From an uncultured cyanobacterium (GTDB lineage Bacteria > Cyanobacteriota > Cyanobacteriia > Cyanobacteriales > CAWCAG01): a stretch of 64,000 nucleotides of DNA. Both the position numbers and the translations under genes were made by a program. The stretch is taken from contig CAWDOD010000002.1 in NCBI GenBank assembly GCA_963803805.1, positions 416,001 through 480,000 of the forward strand, given 5' to 3'. Of this stretch, positions 1 through 64,000 are shown piece after piece. The number at the start of each line of letters is the position of its first letter. Within the stretch, counting starts at the first letter, position 1. The notes under the pieces were generated by a model, which saw nothing but the letters and a program-made list of their open reading frames with translations, was not told the origin of the DNA and ran no database searches.

Positions 1-390
1 GTTGGCAAATCTTTAGGGGCAAAAGGAGAAGATATTGAAGCCTTAATACATATAAAGAAAGCAGGAAAAGAAATTTGGTATAACCCCAAAATGGCAATAT
101 TTCATCAAATACCTAAAACTCGATTTGACAGAGAATATCTCAAGCAATTTTTCCGAGGCATTGGCTTAGGGCGCTATTATCTGAGGATGTTAAGATATAA
201 GCCTTGGGAACGTCCTTTTATGATTTCTCTATACCTTATAAATGACTTGCGTAAACTGATATTTCACTTAATCAAGTATCGAAAAGTATTAGCTACAGAT
301 GTTGTTGCGTCGGGAGAAATGGAATTATATTTAAGTACCTTAATTAGTCCATTTTTAGCTTGGCAAAAAATAGCTTTTGCCAAAAAATAA
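1..390 (+). CDS. GT2 glycosyltransferase, HpsE-like C-terminal part (5'-truncated by window edge)
   Basis: Frame is open from base 1 (VGKSLGAKGEDIEALIHIKKAGKEIWYNP...). The GED and WYNP motifs and the GIGLGRYYLRM...NDLRK...LISPF tail resemble cyanobacterial HpsE-type GT2 enzymes. Confidence 0.65.
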   Translation, partial: VGKSLGAKGEDIEALIHIKKAGKEIWYNPKMAIFHQIPKTRFDREYLKQFFRGIGLGRYYLRMLRYKPWERPFMISLYLINDLRKLIFHLIKYRKVLATDVVASGEMELYLSTLISPFLAWQKIAFAKK

Positions 391-441
391 GGATGTTTTG
401 AAAATGAGAAAACTTAACGATTTATAATTTTGATTATAAAT

Positions 442-670
442 ATTCAGATTTGGGTAGATTTAAGTAACCAAGGAAAACGAGTCGGCATTGTGGATGTACC
501 TAGAGCGTCTCTAACCAAAAACATCAGATGCGATCGCCAGAAGTTATCCAGAAAGTTTAGCTCAAAAGATAATTGAGACTTTTGGTAATGATGAAATGAG
601 AGAAAGACCAGAATTATACCTCAAAAATCATAGTTATCAAGCTTTCATTGAGTTATTGAAAAAAGGGTAT
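442..670 (+). pseudogene. Possible eroded fragment of an alkaline phosphatase/nucleotide pyrophosphatase-family gene
   Basis: WVDLSNQGKRVGIVDVP in one frame, then SYPESLAQKIIETFG in another. The frame switch lies near the HIP1 site at 530-537. No intact ORF. Confidence 0.3.
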
Positions 671-853
671 ATTGTTTTGCATTGTTGTTGCTAGCAGGTA
701 AAAATATCTTTCCCATACCTCAGACATCCTCTTAAACAAGCGTAGTCAATTTTTTCGATAATCCATGGTAGCAATCGTCACCGTCTATTTGAAGAGGCTG
801 AGAGTTTTATTGCTGTTTTTTAATTTATTCCTCCCTTACTACCAAAATAACCA

Positions 854-1810
854 ATGGAATCAGAAGCAATCTTAGTTAGCATAGTTATTAATAACTATAA
901 TTACGCCCAGTTTTTGCCAGAAGCAATAGAAAGTGCTTTAGCTCAAACCTATTCTCATACTGAAATTATCGTAGTTGATGATGGTTCTACTGATAACTCA
1001 AGAGAAATTATTCGTAATTACAAAGAAAAAGTTATCCCTGTATTAAAAGAAAATGGGGGACAAGCTTCAGCATTTAATGCCGGATTTGCAGCTAGTCAAG
1101 GGGAAATAATTTGCTTTCTTGATGCTGATGATTACTACTTACCAAATAAAATCAGTCAAATTGTTGAAATTCTTGAAAAATACCCAAACGCTGGTTGGAT
1201 TTTTCATAACTTAGAAGAGGTAGATATTCAAGGAAATTTTTTGAAAGTAAACAAGAACCGTTGTCTTGCTAATTTTGAATACGTTGAGCTGCAAGAAATC
1301 ATGTTGAAAGGAAACTTGTTAAAATATTGGTTTCCGGCAACTAGTGGTCTATGTTTTAAAAGCAATATCCTTAAGGATGTTTTACCAATGCCAGAACAAT
1401 TCTTGATTTCAAGTGATTCTTTTTTAAGATTAGTAACAATATATTTATCACCAGGAATACTTTCTCCAGAAAAATTTGCTACCCATCGCAGTCATGGTAA
1501 TAATCTTTATGCCTTTAGGAAGAATATGGGTGCTGAGAGGTCTAAACTATATATTAAAGTCGCATATCATCTCAGAAATAAATTTCCAGAAACTCGAAGA
1601 TTTACAGATAGCCTCTTAGCTAATTCTTTGGTACAACTAATTAATTATAGTAGCTTCAATGAAGCTGTTGATTTTCCAGAGTATCAAGATTATCTGAAAT
1701 ATGAACCCAAGTTAATTTCTCGCCTTAGATTAATAATTAAAGTGATTTCAACTTATACAAAAATTAAAGGAAGACAAGTTTTAAATACCAAATTCTTAAA
1801 AAGAACGTAA
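854..1810 (+). CDS. Glycosyltransferase family 2
   Basis: VSIVINNYNY...VVDDGSTD...NGGQASAFNAG...FLDADD GT-A motifs. Confidence 0.92.
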   Translation: MESEAILVSIVINNYNYAQFLPEAIESALAQTYSHTEIIVVDDGSTDNSREIIRNYKEKVIPVLKENGGQASAFNAGFAASQGEIICFLDADDYYLPNKISQIVEILEKYPNAGWIFHNLEEVDIQGNFLKVNKNRCLANFEYVELQEIMLKGNLLKYWFPATSGLCFKSNILKDVLPMPEQFLISSDSFLRLVTIYLSPGILSPEKFATHRSHGNNLYAFRKNMGAERSKLYIKVAYHLRNKFPETRRFTDSLLANSLVQLINYSSFNEAVDFPEYQDYLKYEPKLISRLRLIIKVISTYTKIKGRQVLNTKFLKRT

Positions 1811-1861
1811 TATTAAGTTAATTAACTATTTTATTTAATTGTATATGTATCAAAAATAACT

Positions 1862-2824
1862 ATGATTAAAACTGATTCTATTCGACAATCTGTGAGAAAT
1901 AGTTTGCCCAATTTTGCTCAATATTTAGTTAACAATGATTACTTAGAAGCGAATTTTTTCTATCCTAAATATCAAAAATATTTGGCAAAATTCCAAAAGG
2001 AATTACTATCACCTACCGCACAAAACCGGGGCATTATTGAAACTTTAAGACAACAGGGAATCTATACAACAACCTTAGAATCTCTAGAAATACCGAACAC
2101 TCAAGAATTTATCGAAGCCGTTAATAGTTTGATGGTAGAGCTGACAGAAATTTCGGCACGAAGAACTACTAAGTTTGCTTTTGAGTCTAATTTTGAACAG
2201 CTACTCAAGTATCGACAAATATTTAACTGGGGACTTGAAGATAGGATAATTAATATTGTCTCTAATTATTTAGGTACTCCCATTGCTTACGATACTTTCA
2301 TGGCACATTTAAGTATTAACAATGGCAAGGAAACCGCAACAAGACGTTGGCATTTAGATAACGAAGACAGAAAAGTGATTAAAATAATTATCTACTTCAA
2401 TGATGTAGATGAAGAAGGAGGGCCATTTCAATATATGCACCCTGAAATTAGTGTATCTTTACTAGAAAAAATCAAAGATAAATATAAGTTTTTTCACCAT
2501 CAAGAAATTGAAAAACTTATACTTAATCATGGGAAAGACTGGTTGACAACCTATACTGGAAAAACTGGAACTGTAATAATTGTTGATACTGCTCACTCCT
2601 ATCATCGTGGTAAACCTCCTACTAAATCTCCCCGGCGTGCAGTTAGTTTCGGCTACTTAAGTCGTCGCCCCCATCAACCTTTTCGGGCAGGAAGAAATCT
2701 TTTATCCAAAGATGAATTATCTAGCTTAGCGGCAGAACTTCCCTTAGAAAAACAGGCTTGTGTTTATTGGCAAGATTCACTTCCAACCCTAGCTAGGTTG
2801 ATTCCCAAGTATTCATATTTTTAA
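1862..2824 (+). CDS. 2OG-Fe(II) oxygenase-like (PhyH-like) protein
   Basis: WHLD (HxD), IYFNDVDEEGGPF and distal HRG form a plausible facial triad. Confidence 0.75.
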   Translation: MIKTDSIRQSVRNSLPNFAQYLVNNDYLEANFFYPKYQKYLAKFQKELLSPTAQNRGIIETLRQQGIYTTTLESLEIPNTQEFIEAVNSLMVELTEISARRTTKFAFESNFEQLLKYRQIFNWGLEDRIINIVSNYLGTPIAYDTFMAHLSINNGKETATRRWHLDNEDRKVIKIIIYFNDVDEEGGPFQYMHPEISVSLLEKIKDKYKFFHHQEIEKLILNHGKDWLTTYTGKTGTVIIVDTAHSYHRGKPPTKSPRRAVSFGYLSRRPHQPFRAGRNLLSKDELSSLAAELPLEKQACVYWQDSLPTLARLIPKYSYF

Positions 2825-2848
2825 ACATTTGTAAGAAGGAGTATAACA

Positions 2849-3361
2849 ATGTCTCTTATTCGTGATTTAGCAACTTCAGTTTTTTCCTATATGTATGCTC
2901 GTAGCCTGAAAAAGCAACATCTATATAAATCGAAAAAAGACCAAATCAGAAATGATGTTGTTCATTTTGAAATTACCGAAAATGTGGGCTTAGAAGTTTA
3001 TTGGAAAATTCTCAAAGTTGCAGAGGGGCCTTCCTTAATATTTTATGCTCTTGGCTATGAAATTCTTAGATTTGATACTTACATTGGTGGACAGGCTCAT
3101 TGTCATATTCAGCTTGTAGAATGTCAAAAGAAGTGCAAATCACGCTTATTGTTACCAGAAAAAACAATTGAAGAACAAATTGAAAGAAGCGTCTTTGAAC
3201 TAAAAAATAATCTTTCTTATTGGCTGCAACGTCATCCTGATAGTCAAGTTCGTAGACTCAAAGTTGATAAAAGTAAACTGCAAATGGCGGCAGAACAAGC
3301 CAAGGAGAAAATGTTGGAATATACGGAAAAAATCAAAAATACGGTGCAAATAAATAACTAA
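2849..3361 (+). CDS. Hypothetical protein
   Basis: 170-aa ORF with AGGAG RBS, co-oriented in the cluster. EILRFD...AHCH motif; no function recognised. Confidence 0.7.
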   Translation: MSLIRDLATSVFSYMYARSLKKQHLYKSKKDQIRNDVVHFEITENVGLEVYWKILKVAEGPSLIFYALGYEILRFDTYIGGQAHCHIQLVECQKKCKSRLLLPEKTIEEQIERSVFELKNNLSYWLQRHPDSQVRRLKVDKSKLQMAAEQAKEKMLEYTEKIKNTVQINN

Positions 3362-3411
3362 TAATAGTTTTTATACTTGATATTTTGGTAACAATCTTTG
3401 CTTAACTAATT

Positions 3412-4506
3412 ATGGTTTCAATCACCCAACAATTAGAAAACTGGACACTACCTCATAGGTTATGGAAAACAGGCGCACCTCTTCCTACCCCACTGTTAGA
3501 AAGTGCCACAACAGTTATTAATAACCAACTTTATGTTTTTGGTGGCTTCACATTTAGATGGCAAGCCACCAAAGATGTATATGTCTATAATCTCGAAGCC
3601 GATCAATGGACAAAATTAGGGGAAATGCCTACTCCTGTAACCCATGTTAATGCAGCCCTTGATGAGTCGCGGGTGTGGTTTGCTGGGGGTTTTGTAGGCA
3701 ACCATCCTGGTGCGACAACGGCACAAGTTTGGCAATATGAGAGCAAGGACAATTCCTGGACAGAAGGTATTCCTCTACCGCAACCTCGTGCCGGTGGTGG
3801 TTTTCAGATTGTTAATAATGAATTTCATTACTTTGGTGGCTTTGCAACAGACAGAGATACCACCTGTGGAGAACATTGGGCGCTGCCATTGGAAGGGGGA
3901 ACAGAGTGGGTAGAAAAAGCACCTCTACCAAATCCACGAGGTCATGTTTCTAGTATTACTATTGGTGGAAAAATCTATGGTATTGGGGGTCAACATCGCC
4001 ATGATAATAATCCCATTGATCTTAATTCAGTTCATGTTTATGACTCTGCAAAAGATAGTTGGTTAGAATTAGCTAGTTTACCTGAACCGAGATCGCATTT
4101 TGAGCCATCCACTTTTGCCCTAGATGATTACATCATTATTATTGGTGGGCGTAATAATCAAAATCACCATTTATTGAGTGAAAAGATAACAGATATATTT
4201 GATCATAAAAATGACAAATTAATTGATGATTTTCCTCTACAAGTTTTTCTGGCGTTAAAGCATTCAATTAAGGGTTCCAAGTATTATACAGATTTACTTC
4301 CTAAAATTACCGTCTATGACATAAAGCGAGATATTTGGACTGAACCAGCCTCCTTACCAACTAATCTTTATGCTTGTGTTGCCAATGTTATTAGCAACTG
4401 GTTAATCATTACTGGAGGGGGTAGAAATAGACACAGGAATGCCCAAAGTAGAACTTTACTTAATCAAAGTTTGCTAGATGTTATTAAGAGTAATCCAGTT
4501 AATTAA
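3412..4506 (+). CDS. Kelch-repeat beta-propeller protein
   Basis: Repeated YVFGG/WFAGG/HYFGG/YGIGG/IIIGG motifs, each followed by Y...W and LPxPR. Confidence 0.9.
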   Translation: MVSITQQLENWTLPHRLWKTGAPLPTPLLESATTVINNQLYVFGGFTFRWQATKDVYVYNLEADQWTKLGEMPTPVTHVNAALDESRVWFAGGFVGNHPGATTAQVWQYESKDNSWTEGIPLPQPRAGGGFQIVNNEFHYFGGFATDRDTTCGEHWALPLEGGTEWVEKAPLPNPRGHVSSITIGGKIYGIGGQHRHDNNPIDLNSVHVYDSAKDSWLELASLPEPRSHFEPSTFALDDYIIIIGGRNNQNHHLLSEKITDIFDHKNDKLIDDFPLQVFLALKHSIKGSKYYTDLLPKITVYDIKRDIWTEPASLPTNLYACVANVISNWLIITGGGRNRHRNAQSRTLLNQSLLDVIKSNPVN

Positions 4507-4638
4507 GTATCCAAAATGTCTAATTTTTAGCTTAGTCTTACGACAAGGCTAACGCCTATAGCTGTGAGCAAAAAATTGTCAACTACTATGAATTAAAAGA
4601 AAAGTTTCAAGGTTCTGTATGGAGCAGTTTTTTTACTA

Positions 4639-5694
4639 ATGATTAAGAAACGCATCAAAAGTTTCCTCAAATCAATAGGTGATTTAGGGAAAAAACCACC
4701 TAAACAAAGCGATGAATTAATCGCTCAAATTAATCAAACAACGATGGAATATACAACTCTAGGTCGAACTGGACTTAGGGTAAGTGTAATGGGTTTAGGC
4801 ACTGGGGGGTATAGCAAAATTGGTCAAAATACAGGTAAAAGTCAAATAGAATCTCTGTACCTTGTCCGTACAGCATTTGATTTTGGCATTAACTTTTTTG
4901 ATACGGCTGAAGGTTATAATACTGAACCAATTATTGGCAAAGCCCTTAAGCAAATTAAGCGAGAAGATGTAGTTTTATCTACCAAGAAAAAAATGCGTCC
5001 TCAAGGGCGCTTAATTACGGGTAAAGAATTAGTGAGAGGATTAGAAAAAAGCCTCAGAAAACTTCAAACTGATTATGTAGATATTTATAATTTGCATGGC
5101 GTAACAATAGATGAATACGACTATGTTTTAACCGAACTTATGCCAGTGTTATTAAAAATGCGTGATGCCGGTAAAATTCGCTTTGTTGGCATCACAGAAG
5201 CATTTACAAAAGACCCAAACCACAGAATGTTACAGCGTGCTATTGAAGATGATTATTGGGATACTATTATGGTAGGTTTTAACATTCTCAACCAATCTGC
5301 CCAAACCCTAGTAATTCCCCAAGCTGCTGCCAAAAATATAGGTGTAGTTGCAATGTTTGCTGTTAGACGAGCATTAAAGAATAAAAACAAATTAAAAAAA
5401 GCCATAGTAAAGTTAAAGCAGATGGGATACTCTGAGTTAGAGACTTTAAATACCGAACATCCCTTAGATTTTCTTTTTTATGAAGGTGGGGCTAAGAATA
5501 TTACAGATGCAGCTTATCGCTTTTGTCGCCATCAATCAGGAGTTGATGTAGTATTGTTTGGTACGGGAAATGTTGAGCATCTTGCAGCTAATGTTACTTC
5601 TTTATTGCGTCCTCCACTACCTGATGCAAATTCGTTGAGACTAAAAGAATTGTTTGCCCGTGTCAATAATTTTACAGGAAGTGAAAAGCTATGA
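4639..5694 (+). CDS. Aldo/keto reductase
   Basis: LGRTGLRVSVMGLG, GINFFDTAEGY, STK, SLRKLQTDYVDIYNLH. An alternative start is possible at MEYTTLG. Confidence 0.9.
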   Translation: MIKKRIKSFLKSIGDLGKKPPKQSDELIAQINQTTMEYTTLGRTGLRVSVMGLGTGGYSKIGQNTGKSQIESLYLVRTAFDFGINFFDTAEGYNTEPIIGKALKQIKREDVVLSTKKKMRPQGRLITGKELVRGLEKSLRKLQTDYVDIYNLHGVTIDEYDYVLTELMPVLLKMRDAGKIRFVGITEAFTKDPNHRMLQRAIEDDYWDTIMVGFNILNQSAQTLVIPQAAAKNIGVVAMFAVRRALKNKNKLKKAIVKLKQMGYSELETLNTEHPLDFLFYEGGAKNITDAAYRFCRHQSGVDVVLFGTGNVEHLAANVTSLLRPPLPDANSLRLKELFARVNNFTGSEKL

Positions 5695-5720
5695 TATTAT
5701 CTTTTCTTGCTAAAAATTAA

Positions 5721-6905
5721 GTGATGAAACCAGCAGTAATTATTTATCGTGATCAACTAATTCCCTACTCAGAAACTTTTATCCCAGCACAGGTTGAGAA
5801 TCTATCAGAATACACAGGTTTTTATGTTGGTAGCACCTCTTTTCCTAGTGCCGCAGCAATGATTCCTCCTCAAAGAAGTATTGTCTTGGGTAATCTGGTT
5901 TCTGCCCCTGGAATCTGGAAAACTATCTACAAATTAACTGGCTTTCCCCATCCTAACTGGCTCAAAAGTTTACAAGATTTATCCCCCTCTTTAGTTCACG
6001 CTCACTTTGGTTTAGATGGGTTATTAGCTTTACCTTTAGCACAAAAATTAAGTATACCTTTAATAGTTACTTTTCACGGCTACTATGCAACAGCAAGAAT
6101 AGAAGAAGAACCAGGAAAGAATTTATTTTCCTATACCTCAGATTATTTTAATAGGCGTGGTCAATTTTTTCGAGAATTATACAGTAGAAATCGCCACCGT
6201 CTCTTTACAGAAGCTAGTTATTTTATTGCTGTCTCTGATTTTATTCGAGGTAAATTAATTGAAAAGGGTTGTCCAGAGTCTAAAATAAGGGTTCATTATA
6301 TTGGCATTGATACAGACAAATTTATACCTAATCCCCATCTTAAAAAAGAACCAATTATTTTGTTTGTGGGGCGTTTTGTAGAAAAGAAAGGATGCGAGTA
6401 TTTAATAAGAGCGATCGCACAAATTCAAACTAGCTTTCCTAACATTGAATTAGTTTTAATCGGTGATGGGCCATTGCGTCTGGAGTTAGAAGAGTTAGCT
6501 AAAAAATCACTTCGTCGCTACCGTTTTTTAGGAGTACAACCATCAAAAAAGGTTCAAGAATGGATGGCGCGATCGCTCCTTTTATGCGCCCCTAGTGTCA
6601 CCACTTCCAAAGGAGAAACTGAAGGGCTACCAATTGTCATCTTAGAGGCCATGGCCATGGGTTTACCTGTAGTTAGTTCTTTTCACGCAGGCATCCCCGA
6701 AGCAGTAATTTCTGGGGAAACGGGATTTTTAACCCCAGAAAGAGATTGGCCAGGAATCGCCCAAAATATATCTACCTTACTTCAAAATAAACAACTGAGA
6801 GAAGATTTTGCCTCTGGTGGACGCAAGTTAGCAACAAACAAATTTAACCTCCAGTCTAATAGTAGGCAGTTAGCAGAAATATACAATGAAGTTGTTGCTA
6901 AATAG
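5721..6905 (+). CDS. Glycosyltransferase family 4 (WcaL/AmsK-like)
   Basis: SETFI, HAHFG, VTFHG, GRFVEKKG, EGLPIVILEAMA, HAGIPE. Confidence 0.92.
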   Translation: MMKPAVIIYRDQLIPYSETFIPAQVENLSEYTGFYVGSTSFPSAAAMIPPQRSIVLGNLVSAPGIWKTIYKLTGFPHPNWLKSLQDLSPSLVHAHFGLDGLLALPLAQKLSIPLIVTFHGYYATARIEEEPGKNLFSYTSDYFNRRGQFFRELYSRNRHRLFTEASYFIAVSDFIRGKLIEKGCPESKIRVHYIGIDTDKFIPNPHLKKEPIILFVGRFVEKKGCEYLIRAIAQIQTSFPNIELVLIGDGPLRLELEELAKKSLRRYRFLGVQPSKKVQEWMARSLLLCAPSVTTSKGETEGLPIVILEAMAMGLPVVSSFHAGIPEAVISGETGFLTPERDWPGIAQNISTLLQNKQLREDFASGGRKLATNKFNLQSNSRQLAEIYNEVVAK

Positions 6906-6956
6906 CAAAGATAACTTACCCAAAAGGTACTTTAGAACTATTACTTTTAGGAAAAA

Positions 6957-6989
6957 GTAGGGTGTCGTTAGCCGTAGGCGTAACGCACC
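6957..6989 (+). repeat. GTAG-type REP-like palindrome
   Basis: GTAG followed by the imperfect hairpin GGTGTCGTTA-GCCGTAGGCG-TAACGCACC, just 3' of the GT4 gene. Confidence 0.55.
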
Positions 6990-7084
6990 GCAAGGAGTCA
7001 TACTAAATCCTCTTGGTAGAGATGGCATTTATTTTAGTGTTAATTACGGCTTTTGAGGCTCACAACCCCAGATAATTCAGGCTT

Positions 7085-7258
7085 TTAAAGCCTGACATAC
7101 TTAAGAGCAGCACTCATAATCGCTAAACTACTCAAACGAATATCAGCATCACTTGAAGAAAAACCATAACTACGGACAGGTACACATAAAGATATTAAAG
7201 CGATCGCAGCAAATAAACTTAAAACCCTTTTCCAAGATAGTTGCATTGGTAGTTGCAT
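7085..7258 (-). CDS. Possible small exported protein (57 aa) or gene fragment
   Basis: Translated by hand: MQLPMQLSWKRVLSLFAAIALISLCVPVRSYG... with a signal-peptide-like N-terminus and a G-rich RBS. Absent from the ORF track. Confidence 0.35.
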   Translation of the reverse strand: MQLPMQLSWKRVLSLFAAIALISLCVPVRSYGFSSSDADIRLSSLAIMSAALKYVRL

Positions 7259-7408
7259 AATTTCCCCATAAAATAAGCTGATTTAGTTCATTTTCCAGGG
7301 AAGCTGTAGACTTTTACGTCTATTTTTCGTATAACTTTCGTCTACGTAGCAATGTTGCTAATTGCTAGTAGCTAGCGGCTAGTTGCTACTAGTCTGTCAT
7401 AATTAATT

Positions 7409-7591
7409 TTGTTTACCTCTGCTTTAGCAAAAATTGAGGGGTTTGATGTTTGTTTGCTGGACTGTTCCCCTAGTTTGAGCATTTCTTCTGTGCAAGCAAT
7501 TTTAAGCTGCGATCGCATACTAATCCCCGTCATTTGTGAACCCGCCGTACTCAAAAGACTCTCAGAAGCAGTACAACTAATCAGAGAAGTA
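7409..7591 (+). pseudogene. ParA/Soj ATPase internal fragment
   Basis: FDVCLLDCSPSLSISSVQAILSCDRILIPVICE matches the ParA Walker B/DxPPSL region. No Walker A and no native start. Confidence 0.65.
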
Positions 7592-8424
7592 TTAGCGCAT
7601 AGCCAAGGACATCTTACGACTAGGTGGCTTATAGGTGCGATTTAATTCTTGTAAATCTTCTTGGGTCAACCTAATATCTAGAGCAGAGCAGTTTTCTTTT
7701 ATATGATTGGGATTAGTTGCTTTGGGAATAGAAATAACATTGTCTTGATGTAGTAACCAAGCTAAGGCAATTTGGGTGGATGTAGCGTTATGTTTGGCTG
7801 CTATCTTGTTCAACTTAGCATCATTGATGAAGGCTCGTTGTTCGATAGGAGAATAGGCCATAATCGGAATACTTCTGTGTTTACACCAGGGTAATAAATC
7901 CCATTCGATACCGCGACGCATGAGATTATAAAGCACCTGATTAGTGACTATATCTTTTCCTCCAGGTAAAGATTCGGCTTCCTCCATATCCTCTAGATCA
8001 AAATTACTAACACCATAATCTAATATCTTCCCTGCTTGCTGGAGGTGCTGCAATCCCGATAGGGTTTCTGATAGAGGTATAGAGCCACGCCAGTGAAGTA
8101 AATACAAATCCAAATAATCTGTTTTCAATCTAGATAGAGAGCGATCGCAAGCTGCAATCAATCCCTGATAACTGGCATTGTAGGGATAAAACTTACTAAC
8201 CAAGTATACTTCGTCTCGGCGATCGCTAATGGCTTCGGCGACAATCTTTTCTGCACCACCTTCACCATACATTTCCGCCGTATCGATTAAAGTCATTCCC
8301 AAATCTATACCAAGCTTCAACCCATCTATCTCCGACTGCTTCTGGCTTGCTTTTTCCCCATACCCCACGTACCCTGTCCGAGTATGGGTACTTTTCTTCC
8401 TGATTTTAGCTGTAGTGTTTTCAT
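7592..8424 (-). CDS. Aldo/keto reductase (YeaE-like); 1-nt deletion near 5' end
   Basis: True start MKTLQLKSGRKVPILGQGTWGMG at 8424 joins the tracked ORF (IDTAEMYG, YLLHW, NQVLYNL, IPKA) through a homopolymer indel at about 8351-8360. Confidence 0.85.
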
Positions 8425-8532
8425 TGTTTACTTAACTGATTGTCTAGTTTATTTTATTAAGCTATTAGTTCCATGAGCATTTCCGGATTCCGATGTGGTT
8501 CTATGATAGTTGTCAGGTTGACCATCTTTGAT

Positions 8533-8690
8533 GGGAGCATCTCAGTTTTGCAGAAATAGTTTGTCTGTGAAATTAGCTATTAGCTATTAGCTGTTAGCTG
8601 TTAGCTTTAAGAATACATTTCTTGCTGCTTCAGTGAAGCTAATATCAAGTTGACGGCTAAAGCCTGTATTTACCAATTTGAGATGCTCCC
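8533..8690. mobile_element. MITE family A, copy 1 (158 bp)
   Basis: 12-bp TIR GGGAGCATCTCA/TGAGATGCTCCC and internal TTAGCTR heptamer repeats. Near-identical inverted copy at 26519-26669. Confidence 0.9.
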
Positions 8691-8938
8691 GTTTAAATGC
8701 ACATCAGCTTACCAATTTTATTTTACTGAGCCAAAGCGATCGCATCCACTTTCTACGAGTATCTTTAAACAGCTTTTTTCCCTATCATTCATTTTAATAA
8801 TCTACAGAAAAAACACTTTATATTTTAAAAATATAGCGTCGAATTTTATTATTTATCTAGTCTTTACCTAAGACATACAAAGGTTTAGGCACTTTCTGTT
8901 CTTAGCAAATCTAGCAGTTTAATTGTTGCTTATTCCTA

Positions 8939-9121
8939 GTTTGCGGCCGTGAAGCAAAATGCCGAAAAACCCTAGTTTTTCGTTGCCACGGCCGACCCTA
9001 GACTGTGAAAGGATTTCAGCCTCTTTTACCTAACTTTGTTTGTCTCTGAATTGCTTTATTTTTACTCACGGCCGCAAACCGCTTCTAGACATCAGGCAGG
9101 ATAAGGCTTTAGAATTAGGGG
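8939..9121 (+). promoter_or_regulatory. CRISPR leader 1
   Basis: About 180 bp closely matching 21144-21324; both end in TTTAGAATTAGGGG immediately before the first repeat. Confidence 0.9.
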
Positions 9122-10186
9122 GTAACGACTTCCATTAGGAAGTAAAGGAGTTGAAACAGATTCTGAGTATTTATATCATAGGCTATACTATCTATAGTAA
9201 CGACTTCCATTAGGAAGTAAAGGAGTTGAAACAACATTGATTTCAATATTTACAAAAGTTGATTTCATTGTAACGACTTCCATTAGGAAGTAAAGGAGTT
9301 GAAACTGAGGATGGACGTTACAGGTGTCTACCCAAGTAATGTAACGACTTCCATTAGGAAGTAAAGGAGTTGAAACGCTAAAAGGCTATTTGCCTGGGTG
9401 AATCTTCCTCGTCAGTAACGACTTCCATTAGGAAGTAAAGGAGTTGAAACTCTTTAGCGGCGGCATCCACTCTGTTCATTGCTTCTTGTAACGACTTCCA
9501 TTAGGAAGTAAAGGAGTTGAAACAGCCAGGGCATAAGAATCGGCTTCATCGTTTTTATGTAACGACTTCCATTAGGAAGTAAAGGAGTTGAAACCATCAG
9601 GATAATCTTCATCTACACTGACCGATATAACCCGTAACGACTTCCATTAGGAAGTAAAGGAGTTGAAACAACAAATCCAACAATCGCGGGGGACTTCTGG
9701 GTTGTCGTACCGTAACGACTTCCATTAGGAAGTAAAGGAGTTGAAACTTAGTAGCTGCATACCAGTTATCTTTATAATTATATGTAACGACTTCCATTAG
9801 GAAGTAAAGGAGTTGAAACTTAAAAAGGGGAGATGTGATAACGAAAATTCCTAATGGTAACGACTTCCATTAGGAAGTAAAGGAGTTGAAACCCAAGGAT
9901 ACCCTCATCAAAGGGAGGCGATAGCAGAAAGTAACGACTTCCATTAGGAAGTAAAGGAGTTGAAACATGATCACTATGTACTGGGTATGCTCTGTTTTAG
10001 TCTGGTAACGACTTCCATTAGGAAGTAAAGGAGTTGAAACAATGGTGTTAAAACATTGCATAATCAAGTTTTCTGAGTAACGACTTCCATTAGGAAGTAA
10101 AGGAGTTGAAACGGCAAATCTCGTAACCTTGTTGCTCCAATTTCTTAACAGTAGCAACTTCCCTTCAGAAGCAACCAAATTTTCAA
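9122..10186 (+). CRISPR. CRISPR array 1: 14 identical 36-nt repeats plus a degenerate terminal repeat; 14 spacers of 35-42 nt
   Basis: Repeat GTAACGACTTCCATTAGGAAGTAAAGGAGTTGAAAC at 9122, 9197, 9270 ... 10077. Degenerate copy GTAGCAACTTCCCTTCAGAAGC from 10151. Leader position and 3' GAAAC give + orientation. Confidence 0.98.
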
Positions 10187-11361
10187 CCACCCCTCCCACC
10201 AACCTGATAAAAACTCAGTAACTTCTCAACATTCAAAACCTGCTCCTCTGCCAAAAAAGAAGGCTCCTTAAAAATAGCCTTACCCAAAAAACGATTTACC
10301 CAATAGCCAAACTCCTTAAGAGAACGCTTAGGAAGCTTCAGTTTATAATCCAAATAGCTAAGCTCACCATCTGCATCCACTGGCCCTTTCCTAATCTCCT
10401 GAGAATCGTGACGCTTTTCCCCTTCTAAGATAAAAGGTATCGCTTCACCAAAAAAACGTACCCTAACCTTAACAAACTCTGCCTTCCCTTCTCTTTCACG
10501 CAACTGCTCTTCAAAATTGCCCAGATGAAGTCCCCAACCATTCTTGAGCAACTGCTTAGCAACCTCAAGACTAGCAAGCTGAACTTTAATTCCCCTAACC
10601 GCTTCGTTTAAAACTCGGAAGTGGTCATTAAAACGGTCTAACCTTGATATAGCTAAATGACCATCCTTATAGTTTTCGTGAAGAAGATACCAAGCGATAT
10701 CGTGATAAATTAACTGTAGAGGCCAAATCCTTTCATTAAAAAGACTTTGCCTTTTTTTACGAGGATTGCGGACACGTTTAATCTCTATACACTGCCCTTG
10801 TAGAATAGACTTCTCAATCTCTTCTAGTCTCTCGAACAAAGTACCTCTGTACTTGCCTTCCTTCATCATCTCTTCCGGACTAGTATAAACAATCACTCTA
10901 TTCAGTTGCGTTCTCACTGGATAATTAAACTCTTCCTCTAAGTTAAATAGCCTCAAACGCCTTTCTATCTTGCAATATGTTTGCCTTACTAAAGGATCTC
11001 CTTGATATTCCATCTGCGATCGCAAAGCATTAAGGGCTAAACGTAACTCCACCCTGTCTAAGGCTCCACTACCCAAATAGTAGCCCCAGCGATACATATC
11101 CCGTTCAAGAATACCGTAACAGCGTAGGGTAGCTAAATCCTTGCGTAGGGTATGAATTGAATAGGTAGGTAATTCTACTTCCAGTTCTCTAGCCACTTCT
11201 TGCATCATCAAAAGCACTTGTTCTAAAGGGTGTCGAACCGTAAGCAATTGATTATCTTTGCTACCAACCCCTGGATAACGAGCCAAGGTTGCAATCAAAA
11301 TCATCAACCTCTTGAAAGCTAGTAAATCACTATAGCGGTGGTAGATAGTTTTTTTCGTCAC
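10183..11361 (-). CDS. WYL-domain transcriptional regulator (HTH-WYL-WCX), CRISPR-associated
   Basis: N-terminal HTH-like YSIHTLRKDLATL, then WPLQLIYHDIAWYLL and RLDRF. Divergent from the cas operon. Confidence 0.88.
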   Translation of the reverse strand: MTKKTIYHRYSDLLAFKRLMILIATLARYPGVGSKDNQLLTVRHPLEQVLLMMQEVARELEVELPTYSIHTLRKDLATLRCYGILERDMYRWGYYLGSGALDRVELRLALNALRSQMEYQGDPLVRQTYCKIERRLRLFNLEEEFNYPVRTQLNRVIVYTSPEEMMKEGKYRGTLFERLEEIEKSILQGQCIEIKRVRNPRKKRQSLFNERIWPLQLIYHDIAWYLLHENYKDGHLAISRLDRFNDHFRVLNEAVRGIKVQLASLEVAKQLLKNGWGLHLGNFEEQLREREGKAEFVKVRVRFFGEAIPFILEGEKRHDSQEIRKGPVDADGELSYLDYKLKLPKRSLKEFGYWVNRFLGKAIFKEPSFLAEEQVLNVEKLLSFYQVGGRGG

Positions 11362-11575
11362 GAGAGTATGTCAAGGTAATAATAATATTGATTTTATTAA
11401 AAAATAATCTTTAAAAGCTTTATGGAGAAGGATTTTACAGTATTTTCAATAATCTAGACAAATATTATAATTTCCTGGGATTTCTCTATTACTTCTGATA
11501 GTATCTAAATTGAATAAAGCGAAAAGCGCTCTGGTCATCATCTCTAAACTGGAAAAACGACTCACGAAGTAAAAG

Positions 11576-13013
11576 ATGAAAACTTTAATCCTGCAAGTGT
11601 TAGGCAATAGTGATGTCCTTGTTGACTCCGATGAAGGAGCATCAAGACTACAAACAGCTTATACAGTAGAGAGAGGCCGAAGAAATAGCTCAGATGAACG
11701 ACGAGGAATTATTACCTGAACTAGAAAGAGTTGATTTTCCTCAAATTCGTCAAGTTTGGAATAATTATTCACAGCAAGAAGACGTTCATTTAGGGATTGT
11801 TTTAACAAAACAGAGCAGTTGGTTAAAAGACCACCAGAACCTGGAAAATCAAGCCATGCAAGAAATTATTGCCTCAGATGGCCATTGGTGGGGTAAAATT
11901 CTTCAAAGCTGGTGCAAACAACAGCAGATAAATTACCATCCTATCTATCTAGAAATTAATCCAGACATTCCCAAAGGTGCAGCCGATTGGGAGGGAATGG
12001 CGGAACTAGTTAATGTGCATTTTAATCAACTAGTTACCTGCAACAAGCAAGGACTTTTCTTTCAAAGTTCTCAAGACGAAAAAATAGAAATAGAAAAAAT
12101 CGTCATTCAACACAGTAGTGGTACTCCCGCTTTAAGTAGCGCCTTATATCTTTGGGGAATTGAACAAAAACTAGCTAAACAGACAATAGAATTTGTTTAT
12201 ATTTCTAAAGAAAACTCCCGTTACTATGCTCATCCAGGTGATCACTGGCGCTGGCGACTAAAAGTACCCCAAATTCAACAGCTAATTACTATTCAAGATT
12301 TTAGCGGTGTATTAGTAATTGCTGAAGACTATTTAGCTAAAGAGATTGAGCAGAAACTTAAGACCCTTGATTACGCTGTTTCTTTGAATGTAGCAGCTCT
12401 AAATCTAAACTTAGACCCCCAAGAAGAAGTTATCGAAAGGATGGCGATTGCACTATGGAGTGAACAAGCTTTCCGAGAGCGGGGGCAGTGGATGCACTGG
12501 TATATGAGAGTAGCAGGAGCTTTTGAGTTAGGGTTGTGGTGCTTAGTGGCGAAACAAAGTTCAGGTAGATATTACTGGCAAAGGGAAGGGGGAAAGCTTC
12601 AGTGCAGAGACTCAAGCAGCAATGGAAAATTTCTAGGTATTAACAAAGTAGTCAATCAACTCCTCAGCCAAGGTAATTGCGAGAACTACCAGGTTACTAA
12701 AATAGCCAACAACCCAGAATGGCATGATTTTAAACATTTTTACTGTAAAGATTGGGGAATAAACTCGAACACAGAAACAGCTTTTACCCACTTGCGTAAT
12801 AACCTTTATCACTCTTTGCAAGGGGACACAATCGACAAGCAACTAGACGAAGCAACTAAAAAATTTCATTCAGTGACTAACAAAAATCATCCCTCGGAAA
12901 TCGCCGTACACTGGCTAAGACAAATTATCTATTTAGCTGATCTACCGACTCAAGTCAATCAACGCATCAAGCACTATCAAAACTTAGCTTCAGAAGTACA
13001 GGAGAGCCTTTGA
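11576..13013 (+). CDS. Putative CARF-HEPN ribonuclease (divergent Csm6/Csx1-like), about 478 aa; +1 indel near 11668-11675
   Basis: Start MKTLILQVLGNSDV at 11576 joins the tracked ORF across an AG-repeat indel. CARF-like HSSGTPALSSAL and C-terminal RNNLYH (R-x4-H HEPN motif). Stop overlaps the cas10 start. Confidence 0.65.
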
Positions 13014-15254
13014 TGAAATTAGAAGCTTGGCTGCAACGTCAAAGAAAACTGTATCAGCAAGTACCCCAAGAAACTCCTACTTTCTCTATTCATCCTACTA
13101 GCGGAAAATGGCAAAAATCTCCTCACTTACGGTCGCAATTTTGGTGGGGAGGTGGTGCAACCCAAGAAACAGCTCAACAACTACAGCAAATAGATACAAA
13201 CTTAACCCAACTAGGAGTACTCACCTTTGGCCCAGTACAAACTTTCTTAGGTAGTGGTCAAAGACTAAGGGATTGGGCAGTAGGCTTTTGGTTATGCCAT
13301 TACCTTAGTGCAGTAATTATCTATCGTTGGGAACAACAAGGAGGCAAAGTATTGCTACCCTTGCATCGTTCTGTACCTCTAGTGCAATGGCTCAAAAAAC
13401 AACAGTTTCCTAGTGATGAATCTTTTTGGCAAGCAGAATTGCCCAATGTCTTCACAGGGATTTTTCCAGAGGAACAGGGATGGCTACAAAATCTCAAGAA
13501 CTTAGTACAGAGGGAATGGCATGACTTGATCCGTAGTTTAGAAAAATCTGCGAATCGCCTATGAGCCAAAACTGTTAGATGGGGTAGGATGGCAGGTGAT
13601 TCATGGAGACTGCAAATACCTCTGGTCATCCTACATCAGCCAAGCCCCCCTCGAATCAGGCAATTCAGAAGCTATCACAGCCACCTTAGCACAACTACAT
13701 CAACACTTAGAAGCTCAAAAAATAGGACGTAGCTGGCAAAAGCAGTGGTGGGCCGGTAAAACCAGTCCAAGTGCAGGACATCTTTCTATTTGGCATCCTG
13801 GCTTAAAGCCAATCAACAAAGGTGGCAAGTGGGGATTGCCAGAGGATCATTTAGAAAACTGGTGGGAAAAACTCGCTAAACGACAAGAAAGTCATCTGGC
13901 TGGTTTATTTTCTGAAAGTGACCGCCTCAACAGTTTGGAGATGATCAAACGCTTAGTATCTATACCAGATATTATCATTCCTACCTTAGCCAATCTGTGG
14001 GCTGACCGGGAACCTTTACCTCCTTGCCCTTGGGGCAGATTTCCTGACCGCACTGCTGCTGCTGCGGCTTGGATAGCTGATGCTGGAGTTGATCCTCTAG
14101 TTTGGAATCAAAACATCACTGCTTTAGAAAAAGACTATTTTTCTAACTCCTCTAATCAAATAAAGAAATGGGGAATGCCAAAGATAGACAGCAACAAACA
14201 GTTTAATCATCCCCGTGCCTTAGAACGACGCAATATCGAAGACAAGGAACTACTAGAAATTTGGGATAGTGAGCTACCCAAAGGCTGGGAAAGCACCATA
14301 GAATGGACTGTCGGCTGGCGAGGTGACGGGGATAAAGTGAGTGAGTGGCTTTCTGGAAAAAAATATGCTGACCTCAAGCTACTTTGGTCACAATGGCATC
14401 TTACCCCAGAAATCATTAACCAAGAAAACCTAGCAGTTACCCAGCCGGAAATACCATCTGACTCCAGACAAATAGATTTACCCCATATGCTGGATATTTC
14501 TGTACTTTTTGGGCTGTGGAATAAGTTACTCTATGCCATAACCGAAGAACATCACAACAGCAAGGTGATTTTTGCCGGAGGTGACGACTTTCTACTCCTT
14601 GGCCCCCTCACTGAGGCAATCCCCTTAACCAGCGAATTACATCACCTATGGGAAGGAAAAGGCACACCTATTACAAACCCTTTAACTACGCCAATTAATG
14701 GTTGGGTCAACTATCAAGACCAAGTGTATCCTGTTCCTGGACAACAAATGAGTTTTAGTTTGGGTTTGGTTATTGCTCAAAGACGTATTCCTCAATCTTT
14801 ATGGCATCGAGGTTTAAATTCTGCCTACAAAGAAGCAAAAAACAAGGGGCGCGATCGCGTTTGCGTGGAAGTACTTTTTAATAGTGGTCAATCATTGCAA
14901 TGGACTTGTCCTTGGCGTTTGTGGCACTTATTAATGGGAGTAGAAGCTCAACAGCAGGACAAGACAGAGTTGAATGTTTGGGAAAAGCTTCTGTTTTACC
15001 TAGAAACTACTAACTTAGAAGTCAACTCTGTTATCACAGTACGAGAACTCCTTGATACTCTTTGGGCTAGTGTAGGACTGCCTTTGCAATGGAAGCAAGT
15101 AGAAGAGTTAGCAACAGGCATGGATATACGTCAAGAAATTGGTTCTTGGCAATGGTGGAAAAATTGGTTGGCATTCCGTGCTTTTTTAGCCCGTCAAGCA
15201 AGAGAACGACAAAACTGGCTACAAAGATTGCAAGAGCAAGGAGCGAAACCTTGA
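13010..15254 (+). CDS. cas10: Type III-B Cas10/Cmr2, no HD domain; +1 indel at 13550-13558
   Basis: TFGPVQTFL...RLRDW (Cmr2 N-terminus), ELPNVF, GDGD and FAGGDDFL palm motifs. The two tracked ORFs fuse if GCGAATCGC is read as GCGATCGC. Confidence 0.9.
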
Positions 15255-16237
15255 CTAACTGGTATTCTATCACTCCTTCTAGTCCCCTAACTATTGGAAA
15301 CTTAACTCCTGTAGGGCAGAATAGCGGTCAAGTAGGCTGTCGCTGGCCCCCTAACGGTCATCATTTAGCTGCTTGTCTAAAACTAGATAAGAAAAATCAA
15401 CTCTGGGGGCCTTTTTGGTATCGAGGAGGTAATGAGTTCTATGTCACTTTACCTCTAACTGTTTACACCGTTGTTAAAGGGAAGCAAAGTTCTGAGCAGC
15501 TACCTAAGAATATGTATCGCTTGGTTTGGGATGACACAACAGGTATGTGGAGCAAGCAACCTGAACACCAAAAAGAAGAAATTGAAATTATTGGTGGTTG
15601 TTATCTAATTAATACACAAGCTTTGAGAAATTTTTGGCAATCAGGAAAAGTAGCTAATAACCCTTGTCTAGTAAAAATGCCTTGGGAAACTTTAACCCTT
15701 AGCCATAATAGCCGTGAAAATTTTCAAGTCAAAGATGAGGGAGGTTTCTTTGCTGAGATGACCACTTTGCTGGAACCGGGTTGGTCGATATTAGTAAAAA
15801 TTATTGGGGATGCAGAAGAAACACCAAAATTAAGCACCCTTGGTGCAGGGGGAACACCTGTAGTTATAAAGCCTGTAAATTCCCCAAAGTCCTGGGAGCA
15901 AATTGGTGAGAAAAAAGAGAATGCAATAGGAGCAATCCTACTGACTGGGGCTTTATGGCAGAAAGGAACTCAGCCTATTTCTTTGCCGTATCCCTACTCA
16001 AAAGTTAAAGCCTATGGTGCTGAAGAGCCTATCCCTTGGCAATCCTGGAAAAAGGTGCGCGATCGCAAAGAACCTAACAATAGTGACAACAAAGTCAAGG
16101 TTTTAACACCAGGGGAATGGTTAACTCCTCCAGGGGCAGTTTATTTGTGGCAGGAGGCAACTACTGGTCAATCAGGGCCCTTTCCTGACCCTTTTCATCG
16201 GGATGCTTTAGGTTATGGTCACTTGTGGTTATTTTGA
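15251..16237 (+). CDS. cmr3: Cmr3 (Cas5 group)
   Basis: Likely TTG start overlapping the cas10 stop. WPPNG, LWGPFW, LGAGG, PPGAVY and terminal LGYG loop. Confidence 0.8.
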   Translation: MTNWYSITPSSPLTIGNLTPVGQNSGQVGCRWPPNGHHLAACLKLDKKNQLWGPFWYRGGNEFYVTLPLTVYTVVKGKQSSEQLPKNMYRLVWDDTTGMWSKQPEHQKEEIEIIGGCYLINTQALRNFWQSGKVANNPCLVKMPWETLTLSHNSRENFQVKDEGGFFAEMTTLLEPGWSILVKIIGDAEETPKLSTLGAGGTPVVIKPVNSPKSWEQIGEKKENAIGAILLTGALWQKGTQPISLPYPYSKVKAYGAEEPIPWQSWKKVRDRKEPNNSDNKVKVLTPGEWLTPPGAVYLWQEATTGQSGPFPDPFHRDALGYGHLWLF

Positions 16238-16249
16238 GGATAAACATTA

Positions 16250-17036
16250 ATGTCTATAGAATGGTTAATTTGTCAAGAACCAGTGCATATTGGTGGAGCT
16301 GATAGTAGTTCTAGGGGAAATAATAACCCTGTCTTTCGTCTTCCAGACCGTAGCCCAGCTATTCCTGGTAGCTCCTTACGAGGGGCTTTAAGGGAACACG
16401 CCAAGGCAGATAGTAAATATAAAGGATATGTAGATAATTGGTTTGGAGGAGAAGGAGAAAGTATTTCCCCTGGTTGTATTTCCCTTAGTTGGGGCTGGCC
16501 CAGTATGGTGGCCTGTTCATGTCCTTGGTTATGGAAGTTGGTGGGTTAGTTGTCTAAGTTGGTTAAACCGCTTTCGACAGTTATCCGGTGAGAATGCCCT
16601 TAACTTAGAATCTAACAAGGTTTACATTACTCAATCAGAATTGAAAGATCAGACTATTTTCTTGCGATGGTTAAAGCTAACTAATGTAGATTACCCAGAA
16701 TATAGCTTACCAGCCCCTACAGACATACCTAAAGATCGTCGAATTATTGTTCCAGATGACAGCATTAATCTTTTAGTTGACATGGGAATAGTACGACAGC
16801 CAAGAGTAAGTCTCCGGGATGAACCTGACAAAGACGGCTCATTGGTAGAGCATCTTTTTGCAGTGGAAGGGTTTCCTCCTGGTGCAGTCTTTAGTTTGTC
16901 TTGGGCTATTAGAGGAGAAGAAGTTAAGGACCCTCAAAAATGGTCAGAGTTTTTACATAACGAGCATTTCCTCGGTGGCTTGTGGAGTGTAGGCTATGGA
17001 CGCATTAATGTTGTTGCTGTTGAGGGAGGGAAGTGA
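16250..17036 (+). CDS. cmr4: Cmr4 (Cas7 group RAMP); +1 indel near 16497-16502
   Basis: PVHIGG...PAIPGSSLRGALR...WFG, then PVWWPV, LFAVEGFP and LGGLWSVGYGR G-rich loop once the two ORFs are joined. Confidence 0.85.
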
Positions 17037-17464
17037 TGGGAGTCATTCACTATGAGTTGGATAAGAAAGTATTTGAAAAACTTAAGCAAGGTAAAGAAAC
17101 CTTAAAAGACTGGCAAGGGGCTGCTAGTGGTATTGCTGACTACGTGGCTAGCTGGGGCTTGGAAAGGTTTTGGGCAATGTCGCGATCGCCTGTTCTTAAG
17201 GAAGGGAGTATTCCAGAAGCTGATGCTGGAAAGAATGAGGAAAGACGTTATTTTGCTTGGGATGTGGCTAGGTTAGTTCTGTGTGAATTGATTCGCGATG
17301 AGTTAAATATAAGCTCAGATATGACTACCCAAGAGTTTCAGGAACAGCTAGCCAAACTCAATTTTAATGAGCAGGTTTTGCTAGCAGATTTGCTAATGGA
17401 GATTTCTGCCACTATTCAGTTTTGGACAATGCGTCTTAGGGATGCTAAAGACAAGGAGGTTTGA
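17033..17464 (+). CDS. cmr5: Cmr5 / Cas11 small subunit (putative)
   Basis: 143-aa helical protein between cmr4 and the RAMP fusion; YVASWGLERFW and terminal IQFW. Confidence 0.65.
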   Translation: MMGVIHYELDKKVFEKLKQGKETLKDWQGAASGIADYVASWGLERFWAMSRSPVLKEGSIPEADAGKNEERRYFAWDVARLVLCELIRDELNISSDMTTQEFQEQLAKLNFNEQVLLADLLMEISATIQFWTMRLRDAKDKEV

Positions 17465-17520
17465 TTCGACTCAACAATCAAAAGCTAATAGTTTAGAAAA
17501 ATATTTGAGGAGTAAATTTT

Positions 17521-19110
17521 ATGAGTAAAAGTTCAACTTTACCGACACAAAGACCCAAATGGTATGATGTTCAAGCTACCAATGATGGAAGGGAAGAATA
17601 TAGAGGTTGGACACCACAAACTAGTGACATTGTTGCTGCAAAAAAGGAAAATCATGATGTCGTTTATGCTTGGAATGGTGATTATTCCCCCCACCCAGCC
17701 AAAGATTATACAGTGAAGCTAGACAGGCTTAAGGTTATCAGTCCTATTCAAATTGGCGGTGACAGCTTTTTTGAAGGTGGGACTTTACCAGCTCAGGTTG
17801 GTGGTGTACCTTGGATACCTGGTTCTAGTGTTCGGGGAGCTTTGCTCAACTGGTTGCATCAGCAATGGGTTAATCTGAAGACAGAGGAACAAAGGTTTTG
17901 GTTAACTCTGATGAGTTCTGATCGCAAGAGTTGGCAACCGAAGAAGATTCGTTTTGAGAGTGTTTTGTTGAAGGAGCTTCGACCCTTTCCCCTCAACCCT
18001 CAACAGAAATGGCAGGTTTTCGACGACCCTAAAAGCAGGAAAAAGCTTGGTATACAGTGGCAAGTTGCCCCGAAACACCCTCCTAATCCTTATGCTGCGG
18101 ATAAGTTTACTTTGCAAGTGTTGCTAAAAGATTCACCGACAGAGGAGGAGAAAAAATTCTTAGAGACTGCTTTAGTGACCATGCTAGAAGAGCAGGGAGT
18201 TGGCCGAGGTACAAAGAGTGGTTTTGGTCGCTTGGCTCAGAAAGTTCCTTCAGGAAAGTGGGAAATTAAGCTAGAAGGAATGAAACCTTGCTATCAAGTT
18301 CATAACAATTCTGAAAACATAACTGGTAAGTATCGCTGGAGTCCCCAAGTCTTGAGGGCTAGCTTAAGGGGCTATTTTCTCCGTTTAGCTTTGAGGATAC
18401 TGGAAAAAAAAGATGCACAAAAACTTACTAGTACTATTTTTGGAGAGCTAAAATCCCCTGCTCGATTAGTGTTAACTAGCTATCTTAAGCCAATCAGCAG
18501 ACAAAATTTTGGTACAAAATCAGATAGGAACTATGGCAATATGCCTGCTAAAGAACCCCATGAAGTTTGGCTAATTGATGTGGATTGCAACTCACCATTC
18601 CAAGATTTGATTGGTCATCTGTTAGAGTTAGCCAGTCGCTTAGGAGGGCTTGGCCCCGGTTGGCGCAGACCTCCTCATGTTATGAGTCACAACGTTTTCC
18701 GAGGTAGCCAGTTTTCTTACACTCCCGATTTTTCCAATTTAAACTTATCTGATCTGATTGCTCATTTACTAAGTTTACTCAAGGAGTTAGCAAGGCAAAA
18801 TAATCTTGCTTTGCTGTCTCCAGTTGAGCCTAGCAAGATAAATTCCTCTCCGAGGGCAGCTAGAGAGCTAATCAAAGGAGCCTTGTTAAGCATTTGGCAG
18901 GGAAAAAAAGAGCAATGGCGAGAGATTGTTCATGGAGTTTGTAGTACTAGCAAGGGTGCAGATAAACCAGGTTGGTGTGGTAGTACGAATGAGCGTACTT
19001 CTGGTTATGCAGTAAGAGAGTATGAAGATTATTGCTTGATTTCTGTTTTTGATTCGGAGGTAGAAGGCACTTTGCAAGACGAGGAATTTGAGAAAATTTG
19101 GTCTGGTTGA
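17521..19110 (+). CDS. Double-RAMP Cmr6-Cmr1 fusion
   Basis: RAMP 1: PWIPGSSVRGAL...GVGRGTKSGFG. RAMP 2: PQVLRASLRGYFLR...IFG...LGGLGPGWRR. Such a fusion characterises subtype III-Bv. Confidence 0.8.
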   Translation: MSKSSTLPTQRPKWYDVQATNDGREEYRGWTPQTSDIVAAKKENHDVVYAWNGDYSPHPAKDYTVKLDRLKVISPIQIGGDSFFEGGTLPAQVGGVPWIPGSSVRGALLNWLHQQWVNLKTEEQRFWLTLMSSDRKSWQPKKIRFESVLLKELRPFPLNPQQKWQVFDDPKSRKKLGIQWQVAPKHPPNPYAADKFTLQVLLKDSPTEEEKKFLETALVTMLEEQGVGRGTKSGFGRLAQKVPSGKWEIKLEGMKPCYQVHNNSENITGKYRWSPQVLRASLRGYFLRLALRILEKKDAQKLTSTIFGELKSPARLVLTSYLKPISRQNFGTKSDRNYGNMPAKEPHEVWLIDVDCNSPFQDLIGHLLELASRLGGLGPGWRRPPHVMSHNVFRGSQFSYTPDFSNLNLSDLIAHLLSLLKELARQNNLALLSPVEPSKINSSPRAARELIKGALLSIWQGKKEQWREIVHGVCSTSKGADKPGWCGSTNERTSGYAVREYEDYCLISVFDSEVEGTLQDEEFEKIWSG

Positions 19111-19194
19111 GGTACTTTGCTTTGCATTAATTCTGGTTGTGATTTTGGAAAAGCAAGCTTAGGGTATACAGGAAATAGTAGGAGAGAAATTGAG

Positions 19195-19560
19195 GTGCTG
19201 AAAAAATCTACTAACTTATTAGCCATGGTTGCGATCGCACTAGGAATAGAATTGTTTTCCTACCTGCTTCAGAAACAGCTAGTACCAGAAACAAAAGAAG
19301 TTATATTACTGCCCTCTCAAGGCATTACTAAGCTTACTAATAACACAGGTACTCTTGAGTCTAGTGCCAGTTTAGCTTCACCTAATGTAGGTGTAGAGAA
19401 AAATGAAGGTTTGTTTGCCTGTCTAGAAACTGACTGCAATTGCTCTGATTTTAGCACTCAAGCAGAAGCAAAAGCTGTACTGGATGCAGAACCAGGAGAT
19501 CCACATCGTCTAGATGCGAACGGTGATGGTATTCCCTGTGAAAGTCTAAGTAATAGGTAA
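19195..19560 (+). CDS. Membrane-anchored/secreted Excalibur calcium-binding domain protein
   Basis: Probable GTG start at 19195, hydrophobic N-terminal segment, C-terminal DCNCSDFSTQAEA...DPHRLDANGDGIPCESL. Confidence 0.8.
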   Translation: MLKKSTNLLAMVAIALGIELFSYLLQKQLVPETKEVILLPSQGITKLTNNTGTLESSASLASPNVGVEKNEGLFACLETDCNCSDFSTQAEAKAVLDAEPGDPHRLDANGDGIPCESLSNR

Positions 19561-19595
19561 ATTGAATTGTAAAATCAGGAATTAGTCAGGGAAAA

Positions 19596-19865
19596 ATGTT
19601 TATCTCATCTCGTGCTGCACAAGTGCGTAGCCTTCTCGTAGCATCTATTAACGGTAGTATTACCTTAATTATTTTACTCATTGCCCCTTTAGGTCTAGCA
19701 GCAGTGATTATCAACACTCTGCTAGTAACCCTTGCCAGCTATGGAATGTCTCAGACAGTAGATAAAGTGATAGTTTGGCTATCTTTATCTTTTAATCCAA
19801 CTACTGACTCTCATACCCATAATCGAGTTGCAAGTAAAAGTAAAATAATGAAGAAGAGATTATGA
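19596..19865 (+). CDS. csx18: CRISPR-associated membrane protein Csx18
   Basis: INGSITLIILLIAPLGLAAVIINT two-TM signature; stop overlaps the cas1 start. Confidence 0.75.
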   Translation: MFISSRAAQVRSLLVASINGSITLIILLIAPLGLAAVIINTLLVTLASYGMSQTVDKVIVWLSLSFNPTTDSHTHNRVASKSKIMKKRL

Positions 19866-20855
19866 GGACTTTGTATGTGTCCCAGCAGGGATGCTATGTT
19901 TCCCTTTGCCAAGAAATTTTGAGAGTTAAAAAAGGAGATACAACCTATGCTGAGGTAAAGTTACCTCTGATAGAGCAGCTCCTCATCTTTGGGAAATCCC
20001 AAATTACAACTCAAGCTATCCATGCTTGTCTATGGCGTAATATTCCTATTGCTTATCTTTCTCGGATGGGCTACTGTTACGGGAAAGTTACTTCTATCAA
20101 GAAAGGATATCGCTATCTATCTAAATATCAACAGGAGCTAAACTTTGCTGATAGATTTAGAGTAGCTAAGGCAATTGTACAAGCGAAGTTAAAAAACAGT
20201 CAGGTTCTTTTGAGGAGGCAATCACGAAAACATGAATCAGCAGAAGTTACTAAGGTAATAGAGAACCTAAACTACTACGCTTGTCGAGCTAAAGAAGCTA
20301 ACTCTTTGGAGCAGTTAATGGGCTTTGAAGGAGCAGGTGCAGCAGAGTATTTTTCTATTTTAGGGCAATTTTTTTCTCAAAAAGACTTTGTATTTACCGC
20401 TCGGACTCGCCGTCCACCAAGGAATGAGGTCAATGCAATGCTTAGCTTTGGCTATCAAGTTATTTGGAATCATCTTTTAGCATTAATAGAGTTAAATGAT
20501 CTCTGATCCTTATCAAGCCTGTTTGCATCAGGGGACGGAGCGTCATGCTGCTCTAGCTAGTGATTTGATAGAAGAATTTCGAGGGCCTATGGTCGATTCT
20601 TTAGTTTTATATTTGATTAATCGCCAAATCATAAAAGTCAATAAAGATTTTCTTTTTGAGAATGGTATCTGTCACCTCAATAACTCCGGAAGAAAAAAGT
20701 ATTTGCAGAGCTTCGTTAATAAGATGGAGGAATCAGTTTCTACTTCTGAAGGTGGCAACATTCCTAGATGGAGCTTGCTTAATCAACAGGTGAAGATGTA
20801 CAAACAGTTTGTTTATCAACCTAGTTCTATCTATAAACCGTTTCGTATTCGATGA
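19862..20855 (+). CDS. cas1: Cas1, about 330 aa; +1 indel near 20501-20504
   Basis: TLYVSQQG, LMGFEGAGAAEYF, RRPPRNEVNAMLSFGY, then DPYQACLH...ALASDLIEEFR in the next frame. Confidence 0.93.
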
Positions 20856-21136
20856 GCTATATTTTTTACGTAGTTACTTATGATATTTCTGTTGACAAAA
20901 GACGTAAAAAAGTTTCGGATTTATTAGAAGGATATGGACAGAGGGTTCAATATAGTGTGTTTGAATGTTTTCTAAATCAGGCAAAGTTCATTGAATTATG
21001 TTCTCGAATGGAAAAACATATTGAGATATCAGAAGATAGCATTAGATTTTATCCTTTATCTAAATCCAGCTTAAGCTGTGTAAAGGTTTGGGGAGATCCT
21101 CCTATTAGTAAACCAAGAGGTTCAACTGTTGTTTAG
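20852..21136 (+). CDS. cas2: Cas2
   Basis: YVVTYDIS...RRKKV...YGQRVQYSVFEC...DSIRFY. Confidence 0.97.
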   Translation: MSYIFYVVTYDISVDKRRKKVSDLLEGYGQRVQYSVFECFLNQAKFIELCSRMEKHIEISEDSIRFYPLSKSSLSCVKVWGDPPISKPRGSTVV

Positions 21137-21143
21137 TAGTGAC

Positions 21144-21324
21144 TTGCGGCCGTGTCGCAAAATGCCGAAAAACCCTAGTTTTTCGTTGGCACGGCCGACC
21201 TTAGACTGTGAAAGGATTTCAGCCTCTTTTGCCTATCTTTGTTTGTCTCTGAATTACTTTGTTTTTACTCACGGCCGCAAACCGCTTCTAGACAGTAGGC
21301 TAGGTAAGGCTTTAGAATTAGGGG
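21144..21324 (+). promoter_or_regulatory. CRISPR leader 2
   Basis: Lies between cas2 and the first repeat; near-copy of leader 1. Confidence 0.9.
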
Positions 21325-22550
21325 GTAACGACTTCCACTAGGAAGTAAAGGAGTTGAAACGCAAATTAGAAACGCTAAAGATTATTGTAGTTGAATCGTA
21401 ACGACTTCCACTAGGAAGTAAAGGAGTTGAAACATAACAACTTACTTCTGACCAAATTTTTCCTATATCTTGTAACGACTTCCACTAGGAAGTAAAGGAG
21501 TTGAAACTCCAGTGGTCATTCTTATTATTCTCTGGCAGCGGAATCTATAGAAGAGTAACGACTTCCACTAGGAAGTAAAGGAGTTGAAACTTTTTGGTTC
21601 AATCCTGCTAAACACCCATTGCCAAATAGCGCGGCGGGTAACGACTTCCACTAGGAAGTAAAGGAGTTGAAACACTTTTGTATTACACGCATCTATACTC
21701 TTTTACTATGTAACGACTTCCACTAGGAAGTAAAGGAGTTGAAACGTTAATTGCTCAGCCGAAGTTTCAGTTAATCTAAAGTAACGACTTCCACTAGGAA
21801 GTAAAGGAGTTGAAACAAATTTAATTTGTTAGTCATGGTTTGTTGTCCTTGATTTTGTGTAACGACTTCCACTAGGAAGTAAAGGAGTTGAAACTATATA
21901 TCATGTGCTGTAATGTTGATAGCAGTCCATAGTAACGACTTCCACTAGGAAGTAAAGGAGTTGAAACTTTATTTCTAATGTAAGAAATTAAATTATTTTC
22001 AACTTGTAACGACTTCCACTAGGAAGTAAAGGAGTTGAAACACCCATGTTTCAATGTCTATGTAGTACCATCCTTCAGAGTAACGACTTCCACTAGGAAG
22101 TAAAGGAGTTGAAACCTGAAAGTAATCTATTTTTACTTCTTTGGAGGTAACTTTTTTTTGTAACGACTTCCACTAGGAAGTAAAGGAGTTGAAACTTTGA
22201 GTTTTCAAAAGCCTGATTAGTTTGCTCTACCTCGTAACGACTTCCACTAGGAAGTAAAGGAGTTGAAACTGGAGATAGGTTAATTGTGCTTATTGAAGAG
22301 TAGTTTGAGCGTAACGACTTCCACTAGGAAGTAAAGGAGTTGAAACAAGCATCAACAAACCCTTCTAAGAAAATTGAGATTTTGTAACGACTTCCACTAG
22401 GAAGTAAAGGAGTTGAAACTACAGATTATTCAGGAGTGTCAATTTCATAAATGACCGTAACGACTTCCACTAGGAAGTAAAGGAGTTGAAACCTGCATTT
22501 GTCAAAGTTCTATTGGCGAAAGAAGGAATGTAACGACTTCCACTAGGAAG
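21325..22550 (+). CRISPR. CRISPR array 2: 16 identical 36-nt repeats plus a 21-nt truncated terminal repeat; 16 spacers of 35-47 nt
   Basis: Repeat GTAACGACTTCCACTAGGAAGTAAAGGAGTTGAAAC at 21325, 21398 ... 22457; truncated copy at 22530-22550. Confidence 0.98.
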
Positions 22551-22626
22551 CTAATCTGCTTTCCCACTGCCAAAGCCCTTGACAGATTGCATTTTGGCTT
22601 AACTTCTCACCAATGACCATTAACTA

Positions 22627-23286
22627 TTACCAACTTGGTAAATTTTGGGGAGAACTTGTAGCGCGAGAGAGATTATCTTTGGCTGGTTGGTAACTAAAAT
22701 CAAGTTCGGTGGCAACGCGATAATTTTTGATTCCTTCTAAGGGATTCCCTGTGGTTTCTTGTAGCATACCCAGCAAATTAAAGGCTTCTGGGCGAGAAGG
22801 ATCTATACCGATCGCTTTTTTGGTTTGAGCGATCGCACCCTCAAATTCCCTTTTTCTTGCCTCGTTTTTAGCCGCTTTTAAGCAAGATTCATACTTAGAT
22901 ATTGATTCTTTTTCTGAAGTACTTTCTTCTAAGATTCTGTAGACTAAATTCCGCAATTCTTTGGGTGTAAAAGGCTTTTGCAGAAAGTCTACCGCCCCCA
23001 GTTTCATCGCTTCTACGGCATTGTCTACAGTACCGTGGGCCGAAATAAGCGCAATTTTAATCTCTGGATAAAGTTCTGTGGCCTTTTCTAAAAGTTCCAT
23101 ACCATTCATCCCTGGCATTTGTAAATCTGTGAGGATGAGGTCAAACTTTTCTGCTTGTAGTTGATACAAAGCATCTTTGCCATCAAAGGCAGTATGCACT
23201 TTATATCCCAAAGGATCAAGGGCTGTAGCCACAGTTAAACGAATGTTTTTTTCATCATCAACCACAAGAATTTTAGCTTTAGACAT
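22627..23286 (-). CDS. Response regulator (REC plus TPR-like C-terminus)
   Basis: ILVVDDE, LILTDLQMPGMNG, FLQKPF; C-terminal AIGIDPSRPEAFNLLG. Confidence 0.9.
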   Translation of the reverse strand: MSKAKILVVDDEKNIRLTVATALDPLGYKVHTAFDGKDALYQLQAEKFDLILTDLQMPGMNGMELLEKATELYPEIKIALISAHGTVDNAVEAMKLGAVDFLQKPFTPKELRNLVYRILEESTSEKESISKYESCLKAAKNEARKREFEGAIAQTKKAIGIDPSRPEAFNLLGMLQETTGNPLEGIKNYRVATELDFSYQPAKDNLSRATSSPQNLPSW

Positions 23287-23399
23287 AATTAAAACCTCCT
23301 TTATTTATTATTAATCACTTATTCTATTTGCTTTCTTATTATCAACCACCAAAACCATAACTTCAGACAAAATTAAAATCTCCTTAACTTATTACTTAT

Positions 23400-23526
23400 T
23401 AAGCTGATGTGCATTTAAACTGTGTATTACTCAACTAGGAAATCAGCCCTAAAACCCTTCCCCCATCTCCCTATACCCCTATCTCCCCATCAAACCTAAT
23501 AAGTAAATTAAATGCCTGACAGCTTA
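23400..23526. mobile_element. MITE-like element family B with TA ends
   Basis: Imperfect TIR TAAGCTGATGTGCATTTAA / TTAAATGCCTGACAGCTTA enclosing CCCCATCT-like short tandem repeats. Confidence 0.6.
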
Positions 23527-23537
23527 CTTGTCACCTA

Positions 23538-25358
23538 TCATCCATTTCTAGCTAAATTAAAAGTAAAAGTACTACCCTCTCCTGGAAGAGAATCAACCCA
23601 AATCCTCCCACCGTGAGCTTTAATAATTTCTTGACAAATGGCTAACCCTAAACCACTTCCCCCCACATCTTTTTCTGTTTCTACCTGAACGAATTTATCA
23701 AAAATTTTGCTTTGATATTCTAAGGGAATACCTGCCCCGTCATCACTAACTGAGAAGTTAACCCAGTTGCCTTTTAAGCTTCCTGCAACCCTAATTTCTC
23801 CTCCTGCATCTGTGTAGCGTATAGCATTAGCGATTAAGTTAGTTAGTACCCAAATTATTTTATCAGCATCTGCTTTAACTTGGGGTAGTGGGGAAGAATT
23901 TTTTTCTAGTAAGGAAACTTGCTTTTCTTGGGCTTGCACCTTTAAGCAAGAAATCGCTTTTTTAATTATAGTTTGCGGTTCTACACTGGCCAAAGCTATC
24001 TCCATACGTCCCGACTCCATTTTTGATAAGTCGAGAAGTTCATTAACCAAACCCCGCAAACGTTCTACATCTTCTCCGGCAGCTTCTAAAAGTTCCATTT
24101 CTGTGGCAGAAAGTTTTTCTCCGGCTGTTTCTAAAAGCAGGTTAATACTCATAGACATACCCGTTAAAGGAGTGCGTAATTCATGGGAAGCTGTGGCCAC
24201 AAAATCACTTTTAAGCTGGTCTAATTCCTTGAGTTTGGTGACATTTTGCAACAGAAGAATCACCCCTAATTGCTTACCTTCAGTTTCTGTTGTTACAGGG
24301 GTAATAGAATATTGATAATACTCAGTTTTGCCGTTACTTTCCAAAGGTAATATTGCTTCTGCTTCCTCTGCTAATGGGGGAGATTTTCCTGTTTGAGCAG
24401 TTTTTTCTATTTTTTCATAAAACTGTTGGTTATTGAACACAGTCAGGAAATGATTGCCTGTAGCTAATTGAGGTTTAGTGTTAATAATATTAGCAGCAGT
24501 GGGATTAATCGCAATAATTTTCAACTCCCCATCCACAACAACAATGCCGTCACTAATACTATAAATAATGGCTTCGCTACGCTGTTTTTCGGCAATAACT
24601 TTATCTACATTTAACTCATGAAAGCTTTTCAGATTTTGGCTCATTACCGTAATTCCTCTCCCCAAACTTCCTAATTCATCTTGGGATCTAGAAATTATTT
24701 CGACATCGTAGTCTCCCTCAGCAATACGAGTAGTAGCAAGGGTCATTTCCTTTAAAGGTTTAACTAAACGATTAGAAAGCAACAAACTAAAAGTTAAACC
24801 TAAACCTGCTGCTGCGCCACCAGCCGCTATCATAGACAAAGTAGCTTGCTCAGAAATTTCTTGCGCCCTTTCTGAAGCAATAACCATAGTTTGTTGATTC
24901 AAATCTCGCAATTTAATGCAAGTTTGACGTACTTCTTGGAAAACAGGTAGTATTTCCTCATAATAATTAGCAGAGTCAGTTAGTTGTTGGTTTAACTCAG
25001 CAACATTAAGATAGTTTTGATACTGCTTTTCTAAGGCTTTAAGAAGTTCCTTTTCCCCAGCAATAGTTATATTATCTTCAGCACGGCTATACCATTGCAA
25101 AAATTCAAATTCATTAGCTAAGAATTGTTGTTGACCCTGAGATTGATTTTCTAATAAAAATAATAAAACAGCACTATCTTGGCGCTCAATAGCATCAATC
25201 ATATTTTCGGCTGCCAGAATGCTACGGTAGTTTTCTTCTAGGATTGCTTCGCTTGCTCTGCCCAAACGTCGCAGATTAATAACCCCCCAACCACAGACTA
25301 AGATAACAAGGGTTAAAACAACGCTATAGCCAATGAGGATTTTGCTTCTTAGTTTCAT
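23538..25358 (-). CDS. Sensor histidine kinase (2 TM, HAMP, PAS, HisKA, HATPase)
   Basis: ASHELRTPL H-box, NLIANAIRY, DDGAGI, GSGLGLAI. Confidence 0.95.
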   Translation of the reverse strand: MKLRSKILIGYSVVLTLVILVCGWGVINLRRLGRASEAILEENYRSILAAENMIDAIERQDSAVLLFLLENQSQGQQQFLANEFEFLQWYSRAEDNITIAGEKELLKALEKQYQNYLNVAELNQQLTDSANYYEEILPVFQEVRQTCIKLRDLNQQTMVIASERAQEISEQATLSMIAAGGAAAGLGLTFSLLLSNRLVKPLKEMTLATTRIAEGDYDVEIISRSQDELGSLGRGITVMSQNLKSFHELNVDKVIAEKQRSEAIIYSISDGIVVVDGELKIIAINPTAANIINTKPQLATGNHFLTVFNNQQFYEKIEKTAQTGKSPPLAEEAEAILPLESNGKTEYYQYSITPVTTETEGKQLGVILLLQNVTKLKELDQLKSDFVATASHELRTPLTGMSMSINLLLETAGEKLSATEMELLEAAGEDVERLRGLVNELLDLSKMESGRMEIALASVEPQTIIKKAISCLKVQAQEKQVSLLEKNSSPLPQVKADADKIIWVLTNLIANAIRYTDAGGEIRVAGSLKGNWVNFSVSDDGAGIPLEYQSKIFDKFVQVETEKDVGGSGLGLAICQEIIKAHGGRIWVDSLPGEGSTFTFNLARNG

Positions 25359-25771
25359 CTAAAATCTGGGTATAACCCTATTAATGATAATCCCCTAACG
25401 CACTCAATAAAATCAGCAATCTTACTTACGCTTTATGAAAGAAATAGTTGAAAATGTAAGACAAATTATGTACGAATCACAAAATTCTTAGTGCGATCGC
25501 AACTAAAAATCTATTAACAAATTCCCCAAAAAAAAGCGTTCAAAGCTTCTTCTTTTCGTGGTAAAATTAAATTTATCATAATAGGGATATCAGCACTAAA
25601 GTCTAGGCGAAACTATTCCCATTATGACATATACCTTTAAAAAAAGAATATCATAAAACAGGGACAAATAAACATAAAATTTTTCAATTTATCACCAAAT
25701 TACTGGGGAAAGATTTTTGAGTTCAAGCTGGAAAATTCTCATCTTCTTGAGGATTATCTCAATCTTCTCAA

Positions 25772-26470
25772 TTATTCCTCTGAAAAAGAGCGACCAGATA
25801 GTTTTTCGACAAAGCTTTGATGCTCAGGAGAATTTAATCCCTGTTGTAAAGTTGCTAACAACTTAGCTAAATCTCCTTTAATTAAAGGTTCTTTGTTTAA
25901 CCACAAACCAGGAAAATATTCACTACAAACAATACCTTCTTCATTGGGTTGAAGTTTAATATATTTACCTTCTCTTAATCGAAACCAATCCAATTCTCCA
26001 TCATAAACTCGCCAAACTAAATATTCTTGAACTTGATTGCGTCGGTAAGCTTTTAATTTGTCGTGTAAGTCAATAGAAGCTGTGCTAGCAGAGATTTCGA
26101 CAATTAATTCTGGCGCACCTTCTATATAATCTTCTTCGCTAATAGTTGATTGTCCATTTTCAGTAATTCTTAATAAAGCGTCGGGTTGAGGTTCATTTTC
26201 TGCATCAAGGCGTACCGTACAATTGTCTCCTACTTCAACTCCTGGTGTAGCTGACCAATATGTAAATAACCAACCCATAATAAGGGCATGAGGTTTTCCA
26301 TGTTGAGTAAATCTTAAAGGGGATGCCATATAAACTATTCCTTCAATTAGTTCCGCTTTTTTAACATGAGGCATTTGTTCATAGCGCTGTTCAAATTCAA
26401 AGCGAGTAAGTTGGTCCCCATTTTCTAGGGGAGGAATGGTTTTTATTAGTGTTAAAGTATTTTGCGGCAT
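25772..26470 (-). CDS. Uma2 family endonuclease-like protein
   Basis: PPLENGDQL, AELIEG, PQPD, APELIVEIS, KLKAY. Confidence 0.9.
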   Translation of the reverse strand: MPQNTLTLIKTIPPLENGDQLTRFEFEQRYEQMPHVKKAELIEGIVYMASPLRFTQHGKPHALIMGWLFTYWSATPGVEVGDNCTVRLDAENEPQPDALLRITENGQSTISEEDYIEGAPELIVEISASTASIDLHDKLKAYRRNQVQEYLVWRVYDGELDWFRLREGKYIKLQPNEEGIVCSEYFPGLWLNKEPLIKGDLAKLLATLQQGLNSPEHQSFVEKLSGRSFSEE

Positions 26471-26518
26471 AACAAAGACTAAGAAGAGAAAAAAGTTCTA
26501 TTGTCTGGAGAATGAAAG

Positions 26519-26669
26519 GGGAGCATCTCAAATTGGTAAATACAGGCTTTAGCCGTCAACTTGATATTAGCTTCACTGAAGCAGCAAGAAATGTATTCTT
26601 AAAGCTAACAGCTAACAGCTAATAGCTAACTTCACAGACAAACTATTTCTGCAAAACTGAGATGCTCCC
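26519..26669. mobile_element. MITE family A, copy 2 (151 bp) with 8-bp TSD
   Basis: Same TIRs as 8533-8690 in inverted orientation; flanked by direct repeat AATGAAAG (26511-26518 and 26670-26677). Confidence 0.92.
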
Positions 26670-26807
26670 AATGAAAGCGATCGCCTCTCTATTTTAGGTG
26701 ATAACAAATCCGGTTGTTGAAGACCTAACCTGCAAAATCTAAAGTACAAAAATTCCCCCAGATTAATAATAATCTGAGGGAACTGTCTTAGCTTAATATA
26801 ATTACAA

Positions 26808-29800
26808 CTAATCAAGAACAGCTAAAGCACCTGCACTTGCAGAGGCGATCGCAGAAATAAAAGCAGTAAAGAAGAGCCACCAAGAGGCCGCAGCAGCAGC
26901 TTTGCGGGTTTCATCTGCCTGTTTTTGTGCCTGCAACTTAGCTTCTTCTATACGAGCAGCCGTCTGTTGTTGCAAACGCTCTGCCCTTTGTAAGACGCGG
27001 TTACGAGTACTTTCGATTTGCTCGATGGTACGATTAGCCTGAGCTTCTGAGATATCATCACGGGAACTCAACAGAGCAACTAAGGTATCGCGGTCGAATT
27101 GCGAGAGGCGATCGCGCAGGGCATCAAAACCAGCTTCGGGATCATCAAATAAGGTGGTTACATCCCTTTTAATACCTTCGTAGTTAAGTTCAGGACGCTC
27201 TAAACTATTGAGGTAGGCACGAATCCGCTCAAAGATGCTGTCAACAATGGATTGCAGCTTAGACTGAACCATCTTAAATTGATTGAGGAATTGATCCCGT
27301 ACCTCAACAATGTTATCTACAATGCGATTAACATCTTCTTCGGAAACATCGTCCCTTTGAGACAACAAGGCAACTAAGGTAGAACGATCAAAAGCAGCTA
27401 GGCGTTCTTTTAAACTTTGCGCTCCTAAACGGGGGTCATTAAGCAGTAGTTGTAGGTCGTATTTAATGCCTTCCGGACTGAGTTCTGCTTTATCTGTAGA
27501 GCGCAAGTAATCACCAATTGCACCTTGAAAGTCCTGTACTTTGCTTTGGGCGCGGCTGGCAATGCGGCGAGGGGCTTTAACAATGCTACGCAGAGTCCCC
27601 TGCACCTCATCAATTACTTGATTGATTTGTGCTTCATCCAGGTCATCTCGTTGGTTCAGCAACTGTACTAAGGTGTCGCGATCCATAGCCGCTATGCGCC
27701 TTTGAATGGCTTTCCCCCCTGCTTGAGGGTCATCAAACAGTTTAGCTAAATCTCGCTTAATACCATCAGGGTTAAGCTCTGCTTTCCCCGTATTGCGTAG
27801 ATAATCGGTAACAGCGGAGGTTGCTTTGTCGTATTGTTCCTGGGCTTTGCCAACCAACTTTTTCGGACTACGACGAACGCGAGTCCAATTTTTTTCAACT
27901 TGATTAATGGCTTGGTGAACTTGCTCTTCGCTGAGGTCGTTACGTTGGGTAAGCAACTGCACTAAGGTATCACGATCAAAACGAGAGGCACGCTGGCGTA
28001 AGGCACTCATTCCAACTTGAGGATCATCAAGAAGTAGTTTTAGTTCCCGTTCAATTGCCTGGGGATTTAACTCATTTTTACCCGTATCTCGCAAAAAGGA
28101 TTGTACCTTGCGCCATTGTTCGTCAGCTTTAGCCTTTGCTGCCCCCAAGGTTTCTTGAGATTCTTGCAGAACTCGTCCTTTAGCTTCTTCTAAATAGACG
28201 ATGATCTGAGCTTTTTCATGGGGTTCTAAGTCAGAACGTTGGTCTAAAATACGCTCAAAGGTAGGACGGTCAAATTGAGCAAGGCGGCTGTTAAGCTGCT
28301 CGTAGTCTAGATCCGAGTTTTCTAATATTGGTTTGAAGTTAAGCTGAATTCTTTCTGGGGTAAGCTCTTCAATAGGAGTAGCAAGTAAGTACTGTTCTAC
28401 CTCTGCTAACAAAGCAATTTGTGCTTCCCGTCCATGGGCTGCTTGGGCTGTTGCTAAGGCTTCTAGACGAATAGATTCTAGCAAATTGGCAATGCTATTA
28501 ATTTTGTCTTGAGTGTAAATCCCTTTTTCTTGGAGTAAATCAACAAAATCAGCACGGCTGATTTCCTCTAATTCCTGAGCAACTGCTTCTGGATCAGCAT
28601 CTGGATCGTAAATTACGTCCCTGAATTCTCGCTCTACAATTCCAGGCTTAAGCTGCCAAGAATAGGCGTTGAGGATGTAATTCTCAATATCTGCTTTTAC
28701 TAAGCTATCTGCTGCTTCCTCACTGCTGCTAGAGGTGATAGCTCCTTTTTCTGTTAACTGGTCTTTTGCCATACGCAACTTGACGAGCAACTTTTTCAGC
28801 ATCAAAGTCAGAAAGGTCAGTACGCCCCATTACCATACCTACTAGGCTATTTATGCCAGTGGTAAGAGCTTGAGAAATGGGACCTGTGGACTCTTGATTT
28901 TCTTGGGATTGGCGACTCTGGCGCAATTCATCAACCAAATCACCTAGCTTATTAGTAAACTCATCTCCTACTAAGCTACTCGGAGCAGCAGACTTAACAT
29001 AATCAACTAATTCACCAAGAGGATCTCTGCGTTGAGGTAATTTATCTACAGTTTTTCGCCAAACTGATTCTAAGGTAGCAGCAAGTTTCTCTGTCTCCCT
29101 CTTAGATAAGTCGCTACGTTCACTAACTAAATCGACAAAGGTTTGTCTATCTATGTCCCGGAGACTATCCGCTTCTGTAAGCTCTTGTAATTTAGGGTCA
29201 TTAAGCAGGGATTCCATTTCTGCACTAACCCGTTGTAGATTCTAGTTGAGGAGGGCGTATGGTTCCTAAGTAATCTTCTAGCTTTTCTTTAACCATGTCA
29301 GGGTCTACGGCTGAAGCCAGTTCCCGACGCACAGCAGCAGCGGCCGCTTCTGCTGTAGCTACTACTTTGTTACTAGCCGCGTCTCCTACCCATAACAGCA
29401 GCAGCAGTTCCTACCAAAGCTTGGAAACCGGATGTTGCTGTATTAACTACTGAACCCACGAGGGAACCAACGGTGGTAGAACTTACCCACACTAGAAGGC
29501 AAAAGTAAGTTGCCCAAATTACCAAACCCAGAATGGCTCCTGTAGCAGGTACTTCTAATAAACTAAGCTTAATAGCTAAAAAACAAGCAAAGAATAGGGA
29601 GAGGGTGACGCTAATTAGAGTTGCTAGTCCTAAGGCAAAGCCAATTTTACGGATTGTACTTCCGAAACTATCTGAACTACCAGAGTCGGAATCCGAATCA
29701 GAAGAGCCTCCAGCTAAAGAAATTCCGGTGGCAACACCTAGATTGGTTAGAAGTAATTGGAAGGCGAAGGCTAAAACTAAACCAGCAATAAGAGCCATAA

Positions 29801-29927
29801 GAAATTCAGGGCCACTGAAAATCAAGGCTGCTTCTTCTGCTGTTTCTGGGTCAGGTTCTACAATTACCTGGCCCAGCCAGAATATTAAGCTACCAATTTT
29901 AGGTAGCATTATTTCACTCTGAAACAT
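26808..29927 (-). CDS. Large (about 1040 aa) membrane-anchored alpha-helical repeat protein, split by about three indels
   Basis: Tracked ORFs 29373-29927, 28729-29217 and 26808-28805 are joined by the intervening frame VVATAEAAAAAVRRELASAVDPDMVKEKLEDYLG. Repeated FDRDTLVxLLxQRxD...YLRxTxKxELNP units; N- and C-terminal TM segments. Confidence 0.75.
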
Positions 29928-30170
29928 AAAGTATTTCTCAACTAGATTGTGGATTTTTTATTTTTAACTGATATAATGCAGCCATAAAAAGATTAGTTGA
30001 ATTAATAACAGTTAGTTCGCTGCAAGATTGATGTTACTCCTAACAATAAATAAAGTCATCTCTCCCAAGTGATAAAGCATAGTTTAACCCCCTAATACGT
30101 AGGTTATAAAATTATTTAACATCAAGTTGATTTTAATAGTAACAGGAATGCCCACTTATTTCTTAAGCAA

Positions 30171-30261
30171 TAAGCTGTTAATCACTTAACTTGGGATATG
30201 CACAGGCTGAAGTTCCTATCCTGTATAGATATCTGATTCAATTTAAATGCCGATTGGCTTA
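30171..30261. mobile_element. Degenerate MITE-like element resembling family B
   Basis: Ends TAAGCTGTTAATCACTTAA / TTAAATGCCGATTGGCTTA resemble those of 23400-23526. Confidence 0.35.
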
Positions 30262-30536
30262 ATGCACCGTCCTCTGCTAACACTTGAGACGTACTCCTTA
30301 AGAGCTACTGTTCTAGATAAATAAAGTGGATTTAGAGCCTTGGAATCCAGTCTATTGGCAATAGATCAAGACTGATTTTGTTTTGTTAATTTTTTGGTTA
30401 GCTATTTGACAAATGCAGTTATGATTTTATTTATGCTAACAAATAGCAATTTTAACTGCTTACTAAACTAGGAAAAAATTGCTTTCATTACTGATAGCTA
30501 CTAGTGTTAAATTATTGTGTAAGTTTAGTGTCATCT

Positions 30537-30920
30537 ATGCCTGAACAAGAACTGCCTACTCGCGGACAGTTAGAGAGAAGTTTATCCCAAAAAATTCAAG
30601 GTCTTTATCGTCAACAACTAGGACATCAGCCTAGCAAAATTAGCTGCAATCTGAGCGGAGAACAATTAACAATCCTCATAGAAAATGCAGTTACTCAGCC
30701 AGAACAGTTCCTGCTAGAAAAAGGAAAAGAAGAATTAACTGAAGAGGTACGCTCAAACTTAGAGGATGTTCTTGAAAGTAGTCTTAAGACATTGATTAAA
30801 GATATTGTCGGTGTAGAAGTTATAGATTTGCTCAGTGACACTACTTTAGAAACGGGAAGAAGTGCAGTGATTGCAGTTTTAGCCAGTAAACCACAATTAC
30901 GCAGCAAATTTTCCGATTAA
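30537..30920 (+). CDS. DUF2294-family protein
   Basis: PTRGQLERSLSQKIQGLYRQQLGHQP...DLLSDTTLETGR; ATG at 30537 preferred. Confidence 0.8.
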   Translation: MPEQELPTRGQLERSLSQKIQGLYRQQLGHQPSKISCNLSGEQLTILIENAVTQPEQFLLEKGKEELTEEVRSNLEDVLESSLKTLIKDIVGVEVIDLLSDTTLETGRSAVIAVLASKPQLRSKFSD

Positions 30921-31107
30921 ATTAAATTATTTATAACAGGAATTAATGTTAAATCAAATACAGATCACTAAATTGGTGGAAGTTGGTGAGTACAAATAAA
31001 AATTGTACTGGCTAACAACCACTCAATAAATCGTGATCTGAGCTATACCCTTCTAGGCCTTTTTATTTGAGCTAGAACGATATAGGCATATATAAAACTT
31101 ACTATAT

Positions 31108-31159
31108 ATCTACAGTTGCTGATAGTTTAAATCTTAACTTACTCCCAGCAACTGTAGAT
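31108..31159 (-). terminator. Stem-loop 3' of the general stress gene
   Basis: 14-bp perfect inverted repeat ATCTACAGTTGCTG / CAGCAACTGTAGAT. Confidence 0.5.
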
Positions 31160-31165
31160 GAATAT

Positions 31166-31738
31166 CTATCTCATCATAGATGGTTCTTCACTTCCAACAT
31201 CATAGATACCCCATTCTTCAATACCCCTATTATTGAGGAGAATCATTTCTGCTCGTCTAATTTCATCACTGCTACCTTCGACAACAATAAGATAATCCCC
31301 CCTAGCAAAGCGATCGCTATATACTTTAGCGCGATCGCCAGGAATCCCTAAACCAGCTAAAGCGCCTACTATACCCCCGGAAATAGCACCAATGCCGCCA
31401 CCAGCTAGGGTAGAAGCTAGGGTAGAACCGATGGTTCCTGCTGTCACAACTGCCCCCACACCAGGAATAGCCACAGTGGCTACTCCTGCTAACAAGCCTC
31501 CTAACATACCTAAAGCTGTACCGGTGACAGAACCAATAGCTGCCCCTTCACCAGCTTCGTTGCCAGGGGCTTTATTCAAGTCTTTCCCTTCAATAGAGTC
31601 TTGTTTGTCAGCATCCTTAGCAATTATAGATACTTTATCCATAGGGAAGCCAGAAGTTTTCAGTTCATTGAGAGCGTATTCAACATCTTGCCTTCTTGAA
31701 AAGACACCGATGGCGCGTTGATAATAACCTAAAGCCAT
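31166..31738 (-). CDS. General stress protein (YflT/17M-like, glycine zipper)
   Basis: RAIGVF...ALNELKTSGFPMDKVSII, Gly/Ala-rich hairpin, LGIP...Y...GDYLIVV. Confidence 0.8.
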   Translation of the reverse strand: MALGYYQRAIGVFSRRQDVEYALNELKTSGFPMDKVSIIAKDADKQDSIEGKDLNKAPGNEAGEGAAIGSVTGTALGMLGGLLAGVATVAIPGVGAVVTAGTIGSTLASTLAGGGIGAISGGIVGALAGLGIPGDRAKVYSDRFARGDYLIVVEGSSDEIRRAEMILLNNRGIEEWGIYDVGSEEPSMMR

Positions 31739-31922
31739 AATTAATTTTAAATACTTTGTTTACATCGTTTCAATATTATGAAACCTCACCTTATTCCTCC
31801 TCATTCAGTAGAAGTAAGTTCTACTACTACTTTTTTAGGAAAAATGACTATAAGCTAAGTTAATAGCTATACAATTTGACATATTTTCACTTTCTAAACC
31901 AAGAGAATAAATAGAAAAATGA

Positions 31923-32975
31923 TTACTTGGCTTCCAAAGTTTTCACAGGAATAATTTGAACTTGCAAATAAATAGACTCCTCTAACTCAGATTCTAAAAA
32001 ACCTTTAAGTGATTTTACCTGCTCTTCAGAAATAGAGTTCAAAGGAGCAGCAACTTCTACTTCAATAAAAAGACCTTTTTTCGTTGGTGAAACTCGCAAA
32101 TAGCGAACATTTTCAGATGAAAAAGTCTCTGTCTTGGTAGTGATTAGCTTTTCCACATCTCGGCGAACATTCTTTTTAACCAAAAGATTTTTGAGAGACA
32201 AACCTAAAGGCAACATTAATAGAGAAAGCATCACCAAAGAGAAGAACAAGCCTTGCCTAGCTTTTTTTAAACTCCCGTAACGTTGACATAAAAAGACTAA
32301 TCCACCAGTAAAAATGATTCCTGTTAAATTAGTGATAAATAGTACCGAAGCCCCAGTACTAAGCTCATTTCTACCCAAGGCTAGACCAATGCCAATTACG
32401 CTTAAAGGAGGAACCAAAGCCACAGAAATTGCCACTCCCGGTAGGGCTTCAGCGATACGACGACGGGAGTTGGCAAATGCTCCGGCAGCCCCAGCAGCCA
32501 TTGCTATTCCCAAATCAATTAATGTCGGACTTGATCTGGCTAAAACTTCTGTTCCTACGGACTTTAAACCTAAGATATAAGTTGCTAAAAAAGCAGTGGC
32601 AATAGTTAAAATACACCCTTTTAAAGTAGTAAGTAAAGAACGCTTCAATAAACGACGATTTGCGACTACCATGGCATAGGCACTACCGATTATCGGTCCC
32701 ATCAAAGGTGCAATAATCATTGCCCCAATAATTACGGCAGCACTATTAGCAAGCAAGCCTAAAGTAGCAATGACTCCAGAAAGCCAAAGCATAAAATAAA
32801 AGCCAAAAGAAGGAACTGAACTTTGCCAGAGAAGCTTGTTTAAGCTAGCAATTGGTACAGGCCTTTCTACTAACCACTTCCATTCGCCACTATGAGCATT
32901 CCAATATTTGCCAAAGATTTGTTGAGGATAAAAAAGCCTTTTAGCCAAAAAAGACTTCATTTTGGTAAAGCTCAT
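31923..32975 (-). CDS. DUF389 / TIGR00341-family membrane protein
   Basis: IATLGLLANSAAVIIGAMIIAPLMGPI; LPGVAISVALVPPL. Confidence 0.88.
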   Translation of the reverse strand: MSFTKMKSFLAKRLFYPQQIFGKYWNAHSGEWKWLVERPVPIASLNKLLWQSSVPSFGFYFMLWLSGVIATLGLLANSAAVIIGAMIIAPLMGPIIGSAYAMVVANRRLLKRSLLTTLKGCILTIATAFLATYILGLKSVGTEVLARSSPTLIDLGIAMAAGAAGAFANSRRRIAEALPGVAISVALVPPLSVIGIGLALGRNELSTGASVLFITNLTGIIFTGGLVFLCQRYGSLKKARQGLFFSLVMLSLLMLPLGLSLKNLLVKKNVRRDVEKLITTKTETFSSENVRYLRVSPTKKGLFIEVEVAAPLNSISEEQVKSLKGFLESELEESIYLQVQIIPVKTLEAK

Positions 32976-33202
32976 AAAAAGAAACTTTTGGTAGAAAGTA
33001 TATTGAACCAGCTACTAAAGATGTAGGCTGCGATCGCTCATTTTACTCTTTAAAATAGTCTGGCGCCCAAAAATAAGTCTAATGAAATACATAAATTAGT
33101 CTTGCTTGCTATACACAAAATGTTTGGAAAATAATACTTTTACTTAAAAAAAGGATAAGTTCTATGTAATAGAAAACTTATCCCCTTAGTTTTTAGATGA
33201 TT

Positions 33203-33481
33203 CTAAGCTCTACGGGTAATTAGACCCCAGATGAAAATCAATAACATTGCTCCTAGAACTGCAAAAATAATACTAGGAAGACTAAAAGCACCTGCTGAAG
33301 CTGCGGCTGCACCACTGCTACCAAGCAACATTTGACCTAAATATCCGCCTACAAGGGCCCCCAAAATCCCTAAACCCAAGGTTGCGAAAATGCCGCCCCC
33401 TTGATGTCCTGGATAAATAAGTTTTGCTAGGGCCCCAGCAATCAAACCCAAAAGTAGCCAAGCAATAATACCTGTCATCAA
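33203..33481 (-). CDS. GlsB/YeaQ/YmgE stress-response membrane protein
   Basis: IIAWLLLGLIAGALAKLIYPG...LGILGALVGG...AVLGA. Confidence 0.9.
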   Translation of the reverse strand: MMTGIIAWLLLGLIAGALAKLIYPGHQGGGIFATLGLGILGALVGGYLGQMLLGSSGAAAASAGAFSLPSIIFAVLGAMLLIFIWGLITRRA

Positions 33482-33719
33482 CTTTCCTCCTTATAAAACT
33501 AAACTCTATGCTTTTCATTCTATGAGGATTATTTTTACTTTGAGCAATACAAAATATTAATAAAAGCAAACTCTAACTTTTGAAAAGACCAAGTATCTTC
33601 CTAAAGTTATAGTAAGTTATTACGAGGAATTTTTTTTTATGTACGAAGTATGATTCTTGATAAAGTCGTTCTTTGTTATTATAATTACAAACTTAGTAAT
33701 GTTAAAAAGGCACTAATTT

Positions 33720-33905
33720 ATGCATTTACTAATAACAGAAGCAGCTTCCCAAGCAGGAAGTTTTCCTTTAGCTGCAACCATATTATTAGTTGTCGGCTTT
33801 ATCGCCGCAGTATCTCTCGGCTCCATCGCTTGGTATAATTCTAAGCGTCCTGTTGGTTGGGAAGGTAAAGAACGTCCTGACGTAGTTCCCAAAGTTGATA
33901 AATAA
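33720..33905 (+). CDS. psb35: Photosystem II assembly protein Psb35-like
   Basis: Single TM followed by GSIAWYNSKRPVGWEGKERP. Confidence 0.7.
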   Translation: MHLLITEAASQAGSFPLAATILLVVGFIAAVSLGSIAWYNSKRPVGWEGKERPDVVPKVDK

Positions 33906-34020
33906 ACTTCAAGTCTTGAATTTTTTTGATTGCTAAGTTTGCTGTGCAAACTTCCTAGTCATTAAATGCTTTTCAATCTAAATCAAATAAATACTAAACA
34001 CAGTTTTTCAGAAAAAAATT

Positions 34021-34362
34021 ATGAGTGAACAAAAATCTTCTGGTGCTAACTACGACCGCAATCTAGTTACGGCTGAAACCGCAGCCCGTCAGGAAAGAGA
34101 GGGTAAAAATTTCAAGAAAACTCCTGAGAAAGAAGGAGACATAGATACAACTAGTGGCTACACAGTAGATAAAGAAGGATTAGCTAATAATTATGCTGTT
34201 GAACCTGAAATGTATGCAGAAACACCAGGGGATATGCAAAAAGATGAAGAAGAAGTAACCGCAGAGCGTAGCCAAGAACTTAAAGAAGTTAATAAAACCG
34301 ATGAAGATGGTAAACTCTCCAAAAATAAAGATGAGCGTGGCAAAGGGCCTGGAGTTATTTAA
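34021..34362 (+). CDS. Hydrophilic protein with a Psb34/Ssl1498-like motif
   Basis: YTVDKEGLANNYAVEPEMY; highly charged, no TM segment. Confidence 0.65.
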   Translation: MSEQKSSGANYDRNLVTAETAARQEREGKNFKKTPEKEGDIDTTSGYTVDKEGLANNYAVEPEMYAETPGDMQKDEEEVTAERSQELKEVNKTDEDGKLSKNKDERGKGPGVI

Positions 34363-34406
34363 TTGAGCTTTTACTTCTTTAGTTAGACAATTTTATTCAT
34401 TCTGTT

Positions 34407-34443
34407 AAAAGGAGCTGTCCAAAATAAATACAGCTCCTTTTTT
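34407..34443. terminator. Bidirectional intrinsic terminator
   Basis: AAAAGGAGCTGT-loop-ACAGCTCCTTTTTT between convergent genes. Confidence 0.8.
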
Positions 34444-34467
34444 ATATTTTTGATTTACTTATTAAAG

Positions 34468-36762
34468 TTACTCGGACTCTTGTAACTTCCTGCTTTGGTC
34501 ACGATCCAATTTTAAAATCAACACTCCCAAGGGTGGCAAGCACAAATCTAAGGAATAAGAGTGATTGTGAAATGACCACTCATCAGTCCATTTTCCTCCT
34601 AAATTACCCATGTTACTACCACCATATTGACGAGCATCGCTATTAAATATTTCACTGTAAAAACCAGCTTCTGGAACCCCAACCCGATAATGACTGTGGG
34701 GTTGAGGGGTGAAGTTACAAACTGCCAGCAAAAAATCATCTGATTTCTCGCTACGACGTAGGAAAGAAACTACACTATGGCTGTTATCACTACAATCAAT
34801 CCACTCAAATCCTGCTTGGTCAAAATCTTGGCTATATAGGGCTGATTCTGTTTGGTAGAGGGCATTGATGTCGCTAATGAATTGCTTAAACTGGTTATGA
34901 GGAGGATGTTGTAGCAAGTGCCACTCTAAATCTGCCCACACATTCCACTCACTCCATTGTCCAAACTCCATGCTCATAAATAGAGTCTTTTTGCCGGGAT
35001 GAGCAAACATATAGGTAAATAAGCAGCGCACGTTGGCAAATTTTTGCCAAATATCTCCAGGCATTTTGCCTAACATATTACTTTTGCCATGGACAATTTC
35101 ATCATGAGACAGAGCCAGCATATAATTCTCGCTATGGTTGTACCACATACTGAAGGTGATATTATTTTGGTGAAATTGACGGAACCAAGGGTCCATAGCA
35201 AAATAATCCAGCATATCGTGCATCCAACCCATATCCCACTTAAGGTTAAAACCTAACCCTCCTACATAGGTAGGCCAAGAAACCATTGGCCAATCAGTGG
35301 ATTCTTCAGCGATGGAAAGAATGCCGGGATAGTAGCTAAAGATAACGTTGTTTGCCTGGCGCAAGAAATCAGCAGCTTCAATGTTTTCCCGTCCCCCATA
35401 TTGGTTTGTTACCCATTCCCCTGGTTCACGACAATAATCGAGGTACAACATCGAAGCTACGGCATCAACCCGAATACCATCAATATGATATTTGTCAAAC
35501 CAGAATAGGGCATTGCTAACCAGAAAGTTCCGTACTTCGTTGCGAGAATAGTTGAAAACTAAAGTTCCCCACTCCTTATGTTCTCCCTTACGGGGATCGG
35601 CGTGTTCGTAGAGATGGGTTCCGTCAAAGAAAGCTAAACCATGTCCATCTTTGGGAAAGTGACCTGGAACCCAATCTACAATGACACCAATGTTATTTTG
35701 GTGGCACTTATCAACGAAATACATAAAGTCTTCTGGAGTGCCGTAGCGGGATGTAGGAGCAAAGTATCCCGTTACTTGATAGCCCCAGAACTCGTCAAAA
35801 GGATGTTCTGCTATGGGTAATAATTCAATGTGAGTAAAACCTAATTCTTTGACGTAGGGAATAAGTTTTTCTGCTAGTTCATAGTAAGTAAGGAAGCGCG
35901 CTTCTGGTTTTAGTTCGGAAACTTGTACCTTTTCACCTTCTCCTTTCAGGGTTAGGGCTGGTTCTGCCGAGGAAGTATGCAACCATGAACCTAAATGAAC
36001 TTCATACACAGAGATGGGCTTTTTCAACGCCTCGGTGTTACGACGTTGTTCCATCCAACTACTATCATTCCATTCATAGACTTCGAGATCCGTAACGATA
36101 GAGGCTGTTTTCGGACGTACTTCTTGTTGAAAGCCGTAGGGATCTGATTTTTCGTAGATATGGCCTTCGTAGTTTTTAATCTCGTATTTGTAATGTTCTC
36201 CAGGGGCTATTTGAGGGATAAATAGTTCCCAAACACTATCATTACGTTTACGCATTTGGTGCTGCCGCCCATCCCAGTGGTTGAAATCTCCTAAGATAGA
36301 TACGTTACGGCCACTAGGGGCCCAAACTGCGAAGTATACACCTTTGATACCATCAACTTCTGTGGGGTGAGCGCCTAATTTTTCATAAATGCGATGGTGG
36401 TTGCCTTCTGCAAAGAGATGGAGATCAAAGTCTGTTAATTTAGGGGAACGGAAAGCGTAGGGGTCATAGGTTACTCGCTCCTGTTCTCCCTCTTTGATCC
36501 GTAATTGATAGTTATTAAACTCAGTATCGTCTATTTCGCACTCAAAAAAGTTGGGGTGATAAACAGACTTCATTGCATACTCAGTACGTTTATCGGGGCA
36601 GATAACCCAAGCTGCTTCTGCTTTTGGTAAGTAAGCCCGCACAACCCAACCTTTGATCGTACCGTTTTCTTGTATGGGATGAGAACCTAATATCTCAAAG
36701 GGGTCATGGTGTTGATTCCAAACAATTTTGTCAACCTGTTCGGGAGCGATCATTGTAGACAT
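34468..36762 (-). CDS. glgB: 1,4-alpha-glucan branching enzyme
   Basis: FAVWAP, YEVHLGSW, DWVPGHF, RVDAVASMLY, AEES, LSHDE. Confidence 0.97.
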   Translation of the reverse strand: MSTMIAPEQVDKIVWNQHHDPFEILGSHPIQENGTIKGWVVRAYLPKAEAAWVICPDKRTEYAMKSVYHPNFFECEIDDTEFNNYQLRIKEGEQERVTYDPYAFRSPKLTDFDLHLFAEGNHHRIYEKLGAHPTEVDGIKGVYFAVWAPSGRNVSILGDFNHWDGRQHQMRKRNDSVWELFIPQIAPGEHYKYEIKNYEGHIYEKSDPYGFQQEVRPKTASIVTDLEVYEWNDSSWMEQRRNTEALKKPISVYEVHLGSWLHTSSAEPALTLKGEGEKVQVSELKPEARFLTYYELAEKLIPYVKELGFTHIELLPIAEHPFDEFWGYQVTGYFAPTSRYGTPEDFMYFVDKCHQNNIGVIVDWVPGHFPKDGHGLAFFDGTHLYEHADPRKGEHKEWGTLVFNYSRNEVRNFLVSNALFWFDKYHIDGIRVDAVASMLYLDYCREPGEWVTNQYGGRENIEAADFLRQANNVIFSYYPGILSIAEESTDWPMVSWPTYVGGLGFNLKWDMGWMHDMLDYFAMDPWFRQFHQNNITFSMWYNHSENYMLALSHDEIVHGKSNMLGKMPGDIWQKFANVRCLFTYMFAHPGKKTLFMSMEFGQWSEWNVWADLEWHLLQHPPHNQFKQFISDINALYQTESALYSQDFDQAGFEWIDCSDNSHSVVSFLRRSEKSDDFLLAVCNFTPQPHSHYRVGVPEAGFYSEIFNSDARQYGGSNMGNLGGKWTDEWSFHNHSYSLDLCLPPLGVLILKLDRDQSRKLQESE

Positions 36763-36929
36763 TAAACTATCTTATTTATAAGGTTCGAGGGGCCAATAAA
36801 ACTATTAATAGGTTAACAATATTTAAGAATTGCTACAGATTTTTAGTTTTTGGATTTTGGCCTAATATATTACCCTAGATAGTTCGCCTTTACTCCAAAA
36901 CGAAGGGTCAATTTAGCAATTTGATAAGC

Positions 36930-37247
36930 CTATAAAGGAGTTATTGTACGGAATAACTGCCGTATTTGCAGTAAGAAAATAAGTTGTCTTGTTTTAGCGT
37001 TCAGTTCTGGTGCATAGGGAGACTGGGCTAACTGGGCTTCTAATTGGGCATATTCAGCCGCAGTGAGAACTTGTCCATCAACAGGCGATCGCGCTTCAGT
37101 AATAATTTCTGTACGTAGTACTTCTTCTGGGATATCTTCAGGGGGAGGTAAGGTTTGGGCTACTTGCACCACTGTAGGTAGTAGCCCTATATTTATGCCA
37201 ATTATTCCAGCCCAATACTTAGTTTTCATTCCAGGGATGCTAAGCAA
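36930..37247 (-). CDS. Conserved cyanobacterial hypothetical protein
   Basis: LPPPEDIPEEVLRTEIITEARSPVDG...LTAAEY; N-terminal hydrophobic segment. Confidence 0.7.
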   Translation of the reverse strand: MLSIPGMKTKYWAGIIGINIGLLPTVVQVAQTLPPPEDIPEEVLRTEIITEARSPVDGQVLTAAEYAQLEAQLAQSPYAPELNAKTRQLIFLLQIRQLFRTITPL

Positions 37248-37357
37248 GTTGATAAAAAAAATAAGACCTTAGATGTAGTTAAAAAATTAGCAGAAGCAGT
37301 ATGTGACGGGTTAAAACCGCGTCACCGATGTTTTACTTAATTTGATCAGAGTCCAGC

Positions 37358-37486
37358 TTATTCAGTTGGTGATGGTGCTTCTTCTGTGGGGGATTCTGCT
37401 GGTTCTTCACCAGCATCGTTGCAAGCAGCAAGAGGTAGAATCGCAGACAGAATTAAAGCTAGACCAATGAGCTTTTTAAAGTTCAT
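37358..37486 (-). CDS. Small lipoprotein (42 aa), not in ORF track
   Basis: MNFKKLIGLALILSAILPLAAC-NDAGEEPAESPTEEAPSPTE; lipobox LAAC; AAGGGG RBS; downstream hairpin near 37302-37326. Confidence 0.75.
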   Translation of the reverse strand: MNFKKLIGLALILSAILPLAACNDAGEEPAESPTEEAPSPTE

Positions 37487-37697
37487 GTTTTTCCCCTTAT
37501 ACGGAGCTAATATTATAACTAAGCAACTGTAGCATGAAAGTTTTCTTCTTTCCTCTTTCTTGGGAAAGAAGCAAGAGAAGTGACTTTTGTACTAGCTACT
37601 TTTTGTGATCTATATGGTTTTTAGATAAATTGCCGAGGGAGGATTTAAGCTTACCTTTACCAATAAGTAAAGCTTCTATTCAGATACTCTTTGCTAT

Positions 37698-38597
37698 TTA
37701 CGAAATTGCGTTTTTAATTTTTTTCCTAACAGAAGTAACTAATTCTTGGGGATGACGAGAAAAATAGGCTGTTCTAACTTTAATAAAATCAGTAAAACTA
37801 TCTACTGCAATATAGCTTTCTCTTCGCAAATAAATCCAGATGCTTTGATAATAAGGTAGCTTTTTTAAGTAACTATTCTCTAGGCTTTTTCGCCTTTTCA
37901 AGCTTTCACCGCTGCGATAGTCATTTAATGATTTAGTTCCTTCAAGTACTCGATAGTTACCCCAGATTTCATCAACATACTTTACGTTAGCTACTTGAAC
38001 TGCTTTAAATAGAAAATCCAAGTCCATTAGATAATTTTCTTGAATATCATATTCACCTATTTCTTCATGCAAACATTTATGATAAAAGTAAGCAGAGGGA
38101 TTAACAGGATGAGGATTGATCTTAAATCCTTTTAATAAGTCTGTTAAACATAGTTTCCGTGGTTTATTAATATATTTTAGCTCTTCCTTAGCATCCCAAA
38201 CATTACAATTGCCTACTAATAGACTTGGTTTAGGTAAATCAGTAAACAATTCTAAGATTCGATTAAGAACGTTAGCTTGGTAGTAATCATCTACATTCAA
38301 GATAGCAATAATGTCACCTTTAGCTAAAGCTATGGCTTTATTCATGGCATCTGACTGGCCTTGATCTGGAGCAGAAATTAAGCGAATATGAGCATACTTT
38401 TCCGCATATTTTTTGACAATATCGACAGTATTGTCTGTTGAGTCGCCATCCATAATAATATGCTCAACTTGGGGGCAATTTTGGGTAATCACAGCTTGAA
38501 GACAATCTTCAATATACTCTGCGCCGTTGTATACAGGGGTAATAACACTAATTTCACCTGTAGAATTCAGGTTAAATAAATCCTCGGACTTCGACAT
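37698..38597 (-). CDS. Glycosyltransferase family 2
   Basis: ISVITPVYN, IIMDGDSTD, DQGQSDAMNK, LNVDD. Confidence 0.92.
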   Translation of the reverse strand: MSKSEDLFNLNSTGEISVITPVYNGAEYIEDCLQAVITQNCPQVEHIIMDGDSTDNTVDIVKKYAEKYAHIRLISAPDQGQSDAMNKAIALAKGDIIAILNVDDYYQANVLNRILELFTDLPKPSLLVGNCNVWDAKEELKYINKPRKLCLTDLLKGFKINPHPVNPSAYFYHKCLHEEIGEYDIQENYLMDLDFLFKAVQVANVKYVDEIWGNYRVLEGTKSLNDYRSGESLKRRKSLENSYLKKLPYYQSIWIYLRRESYIAVDSFTDFIKVRTAYFSRHPQELVTSVRKKIKNAIS

Positions 38598-38692
38598 TTG
38601 TTGAGTAGGAATAATAAAATTAATTCAGGGTATAAAAATCTAGATTAACATAGAAAATATTTGGCAATTACTATAGACAGTCATTACAGCTT

Positions 38693-39994
38693 ATGAAAGT
38701 TCTTTATGATACATCATTACTTGGAGCTAGCACTGGTGCATATGGCTTTAAATCAGGGTTGTTTCGAGTCACAGAAACATTAGCTTCTGAGTTAGTTAAT
38801 CTTCCCGAATGCGAAGTTACTTTTGGTGCTGGTGTCTCTTTAGAGATATGGAGTAACTCCCAGAAATATTTAGAGTCTCATGCTCTTTTAAAAGAAGTTC
38901 CTTTTGTCAGTAATACTGAAGTAAATATAGCCAGAAGAAAGCTTTATGATTTAACCGAAAAATCTATTAATGTTTTCCATAAGTTAGGCTGGCGCAAAAC
39001 CAAAAAAATACGGGAAAGCTTACTAGATTTATGGGCATATAATTTTCAAGCTCTTTCTATTGAGGGCTTACAAAAACAAGATATCTATCACTCTTTATAT
39101 CACGTTATTCCTCAAAGAGTTAAGAAGGTCAAAACCCTTAGTCGCTTTTTAACAGTACATGACATTATTCCTATAATATATCCTCATTTCTTTGGTCTGG
39201 ATAAGAATTTTACTAAAGCCAAGAAAACTTACAATCTCAAAGAAAGTTTGGATAGCTTAGATAGAGATGATTGGCTCATTTGTGTCTCTCATTCTACCAA
39301 AAGCGACCTCTGTAATCACTTAGGCAACAAAATTGATGAACAGAAAGTTTTTGTTACTCATTTAGCTGCCTCAGATTTATTTTATCCTTGCACTAATCAG
39401 CAAAAGGTTGCGGCGGTAAAGAAGAAATATGCTATACCTGATGCGCCTTATATTTTAAGTTTGAGTACCTTAGAACCGAGAAAGAATATTGAGCAAACTA
39501 TTCGCTGTTTTGCAAGGCTTGTAGAACAGGAAAAAATTTCAGATTTGCATCTTGTTTTAGCCGGTAAAAAGGGCTGGAATTATGATGACATTTTCCAAGA
39601 AATTTCTAATAATCCCAAAATCAAAGAGCGGGTGATTTGTACAAATTATGTAGCTGATGAAGATTTAGCTGCACTTTATAGTAGTGCCTTAGTTTTTGTC
39701 TATCCTTCTTTTTATGAAGGTTTTGGTTTGCCACCTTTAGAGGCTATGCAATGTGGCACTCCGGTAATTACTTCTAATACTTCTTCTTTACCTGAAGTTG
39801 TTGGCGAGGCAGGAATTATGGTTGATCCTCACGATGAAGATGAACTTTGTCAGCAAATGCTGAAAGTTTATAATAACTCTTTATTTAGGGATTCTTTAGC
39901 TATTAAAGCAAAGGAACGTGCTAAAAAGTTTAGTTGGTCAAAATGCGCCCAGGAAACTATTGACGCTTATAAATATGCTATGGCTAATTCTTAG
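38693..39994 (+). CDS. Glycosyltransferase family 4 (mannosyltransferase-like)
   Basis: [29 protein letters not shown]. Confidence 0.93.
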
Positions 39995-40758
39995 TTGTCA
40001 ATATTAAGCTGTTCGAGAATCTTTCTAACTTCTACCAGAGAAAGGTCATAAACCGCAGCAATTTGTTCTATAGTTAAACCCAAGGATAATAGTCTGCTTA
40101 TCGCTCGTTGACGTTCAGACTCTGCTCGTTGACGCTCAGACTCTTCAGCAAGAGGATAAGGATTACCTTGTTCGTCGTACCAGTATAACCATTCCCTTGT
40201 CCACTCTACATAAGTCCCTCTACTTCTACCGATTCCTAAGCCTATTTCCGGTAGCCAGTAGGGTTCGTTTCCTATTTGTAAAACGTATTCTCCCTCTTCT
40301 AAACGATACAACTCCAGAGGCTGATGTCGCTCTCTTTGCCAATGACTGGGGTTATAAATCAGGTAGTAAAGTACTCCTAACCTTTTATATTTTTCTTTCT
40401 TCTGTTCGTACTCATCGTTATATTTCTTAGAAACTACTTCAATGGCAAACAGGGGCGGAATATAATCCTCTTCCCACAACACATAACTCAGCCTCCCTCT
40501 TTCTCCTTTGCGCCTGTCTACACCAATACTTAAGAAGCCATCGGGTACTAAAACAGGTTGACGTTGGTTTTCCAAAAGGTAGTAAACCCCCATATCTACC
40601 CCAAAAAACCAATCCTGCCGTTCTCGCCAAATAAAAGCCAGAATAGTTAAAAGTAAGTTAGGAACTAGGTTTTGTAGTTCATTATCCACAGGGGTATCAT
40701 CAGAGCAAGGTAACTCCTCACTGGTGGGTAAACGCGAAAGCGGTTCAAATTGTACCAT
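39991..40758 (-). CDS. Uma2 family endonuclease-like protein
   Basis: ELPCSDDTPVDNELQ, VPDGFL, AIEVVS; short RQRAESE coiled-coil repeat. Confidence 0.9.
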   Translation of the reverse strand: MVQFEPLSRLPTSEELPCSDDTPVDNELQNLVPNLLLTILAFIWRERQDWFFGVDMGVYYLLENQRQPVLVPDGFLSIGVDRRKGERGRLSYVLWEEDYIPPLFAIEVVSKKYNDEYEQKKEKYKRLGVLYYLIYNPSHWQRERHQPLELYRLEEGEYVLQIGNEPYWLPEIGLGIGRSRGTYVEWTREWLYWYDEQGNPYPLAEESERQRAESERQRAISRLLSLGLTIEQIAAVYDLSLVEVRKILEQLNIDN

Positions 40759-40784
40759 CTGTGGTTACTCCTTTAACTAAAAAA

Positions 40785-42023
40785 CTATTCTAAGCTTTGA
40801 ATCGCAAACTTCACCTTTTCCCTCACAGCTTGCCAAGAATATTCTGCTTGTAGCAACTCATATCCCCCTTGAGCTAAATTTCGTCCCAGGTTGGGATCAG
40901 ACCAAAGTTGACTTACCGCAGCAACAATTTCTTCTACACTATCTCTAATCAGCAAATGTGTGCCATCTTCGGCTTTAATACCTTCAGCCCCCTTACTTGT
41001 ACTAACCACAGGACAGCCAGCAGCGAAAGCTTCGAGGATTTTCAGGCGCGTACCTCCTCCTTCTAACAAAGGTACTACCATGACCCTAGCAGCAGCTAAA
41101 TAGGGACGAATATCTTCCACCTTACCTGTAACGATTATACCGGGTTCTTTTTTTGCTATCTGTTTCATGTAAGCTGTGGGGTTGCGCCCGACTAAAAGTA
41201 AGCGACAATGGGGATAAATTTCTTGCAATCGTGGGTAAATTTTTTCTACTAGCATCCTCATAGCAACAAGGTTAGGTTCGTGGGTATAGGAAGCTGTAAA
41301 AATAAGGGTTTGAGAGTTTGGCGACAACTCTGGGGGTATATAACATTGACCAAGGCGTACTGGGTCGTAGTATTCTGGATTAACACCATTAGAAACAACA
41401 TGAGTATCAGCTTTTTTCGTCGCTAACTTTTGCAGAAGAGAAGCATCTTCCTCGCTACAAACCCAAACTTGATTTGTTTGATTAAAGAGATTTTGCTCTA
41501 TAGTTTCTATATGTTTGAGCCAAGATTGAGAAACCTTTTTATCCAAACTTGTTTGCATTTCTTGACGCAAAAAAGTTTCGATATTATGAGCATCATAAAT
41601 TACTTTGCAATCATGACGTTTAAATAAGCTTAAGTAACGGTGGAGCCACAATTCTTCTAAGATGACGATTGAAGGTTTAAATTCAGCTAATATTTCCTTG
41701 ATTTGTTTAACTACAACCTCTCCATACAACTGATTACTCCAGGGATGATGGGCAGGTTGCAACCACCACAACTTATCTTTGATTTTCCTAAAGATGGATT
41801 GCCCTTTAGCAAGTTCTTCAAAATAATAGTTATGCCAAATCTCCACTCCTTCAGGAAATTTCCCCTCACCCTTTACTTTCTCAGAAACAATAGAAACAAC
41901 GGCTACTGACCCCAGGGTTTTCATGATATTAATATTTTGCCAGTTGCGTAAAGCGACTCCACCCATAGGCGGATAGGGTAAATGCCTGGTTATAAACAGG
42001 GTCGAAATTGCTTTTTTATTCAC
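40785..42023 (-). CDS. Glycosyltransferase family 4
   Basis: PYPPMGG, DAHNIE, GGGTRLKILEAFA, STSKGAEG. Confidence 0.92.
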   Translation of the reverse strand: MNKKAISTLFITRHLPYPPMGGVALRNWQNINIMKTLGSVAVVSIVSEKVKGEGKFPEGVEIWHNYYFEELAKGQSIFRKIKDKLWWLQPAHHPWSNQLYGEVVVKQIKEILAEFKPSIVILEELWLHRYLSLFKRHDCKVIYDAHNIETFLRQEMQTSLDKKVSQSWLKHIETIEQNLFNQTNQVWVCSEEDASLLQKLATKKADTHVVSNGVNPEYYDPVRLGQCYIPPELSPNSQTLIFTASYTHEPNLVAMRMLVEKIYPRLQEIYPHCRLLLVGRNPTAYMKQIAKKEPGIIVTGKVEDIRPYLAAARVMVVPLLEGGGTRLKILEAFAAGCPVVSTSKGAEGIKAEDGTHLLIRDSVEEIVAAVSQLWSDPNLGRNLAQGGYELLQAEYSWQAVREKVKFAIQSLE

Positions 42024-42119
42024 TGAGAATTGCTTCTAATAAAAATAACAAAGAGCGGATTAGATTCTCAGCTAAACCCGCCCACAAGTATATATATCCC
42101 AATCTTCAGCTAAATATTG

Positions 42120-43982
42120 CTATAGTTTCGCGCCACAATCAGGACAGAAGTTATTGGTAGAAGGATTTTTGACACCGCAACTACTACAGTTAATTAATTC
42201 TGCTGCCTTTTCTAAAGGACTTTTTTCCGGTAGTCCTACCATTTGAGCATTATTTTTGCCCGGTGGAATCATCGGATAGCAGTTTTCGTCCCTAGTTACT
42301 TGGGCATCTATTAAGACAGGGCCTTCATAGGCAAGCATTTCGGCGATCGCATCTGCTAAATTATCCCGTTCTTTTAATACCATACCTTTAACCCCAAAGG
42401 CTTTAGCAAGAAGTTCAAAGTCTGGCATTCCTGCTTGCATATTAGAAGAGGAGTAACGTTCACCGAAGAAGTTTTGCTGCCATTGCCTAACCATACCTTG
42501 CCAGCCATTGTTGATAATCACTGTTTTGACACTGATGTCATATTGAGCCAAAGTAGCCAATTCTTGCAGGTTCATTTGAAAGCTAGCATCGCCACTAATA
42601 CAAATTACTTCTTCTTCTGGGAGGGCAATTTTTGCTCCCATAGCAGCAGGCAAGCCGTAACCCATTGTTCCCAAACCAGCACTAGAAATCCAGCGTCGAG
42701 GGCCATTTTTAAGGAATTGGGCAGACCACATTTGATGTTGTCCAACATCAGTGGTGTAGTAAGCATCTGGGGCCTGGTTGGCAATTTCTACAATTACTTC
42801 TTGGGGAGATAAACTATGACGATGGCGAGGGATGACCAAAGGATAATCTTTACGCCAGCCCGCAATTTTATCTCGCCAACTTTGAGTACGTTCATAATTA
42901 GGAGCAATTTCCAACTCCTCAACGCGCTGAAGAATTTGTTTAAGGACTTGACGTACATCACCAACAATAGGTACTTCCGGGGCGCGGTTTTTACCAACTT
43001 CAGCCGGATCAATGTCAATATGAATTACTTTAGCGCGAGATGCAAATTCATCTAACTTTCCTGTTACCCTGTCATCAAATCTTGCTCCTACAGCGATTAA
43101 AAGGTCACATTCACTAACCGCAAAGTTGGCATAGGCAGTACCGTGCATCCCTAACATACTCACAGCCAGGGGATGATGTTCATCAAATGCCCCCAAACCC
43201 ATTAAGGTGGTGGTGACAGGTATTTGAAAATGCTCTGCTAACTGTTTTAATTCTCCATGGGCGCTAGCAGAAATTGCTCCTCCCCCGACATAAAGTAAAG
43301 GACGTTGGGAACGTTCAATTAATTTAATAGCTTGGTTAATTTGCCGAGGATTACCTTTAACCGTCGGGCGATAGCCAGATAATTTTACTGTACCTGGTTC
43401 TACAGGAACATAGTTAAATTCTTCTAGCCCGACATCTTTAGGAACATCAATTAATACTGGCCCCGGACGACCTGTGCTAGCAATATAAAAAGCTTCTGCG
43501 ACTACCCTGGCCATATCTTGGGGACGGCGCACTACATAGGAATTTTTAACTATAGGAAGAGTAATACCAAAAATATCAGTTTCTTGAAAAGCATCTGTAC
43601 CAATTGACCCAGTTGCTACTTGTCCGGTGACAACTACCATGGGGATCGAGTCCATGTGGGCAGTGGCAATACCTGTAACCAGATTAGTCGCCCCAGGGCC
43701 AGAGGTGGCGAAACAGACACCAACTTTACCTGTAGCACGGGCATAACCATCAGCAGCATGGGAAGCCCCTTGTTCATGGCGGACTAAAATATGTTTGAGG
43801 TGGCCTTTTTCTTCCGCTCGATATAATTCATCATAGATAGGCAAAATAGCCCCACCAGGGTAGCCAAAAATATGCTTGACACCATGACGAACGAGACTGT
43901 CAATTAAGGCAAATGCACCAGTTGCGCGGCTAGGCACAACTAAAGGAGGTTTAGCTTGGGAAATAGCAGTTAAAGAAACCAC
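42120..43982 (-). CDS. ilvB: Acetolactate synthase large subunit
   Basis: [30 protein letters not shown]-terminal CxxC...CxxC ribbon. Confidence 0.97.
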
Positions 43983-44178
43983 GATGATACCTTTTCTGGT
44001 TAGATAATTGTTTATCTTAAATTTTGTTGCTAAGTATGCAACCTATAGCTCAAAAATTTGATATTAATTAATGTTCTGATTTTAGGCTGAGAGATGTGGA
44101 GATGTAAACTCTCTGTTAATATTGCAATTGGTGGGGTAATGGGGTAAAAGGTTTTAGAATTAAACTATCTGGCCAAAA

Positions 44179-46311
44179 TCAAGAGTTTCCCTCTGTCTCT
44201 GGGAGGATTTGTACCCTGGCGAATTTTAATCCGGTCACACCTTGCAAAGGTTCTACCATCCCGGAAGTAGTTTCTTTGGCAATCCAAGCTTCTCGCTGTA
44301 AATAGGCCAAATACTGACGATATTCTAACCACTCTTCTTCGGTAGAATAGACAAGGGTTAACATTCCTGGTTGAGTGATGCGTTCTCTAGTTTGGGCATC
44401 CACCGCTTTGTCGATGCGCTTTTTAACAATTTCGTAACGGGTATCCCTAGTACTACCTTTAATATCAAAAAGCCTTTCTGTACGTTCATCATGAACAATA
44501 TCTACCGTTGTATCCTGTACCAAAACTAAGTGGGTTAATTCTAAGCTTTGGTTGGAGACTTGGTGCAAAGAAAAGCAACTCCTGGCACAGTCGCAGATTG
44601 CCCTTAACTGTTCGTAGCGTAGACTGTGAAGGTTAAAGAGAGAAAATTGTCGCTTAATAGAAGAACCGGCATAAAGCATATGATCCATGCCATCAGTCAA
44701 TTCAATGTCGCAGTAATGAGGGACAATTTCCTGCATATGTTCTTGCCAGCGTTCCCAAGTTTTTTGTAGGTGGTGATTAATTTCTTGGATAGTTTTATCA
44801 TAGCGATCGCGGGCTACATAAACACAACGGTGTTCGTTAGCAATAGCTTTTTCATAAGTAGCGATCCCTTGGGCAACTTCAGCCCCATATTGTTGCCAAG
44901 AATCAAAATAAGCCTCACAATTTTCTTTCAAGTAGTCGATGGCTTTGACTTCATCTTCTACTAAAATTCCTTGGCTAAGACGTTCTACGTAGGCTAACAA
45001 ATCTACTTTTAATTGCCTTAAGAAGGCGATATTACGCTTTTGGCAAGCAGCTTCGATAATCTTTAAAGCTAGGCAAAATTGAGCTTGTAAGTCTTTTTGA
45101 ATTGCTTGGTTGCGTTCATGGGAAGATCCCCGAATGTCAGAGATTCCATACATAGGATAGACATTTTTGAAGACAATGGGTTCTGGAGGTAAACCTAAGC
45201 TACGCCTTTCTGCTTCTTGAGAGAAACGCCATTCCACTGCCGGGTGAATATGGGTGAATTGTCCTTCTACTCCCTGACGTAAAGCCATTCTTAAAGCAGG
45301 AAGTAGTTTGGAACCATAATTAATATCAAGTTGATTAAAATGATAGGGGCGATCGCTGGCTATGGCGACAATACCCATCAATCTTTCCGATGGTTCTTGG
45401 GTTTCTGAGGCTAGCAGTAAAGGAATAAGTAATAGGGAACGTATCCCTTGATTCAATAGGCTTTGTTCCCATTGTGTTTGACAGCCTTTACTAAGATCTC
45501 CGATGGTAACAACTTTTTCTGTATTAACCGCTTGAAAAAAGCAAGAATCTGCTAAGGTTTTCAGAGAAGGAAGTTCTGATTGTTGTACTTGCTCCCCAGC
45601 ACAAGTAAACATCCTGATTTGTTCGTGTTTAAAACTAATCAAAAGGTTTTTTTGAGCGCGGAATAGCAACTGCAACTTTTCTGTGATTAGTTTGAATTTT
45701 TCTGGTCTAAATACAGAATCTCGCTCCAATAAAAGGGCAATAATACGTTGTATAGTTTCTTGGGCAGTAATATCTACCCCTTCCCACAACCAAAAACCTT
45801 TAACTCGGTAATTACTTAATTTTAGTTTTTGTTGCCAACCAGGTTCTATACCTTGGCAAGCAACAATTTGAGAGACATCAAATTCAGCCAATTCATCTCT
45901 GGTAGGATCGATGCGTTCTATGGTAAGTTGTTCAGAACGCAACCAGAATTGAATGTAGCGTAGTTCTTGATTGGGAGTTGATAAAGTTGCGATCGCTGGT
46001 TCTTCTATTACTTCCCAACAAGAATGTTTGATACCATAAACATCTCGTAAAACCAGAGGTAATAAATGACGGCGGTAAAGTTGTTCCCAACTAAAGCGAT
46101 CCCAATCTGCAAAAAGTTCTAATAAGGTTGTTAAAGGGTTTGAAGCAATACGACGTAGAGATTCGTTAGCATATTTAATAGTTAAGGTTCCCGGTTCCAC
46201 AGCAGCCATAAGAAACTTACTAGATGCTGGTAGTGCCATCAATAAGTCTTTCTCAACAATACCGTTATTATTTACGATGGATGGCTTTGTTTTTGCCTCG
46301 GATAAACTCAT
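44179..46311 (-). CDS. GAF-domain protein with uncharacterised C-terminal region
   Basis: Central GAF-like IRSLLLIPL...MGIVAIAS...F; IHPAVEWRF, YGISDIRGSS, YEIVKKRIDK; no recognised output domain. Confidence 0.75.
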   Translation of the reverse strand: MSLSEAKTKPSIVNNNGIVEKDLLMALPASSKFLMAAVEPGTLTIKYANESLRRIASNPLTTLLELFADWDRFSWEQLYRRHLLPLVLRDVYGIKHSCWEVIEEPAIATLSTPNQELRYIQFWLRSEQLTIERIDPTRDELAEFDVSQIVACQGIEPGWQQKLKLSNYRVKGFWLWEGVDITAQETIQRIIALLLERDSVFRPEKFKLITEKLQLLFRAQKNLLISFKHEQIRMFTCAGEQVQQSELPSLKTLADSCFFQAVNTEKVVTIGDLSKGCQTQWEQSLLNQGIRSLLLIPLLLASETQEPSERLMGIVAIASDRPYHFNQLDINYGSKLLPALRMALRQGVEGQFTHIHPAVEWRFSQEAERRSLGLPPEPIVFKNVYPMYGISDIRGSSHERNQAIQKDLQAQFCLALKIIEAACQKRNIAFLRQLKVDLLAYVERLSQGILVEDEVKAIDYLKENCEAYFDSWQQYGAEVAQGIATYEKAIANEHRCVYVARDRYDKTIQEINHHLQKTWERWQEHMQEIVPHYCDIELTDGMDHMLYAGSSIKRQFSLFNLHSLRYEQLRAICDCARSCFSLHQVSNQSLELTHLVLVQDTTVDIVHDERTERLFDIKGSTRDTRYEIVKKRIDKAVDAQTRERITQPGMLTLVYSTEEEWLEYRQYLAYLQREAWIAKETTSGMVEPLQGVTGLKFARVQILPETEGNS

Positions 46312-46422
46312 ATCAAATCCGACTCTTACTAGGCTATATTAAATTGCTTTTTATTCTAACCTTAAGGTTAGCTAAGGGTTCCTAGAATAATATACAAACC
46401 TGAATTTTTCCTAAGTTTTGAC

Positions 46423-47142
46423 CTAATAGCTGTTAGCTTTTTCTTGATAAGGAAACAACCCTGATTCTATGGGAGGGCGTAAACACAAGTAAGCTAAAGC
46501 CCCGATTAAAGGAACTAAGCTAACGGCCCAAAAAATCCAGGTACTCTTGATACCTCTCCTTGCTAAATCATCTCTCAAAAGGGCGGGAAATACCAAACCA
46601 AGTAGACAAAAGTCTAAACTCATGACGTGTATAAAACGATTTGTTTGCCACTGTTGCAGGAAATCTGACCAATCACCTTGCCACAAACCAAATATTAGTA
46701 AGGTTCCTGCGGCTAAGGTTAACCCTAGTCCTAACCAACGGGAATCTTGTAATTTTAAAAACCAGTTTTTCTCTCCCGGAAATTGAGGATTCCTTTGACG
46801 CAACGCTAAGTAGGGCAGTATGGCAAAAGCACCTACACCAAAGGAAAAGGTTACAAAAGGCCAAGCAGGTATTTTTTGTCCCCGACCATCAATGAATAAC
46901 ATACAACCATAAATCATCGGCCAAATTCCCATGAGGTTGAATAAAGCGATAATTAAAGGATTGATACCTGCCCATTCTCCTGTAGAAAGTTTGGTGATCA
47001 ATTCAAAGGTGTCTGGTTGTTGAGGAGGGGCGAGGAAAAAAGCGTAAATGGTGAATGTTAGCCATATTAGTACGAAGCTGATTTTTTTCTTCATGGGGAG
47101 CAGTTTTAAGTAATAAGTTTTAGCTGTGGAAGAAACAACCAC
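46423..47142 (-). CDS. DUF2834-like membrane protein
   Basis: Multiple TM segments; GAFAILPYLALR, FIHVMSLDF, DDLARRG. Confidence 0.7.
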   Translation of the reverse strand: MVVSSTAKTYYLKLLPMKKKISFVLIWLTFTIYAFFLAPPQQPDTFELITKLSTGEWAGINPLIIALFNLMGIWPMIYGCMLFIDGRGQKIPAWPFVTFSFGVGAFAILPYLALRQRNPQFPGEKNWFLKLQDSRWLGLGLTLAAGTLLIFGLWQGDWSDFLQQWQTNRFIHVMSLDFCLLGLVFPALLRDDLARRGIKSTWIFWAVSLVPLIGALAYLCLRPPIESGLFPYQEKANSY

Positions 47143-47234
47143 TTCTTCACATTGAGAATTATTTTATTGATTGGGGTGTTGGTTTGTGTTGTTTTGAAGG
47201 TATCTATAAAGATATCTACATTCGATCATGTTTT

Positions 47235-47770
47235 CTATGATTTTGACCAATCATCTATTGACAAGTCTTTAATTTTCCCAAAATCGATGTGTTTCTGGTT
47301 AGAAGAGTTGCCTTCTTCACAATAGAAATTGCGGCAATTCTCAGATCCATCGTTCCTAGACGTGGATAAAGCTTTCTCAAACGCTGATATTCCACACCAG
47401 CAGTTTGATCAAAGGGGATAATTTGAATTGAACGATAATTTTCTGAAAGCTTTTGTAGCCATTAGACATCTCCGATAATTAAAAATCCAATCAATTCTCA
47501 TACCGAAATTATCAATTCTTACCACTGTTCCCTGTTCCCCGTTCCCCGTTCCCTCTTTTCCGGAGATGTCTATTGATATGCCATTACTTGCTCATCCAGA
47601 GTTTTTGATCTGGAGAGAACACTAAGTCTCCCTCTAAGTTGCTCTTCGTAGGTAATGATAGTGACCGCAACTGAAACGTCATCCAGAGTTGCCAATCTTG
47701 CTAAAATTTGCCTTCCTTGTTGATTGTTTCTCTGAATCAGGCTGAGATGATCAGTATCCAGGATGTACAT
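47235..47770 (-). pseudogene. VapC/PIN toxin disrupted by a MITE
   Basis: MYILDTDHLS...ITYEEQLRG...MAYQ, then the insertion, then WLQKLSENY...GTMDLRIAAI...LLTRN...DDWSKS. Confidence 0.88.
47464..47571. mobile_element. MITE family C (108 bp) with 3-bp TSD ATT
   Basis: 11-bp TIR AGACATCTCCG/CGGAGATGTCT; ATT at 47461-47463 and 47572-47574; internal GTTCCCY heptamers. Confidence 0.9.
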
Positions 47771-47787
47771 AATGAAACGCTATGCTT

Positions 47788-48000
47788 CTAATCCGCAGAC
47801 TTACGCCATTCTTGGCCAAGTTTGACCGCTTCCTCAAATTTCGGATCATCTTCAAAGCTACCTGCTATACTTACCCACCACGGGGTTTCTTTTTGAAGCA
47901 AACCGGTAAGTAGCTGTTTCAATTTTGATAGTTCTGTTTCCAAAGTCGCAACTCGCACTTCGAGGTGTCGAGAAGGATTATCCAGTTGTTGGGAAGTCAT
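47788..48000 (-). CDS. Putative antitoxin of the PIN toxin
   Basis: 70 aa immediately upstream of vapC; LEVRVATLE...PWW...GSFEDDPKFEEAVKLGQEWR. Confidence 0.75.
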   Translation of the reverse strand: MTSQQLDNPSRHLEVRVATLETELSKLKQLLTGLLQKETPWWVSIAGSFEDDPKFEEAVKLGQEWRKSAD

Positions 48001-48245
48001 AAAAGCTTAGTAGGTGAATATTGTAGTCACATTTTAGCAACCTAGCCATATGGGAGTGCAGGAAATTCAAAACCTCTCAATAATTCAATACTTGATGGAT
48101 TGGAAGTCAATAAAATAAACATTAAACCTTATCGGAAATAGTGGAGATGCTTACTATATATTGTTAGGAATAATAGTTTGACCTGAATCGAGATAGGCGA
48201 TCGCTTCGCTGCATCATTAGGTTATCGCGTCTTCCCTACCAAACT

Positions 48246-48773
48246 CTACCAAAGCTTACAGTCGTTAAGAGAATCAACACACTTGATTGTGCCACCTTCA
48301 GGAAAAATAGCGGTATTTAATTTCAAAGCCTGCCAGCCTTCAGGATACTGTAGAGTATATACCGGCAAAAAATTACGGGCTAAGTCTCTTTCAAAACCAA
48401 ATCTAGAATAATACTGAGGGTCACCATAAACAAAAACGATAAATGAACCTATGTTAGAAATAATCTCTAAACCATACTTCACCAGTGAAGAGCCAATTCT
48501 ACTTTTTTGACATTTTGGAGATACTGCTAAGGGAGCAAGTAGATAAGCAAAATGCTCATTATTTTCTTGAAGATAGACTGGGCTAAAAGCTGTATGACCA
48601 ACGACTTCATTGTTTTCTATGGCAACAAGAGAAATTATATTTATTGGTGATTTTTCATTTAGAAGATTGATTGCAAAATCAGAAACCATCTGGGCTTCCG
48701 ATTTGTCAAAAGCTTGGAGATGAATATTCCTGATACTTTCAGAATCACTTAAATTTGCTTCTCTTATTTGCAT
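48246..48773 (-). CDS. GNAT N-acetyltransferase (YhbS-like)
   Basis: LAPLAVSPKCQKSRIGSSLV, VYGDPQYYSRFGF. Confidence 0.88.
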   Translation of the reverse strand: MQIREANLSDSESIRNIHLQAFDKSEAQMVSDFAINLLNEKSPINIISLVAIENNEVVGHTAFSPVYLQENNEHFAYLLAPLAVSPKCQKSRIGSSLVKYGLEIISNIGSFIVFVYGDPQYYSRFGFERDLARNFLPVYTLQYPEGWQALKLNTAIFPEGGTIKCVDSLNDCKLW

Positions 48774-48801
48774 AAATTTCTTTACTAGCGAACTGGCGGA
48801 C

Positions 48802-49155
48802 TTAAGTAAATCCGATACTCTTTGTTACTCTCTTCTCTAAAAGTTCAACCAATTCTGGCTGCATATACTTGTATGTGTCTGGAATACCCAAAACAACAAC
48901 TTTCTTGTTTTTTAGCAATGTACTGAAGCATTTAGTTATTTTCTCTTTGTGAGTCCTTTCCATCACAAAAACCACATCTGCCCACTCAATTAAATCACCA
49001 CTAATTGGTGTTTCCGAATCGCTATTTGTGCCAGCGCTTATTGATTCAATGCCCTCATAATTAGAGAAAACTTCTTCTGCTGTGGGGCTTCGCCATCTAT
49101 TTTTGCTACAGATAAAGAGTAATTTCATTCCTACTTTACTTTGAGGTTTAGGCAT
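48802..49155 (-). CDS. Low-molecular-weight protein tyrosine phosphatase-like protein
   Basis: LFICSKNRWRSPTAE (CX5R), SAGT, LGIPD. Confidence 0.88.
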   Translation of the reverse strand: MPKPQSKVGMKLLFICSKNRWRSPTAEEVFSNYEGIESISAGTNSDSETPISGDLIEWADVVFVMERTHKEKITKCFSTLLKNKKVVVLGIPDTYKYMQPELVELLEKRVTKSIGFT

Positions 49156-49339
49156 CGCGCACTATCTCCAGTGCCTCGCCTTTTGCGAGTAGCTTTGGGC
49201 CCTCCCTCCTGAATGCGCTATGTGCGGCCTACGGTCAAAGCATCGGAGAAACCGAGGTCATTTAGAAGGTGATTATCACCTCTTGCGTTTCTCCTCCCGC
49301 AATACACTCATCCGCAAGGATTTCGATCTAGCCTATGTA

Positions 49340-49625
49340 GAATTCTCGGCCATCCGTTTCTATTCCTACCCAGGTATCTGTTCCACAGATACCTGCACAA
49401 ATCCCTATCACTACTATATCTATACTATATCTATTAGTTTGTGTTCTTTGGTTCGCTCTACTCTTGGGTCTGTTAATTCCGTGAAGTGGTCAATTAGTGT
49501 GATTTTCGGTTTTAATTTCATGGCAGTAGATTCTCGGATTTCTCTGTTCTTGTACTAATCTACTTCTTTGTTCTTACTTTCCCGCTTTTCATACTATTTC
49601 ATACTATTTAGATGCAGTTGCCCTG
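49340..49625 (-). mobile_element. ISAs1-family insertion sequence remnant (left end plus transposase 5' fragment)
   Basis: Terminal CAGGGCAACTGCATCTAA (49625-49608). ATG at 49521 gives MKLKPKITLIDHFTELTDPRVERTKEHKLIDIV, then VIGICAGICGTDTWVGIE after an 11-bp tandem duplication (49413-49434). Confidence 0.85.
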
Positions 49626-49719
49626 CTCCACAGCCAAAGGCAAGTATATTTTTTGACGAAAACGGTATAAACTTTCACGCTTTGAACTATAATGCAACCC
49701 CTAGTAGCTCTGTGTCTAA

Positions 49720-50793
49720 ATGGCTAGGACTTTAATGAACCCATACCTTACTGATCTGAACTCTCTAAAGTTACCCCTAAAAAAGAGCAATGAACTCGTT
49801 GCGGTTTCCCTATTTTCGGGAGGTGGGGGGCTTGATTTAGGTTTGTCCCTTGCAGGATTTGATTTCAGATACTCTAATGATGAAGTTCAGTACTATTGTG
49901 ATACTATCGCGTACAATTTCTCTGACTGTATAGCAGAAGCTAAAGATGTTAGAGAGTTGAAAGGGAACATAATCAAAGACTTAATTAATACTGAGAAAAT
50001 AAGTCTCATTGCTGGAGGCCCACCCTGTCAAGCATTTAGCATCTTAGGCAAAAGGGGATCTTTCTCAGATATTCGAGGTCAGCTTGTGTTTGACTATATT
50101 CGTCTTATAAACGAGTTAAAGCCAGAAGCCTTCATTTTCGAGAATGTGCCAGGTTTGTTAACTCTCAACAACGGACAAGACTGGGAAAAGCTTTACTATC
50201 ACTTTCAAGCTGAGACAGGATACGACATTTATACTGAGATTTTGAATGCTGCTGACTATGGAGTGCCACAAATCAGGAAGAGAGTTTTTGTTGTAGGCTT
50301 TTGTGAACCTGCTGACTTTACCTTTCCTCAACCCAGATATCGTGATCCTTCGAGTTTAGACTTACTCAATCAAAATATTCCAGAGTGGATACCTGCCAAG
50401 CTTGCTTTAGAAAATATTGATGGCTTACATAATCATGATATTCGTGTTCATGGTGACAGAGTTCGTAGCCGATACGAAAAGATTCCACCAGGTAGAAGAG
50501 ACAAAGTAGACCATACAGATAGAATTGATCCCGAAAAACCTTCAGGAACAGTGCTGGTTGGTTCTAAAGCAGGTGGGGGTAGACCTCATATTCATCCATA
50601 TCTTCCTCGCCATATCACGGTTAGAGAAGCAGCACGTCTTCAGTCATTTCCGGATTGGTACAAGTTATTAGGAACATCAACAGCGCAGTACAGGCAGATT
50701 GGTAATGCTGTGCCTCCGATACTTGCTCTTGCCGTAGGTAAATCTATTCAAAATACTCTGGAAAGCTTGAATAATAAGGAGATGGTAGTTTGA
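49720..50793 (+). CDS. DNA (cytosine-5)-methyltransferase
   Basis: SLFSGGGG, GGPPCQAFS, FENV, YGVPQIRKR, REAARLQSFP, IGNAVPP. Confidence 0.96.
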   Translation: MARTLMNPYLTDLNSLKLPLKKSNELVAVSLFSGGGGLDLGLSLAGFDFRYSNDEVQYYCDTIAYNFSDCIAEAKDVRELKGNIIKDLINTEKISLIAGGPPCQAFSILGKRGSFSDIRGQLVFDYIRLINELKPEAFIFENVPGLLTLNNGQDWEKLYYHFQAETGYDIYTEILNAADYGVPQIRKRVFVVGFCEPADFTFPQPRYRDPSSLDLLNQNIPEWIPAKLALENIDGLHNHDIRVHGDRVRSRYEKIPPGRRDKVDHTDRIDPEKPSGTVLVGSKAGGGRPHIHPYLPRHITVREAARLQSFPDWYKLLGTSTAQYRQIGNAVPPILALAVGKSIQNTLESLNNKEMVV

Positions 50794-52289
50794 CACTTCC
50801 ATATCCAGGATATTCTTGGTCTTTCAATCACCATATGGGGAGAGTGAATTCGAGGGAAGTCTTTGCGCTTCTTGAATCGGCGTATCAATTCAGGCAACAT
50901 CCAAACTATCGAACATTGGTTAATCAGGCTCTTGTTGCTGGAGAAGTATTTACCGCAAATATTAGAGCTGATTCTGGGCAAGTGGATGCTTGGCGCGATT
51001 ATCAACAAATCCTCCCTGATTTGGGTCTGATTTACTCAACGAGATATATTAGACAACCACAGCTAACACCAATTGGTCTTATGTATATTGATGGCACAAT
51101 TGGTTATTCTGAGCTTTTTTCCACTCAAATTCTTGCTTATCAGTATCCTAATGGACACAAAACAGATATATCTCCAGCGGTAAAAAGAGAGTTATCACAA
51201 GCAGGAATCACTATTCCGCCAAATCGAACAGAGCTAGATGCTAATTCAGGAATCTTAATTAAGCCAGGAGTGCTAATTTTACAAGTTCTGGTTGAACTAT
51301 ATCGTCGAGGCTATGTTCCTGCCCTCGATACCCGTGAGTGTCTTCTGGCGCTTGTACCCACAATTCGCAACAGTGACTGGCAAGAAGCATTTACAAGATT
51401 ATTACAAATAAGACAGACAGGTGATACATCTGAGGCCGATAACCGAAGACTACGAGATGTTCAAGAGTGGTTTCAATTTTTGGGACAAAGTGACTTCGCA
51501 GTTAAGGAAAAAAACACAATTTATTTGGTCCATAAGGCTTTAGCAGAAATTGAACAACTTCAAGCTGTTTTAGATTTTCATACTGATCCAGCAACTTTCT
51601 GGATACCGCAAAGTTCGGTTGAGCGAAAGAATGCGTTATCCTGGTACGGATTCTTTGGTAGCCCAAGCATTGAATCTCAGTGGATAACGCCTGATGAATT
51701 ACGCAGTCAAGAGTATCTTTCAGAAAACTATCCTGATCACGAATTACTTGATAAAATCGATAGTTCTGCGGTGACTGCTGAGGATTCAGAAATTAATCTT
51801 AGACCTTTTTCGCCGAATGTTCCTGAAACTGTTGATGTAAATACTCCCGTCAATGTTGAGAATATTATCCAGGGACGGTCACGGCTGCGTGATAAAACAC
51901 GTCAGCATCAAGAAATTGTTGCAAGACTTGCAGCTAGGTTAACTGAGCTTTCCTACAACGTGGCAGACGATCCAAATTCAGTGGATTTACTTGCAGAGAA
52001 GAACGGCTTAGAAACTATTTTTGAAGTTAAAACCATTAATCGAAGAAACTTTCAACCTCGTATACGTTTAGGTGTAGGACAGTTATCAGAGTATAGATAC
52101 AGAAGACAATTGCAAACTCAAGTAAGACCTTCTTCTATTTTAGTTCTCGGTAATACCCTTCAGCTTCCAAGATGGGCACACGATTATTTTTCCTCTGATG
52201 TAAACATTGGTCTTCTATGCGCTAGAGCAGATGTATTTATAGCTTTAACTGGTGGAGCAATAGAGCTAGAAGTGCAAAATACAAGCTGA
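50790..52289 (+). CDS. Putative restriction endonuclease (AlwI-like N-terminal region plus PD-(D/E)xK domain)
   Basis: Overlaps the MTase stop. QILAYQYPNG...IKPG and C-terminal VDLL...IFEVKT...IRLGVGQLSEY. Confidence 0.65.
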   Translation: MTLPYPGYSWSFNHHMGRVNSREVFALLESAYQFRQHPNYRTLVNQALVAGEVFTANIRADSGQVDAWRDYQQILPDLGLIYSTRYIRQPQLTPIGLMYIDGTIGYSELFSTQILAYQYPNGHKTDISPAVKRELSQAGITIPPNRTELDANSGILIKPGVLILQVLVELYRRGYVPALDTRECLLALVPTIRNSDWQEAFTRLLQIRQTGDTSEADNRRLRDVQEWFQFLGQSDFAVKEKNTIYLVHKALAEIEQLQAVLDFHTDPATFWIPQSSVERKNALSWYGFFGSPSIESQWITPDELRSQEYLSENYPDHELLDKIDSSAVTAEDSEINLRPFSPNVPETVDVNTPVNVENIIQGRSRLRDKTRQHQEIVARLAARLTELSYNVADDPNSVDLLAEKNGLETIFEVKTINRRNFQPRIRLGVGQLSEYRYRRQLQTQVRPSSILVLGNTLQLPRWAHDYFSSDVNIGLLCARADVFIALTGGAIELEVQNTS

Positions 52290-52442
52290 AGCACTTAATA
52301 AGCTGCCTTGTGATGTTCTTATGACGTAAGCTTCCCACCAATCTGCTTCAGGTATAGTCCTAACCGATGGCTGAGGCAACCTGACTATATATCAAATGGA
52401 CATTTTATACGAATTTAATCGATCCAATCCCCCCTTTCAGGA

Positions 52443-52545
52443 TTTTATACCGACATTTTCCGTAGAATGCCTATGTGAGGTATTCTACACGGATTTTTTG
52501 CTTCTCAATCTGAAACCTAACACCTAAAAAGTATCTGGTATAAAA
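52443..52545. repeat. Possible small inverted-repeat element
   Basis: TTTTATACC / GGTATAAAA ends, internal hairpin CCGTAGAAT...ATTCTACACGG and ACCTAA repeats. Confidence 0.35.
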
Positions 52546-52701
52546 ATATTCAGCCCAATCTCATCTCACAAGATGTATTGTCTCAGATCACATTAATATT
52601 CTTCTTCTAAGCTGAACATGGAAGAAGTAATTTTTTTTATAATAGACTCGCAAGCCAGATAACAGTTTTTTAAGGACAAGCAAAGACCGCAAGGAGCCTA
52701 T

Positions 52702-53568
52702 ATGTTTCTCTCCACTAATTTATTCATAGACAACCTAATCCAACAATTAATCGTAGGTTATCGCCGTACCTATGGTGGTTGGAAATCTGAGTATGGGGAG
52801 ATTTTGGCTTGGGCTGCTGGTATGGCTTTGGAAAATATTGCCAACAGTGATGCCCTCTATCATAATGTCGAACATACTGTTTTTGTTACCCTGGTAGGAC
52901 AAGAAATTCTTCGCGGTAAACATATTAAAGAAGGTGGAGTAACTAACGAAGATTGGTTACACTTCCTCATTTCCTTACAGTGCCATGACATTGGTTATGT
53001 CAGAGGAGTTTGTAGCACTGACCAGCCCAAGGAAAGGCTGTATGCTACTGGGGTAGGAGATATGAAAGTTTCTGTTCCCCCAGGTTCAACAGATGCAAGT
53101 ATGGCTCCTTATCATGTAGATCGTGGTAAGCTTTTTGTCCAAGAGCGTTTTGGGCATCACAATCTTATCGATTCAGAAGTTCTCAAAAATAATATTGAGT
53201 TAACTCGTTTCCCTGTTCCTAACGATGATGACCATAATAGTACCAGCAGTTTTCCTGGTTTAGTGAGGGCAGCAGATTTAATTGGACAATTGAGTGATCC
53301 TCGCTACCTACAAAAAATTCCTGCTTTGTATTACGAATTTGAAGAAATTGGTACGAATAAGGCGTTAGGCTACCGCAACCCTGGAGATTTGCGTTCCAAT
53401 TATCCTAGTTTTTATTGGAAAGCGGTTTATCCCTATCTCCCTACCGCTCTAGCTTTTTTAGATTTAACTCAAGCTGGCAAACAAATTATCGCTAATCTCT
53501 ATGCTAATGTCTTCATGATTGAGCATGAGAAAGAAAGAATGCGTCTTGCTGGTGTGTTTGCCGCTTAA
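52702..53568 (+). CDS. HD-domain metalloprotein (Npun_R2479-like)
   Basis: DALYHNVEHT, CHDIGY, YHVDR, RAADLIGQ. Confidence 0.85.
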   Translation: MFLSTNLFIDNLIQQLIVGYRRTYGGWKSEYGEILAWAAGMALENIANSDALYHNVEHTVFVTLVGQEILRGKHIKEGGVTNEDWLHFLISLQCHDIGYVRGVCSTDQPKERLYATGVGDMKVSVPPGSTDASMAPYHVDRGKLFVQERFGHHNLIDSEVLKNNIELTRFPVPNDDDHNSTSSFPGLVRAADLIGQLSDPRYLQKIPALYYEFEEIGTNKALGYRNPGDLRSNYPSFYWKAVYPYLPTALAFLDLTQAGKQIIANLYANVFMIEHEKERMRLAGVFAA

Positions 53569-53711
53569 TCAAGTCACTCATTCATTGGCGTAAGTCTTCT
53601 TTTGGGAGTAAGTAACTCATTTTATTTAAGAAATTAGTATCAAGTTTTATAACAAGAACTTGACTTAAGAGCTACTATACTTGTTTGTAGCTCTAGCATA
53701 ACTAAATTTCT

Positions 53712-55076
53712 ATGGCAAACAATACAGACAAACCGACTGTCCATAAAGTTGTTGTGGTTGGTGGAGGTTTTGGGGGGCTTTATACCGCTAAAGCCTTGGG
53801 CAACACTCCTAATGTGGAAGTAACTTTAATTGATAAAAGGAACTTCCATCTTTTTCAACCCTTACTTTATCAAGTAGCTACAGGTTCCCTTTCCCCAGCC
53901 GATATTTCCTCTCCCCTCAGACTTGTACTTAGTGATAAGAAAAATATTAAAGTACTCTTAGATGAAGTTATTGATGTTGATCCTGTTAACCAAATTGTCA
54001 CTTGTAAAGGTCAAGAATTAAGCTACGATACCTTAGTTGCTGCAACTGGAGTTAGCCATCATTATTTTGGTAATGACCATTGGCAAGAAACCGCCCCTGG
54101 CTTAAAAACCGTAGAAGATGCCCTATTAATGCGTCGCCGGATTTTTATGGCTTTTGAAGCCGCAGAAAAGGAAAGTGACCCCGAAAAACGCCGGGCTTGG
54201 TTAAACTTTGTGGTGGTAGGAGGTGGTCCCACAGGAGTAGAATTGGCAGGAGCGATCGCCGAATTAGCCAACTCTACCCTCAAAAAAGATTTCCGTACCA
54301 TAGATACCACAGAAGCAAGTATTATCCTCTTAGAAGGGATGGATCGGGTTTTACCTCCTTACAACCCAGAATTATCAGCAAAAGCAGAAATAGCACTGAA
54401 TAAGTTGGGAGTGACGGTAAGAACGAATAGTTTAGTAACCCAGATTGAAGATAACACCGTTACAGTACGCCAAACCAAAATCAATCAAGTAGAAAAGATT
54501 ACCTCCCAAACCGTACTTTGGGCTGCTGGGGTAAAAGCTTCAGCAATGGGCAAAACTTTGGCACATAGAACCGGAGTAGAATTAGATCGTGCAGGTAGAG
54601 TGATGGTGAAGCCGGATTTAAGTATTGAAAACTATCCCAATATTTTTGTCATTGGCGATTTAGCCAACTTCGCCCACCAAGGAGAAAGACCTTTACCAGG
54701 AATTGCCCCAGTAGCAATGCAGGAAGGGGAATATATGGCTTCTTTGATTAAACGTAAGCTTAAAGGAGAAACCATAGCTGCCTTTCAATATATTGATCGT
54801 GGCAGCCTAGCAGTGATTGGTGAAAATGCTGCGGTAGTAGATTTAGGCTTTGTTAAGTTTTCTGGCTTCCTGGCTTGGTTAACTTGGGTATTCGTCCATA
54901 TTTACTACCTCATTGAATTTGATAACAAGTTGGTGGTGATGCTGCAATGGGCATGGAACTATTTAACCCGTGGTAGAGGGGCGCGTTTAATTACTGGAGA
55001 CGATTCTTTAGGTCAGCCCCAGGTGAATTTAGATGGGGATAGTTACCTGCCTCAACCCAGGGAAGCAAAGGTTTAG
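53712..55076 (+). CDS. Type II NADH dehydrogenase (NDH-2)
   Basis: Two GxGxxG motifs (VVGGGFGG, VVGGGPTGVE), FQPLLYQVATG, VIGD, C-terminal amphipathic/TM segment. Confidence 0.92.
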   Translation: MANNTDKPTVHKVVVVGGGFGGLYTAKALGNTPNVEVTLIDKRNFHLFQPLLYQVATGSLSPADISSPLRLVLSDKKNIKVLLDEVIDVDPVNQIVTCKGQELSYDTLVAATGVSHHYFGNDHWQETAPGLKTVEDALLMRRRIFMAFEAAEKESDPEKRRAWLNFVVVGGGPTGVELAGAIAELANSTLKKDFRTIDTTEASIILLEGMDRVLPPYNPELSAKAEIALNKLGVTVRTNSLVTQIEDNTVTVRQTKINQVEKITSQTVLWAAGVKASAMGKTLAHRTGVELDRAGRVMVKPDLSIENYPNIFVIGDLANFAHQGERPLPGIAPVAMQEGEYMASLIKRKLKGETIAAFQYIDRGSLAVIGENAAVVDLGFVKFSGFLAWLTWVFVHIYYLIEFDNKLVVMLQWAWNYLTRGRGARLITGDDSLGQPQVNLDGDSYLPQPREAKV

Positions 55077-55086
55077 TTATTAAGTT

Positions 55087-55197
55087 GGCGTTGCATCATT
55101 GCGAGATGATTCTGGGATTTACCGAAAAACTCGCCCTTATTTATTGGGGGTTTCAGCCTGTGCAAATTTAGTTATCATCCAACACCTATGCAACGCC
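55087..55197. mobile_element. MITE-like element family D (111 bp)
   Basis: TIR GGCGTTGCAT-N8-GATGAT at both ends; no TSD seen. Confidence 0.65.
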
Positions 55198-55323
55198 AAG
55201 ACCCCTCACCTGCTATGGCATCACGAAAGCAGCATCAAAAATGACTCTATCAATTTGAGAATAAGAGTGCAAACTTATGATTATGTAACAACATAAGTTT
55301 TGTTAGTCAACCAGACTATCTTC

Positions 55324-55926
55324 ATGAACCAAAAGCGGAAAAAAACTGTCCTGCTTATTGATTACGAAAACATTCAGAATCTTGATTTATCTCTGATTCA
55401 ATCTCATGGTATTCAAATTAAAATATTTGTGGGAAAAAGTCAAAATAAGATACCGATTGACTTAGTTCAAGCCACTCAATGCTTAGGACGGAGAGTTGAA
55501 TGGATACAAATAGAAGGGAATGGTAGCAATGCCCTTGATTTTCATATTGCTTTTTATTTAGGTAAATTTAGTAGATATGCCAAAGGAAAAACTTTTCTAG
55601 TTTTATCTAAAGATAAAGGCTTCGATCCCCTCATTAAGTATATAAATAAGAGTAACATTAGTTGCCGAAGAATAGAAAGTTTACTTGAGTTAGCAAAAGA
55701 GAAGACGATTCGTGAAGATGCAGACTTAATAATGAAGATTATTGCTAACTTATCTAAAACTCAAAAGAATAAACGCCCAAAAACGCGAAAAAGTCTACGG
55801 CAGTATTTGAAATCGCTGCTTAAAAAACAGCAGTTGAGTGAACAAGAAATTGAGCAGCTAGTTGATAGCTTGATTGTTAAAGGAAAGATTTCTGAAGTGA
55901 GTAATAGCCTTACTTATAACTTTTGA
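55324..55926 (+). CDS. PIN/NYN-like domain protein
   Basis: LLIDYENIQ, GSNALDFHIAFYLG, VLSKDKGFDPL; ATG at 55324. Confidence 0.85.
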   Translation: MNQKRKKTVLLIDYENIQNLDLSLIQSHGIQIKIFVGKSQNKIPIDLVQATQCLGRRVEWIQIEGNGSNALDFHIAFYLGKFSRYAKGKTFLVLSKDKGFDPLIKYINKSNISCRRIESLLELAKEKTIREDADLIMKIIANLSKTQKNKRPKTRKSLRQYLKSLLKKQQLSEQEIEQLVDSLIVKGKISEVSNSLTYNF

Positions 55927-55981
55927 CATTTCAGATCAATTGGGGAAAGCTATAAAATAGGCATAAACATAGGAGTCTCTA

Positions 55982-56560
55982 ATGAAACCTATTCCTAACC
56001 AAGGGCAATTAACAACTTGGAAAGATGATCGGGGTTTTGGCTTTATAAAGCCGGATGATGGTGGTAAAGACATTTTCTTGCATATCAGTGCGTTGAAAAG
56101 AGCAAGTCGCCGTCCAAAAGTTGGAGATACAATTTTGTATGAAAGAGTTACTTAACCTGATGGAAAAGTACGGGCCGCCAAAGCCTCAATTCAAGGCGTT
56201 GCCCCTATTAAAACTAGAAGTTTTTCGATTAAGCAAAAATTAAGGAGACGCAAATGGAGTCGATTGGAGATTGCTATTGCTGTTGGAGTTATAGCTATAA
56301 TTGCGCTTTTTGAGATGCAGTTTGACGGTAGTAGTGATACTTCTTCTTCTATGACATCTTCCTCAGAATCTGTTACCTCTACTCTTAAACCTGGATGTAA
56401 TGTTAAAGGCAATATTTCAATGAATTCCGGTAACAAGATTTATCACCTTCCGGGTATGGAAGATTATCAATCAACTGTCATTGATACCTCACAAGGAGAA
56501 AGATGGTTTTGCACAGAAGCAGAGGCAATTAATAGTGGTTGGCGTAAAGCACCAAGATAG
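55982..56560 (+). pseudogene. Cold-shock domain + TM + Cys-containing C-terminal domain protein with an in-frame TAA
   Basis: [38 protein letters not shown] (RNP1/RNP2). TAA at 56153-56155; the same frame continues to GCNVKGNIS...IYHLPG...GERWFCTEAEA...GWRKA. Confidence 0.8.
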
Positions 56561-56628
56561 ATATAGTAGCTTAGTATTTACAAGAATGTTTAGAATAAAA
56601 GACAAAGAAAAACTTTTTTTTGAATTAA

Positions 56629-58944
56629 ATGTTAAACAGCTTATCTCAATGGGAAATTATACCAAACTTAGAAATACCTAACTGGTTTGTCGAAGCGGTT
56701 AAAGCCTGTACTTCTCAATCTCAAGGCGATTATGCAGCACAATTATTATGGCGTAGAGGGATTCGGGAGCAACAAAAATTAGCTGGTTTTCTTAACCCAA
56801 ACTTATATGAACCTACTAGTCCTTTTGACTTTGGGCAAGAGATGAATATGGCTGTCAAAAGGCTGATTGAGGGAAGAGAAAGGGGAGAAAAAGTTGTTAT
56901 TTGGGGAGACTTTGATGCTGATGGTATTACTTCTACTAGCGTTTTGTGGGAAGGTTTAGGGCAGTTTTTCCCGCAACAAAACCTTAGCTATTATATACCC
57001 AATCGCCTCACAGAATCCCATGGCTTAAATAATTTAGGTATTGATAGTTTAGCTGAAAAAGGTACTCAATTAATTGTTACTTGCGATACGGGAAGTACGA
57101 ACTTAAAAGAAATAGATTATGCCCAAGAATTAGGCATAGATATTATTATCACAGATCACCATACTCTTCCTCCTGAACGTCCTCCTGTGGTGGCAATTAT
57201 CAACCCCCGCTACTTTGCCCAACATCACCCTCTTTTTCATCTTTCTGGGGTAGCAGTGGCTTATAAATTAATAGAAGCACTTTATTTAACCCTGCCGGAA
57301 GTGCCGCAACAACCTTTAGAAAACCTCTTAGATTTAGTTGCTATTGGTTTAATTGCTGATTTAGTAGAATTAAGTGGAGATTGCCGTTATTTAGCGCAAA
57401 AAGGCATCTCACAATTACAAAAACAAACCGGGAAAAATGCTACTCGTCCTGGAGTTGCTTACCTCTTAAAGTTATGTCAAAAAACAGGCGATCGCCCCAC
57501 AGATATTTCCTTTGGTTTAGGACCAAGAATTAATGCTGTTAGTCGCATTCAAGGGGAAGCAAGTTTTTGTGTAGAACTGCTTACTAGTCGTGATGCTAAA
57601 TACTGTGAAAAATTAGCTTTAGAAACAGAATTAGCTAATACTCGCCGCAAAGAAATTCAAAAGAATGTCACAGAAAATGTGAAAAGAAAGTTAGCTCAAA
57701 TGGATTTATCCACTACTAGGGTAATTGTTTTAGAAGATAGTCAATGGGAAGTGGGAGTATTAGGTTTAGTAGCAGGACAAATTGCTACTGAATATGGTCG
57801 TCCTACGGTTTTATTAACGATAACAGAAGAAGGGGAAGAATTACCCTTAGCTAAAGGTTCTGCTCGTTCGGTAGGGGGAATTGATTTATATGAATTGATC
57901 TATTCTCAAGCTCATTTATTAAACCGTTTTGGGGGTCATCCTTTTGCTGCTGGGTTAAGTTTGCCTGTGGAAAATTTGACTTTGTTTAAAGAAGCAATTA
58001 ACCAAAAATTGAGACAAGAAAGCGGTGATGCTAACAATCTTAGCCAGGTAATTCAAGTTGATTTAACGGTTACTGTAGCGGAATTAGGGAAGGAATTATT
58101 TCGAGAACTGAAATTATTAGAACCTTGTGGCATGGGTAATCCTGTCCCTAAACTTCTAATTAAAAACTGTTGGTTTGAGCAAGTTTGGAATCGCAATCAA
58201 CAAGACTATCGCGGCAAGAAAGTTCAGTATATTAAAACGACCTTTGAAATCTGGGATAGTTCCTGCAAACAAGAAGGATTTCCAGGGATTTGGTGGGGAC
58301 ATTATAAAGAAGATATTCCCGGAAATAAAGAACCCTGTGATGTGGTGGTGGAGTTGGATTTCAACACCTATGAATCTCGTTATGAAGTGCGTATCATTGA
58401 TATTAAACCTGACAAGCAAGGAGATAAACAAACAGCTAATTTATTAGGTGATAACTTCTTGATAGATATGCGTTCCCTGGAATTAAAGAAAACAGAAATA
58501 GCTAATTTTCCTGTCGCAATAGAAGAATGTCCTGGTAGTTGGGAAGAAATTAATACACCTTGTCAAAAAGCCATGGTTCATAATCAAAAAGTTGCTTTAG
58601 CTTATGGCCCATCATCAGAAATTTCTGCCCCGCAAACCTGGAAGAAATTAGTCGGTTTGGCTAAGTATCTTAACCGTACAGGGAAAACAGCAACTTCTGC
58701 TCAACTACAGGAAAAGTTAAACATCAATAGACAGACTTTGCAACTAGGTTTAGAAGCACTAACATCTTCCGGTTTTCAAGTGAATCAGCAGGGAAATTCT
58801 TGGCAAATAAGTTGGCAAGAAAAAGTTAACCATAACCCACAAGAAAAATTGTTAGCCTTTTTTACCGCAGTAGAAGAAGAACAATTCAGGCGCTCTTTTT
58901 TCTATAAAGTTCCCATTTCTACTTTGCAAAATACTATTTACTAA
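56629..58944 (+). CDS. recJ: ssDNA-specific exonuclease RecJ
   Basis: GDFDADG, TCDTG, TDHH, GPRINA, GSARS, GGHPFAAG, LEPCGMGNP. Confidence 0.95.
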   Translation: MLNSLSQWEIIPNLEIPNWFVEAVKACTSQSQGDYAAQLLWRRGIREQQKLAGFLNPNLYEPTSPFDFGQEMNMAVKRLIEGRERGEKVVIWGDFDADGITSTSVLWEGLGQFFPQQNLSYYIPNRLTESHGLNNLGIDSLAEKGTQLIVTCDTGSTNLKEIDYAQELGIDIIITDHHTLPPERPPVVAIINPRYFAQHHPLFHLSGVAVAYKLIEALYLTLPEVPQQPLENLLDLVAIGLIADLVELSGDCRYLAQKGISQLQKQTGKNATRPGVAYLLKLCQKTGDRPTDISFGLGPRINAVSRIQGEASFCVELLTSRDAKYCEKLALETELANTRRKEIQKNVTENVKRKLAQMDLSTTRVIVLEDSQWEVGVLGLVAGQIATEYGRPTVLLTITEEGEELPLAKGSARSVGGIDLYELIYSQAHLLNRFGGHPFAAGLSLPVENLTLFKEAINQKLRQESGDANNLSQVIQVDLTVTVAELGKELFRELKLLEPCGMGNPVPKLLIKNCWFEQVWNRNQQDYRGKKVQYIKTTFEIWDSSCKQEGFPGIWWGHYKEDIPGNKEPCDVVVELDFNTYESRYEVRIIDIKPDKQGDKQTANLLGDNFLIDMRSLELKKTEIANFPVAIEECPGSWEEINTPCQKAMVHNQKVALAYGPSSEISAPQTWKKLVGLAKYLNRTGKTATSAQLQEKLNINRQTLQLGLEALTSSGFQVNQQGNSWQISWQEKVNHNPQEKLLAFFTAVEEEQFRRSFFYKVPISTLQNTIY

Positions 58945-58961
58945 AACCTACATAAGTTCTC

Positions 58962-58993
58962 TTGACTTTCTAGCTAACTAGAGAGTTTATCAT
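58962..58993 (+). promoter_or_regulatory. Putative MerR-type promoter/operator
   Basis: TTGACT-20 bp-TATCAT with the dyad ACTTTCTAG-CTAA-CTAGAGAGT between the boxes. Confidence 0.6.
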
Positions 58994-59033
58994 AGAAATT
59001 CAATAAATAATTTAGTTATCAGTTGAATTAGTA

Positions 59034-59603
59034 ATGTCAAAACTCTCATCTAAAATAACCATAGCTTCAATTGTGATTGCAGCTATTGTTGGTGCAAGCA
59101 TTTACTTTACTTCCACTCAAGGCGAAAACGAGACTGCCAATCATTCAAGTATCACTAACAATGTCAACACAGCTACTTTAACTAGTGTCTGGGATAAAGA
59201 AACCGAACCCTTCTATCAAGGAATTAAAGAAATCACTGTCTATCGTAGCCCCAACTGTGGTTGCTGTGGAGAATGGATTAAACACGCCCAAAAACACGGC
59301 TTTAAGGTTGAAGACATCAAAACTGAGGAAATGGAGGCACTCAAGCGAAAATACAATGTGCCTCCAGAGTTAGCATCCTGTCATACAGCCATTGTTGATG
59401 GTTATGTCATGGAAGGCCACATTCCCGTAGATGACATCAAACGTTTCCTTAAAGCAAAACCAGAGTTAGCTGGCTTAAGCGTACCAGGAATGCCTTTAGG
59501 AACCCCAGGAATGGAAGCAGGGGAAACTCAGCAGCCATTTGAAGTATTGGCATTCAATGCTAAAGGAGAAGTTGAAGTGTTTAAGGAATATCAATCTTAC
59601 TAA
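59034..59603 (+). CDS. DUF411 / CopG-like periplasmic metal-binding protein
   Basis: SPNCGCC, SCHTA, EGHIP, VPGMPLGTPGME. Confidence 0.9.
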   Translation: MSKLSSKITIASIVIAAIVGASIYFTSTQGENETANHSSITNNVNTATLTSVWDKETEPFYQGIKEITVYRSPNCGCCGEWIKHAQKHGFKVEDIKTEEMEALKRKYNVPPELASCHTAIVDGYVMEGHIPVDDIKRFLKAKPELAGLSVPGMPLGTPGMEAGETQQPFEVLAFNAKGEVEVFKEYQSY

Positions 59604-59625
59604 TACAAAGTCAATTTAATTAATA

Positions 59626-61089
59626 ATGGCTAAGATTAATCGTCGCCAATTTCTCACTTTTAGCGCTGCTGGTGCTAGTGCAGCTATTTTTACCAGTTGC
59701 AAGAGAGGAAAGAGTAGTTACAGCAAAACTTTAGGGAATTCTTCTCTGGATTTACCTCAACTGCACAAAAGCACCAATGGTTTATTGGAGTTAGGTTTGC
59801 AAGCTAGTGAACGTCCTGTCAATTTGGATGGGAAACAAGCAGATTTATTAACCTATAACGGACAAATTCCTGCACCTCGCTTAGAAGCTAAAGCAGGAGA
59901 TCAGGTTCGCATTCACTTTACTAACAATCTTTCCCAACCAACCAACATTCACTATCACGGCTTGCATATTCCCATTGTAGGTAATGCAGATAATGTCTTC
60001 CTCAAAATTAAGCCAGGGGACAAACTAACCTATGAATTTCAGATTCCTCTCAATCATCCAGGCGGAACATTTTGGTATCATCCCCACTTACATGGTTTAG
60101 TTGCCGAACAGTTATTTGGGGGGTTGGCAGGCTTATTTATTGTACGGGGTGAGTTAGATGCAATCCCGGAAATAAAAGCAGCGAAAGAAGAGTTTTTGGT
60201 ATTGCAAGACTTTGCTTTAGATAACGATGGTAAACCAATTGATTCGGCGCAAATGTCTCTGATGGCAGGGCGAGAAGGGGATATAATTACAATCAATGGT
60301 CAAGTAAATCCTCCTCTTTCTTTGCCTGAAGCAGGATTATTACGGTTGCGAATTCTCAACGCTTCTCCTTCTCGCTTTTATAGGTTAGTTTTAGAAGATC
60401 ATCCTTTTTACCAAATTGCTACTGACGGCGGCGCATTGAACAAACCAATAGAAGTTAGGGAATTGTTACTAACTCCAGGACAACGTGCCGAAGTTTTAGT
60501 AAAAGGCGATTCCAAACCAGGAAAATATCGCTTACTTAGTTTACCCTATGACCGAGGTAGTATAGGTATGATGGGCGGCGGTATGATGGGCAGAAATAGA
60601 AATAACCGCCGCAATGAATCAATAACTTTAGCAACCCTCAACTACGAATCCTCTACCAACTCTCTATCTTTGCCAAGTAAGCTTACTTCCATCCCTCAAT
60701 TGCCACAACCTCAGCAAGTGAGAAGCTTTGAACTCAACCACGGCATGAATCCTGGCGTAGGCATGGGTTTTTTAATTAACGGTGAACCCTATCAAGGCGA
60801 TCGCTTAGATACCGAAGTTAAACTTGGTACTGTAGAAGATTGGGAAATAATCAATGCAGGTGTAATGGATCATCCTTTCCACATTCATGGAAATGCTTTT
60901 CAAGTGATTAGTCGTGACGGAAAAGCAGAATCATTACCAGCTTGGCGAGACACTGTACTGGTACGCAGGAATGAAACTATCCGCATTCGTATTCCCTTCC
61001 AAGACTTTGCAGGTAAAACTGTTTATCACTGTCATATTCTTGATCATGAAGATTTAGGAATGATGGGAAATTTATTGATTCAAGCTTAA
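59626..61089 (+). CDS. Multicopper oxidase (Tat-exported)
   Basis: RRQFL; HYHG, WYHPH, HPFHIHG, HCHILDHEDLGMM; Met/Gly-rich loop. Confidence 0.95.
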   Translation: MAKINRRQFLTFSAAGASAAIFTSCKRGKSSYSKTLGNSSLDLPQLHKSTNGLLELGLQASERPVNLDGKQADLLTYNGQIPAPRLEAKAGDQVRIHFTNNLSQPTNIHYHGLHIPIVGNADNVFLKIKPGDKLTYEFQIPLNHPGGTFWYHPHLHGLVAEQLFGGLAGLFIVRGELDAIPEIKAAKEEFLVLQDFALDNDGKPIDSAQMSLMAGREGDIITINGQVNPPLSLPEAGLLRLRILNASPSRFYRLVLEDHPFYQIATDGGALNKPIEVRELLLTPGQRAEVLVKGDSKPGKYRLLSLPYDRGSIGMMGGGMMGRNRNNRRNESITLATLNYESSTNSLSLPSKLTSIPQLPQPQQVRSFELNHGMNPGVGMGFLINGEPYQGDRLDTEVKLGTVEDWEIINAGVMDHPFHIHGNAFQVISRDGKAESLPAWRDTVLVRRNETIRIRIPFQDFAGKTVYHCHILDHEDLGMMGNLLIQA

Positions 61090-61120
61090 TGATTAATTTT
61101 GCTAGAAAAGTTAAGGATAG

Positions 61121-61157
61121 GCATTAATTGATTGAATTAAAGAAAATCAATTAATGC
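61121..61157. terminator. Stem-loop after the multicopper oxidase gene
   Basis: 13-bp perfect inverted repeat GCATTAATTGATT / AATCAATTAATGC. Confidence 0.45.
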
Positions 61158-61340
61158 TAACAAACTAATTTTTGTAACTTAATCTCTTGCCTTAGTAAAT
61201 AAAGATGAAACCGCGATGAAATGCTAGTAAGACCTAAGAGATAAATATTATATTTTTACTATTACTTCGGTTGAGAGAAGCAGTAATTAGACTGTTTGTT
61301 TTATCATTTTATTGGTAAATGAAGTAATAGGAAAGTTCTA

Positions 61341-61676
61341 ATGTTATTAGTTCATGAAAAATATCAATCTAGTTTTGATATCGCCATGAAATGTGCAGTA
61401 GAGTGTGAACATTGTGCTGAGGCTTGTACAGGTAAGCCTGATATGTTTAAATGCGCTCGTACCTGCTTAGATTGTGCAGAAATCTGTCGTACTATGGCAA
61501 CTTATATGGTGCGAGGTTCTAGCTTTGTTGCTCATTTAGCTAAAGCTTGTGCAGAAATTTGTCAAGCTTGTGCTGATGAGTGTAGTTCTCACGATATGGA
61601 TCATTGTCAAAAATGCGCTCAAGCTTGTAAGGATGCCATTGAAGAGTATAAGAAGATTGCTGCTGTTGCTGCTTAG
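61341..61676 (+). CDS. Four-helix-bundle copper storage protein (Csp3/DUF326-like)
   Basis: 15 Cys in CxxxCxxC spacing; no signal peptide. Confidence 0.88.
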   Translation: MLLVHEKYQSSFDIAMKCAVECEHCAEACTGKPDMFKCARTCLDCAEICRTMATYMVRGSSFVAHLAKACAEICQACADECSSHDMDHCQKCAQACKDAIEEYKKIAAVAA

Positions 61677-61808
61677 ATAATTGGAATTTACGGGATGAGG
61701 AGCAAGGCAATATTTGTTCTTTGTCCCTAAAAAAGTATTCAAAGCTGCTCAATAACCTCAAGAAAAACTTGTTTAACCTAGCCAGATTAGGGGGTTTGAA
61801 AATTAACT

Positions 61809-62261
61809 ATGAAATCTAAATTTGATATGAACCCTTATGTTCGCTTGCTGATTGCCCTGTCAATCTCTTATGTAGTGATGTTTGCTCTGATGTTTTCGCG
61901 GGTGAATGTACTCAGCAATCTGTTTGTTAGTCTCAATCAAGTGTATATGGCAGGGCTAATGATTGCACCAATGCTGATCATTATGTTATTAACAATGGGT
62001 TCGATGTACCACAACAAAAAGTTGAACCTTATACTTCTGGGAGTAGCAACAGCAGCAATAATTTTGTTCTGGACTCTTTTGCGATCGCAAACGGGAGTAG
62101 GAAATCAGCAGTTTCTCCATTCAATGATTCCCCATCACGCTGCGGCTATTCTTGTTTGTCAACAGGCATATATAACGAATCCACGTATTGAAGAGTTATG
62201 TACAGAGATAGTTCAAACCCAGAAGGAGGAGATACGGATTATGAAAGCACTGATGGATTAA
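61809..62261 (+). CDS. DUF305-family membrane protein
   Basis: Three TM segments followed by FLHSMIPHHAAAI...IVQTQKEEI. Confidence 0.85.
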   Translation: MKSKFDMNPYVRLLIALSISYVVMFALMFSRVNVLSNLFVSLNQVYMAGLMIAPMLIIMLLTMGSMYHNKKLNLILLGVATAAIILFWTLLRSQTGVGNQQFLHSMIPHHAAAILVCQQAYITNPRIEELCTEIVQTQKEEIRIMKALMD

Positions 62262-62358
62262 CTTTAAAATAAACGATCGCATAAGTTCATAATGATTTGA
62301 CTCTCCAGTGGAGTGGAAACTGAAAAATAAAGATAGTTACTTTTCAGAGGGAAGTTCT

Positions 62359-64000
62359 ATGCAAAACTCTACAGCAAAACATCAACATCATCACAACGGA
62401 CATGAGCATCATAGTCATGGTGGCCATGACAAACACGCAGGGCATAGTCCAGAAATATTTAAACGTCGCTTTTTCATCTGTCTAATCCTCACCATACCAA
62501 TACTTTACTTTTCTTCTCAACTGCAAAGCTGGTTAGGCTATCAAGCTATGGAATTTCCGGGTTCTAATTGGATTAATCCAGTCTTTGGCATTATTCTTTA
62601 CTTCTACGGTGGCTGGGTATTCCTTAAAGGTGCATGGCATGAATTACGCAGTCAGATTGGCATGATGACTCTCATTGCCTTAGCGATTACCGTAGCTTTT
62701 GTTTATAGCCTAGCGGTATCTTTCGGTCTTCAGGGCAAGCCTTTTTACTGGGAATTGGCTACCTTAATTGATATTATGCTTCTCGGTCACTGGATTGAAA
62801 TGGCATCTGTAAAAGGTGCATCCCAAGCCTTAGAATCTCTCAAAGAATTAGTTCCTGCCCAGGCGCATTTGTTACGCAATGGCAAAGTTGAAGATATTCC
62901 TGTCAGGGAGGTGACAGCAGAAGATGTCATTTTGATTCGTCCTGGAGAACAAATTCCTAACGATGGAGAAGTAATTGAAGGGGTAACAGAAGTAGATGAA
63001 GCCTTCCTAACTGGGGAATCTCGCCCTATTGCTAAACAAGAAGGAGATGGGGTGGTTGCAGGTTCAGTTAACAATGCAGGTTCAATTAAGGTTAGGGTTA
63101 CTCGCACAGGTGATGAAACTACCCTGAGCCAAATCATGCGTTTGGTGGAGGAAGCACAAAATTCCCGTAGTCGCTATCAGGTTTTAGCAGATCGTACTGC
63201 TTTTTGGCTAACTTTGATTGCGATCGCAGCAGGGACATTAACGTTTATTATTTGGCTCTCTTTGTCTGATTTAGTGTTTGCTATTAACCGGACGGTAACT
63301 GTTTTGGTAATTACCTGTCCCCATGCTTTGGGTTTAGCTATTCCTTTGGTTATTGCTAACTCTACAGCTTTGGCTGCTAAAAATGGTATTTTGGTACGCA
63401 ACCGCGATGTTTTAGAAAGGGCCAAAGATATTAAAATTATGGCTTTTGATAAGACGGGAACTTTAACGGAAGGGCATTTTGGGGTAGAGGAAGTTTATAC
63501 TGAGAGTCTAGATAGAGAAGAAGCACTAGCTATTGCCGCAGCTTTGGAAACTTCTTCGGAACATCCTTTAGGTAAAGCTATAGTTGAAACAGCAGAATTG
63601 GAACAATTAGATTTACCGCAAATGAAAGATTTTGAGACAGTCACAGGGAGAGGTGTTAAAGGCAGAGTTAACGGTAAAATCTATCAGATTGGTAGACCAG
63701 AATGGATTGAAGAGTTGCAGTTGCATTTGCCTTTCTCTTTGCAAAGAGCCTTAGATATTGCCGATGAGAGGGGTGAAAGTGCAGTTGTCTTGTTGGACGA
63801 GGAAAGAGCGATCGCCGTTATTTCTCTGGCGGATAAGGTTAGAGCAAGAGCCAGGGAAACCATTAATAAATTAAAGGCAGAAAGTATCCAACCAGTTATG
63901 ATTACAGGGGATGCGGAGGCGGTTGCTAAAACAGTTGCTAAGGATTTAGGTATTGATAAATACTATGCCCGTGTATTACCTGAAGACAAGGTAAATATTA
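62359..64000 (+). CDS. P1B-type copper-translocating ATPase, CopB-like (3'-truncated by window edge; not in ORF track)
   Basis: ATG at 62359; His-rich N-terminus (KHQHHHNGHEHHSHGGHDKHAGH), LTGES, ITCPHALGLAIP, DKTGTLT, SEHP, MITGD. Confidence 0.93.
   Translation, partial: MQNSTAKHQHHHNGHEHHSHGGHDKHAGHSPEIFKRRFFICLILTIPILYFSSQLQSWLGYQAMEFPGSNWINPVFGIILYFYGGWVFLKGAWHELRSQIGMMTLIALAITVAFVYSLAVSFGLQGKPFYWELATLIDIMLLGHWIEMASVKGASQALESLKELVPAQAHLLRNGKVEDIPVREVTAEDVILIRPGEQIPNDGEVIEGVTEVDEAFLTGESRPIAKQEGDGVVAGSVNNAGSIKVRVTRTGDETTLSQIMRLVEEAQNSRSRYQVLADRTAFWLTLIAIAAGTLTFIIWLSLSDLVFAINRTVTVLVITCPHALGLAIPLVIANSTALAAKNGILVRNRDVLERAKDIKIMAFDKTGTLTEGHFGVEEVYTESLDREEALAIAAALETSSEHPLGKAIVETAELEQLDLPQMKDFETVTGRGVKGRVNGKIYQIGRPEWIEELQLHLPFSLQRALDIADERGESAVVLLDEERAIAVISLADKVRARARETINKLKAESIQPVMITGDAEAVAKTVAKDLGIDKYYARVLPEDKVNI

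Follow-up and report, generated by a model that had tools for sequence, protein, structure and literature searches.

A cyanobacterial type III-B CRISPR variant that may respond to RNA by signalling instead of cutting

A type III-B CRISPR unit occupies positions 8879-22552 of a 64,000-nucleotide stretch of DNA from an uncultured cyanobacterium (the window, whose numbering is used throughout), its two arrays flanking genes for an HTH-WYL regulator, a CARF-HEPN protein, Cas10, Cmr3, Cmr4, Cmr5, a Cmr6-Cmr1 fusion, an Excalibur protein and Csx18-Cas1-Cas2. The original prediction proposed that this system senses RNA and signals rather than cuts, and since a family of related loci conserves the HD-less Cas10, the leading CARF-HEPN gene and the Cmr4 that lacks the slicer Asp, the sequence is best read in this way. 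Defence would then probably run through a small-molecule alarm that activates a neighbouring RNA-degrading enzyme. With moderate confidence, we regard the locus as an intact member of a clade of cyanobacterial type III-B variants that signals and does not cut, and its frame breaks as most likely errors of assembly.

The limits of the unit are the leader of array A (8879) and the degenerate last repeat of array B (22552). The locus was thus correctly placed by the earlier bounds of 8939-22550 but is slightly wider, and every feature then listed for it was recovered. Likewise supported is the assignment to a type III-B variant with no cas6 in the locus, an HD-less Cas10 that looks competent as a cyclase, and a Cmr4 without slicer Asp. 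The features are as follows.

8879..9121, + strand: leader of array A, a copy of what precedes array B, the 3' end of cas2 included
9122..10112, + strand: CRISPR array A, with 13 spacers (35-42 nt) between 14 repeats (36 nt each)
10183..11361, - strand: HTH-WYL regulator, divergent from the operon (PADLOC WYL/Csx1 PDLC01036, E 3.8e-40; weak Pfam WYL match)
11576..13013, + strand: Csm6-like CARF-HEPN effector gene (PADLOC CARF_HEPN, E 5.3e-15; extra base at 11672)
13013..15254, + strand: Cas10/Cmr2, HD-less, with GGDD (Pfam Cmr2_N, PADLOC PDLC02053; extra base at 13553)
15251..16237, + strand: Cmr3 (PADLOC Cmr3, E 6.5e-17)
16250..17036, + strand: Cmr4 backbone subunit, Asn at the slicer-Asp position (profile matches including Pfam and PADLOC; extra base at 16499)
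17033..17464, + strand: Cmr5 small subunit (PADLOC PDLC01186 'Cmr5gr11, new subfamily', E 3.6e-64)
17521..19110, + strand: Cmr6 (N-terminal)-Cmr1 (C-terminal) fusion (Pfam RAMPs, hhalign, predicted model)
19117..19560, + strand: small protein with a C-terminal Excalibur domain (Pfam PF05901, E 1.3e-6)
19596..19865, + strand: Csx18, small, hydrophobic and adaptation-associated (NCBIfam NF040558, E 2.4e-26; PADLOC Csx18)
19862..20855, + strand: Cas1 (NCBIfam/Pfam; extra base at 20503, flanked by two GATC sites)
20852..21136, + strand: Cas2 (NCBIfam TIGR01573, E 3.4e-16; Pfam PF09827)
21137..21324, + strand: leader of array B, within direct repeat D3
21325..22552, + strand: CRISPR array B, 16 full repeats and one degenerate last repeat

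The likely start of Cmr3 is the TTG at 15251, which overlaps the cas10 stop as TTGA; alignment to orthologues begins at residue 52-58 of the longer open reading frame. The HTH-WYL regulator has a paralogue, 74% identical, on contig C1, and the C1 copy shows a weak DeoR-type HTH match.

Four of these genes are interrupted by one-base insertions, which locates the indels suspected earlier. Contigs assembled independently from a public run (X1) carry no extra base at any of the four positions, and these are the only one-base gaps between those contigs and the window in 13.8 kb. Without the extra bases the genes read through as intact frames of 478 (CARF-HEPN), 746 (Cas10), 261 (Cmr4) and 330 (Cas1) amino acids, with no stop codons or other lesions. 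All four insertions lie no more than 3 nt from GATC or GGCC, which holds for only about 3% of the region's positions, and the one in cas10 splits a GCGATCGC site. Insertions of a single base at or beside methylated sites are typical of long-read consensus errors. Given their absence from the independent contigs and their placement at GATC/GGCC sites, the frameshifts are probably assembly errors. On the other hand, the X1 contigs differ from the window by about 40 substitutions in 13.8 kb, away from methylation motifs, so that they may represent another strain and the breaks in the window could be real, in which case the locus and its C1 paralogue would be decaying pseudogene clusters. Decay is consistent with the clustering of breaks in these two type III loci, none being evident in the other ~50 kb of the window, where the large genes look whole; with the four frame switches of the C1 locus itself, only two of which are near GATC/GGCC; and with the rarity of HIP1 insertion variants genome-wide. 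GCGAATCGC has 17 copies in the genome against a control median of 5, a modest over-representation. Chance, however, would hardly put four insertions of one base at or beside GATC/GGCC, and decay sits poorly with genes that are otherwise free of lesions and with arrays whose repeats are perfectly conserved and whose spacers are unique; we consider it unlikely, and treat the genes as intact in what follows.

By its sequence, the locus belongs to a widespread cyanobacterial family. We fetched 31 related cyanobacterial loci, 26 of which hold cas10, and from these drew 26 Cmr4 orthologues and 17 full-length Cas10 proteins; each of the relatives' genes is in one frame. In 24 of the 26, the gene immediately before cas10 is the CARF-HEPN gene; the other two end at a contig edge.

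The proposal that Cas10 starts at the Cmr2-N region, lacks the HD nuclease and keeps GGDD was confirmed. Pfam Cmr2_N begins at residue 70 of the first of the two pieces into which the gene is split at about 13553, and together the pieces cover positions 2-175 and 191-716 of the 717-position PADLOC Cas10b profile PDLC02053. No HD motif was found in the protein, nor is there room for an HD domain, the upstream gene ending at 13013, and no conserved N-terminal HD motif occurs across the 17 full-length relatives, whose alignment contains 224 near-invariant columns. GGDD is present in the window Cas10 and in 17/17 of the family, and the upstream GDGD motif is conserved as well. CxxC is absent from the window Cas10 and from all 17 relatives, in line with the earlier remark that zinc-finger cysteines are not evident. 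Given that only 39% of 1113 type III loci have an HD domain, HD-less Cas10 forming the majority in the survey as outlined in PMC11229360, the lack of this domain is on its own an ordinary trait.

That Cmr6 and Cmr1 are fused was borne out by a single predicted model (pLDDT 69.5) in which both folds were matched, residues 39/61-241 to Cmr6 (Z 8.4-8.8; 8.5-8.8 for residues 61-241) and residues 245-529 to Cmr1 from A. fulgidus and P. furiosus (Z 16.8, 15.9 and 13.1); comparison with the Synechocystis fusion gave an hhalign probability of 97.9 (E 4.9e-13).

The CARF-HEPN gene, the true start of which is 11576 and not 11694, leads the operon directly before cas10, as had been claimed. QHSSGTPAL (CARF) and R-N-x-L-x-H are invariant in 16/16 aligned effector sequences. 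A sequence search against solved structures returned no match, even at E <= 10; the best fold matches to the predicted model (pLDDT 87.5), over its full length (residues 1-481), were the cA6-activated type III-A enzymes Csm6' of S. thermophilus (Z 15.9, 327-333 residues aligned) and Csm6 of E. italicus (Z 15.8, 357 residues). Like these, the effector has an N-terminal CARF and a C-terminal HEPN domain with Rx4H, although identity in the structural alignment is 15-16% and the operon here is type III-B. Judged by the model, it folds like cA6-type Csm6 enzymes, and given that these are described as self-limiting, with intrinsic cA6 ring-nuclease activity stated in PMC12830947 for all Csm6 proteins studied, the idea of an abortive design with no obvious off-switch is not supported. 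The related claim that there is no recognisable ring-nuclease gene held up in a genome search for Csx3 (PF09620) and Cas_APE2256 (PF09651), which gave no match; the Csx3 search was silent in control genomes too, and the missing matches do not exclude an off-switch. In four relatives CorA-like genes adjoin the effector gene, which makes the identity of the signal, possibly cA6, less certain.

The region of leader A recurs before array B as a direct repeat, D3 (8879-9157 and 21082-21360, 87% identical), and leader A has a promoter-like site at 9086-9115 by consensus match. The repeat comprises 36 nt, of which nt 7-22 form a 6-bp hairpin and the last 14 nt a single-stranded tail ending GAAAC; array B differs from array A by one base in the loop (T to C). 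Within the family the tail is conserved and the hairpin covaries, with 27 cells changed on both sides where shuffles give 10.4 (0/500 shuffles as high). The 3' end is GTTGAAAC, which we take to resemble the 8-nt tag of Cas6-processed repeats. As predicted, the sequence differs from that of the Synechocystis CRISPR3 repeat, but both are 36 nt and share a 5' hairpin and a GAAAC-ending single-stranded tail, the hairpin lying at nt 2-18 in Synechocystis. The claim that cas6 is missing from the locus also stood, profile searches finding none in the window and none among 126 flanking ORFs of relatives.

Cmr4 reads RGNNNPVFR where slicers have D-x-P, with Asn in the column of P. furiosus D26. The expected Asp, reported missing in the original prediction, occurs in that column in 0/26 orthologues (N 23, T 1, R 2); the C1 paralogue, like the window Cmr4, has N, and two sister clades, Synechocystis included, have Leu. 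In P. furiosus, D26A abolished cleavage (PMC4333402) and D26N blocked target cleavage with DNase activity kept (PMC7192623), so that the window Cmr4 naturally carries the residue of a non-slicing laboratory mutant; the same D26N complexes were assayed for cyclic oligoadenylate (cOA) synthesis, and its dependence on GGDD was reported (PMC7192623). Judged by sequence, neither of the complex's own cutting activities, target RNA slicing and DNA cutting, seems to be left.

It was not unreasonable to consider that target RNA is still sliced, by another acidic residue such as D18 or one in a neighbouring subunit, which would make this an ordinary HD-less III-B system whose effector is of Csm6 type and whose built-in timer is the usual one. 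D18 (in GGAD) lies in the same loop, 7 residues upstream of the D26 column, and is invariant in 15/15 aligned Cmr4; alignments show that canonical Csm3/Cmr4 also have an acidic residue in this stretch of the loop, and the Synechocystis crRNAs of 42 and 48 nt fit the usual 6-nt ruler (PMC12464536). Moreover, S. islandicus is described as becoming dormant or dying with a laboratory-made slicer-dead Cmr4 (PMC9368842), and attempts to bring such a Cmr4 into wild-type P. furiosus failed, with lethality the suspected reason (PMC7192623), so that a natural slicer-dead state would need a compensating feature. Yet the exact change D26N kills cleavage in P. furiosus despite other acidic residues nearby (PMC7192623), and N, T and R in the D26 column, with Leu in the sister clades, are what would be expected of a released catalytic position. 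Continued slicing is therefore improbable in our view, if worth keeping in mind, and loss of slicing is preferred. A second question is whether the locus is truly Cas6-independent. A trans-acting Cas6 or ring nuclease elsewhere serving the locus had been named in advance as evidence against the original prediction, and the genome does have a sole Cas6, Cas6d of a type I-D locus (C10:322.6 kb; PADLOC E 3.5e-141), which could cut 8 nt from the repeat 3' end to leave a GTTGAAAC handle. The hairpin, however, ends 14 nt and not 8 nt from that end, no cas6 lies within 10 kb of any of the 31 related loci, and Synechocystis III-Bv is described as working independently of two non-cognate Cas6 enzymes (PMC6546367). 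By that analogy Cas6d is unlikely to serve this locus, and cleavage by it in trans is the more doubtful of these two alternatives. RNase E is present in the genome; in Synechocystis III-Bv it generates handles of 13/14 nt 3' of the repeat hairpin (PMC12464536). Maturation by RNase E/J, shown in Synechocystis, is a proposal here.

Repeat and leader orientation suggest that both arrays are transcribed on the + strand. No dedicated Cas6 would take part in pre-crRNA maturation; instead a host RNase, by analogy RNase E, probably cuts within the conserved A-rich tail on the 3' side of the hairpin, which would give 5' handles of about 13-14 nt. Gene content and folds suggest loading into a Cas10(no HD)-Cmr3-Cmr4-Cmr5-Cmr6/Cmr1 complex that, with Asn in Cmr4 and no HD in Cas10, would neither slice target RNA nor cut DNA. 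On binding a complementary transcript, the Cas10 palm/cyclase (GGDD and GDGD) would make cyclic oligoadenylate, possibly cA6, which would switch on the co-transcribed Csm6-like RNase. Shut-off may come from ring-nuclease activity of the effector's own CARF domain and from turnover of the bound transcript.

A system with an HD-less Cas10 and a NucC effector reportedly cleaves target RNA. By its description in PMC8682760, that system resembles ours in relying on a cOA-activated effector, NucC in place of CARF-HEPN. Similarly by description, clusters 3 and 5 of Microcystis aeruginosa FACHB-524 are III-B loci whose Cas10 is shorter and whose 'Cmr6' is long, without a recognised Cmr1 domain, and cluster 4, the only one tested in that account and with Cas6 co-expressed, combines a long Cas10 with a repeat like that of Synechocystis (PMC11855584). 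Canonical Cmr of P. furiosus has the same subunit set and a CARF-HEPN RNase (Csx1), but it differs from our locus in its HD domain, its unfused Cmr1 and Cmr6 and its Cas6; its D26N strain was obtainable only with the HD domain and Csx1 also inactivated (PMC7192623).

The original prediction had linked the locus to III-Bv of Synechocystis sp. PCC 6803 (CRISPR3, on pSYSA). The shared Cmr6/Cmr1 fusion and cassette without cas6 stand, and Synechocystis Cmr4 also lacks the slicer Asp (Leu in the D26 column; hhalign E 1e-17), but the two are not close, their effector proteins being only 22-28% identical. Synechocystis Cas10 has 979 aa and an N-terminal HD motif, against 746 aa and none here, and its cas10 adjoins no CARF-HEPN gene, the cassette containing a peptidase gene instead. 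The csx18-cas1-cas2 modules are 54-65% identical. Beside this module, the Excalibur protein occupies the same spot in one relative (L027).

The locus at 8879-22552 holds two CRISPR arrays that share a 36-nt repeat, array A with 14 repeats and array B with 16 full repeats and a degenerate last one, and each is preceded by one copy of a duplicated leader (87% identity between the copies). The genes between the arrays are as follows:

10183-11361, minus strand: HTH-WYL gene, divergent from the operon
Plus strand: operon of the CARF-HEPN gene, cas10, cmr3, cmr4, cmr5 and a two-RAMP gene (529 aa)
After the operon: small Excalibur-domain gene, then csx18, cas1 and cas2

No cas6 is present in the window, the remainder of which consists of ordinary chromosomal genes. 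The leader of array A opens with a copy of approximately the last 55 nt of cas2 (8879-8933 versus 21082-21136), and array A thus probably arose by duplication of a unit comprising the cas2 end, leader and array. The spacers of neither array matched the phage collection at E ≤ 0.01, and no convincing spacer match was found elsewhere in the source genome, the best covering 17-21 nt at E 0.006-0.008; an Rfam scan of 8500-23000 returned no family at the gathering score.

Four of the genes (the CARF-HEPN gene, cas10, cmr4 and cas1) are split in the assembly. In contigs from an independent assembly of a public sequencing run (X1), aligned to 8800-22600, a single base is missing at precisely each of the positions 11672, 13553, 16499 and 20503, and this interval contains no further indel. 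Omission of the four bases yields single stop-free ORFs of 478, 746, 261 and 330 aa, lengths that agree with those of the orthologues; the insertion at 13553 changes GCGATCGC to GCGAATCGC. Each of the four insertions lies no more than 3 nt from a GATC or GGCC site, a proximity shared by only ~3% of the region's positions, and methylation is presumably what connects these sites with consensus error at the four positions. On the other hand, ~40 substitutions separate the X1 contigs from the window, so that these contigs may represent another strain, the frame breaks are locally enriched, and a paralogous copy of the locus on contig C1 of the same genome has four frame switches of its own, only two of them near GATC or GGCC, all of which would suit breaks that are real. 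A test for genome-wide insertion errors found GCGAATCGC 17 times in the genome, where control 9-mers had a median count of 5 and reached 44 at most, an excess too weak to settle the matter by itself. Taking both sides together, we consider it likely that the four frame breaks are artefacts of consensus error at methylated sites. Elsewhere in the window, two functionally unassigned ORFs of 665 and 162 aa at 26808-29217 (minus strand) overlap by 77 nt in different frames and may together form a single gene interrupted by another frame break; neither GATC nor GGCC occurs in their overlap.

The gene content is that of a type III-B system. Cas10 is of the Cmr2 kind (Pfam PF12469, E 8.3e-12; PF22335, E 4.3e-9), its two pieces scoring 267 and 795 bits against the PADLOC Cas10b model PDLC02053; Cmr3, Cmr4, Cmr5 and Cmr6 were all matched by PADLOC within one operon; and Cmr1 is present as half of a fusion. 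The combination of a Cmr1-Cmr6 fusion with a cassette devoid of cas6 is also that by which III-Bv was defined from Synechocystis (PMC6546367). The fusion had been put forward in the original prediction and is upheld by the structural model of the protein (pLDDT 69.5, pTM 0.70), in which residues 245-529 match Cmr1 of A. fulgidus (Z 16.8, 245 residues aligned, rmsd 3.9; Z 15.9) and of P. furiosus (Z 13.1), and residues 39/61-241 match Cmr6 (Z 8.4-8.8), giving a modelled domain order of Cmr6 then Cmr1. The Synechocystis fusion is homologous across both modules, and a search of the plasmid collection with the fusion protein gave a sole match, in Synechocystis sp. B12. Searches of solved structures with the fusion and Cas10 returned weak matches at most, and the complex appears to be without a solved close relative.

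The window Cas10 covers the 717-position PADLOC Cas10b profile from end to end, with only 69 residues before Cmr2_N (Pfam) starts at residue 70. Our comparison set (n = 17) comprised the C1 paralogue and 16 single-ORF orthologues, drawn from 18 anchored ORFs of which two were left out by length (832 and 351 aa), and its alignment has 224 near-invariant columns. The GGDD palm motif is present in the window protein and in 17/17 family sequences, a GWRGDGD motif is conserved ~84 residues upstream of it, and a conserved N-terminal HD motif is absent from all 17, in agreement with the earlier description of an HD-less Cas10 that keeps GGDD. By its motifs the protein is a predicted cyclase that would lack the HD (ssDNase) nuclease. 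A four-cysteine zinc finger is a general feature of Cas10; here CxxC occurs in 0/17 sequences, and just four Cys columns are conserved, far apart, so that the zinc-finger cysteines are indeed not evident. The missing HD domain is a common and ordinary trait, given that among 1113 type III loci an HD domain was reported in only 39% and a cyclase in 92% (PMC11229360).

It had also been claimed that Cmr4 is without its expected Asp. When a profile of 15 Cmr4 orthologues was aligned to P. furiosus Cmr4, family Pro27 aligned with P. furiosus Pro28, which places the D26 column at family position 25, and alignments with Csm3 and with another Cmr4 agree. The claim held: this position is Asn in the window protein and its paralogue, and of 26 orthologues 23 likewise have Asn, two have Arg, one has Thr and none has Asp. 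Having no catalytic Asp two residues before the conserved Pro, Cmr4 is predicted to be incompetent for slicing. In P. furiosus, Cmr4 D26A abolished cleavage (PMC4333402), and D26N, the dead mutant with the very residue of the window Cmr4, blocked target cleavage in vitro with retention of DNase activity, the D26N strain being reported as obtainable only with the HD domain and Csx1 also inactivated (PMC7192623); S. islandicus with RNase-dead Cmr4 was reported to enter dormancy or die (PMC9368842).

The family profile matched 366 representatives. In the best 150 of these, the D26 column was Asp 92 times, Leu 14 times and Asn 8 times, with 6 other residues and 30 gaps. The non-acidic representatives were the top-scoring relatives among these 150 and included the Synechocystis type, whose Cmr4 (probability 98.9, E 1e-17 versus the family) has Leu in this column, so that loss of the slicer Asp appears to be common to the family and the characterised III-Bv system. 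A further clade, 'GNLNLIFRD' (P0238-P0243, P0252, P0267 and P0269 among the relatives matched by the profile), scores between the studied family and canonical Cmr4, and its slicer Asp is replaced by Leu. Profile models for these gene families, and the Cas6-less trait from Synechocystis, were already known; what appears to be new is the absence of the slicer Asp across the family and the super-family, combined with loss of the HD domain. In the papers searched, no mention came up of a Cmr4 lacking this Asp, either for III-Bv or for cyanobacteria.

Counted in 90%-identity clusters at E ≤ 1e-5, the relatives of the fused RAMP protein number 108, and the fusion occurs in 8 of 401 genomes (7 of 156 genera) of an even sample of the phylum. 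One scan fetched 31 related loci, 29 titled cyanobacteria and two MAGs of other labels, and the 26 that hold cas10 keep the order CARF-HEPN, cas10, cmr3, cmr4, cmr5. The CARF-HEPN gene, said earlier to lead the operon, does so, lying upstream of cas10 in 24 of these 26 loci, the remaining two of which stop at a contig edge. Cas12k-like and Cas12f/TnpB-like ORFs (L031:11717-12967 and L034:8568-9893 in the fetched stretches) lie within 10 kb of two of the related type III loci.

The second locus in the same genome encodes proteins 65-80% identical to those of the window, on a 160-kb contig with ParA/ParB:

Contig C1, L003:7216-16344 (fetched piece): paralogous locus, with arrays in the pieces L002, L003 and L004

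Its Cas10 is intact at 740 aa. Two of its four frame switches fall in cmr3 and one each in cmr4 and the fusion gene, and a near-identical repeat makes up its five small arrays. The genome holds no Cas10 of this kind besides these two; two leftover PF22335 matches, considered as Cas10 candidates, proved to be GGDEF/EAL proteins. At 129-135 kb of the same contig (L005:9187-15080), an RT-Cas1 fusion (658 aa) and a separate Cas1 lie beside arrays of a different repeat (GTTCACCAATTACC...), with no effector genes near the RT-Cas1 within the 20 kb examined.

The description of the system as Cas6-less stands for the locus and not for the genome. Among 126 unexplained flank ORFs (≥130 aa) of the 31 related loci none matched Cas6 at E ≤ 1e-8, and three Cas6 models run against the genome matched only one protein, a Cas6d encoded in a type I-D locus of a different contig, where no adaptation genes and no array were found within the 20 kb scanned:

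Contig C10:322.6-331.4 kb (L008:10598-19427): type I-D effector cassette (Cas3d, Cas10d, Cas7d, Cas5d, Cas6d)

A 5-bp stem recurs in the repeats across the family and shows compensatory changes (both sides changed in 27 cells, compared with 10.4 in shuffles, and none of 500 shuffles reached 27); the tail, AAAGGxGyTGAAAC, is conserved as well. In the window repeat the hairpin occupies nt 7-22 and leaves 14 nt after it, an architecture compatible with processing by RNase E, which the genome encodes, to 13/14-nt 5' handles. RNase E cleaves the Synechocystis III-Bv repeat downstream of a hairpin at nt 2-18, at 13/14 nt from its 3' end, with RNase J assisting (PMC12464536), and maturation is reported to be independent of other Cas6 enzymes (PMC6546367). 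Given this precedent, the lack of a cas6 at the locus, the form of the repeat and the presence of RNase E, it is reasonable to infer by analogy that crRNA would be matured by host RNases.

PADLOC classes the effector encoded by the first gene of the operon as CARF_HEPN (E 5.3e-15), and QHSSGTPAL and R410-N-x-L-x-H415 are invariant in its alignment. Of its 146 relatives, every one bearing a source name goes under 'hypothetical protein', and precomputed Pfam domains are lacking throughout. The effector model (pLDDT 87.5) is closest over residues 1-481 to S. thermophilus Csm6' and E. italicus Csm6 (Z 15.9 and 15.8; Foldseek E 5.4e-7 to 1.7e-5), whose structures were solved with cA6 or an analogue; its CARF part (residues 1-228) gave Z 13.4 and its HEPN part (229-481) Z 12.9, and the CARF part alone is also like stand-alone ring nucleases (Z 13.4). 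As modelled, the protein has the Csm6/Csx1 features of an N-terminal CARF fold and a C-terminal HEPN with Rx4-6H, and is a predicted cOA effector, the likeness to cA6-bound Csm6 being one of fold only. The family profile had no match among solved-structure sequences at E ≤ 10, hhalign to two Synechocystis III-D CARF proteins recovered only the local RNxLxH motif (probability 0.2), and neither the effector sequence nor a homologue was found in the protein Atlas.

Csm6-2 effectors reportedly co-occur with CorA, and in four of the related loci a gene for a CRISPR-associated CorA-like membrane protein (PADLOC PDLC01175) immediately precedes the CARF-HEPN gene, so that the clade's signal may merit attention:

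L013:18429-20666: CorA-like gene
L017:10527-12905: CorA-like gene
L027:2075-3547: CorA-like gene
L033:19994-21601: CorA-like gene

A search of the genome for dedicated ring nucleases with PF09620 (Csx3/Crn3), which had no match in control genomes either, and PF09651 (Cas_APE2256-type CARF) gave no match. The original prediction had gone on to propose that the system has no obvious off-switch, and this we do not find supported, because the effector is Csm6-like in its modelled fold and intrinsic cA6 ring-nuclease activity is reported for all Csm6 proteins studied, most cA4/cA6 systems being described as having some means of degrading their activator (PMC12830947).

Synechocystis III-Bv differs from the window locus in that its Cas10 has an HD domain; the window locus has none, carries a hard-wired Csm6-like gene, and has effector proteins only 22-28% identical to those of Synechocystis. 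Cmr4/Csm3 cleavage of the target RNA is considered to act as a timer, shutting the type III complex off. We tentatively propose, at slightly less than an even chance, that a super-clade of cyanobacterial type III systems, made up of the studied family, the 'GNLNLIFRD' sister clade and the experimentally used Synechocystis III-Bv, is naturally without target-RNA slicing, and that its HD-less branch would be a pure RNA sensor with a second messenger as its only output. If so, a dead-mutant Cmr4 residue, an HD-less Cas10, an intact-looking cyclase and a Csm6-like effector would together provide immunity by signalling alone. Since the non-slicing state is harmful when engineered in archaea, natural systems of this kind would have to avoid self-activation and end the alarm somehow, and the family would show how a signalling-only system stays safe; candidate safeguards are stringency conferred by a long 5' handle together with the Cmr6/Cmr1 fusion, a Csm6 that limits itself, and transcript turnover by host RNases. 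Because the loss of the slicer Asp extends to the genetically tractable Synechocystis III-Bv, the question is directly testable. A Cas6-free, non-cutting RNA sensor may also be of use in RNA detection.

Other defence-like genes in the window are a C-5 cytosine methylase followed by a 499-aa ORF of unassigned function (49720-52289, plus strand), two Uma2-family genes (25772-26470 and 39991-40758, both minus strand) and a PIN-domain gene (55300-55926, plus strand).
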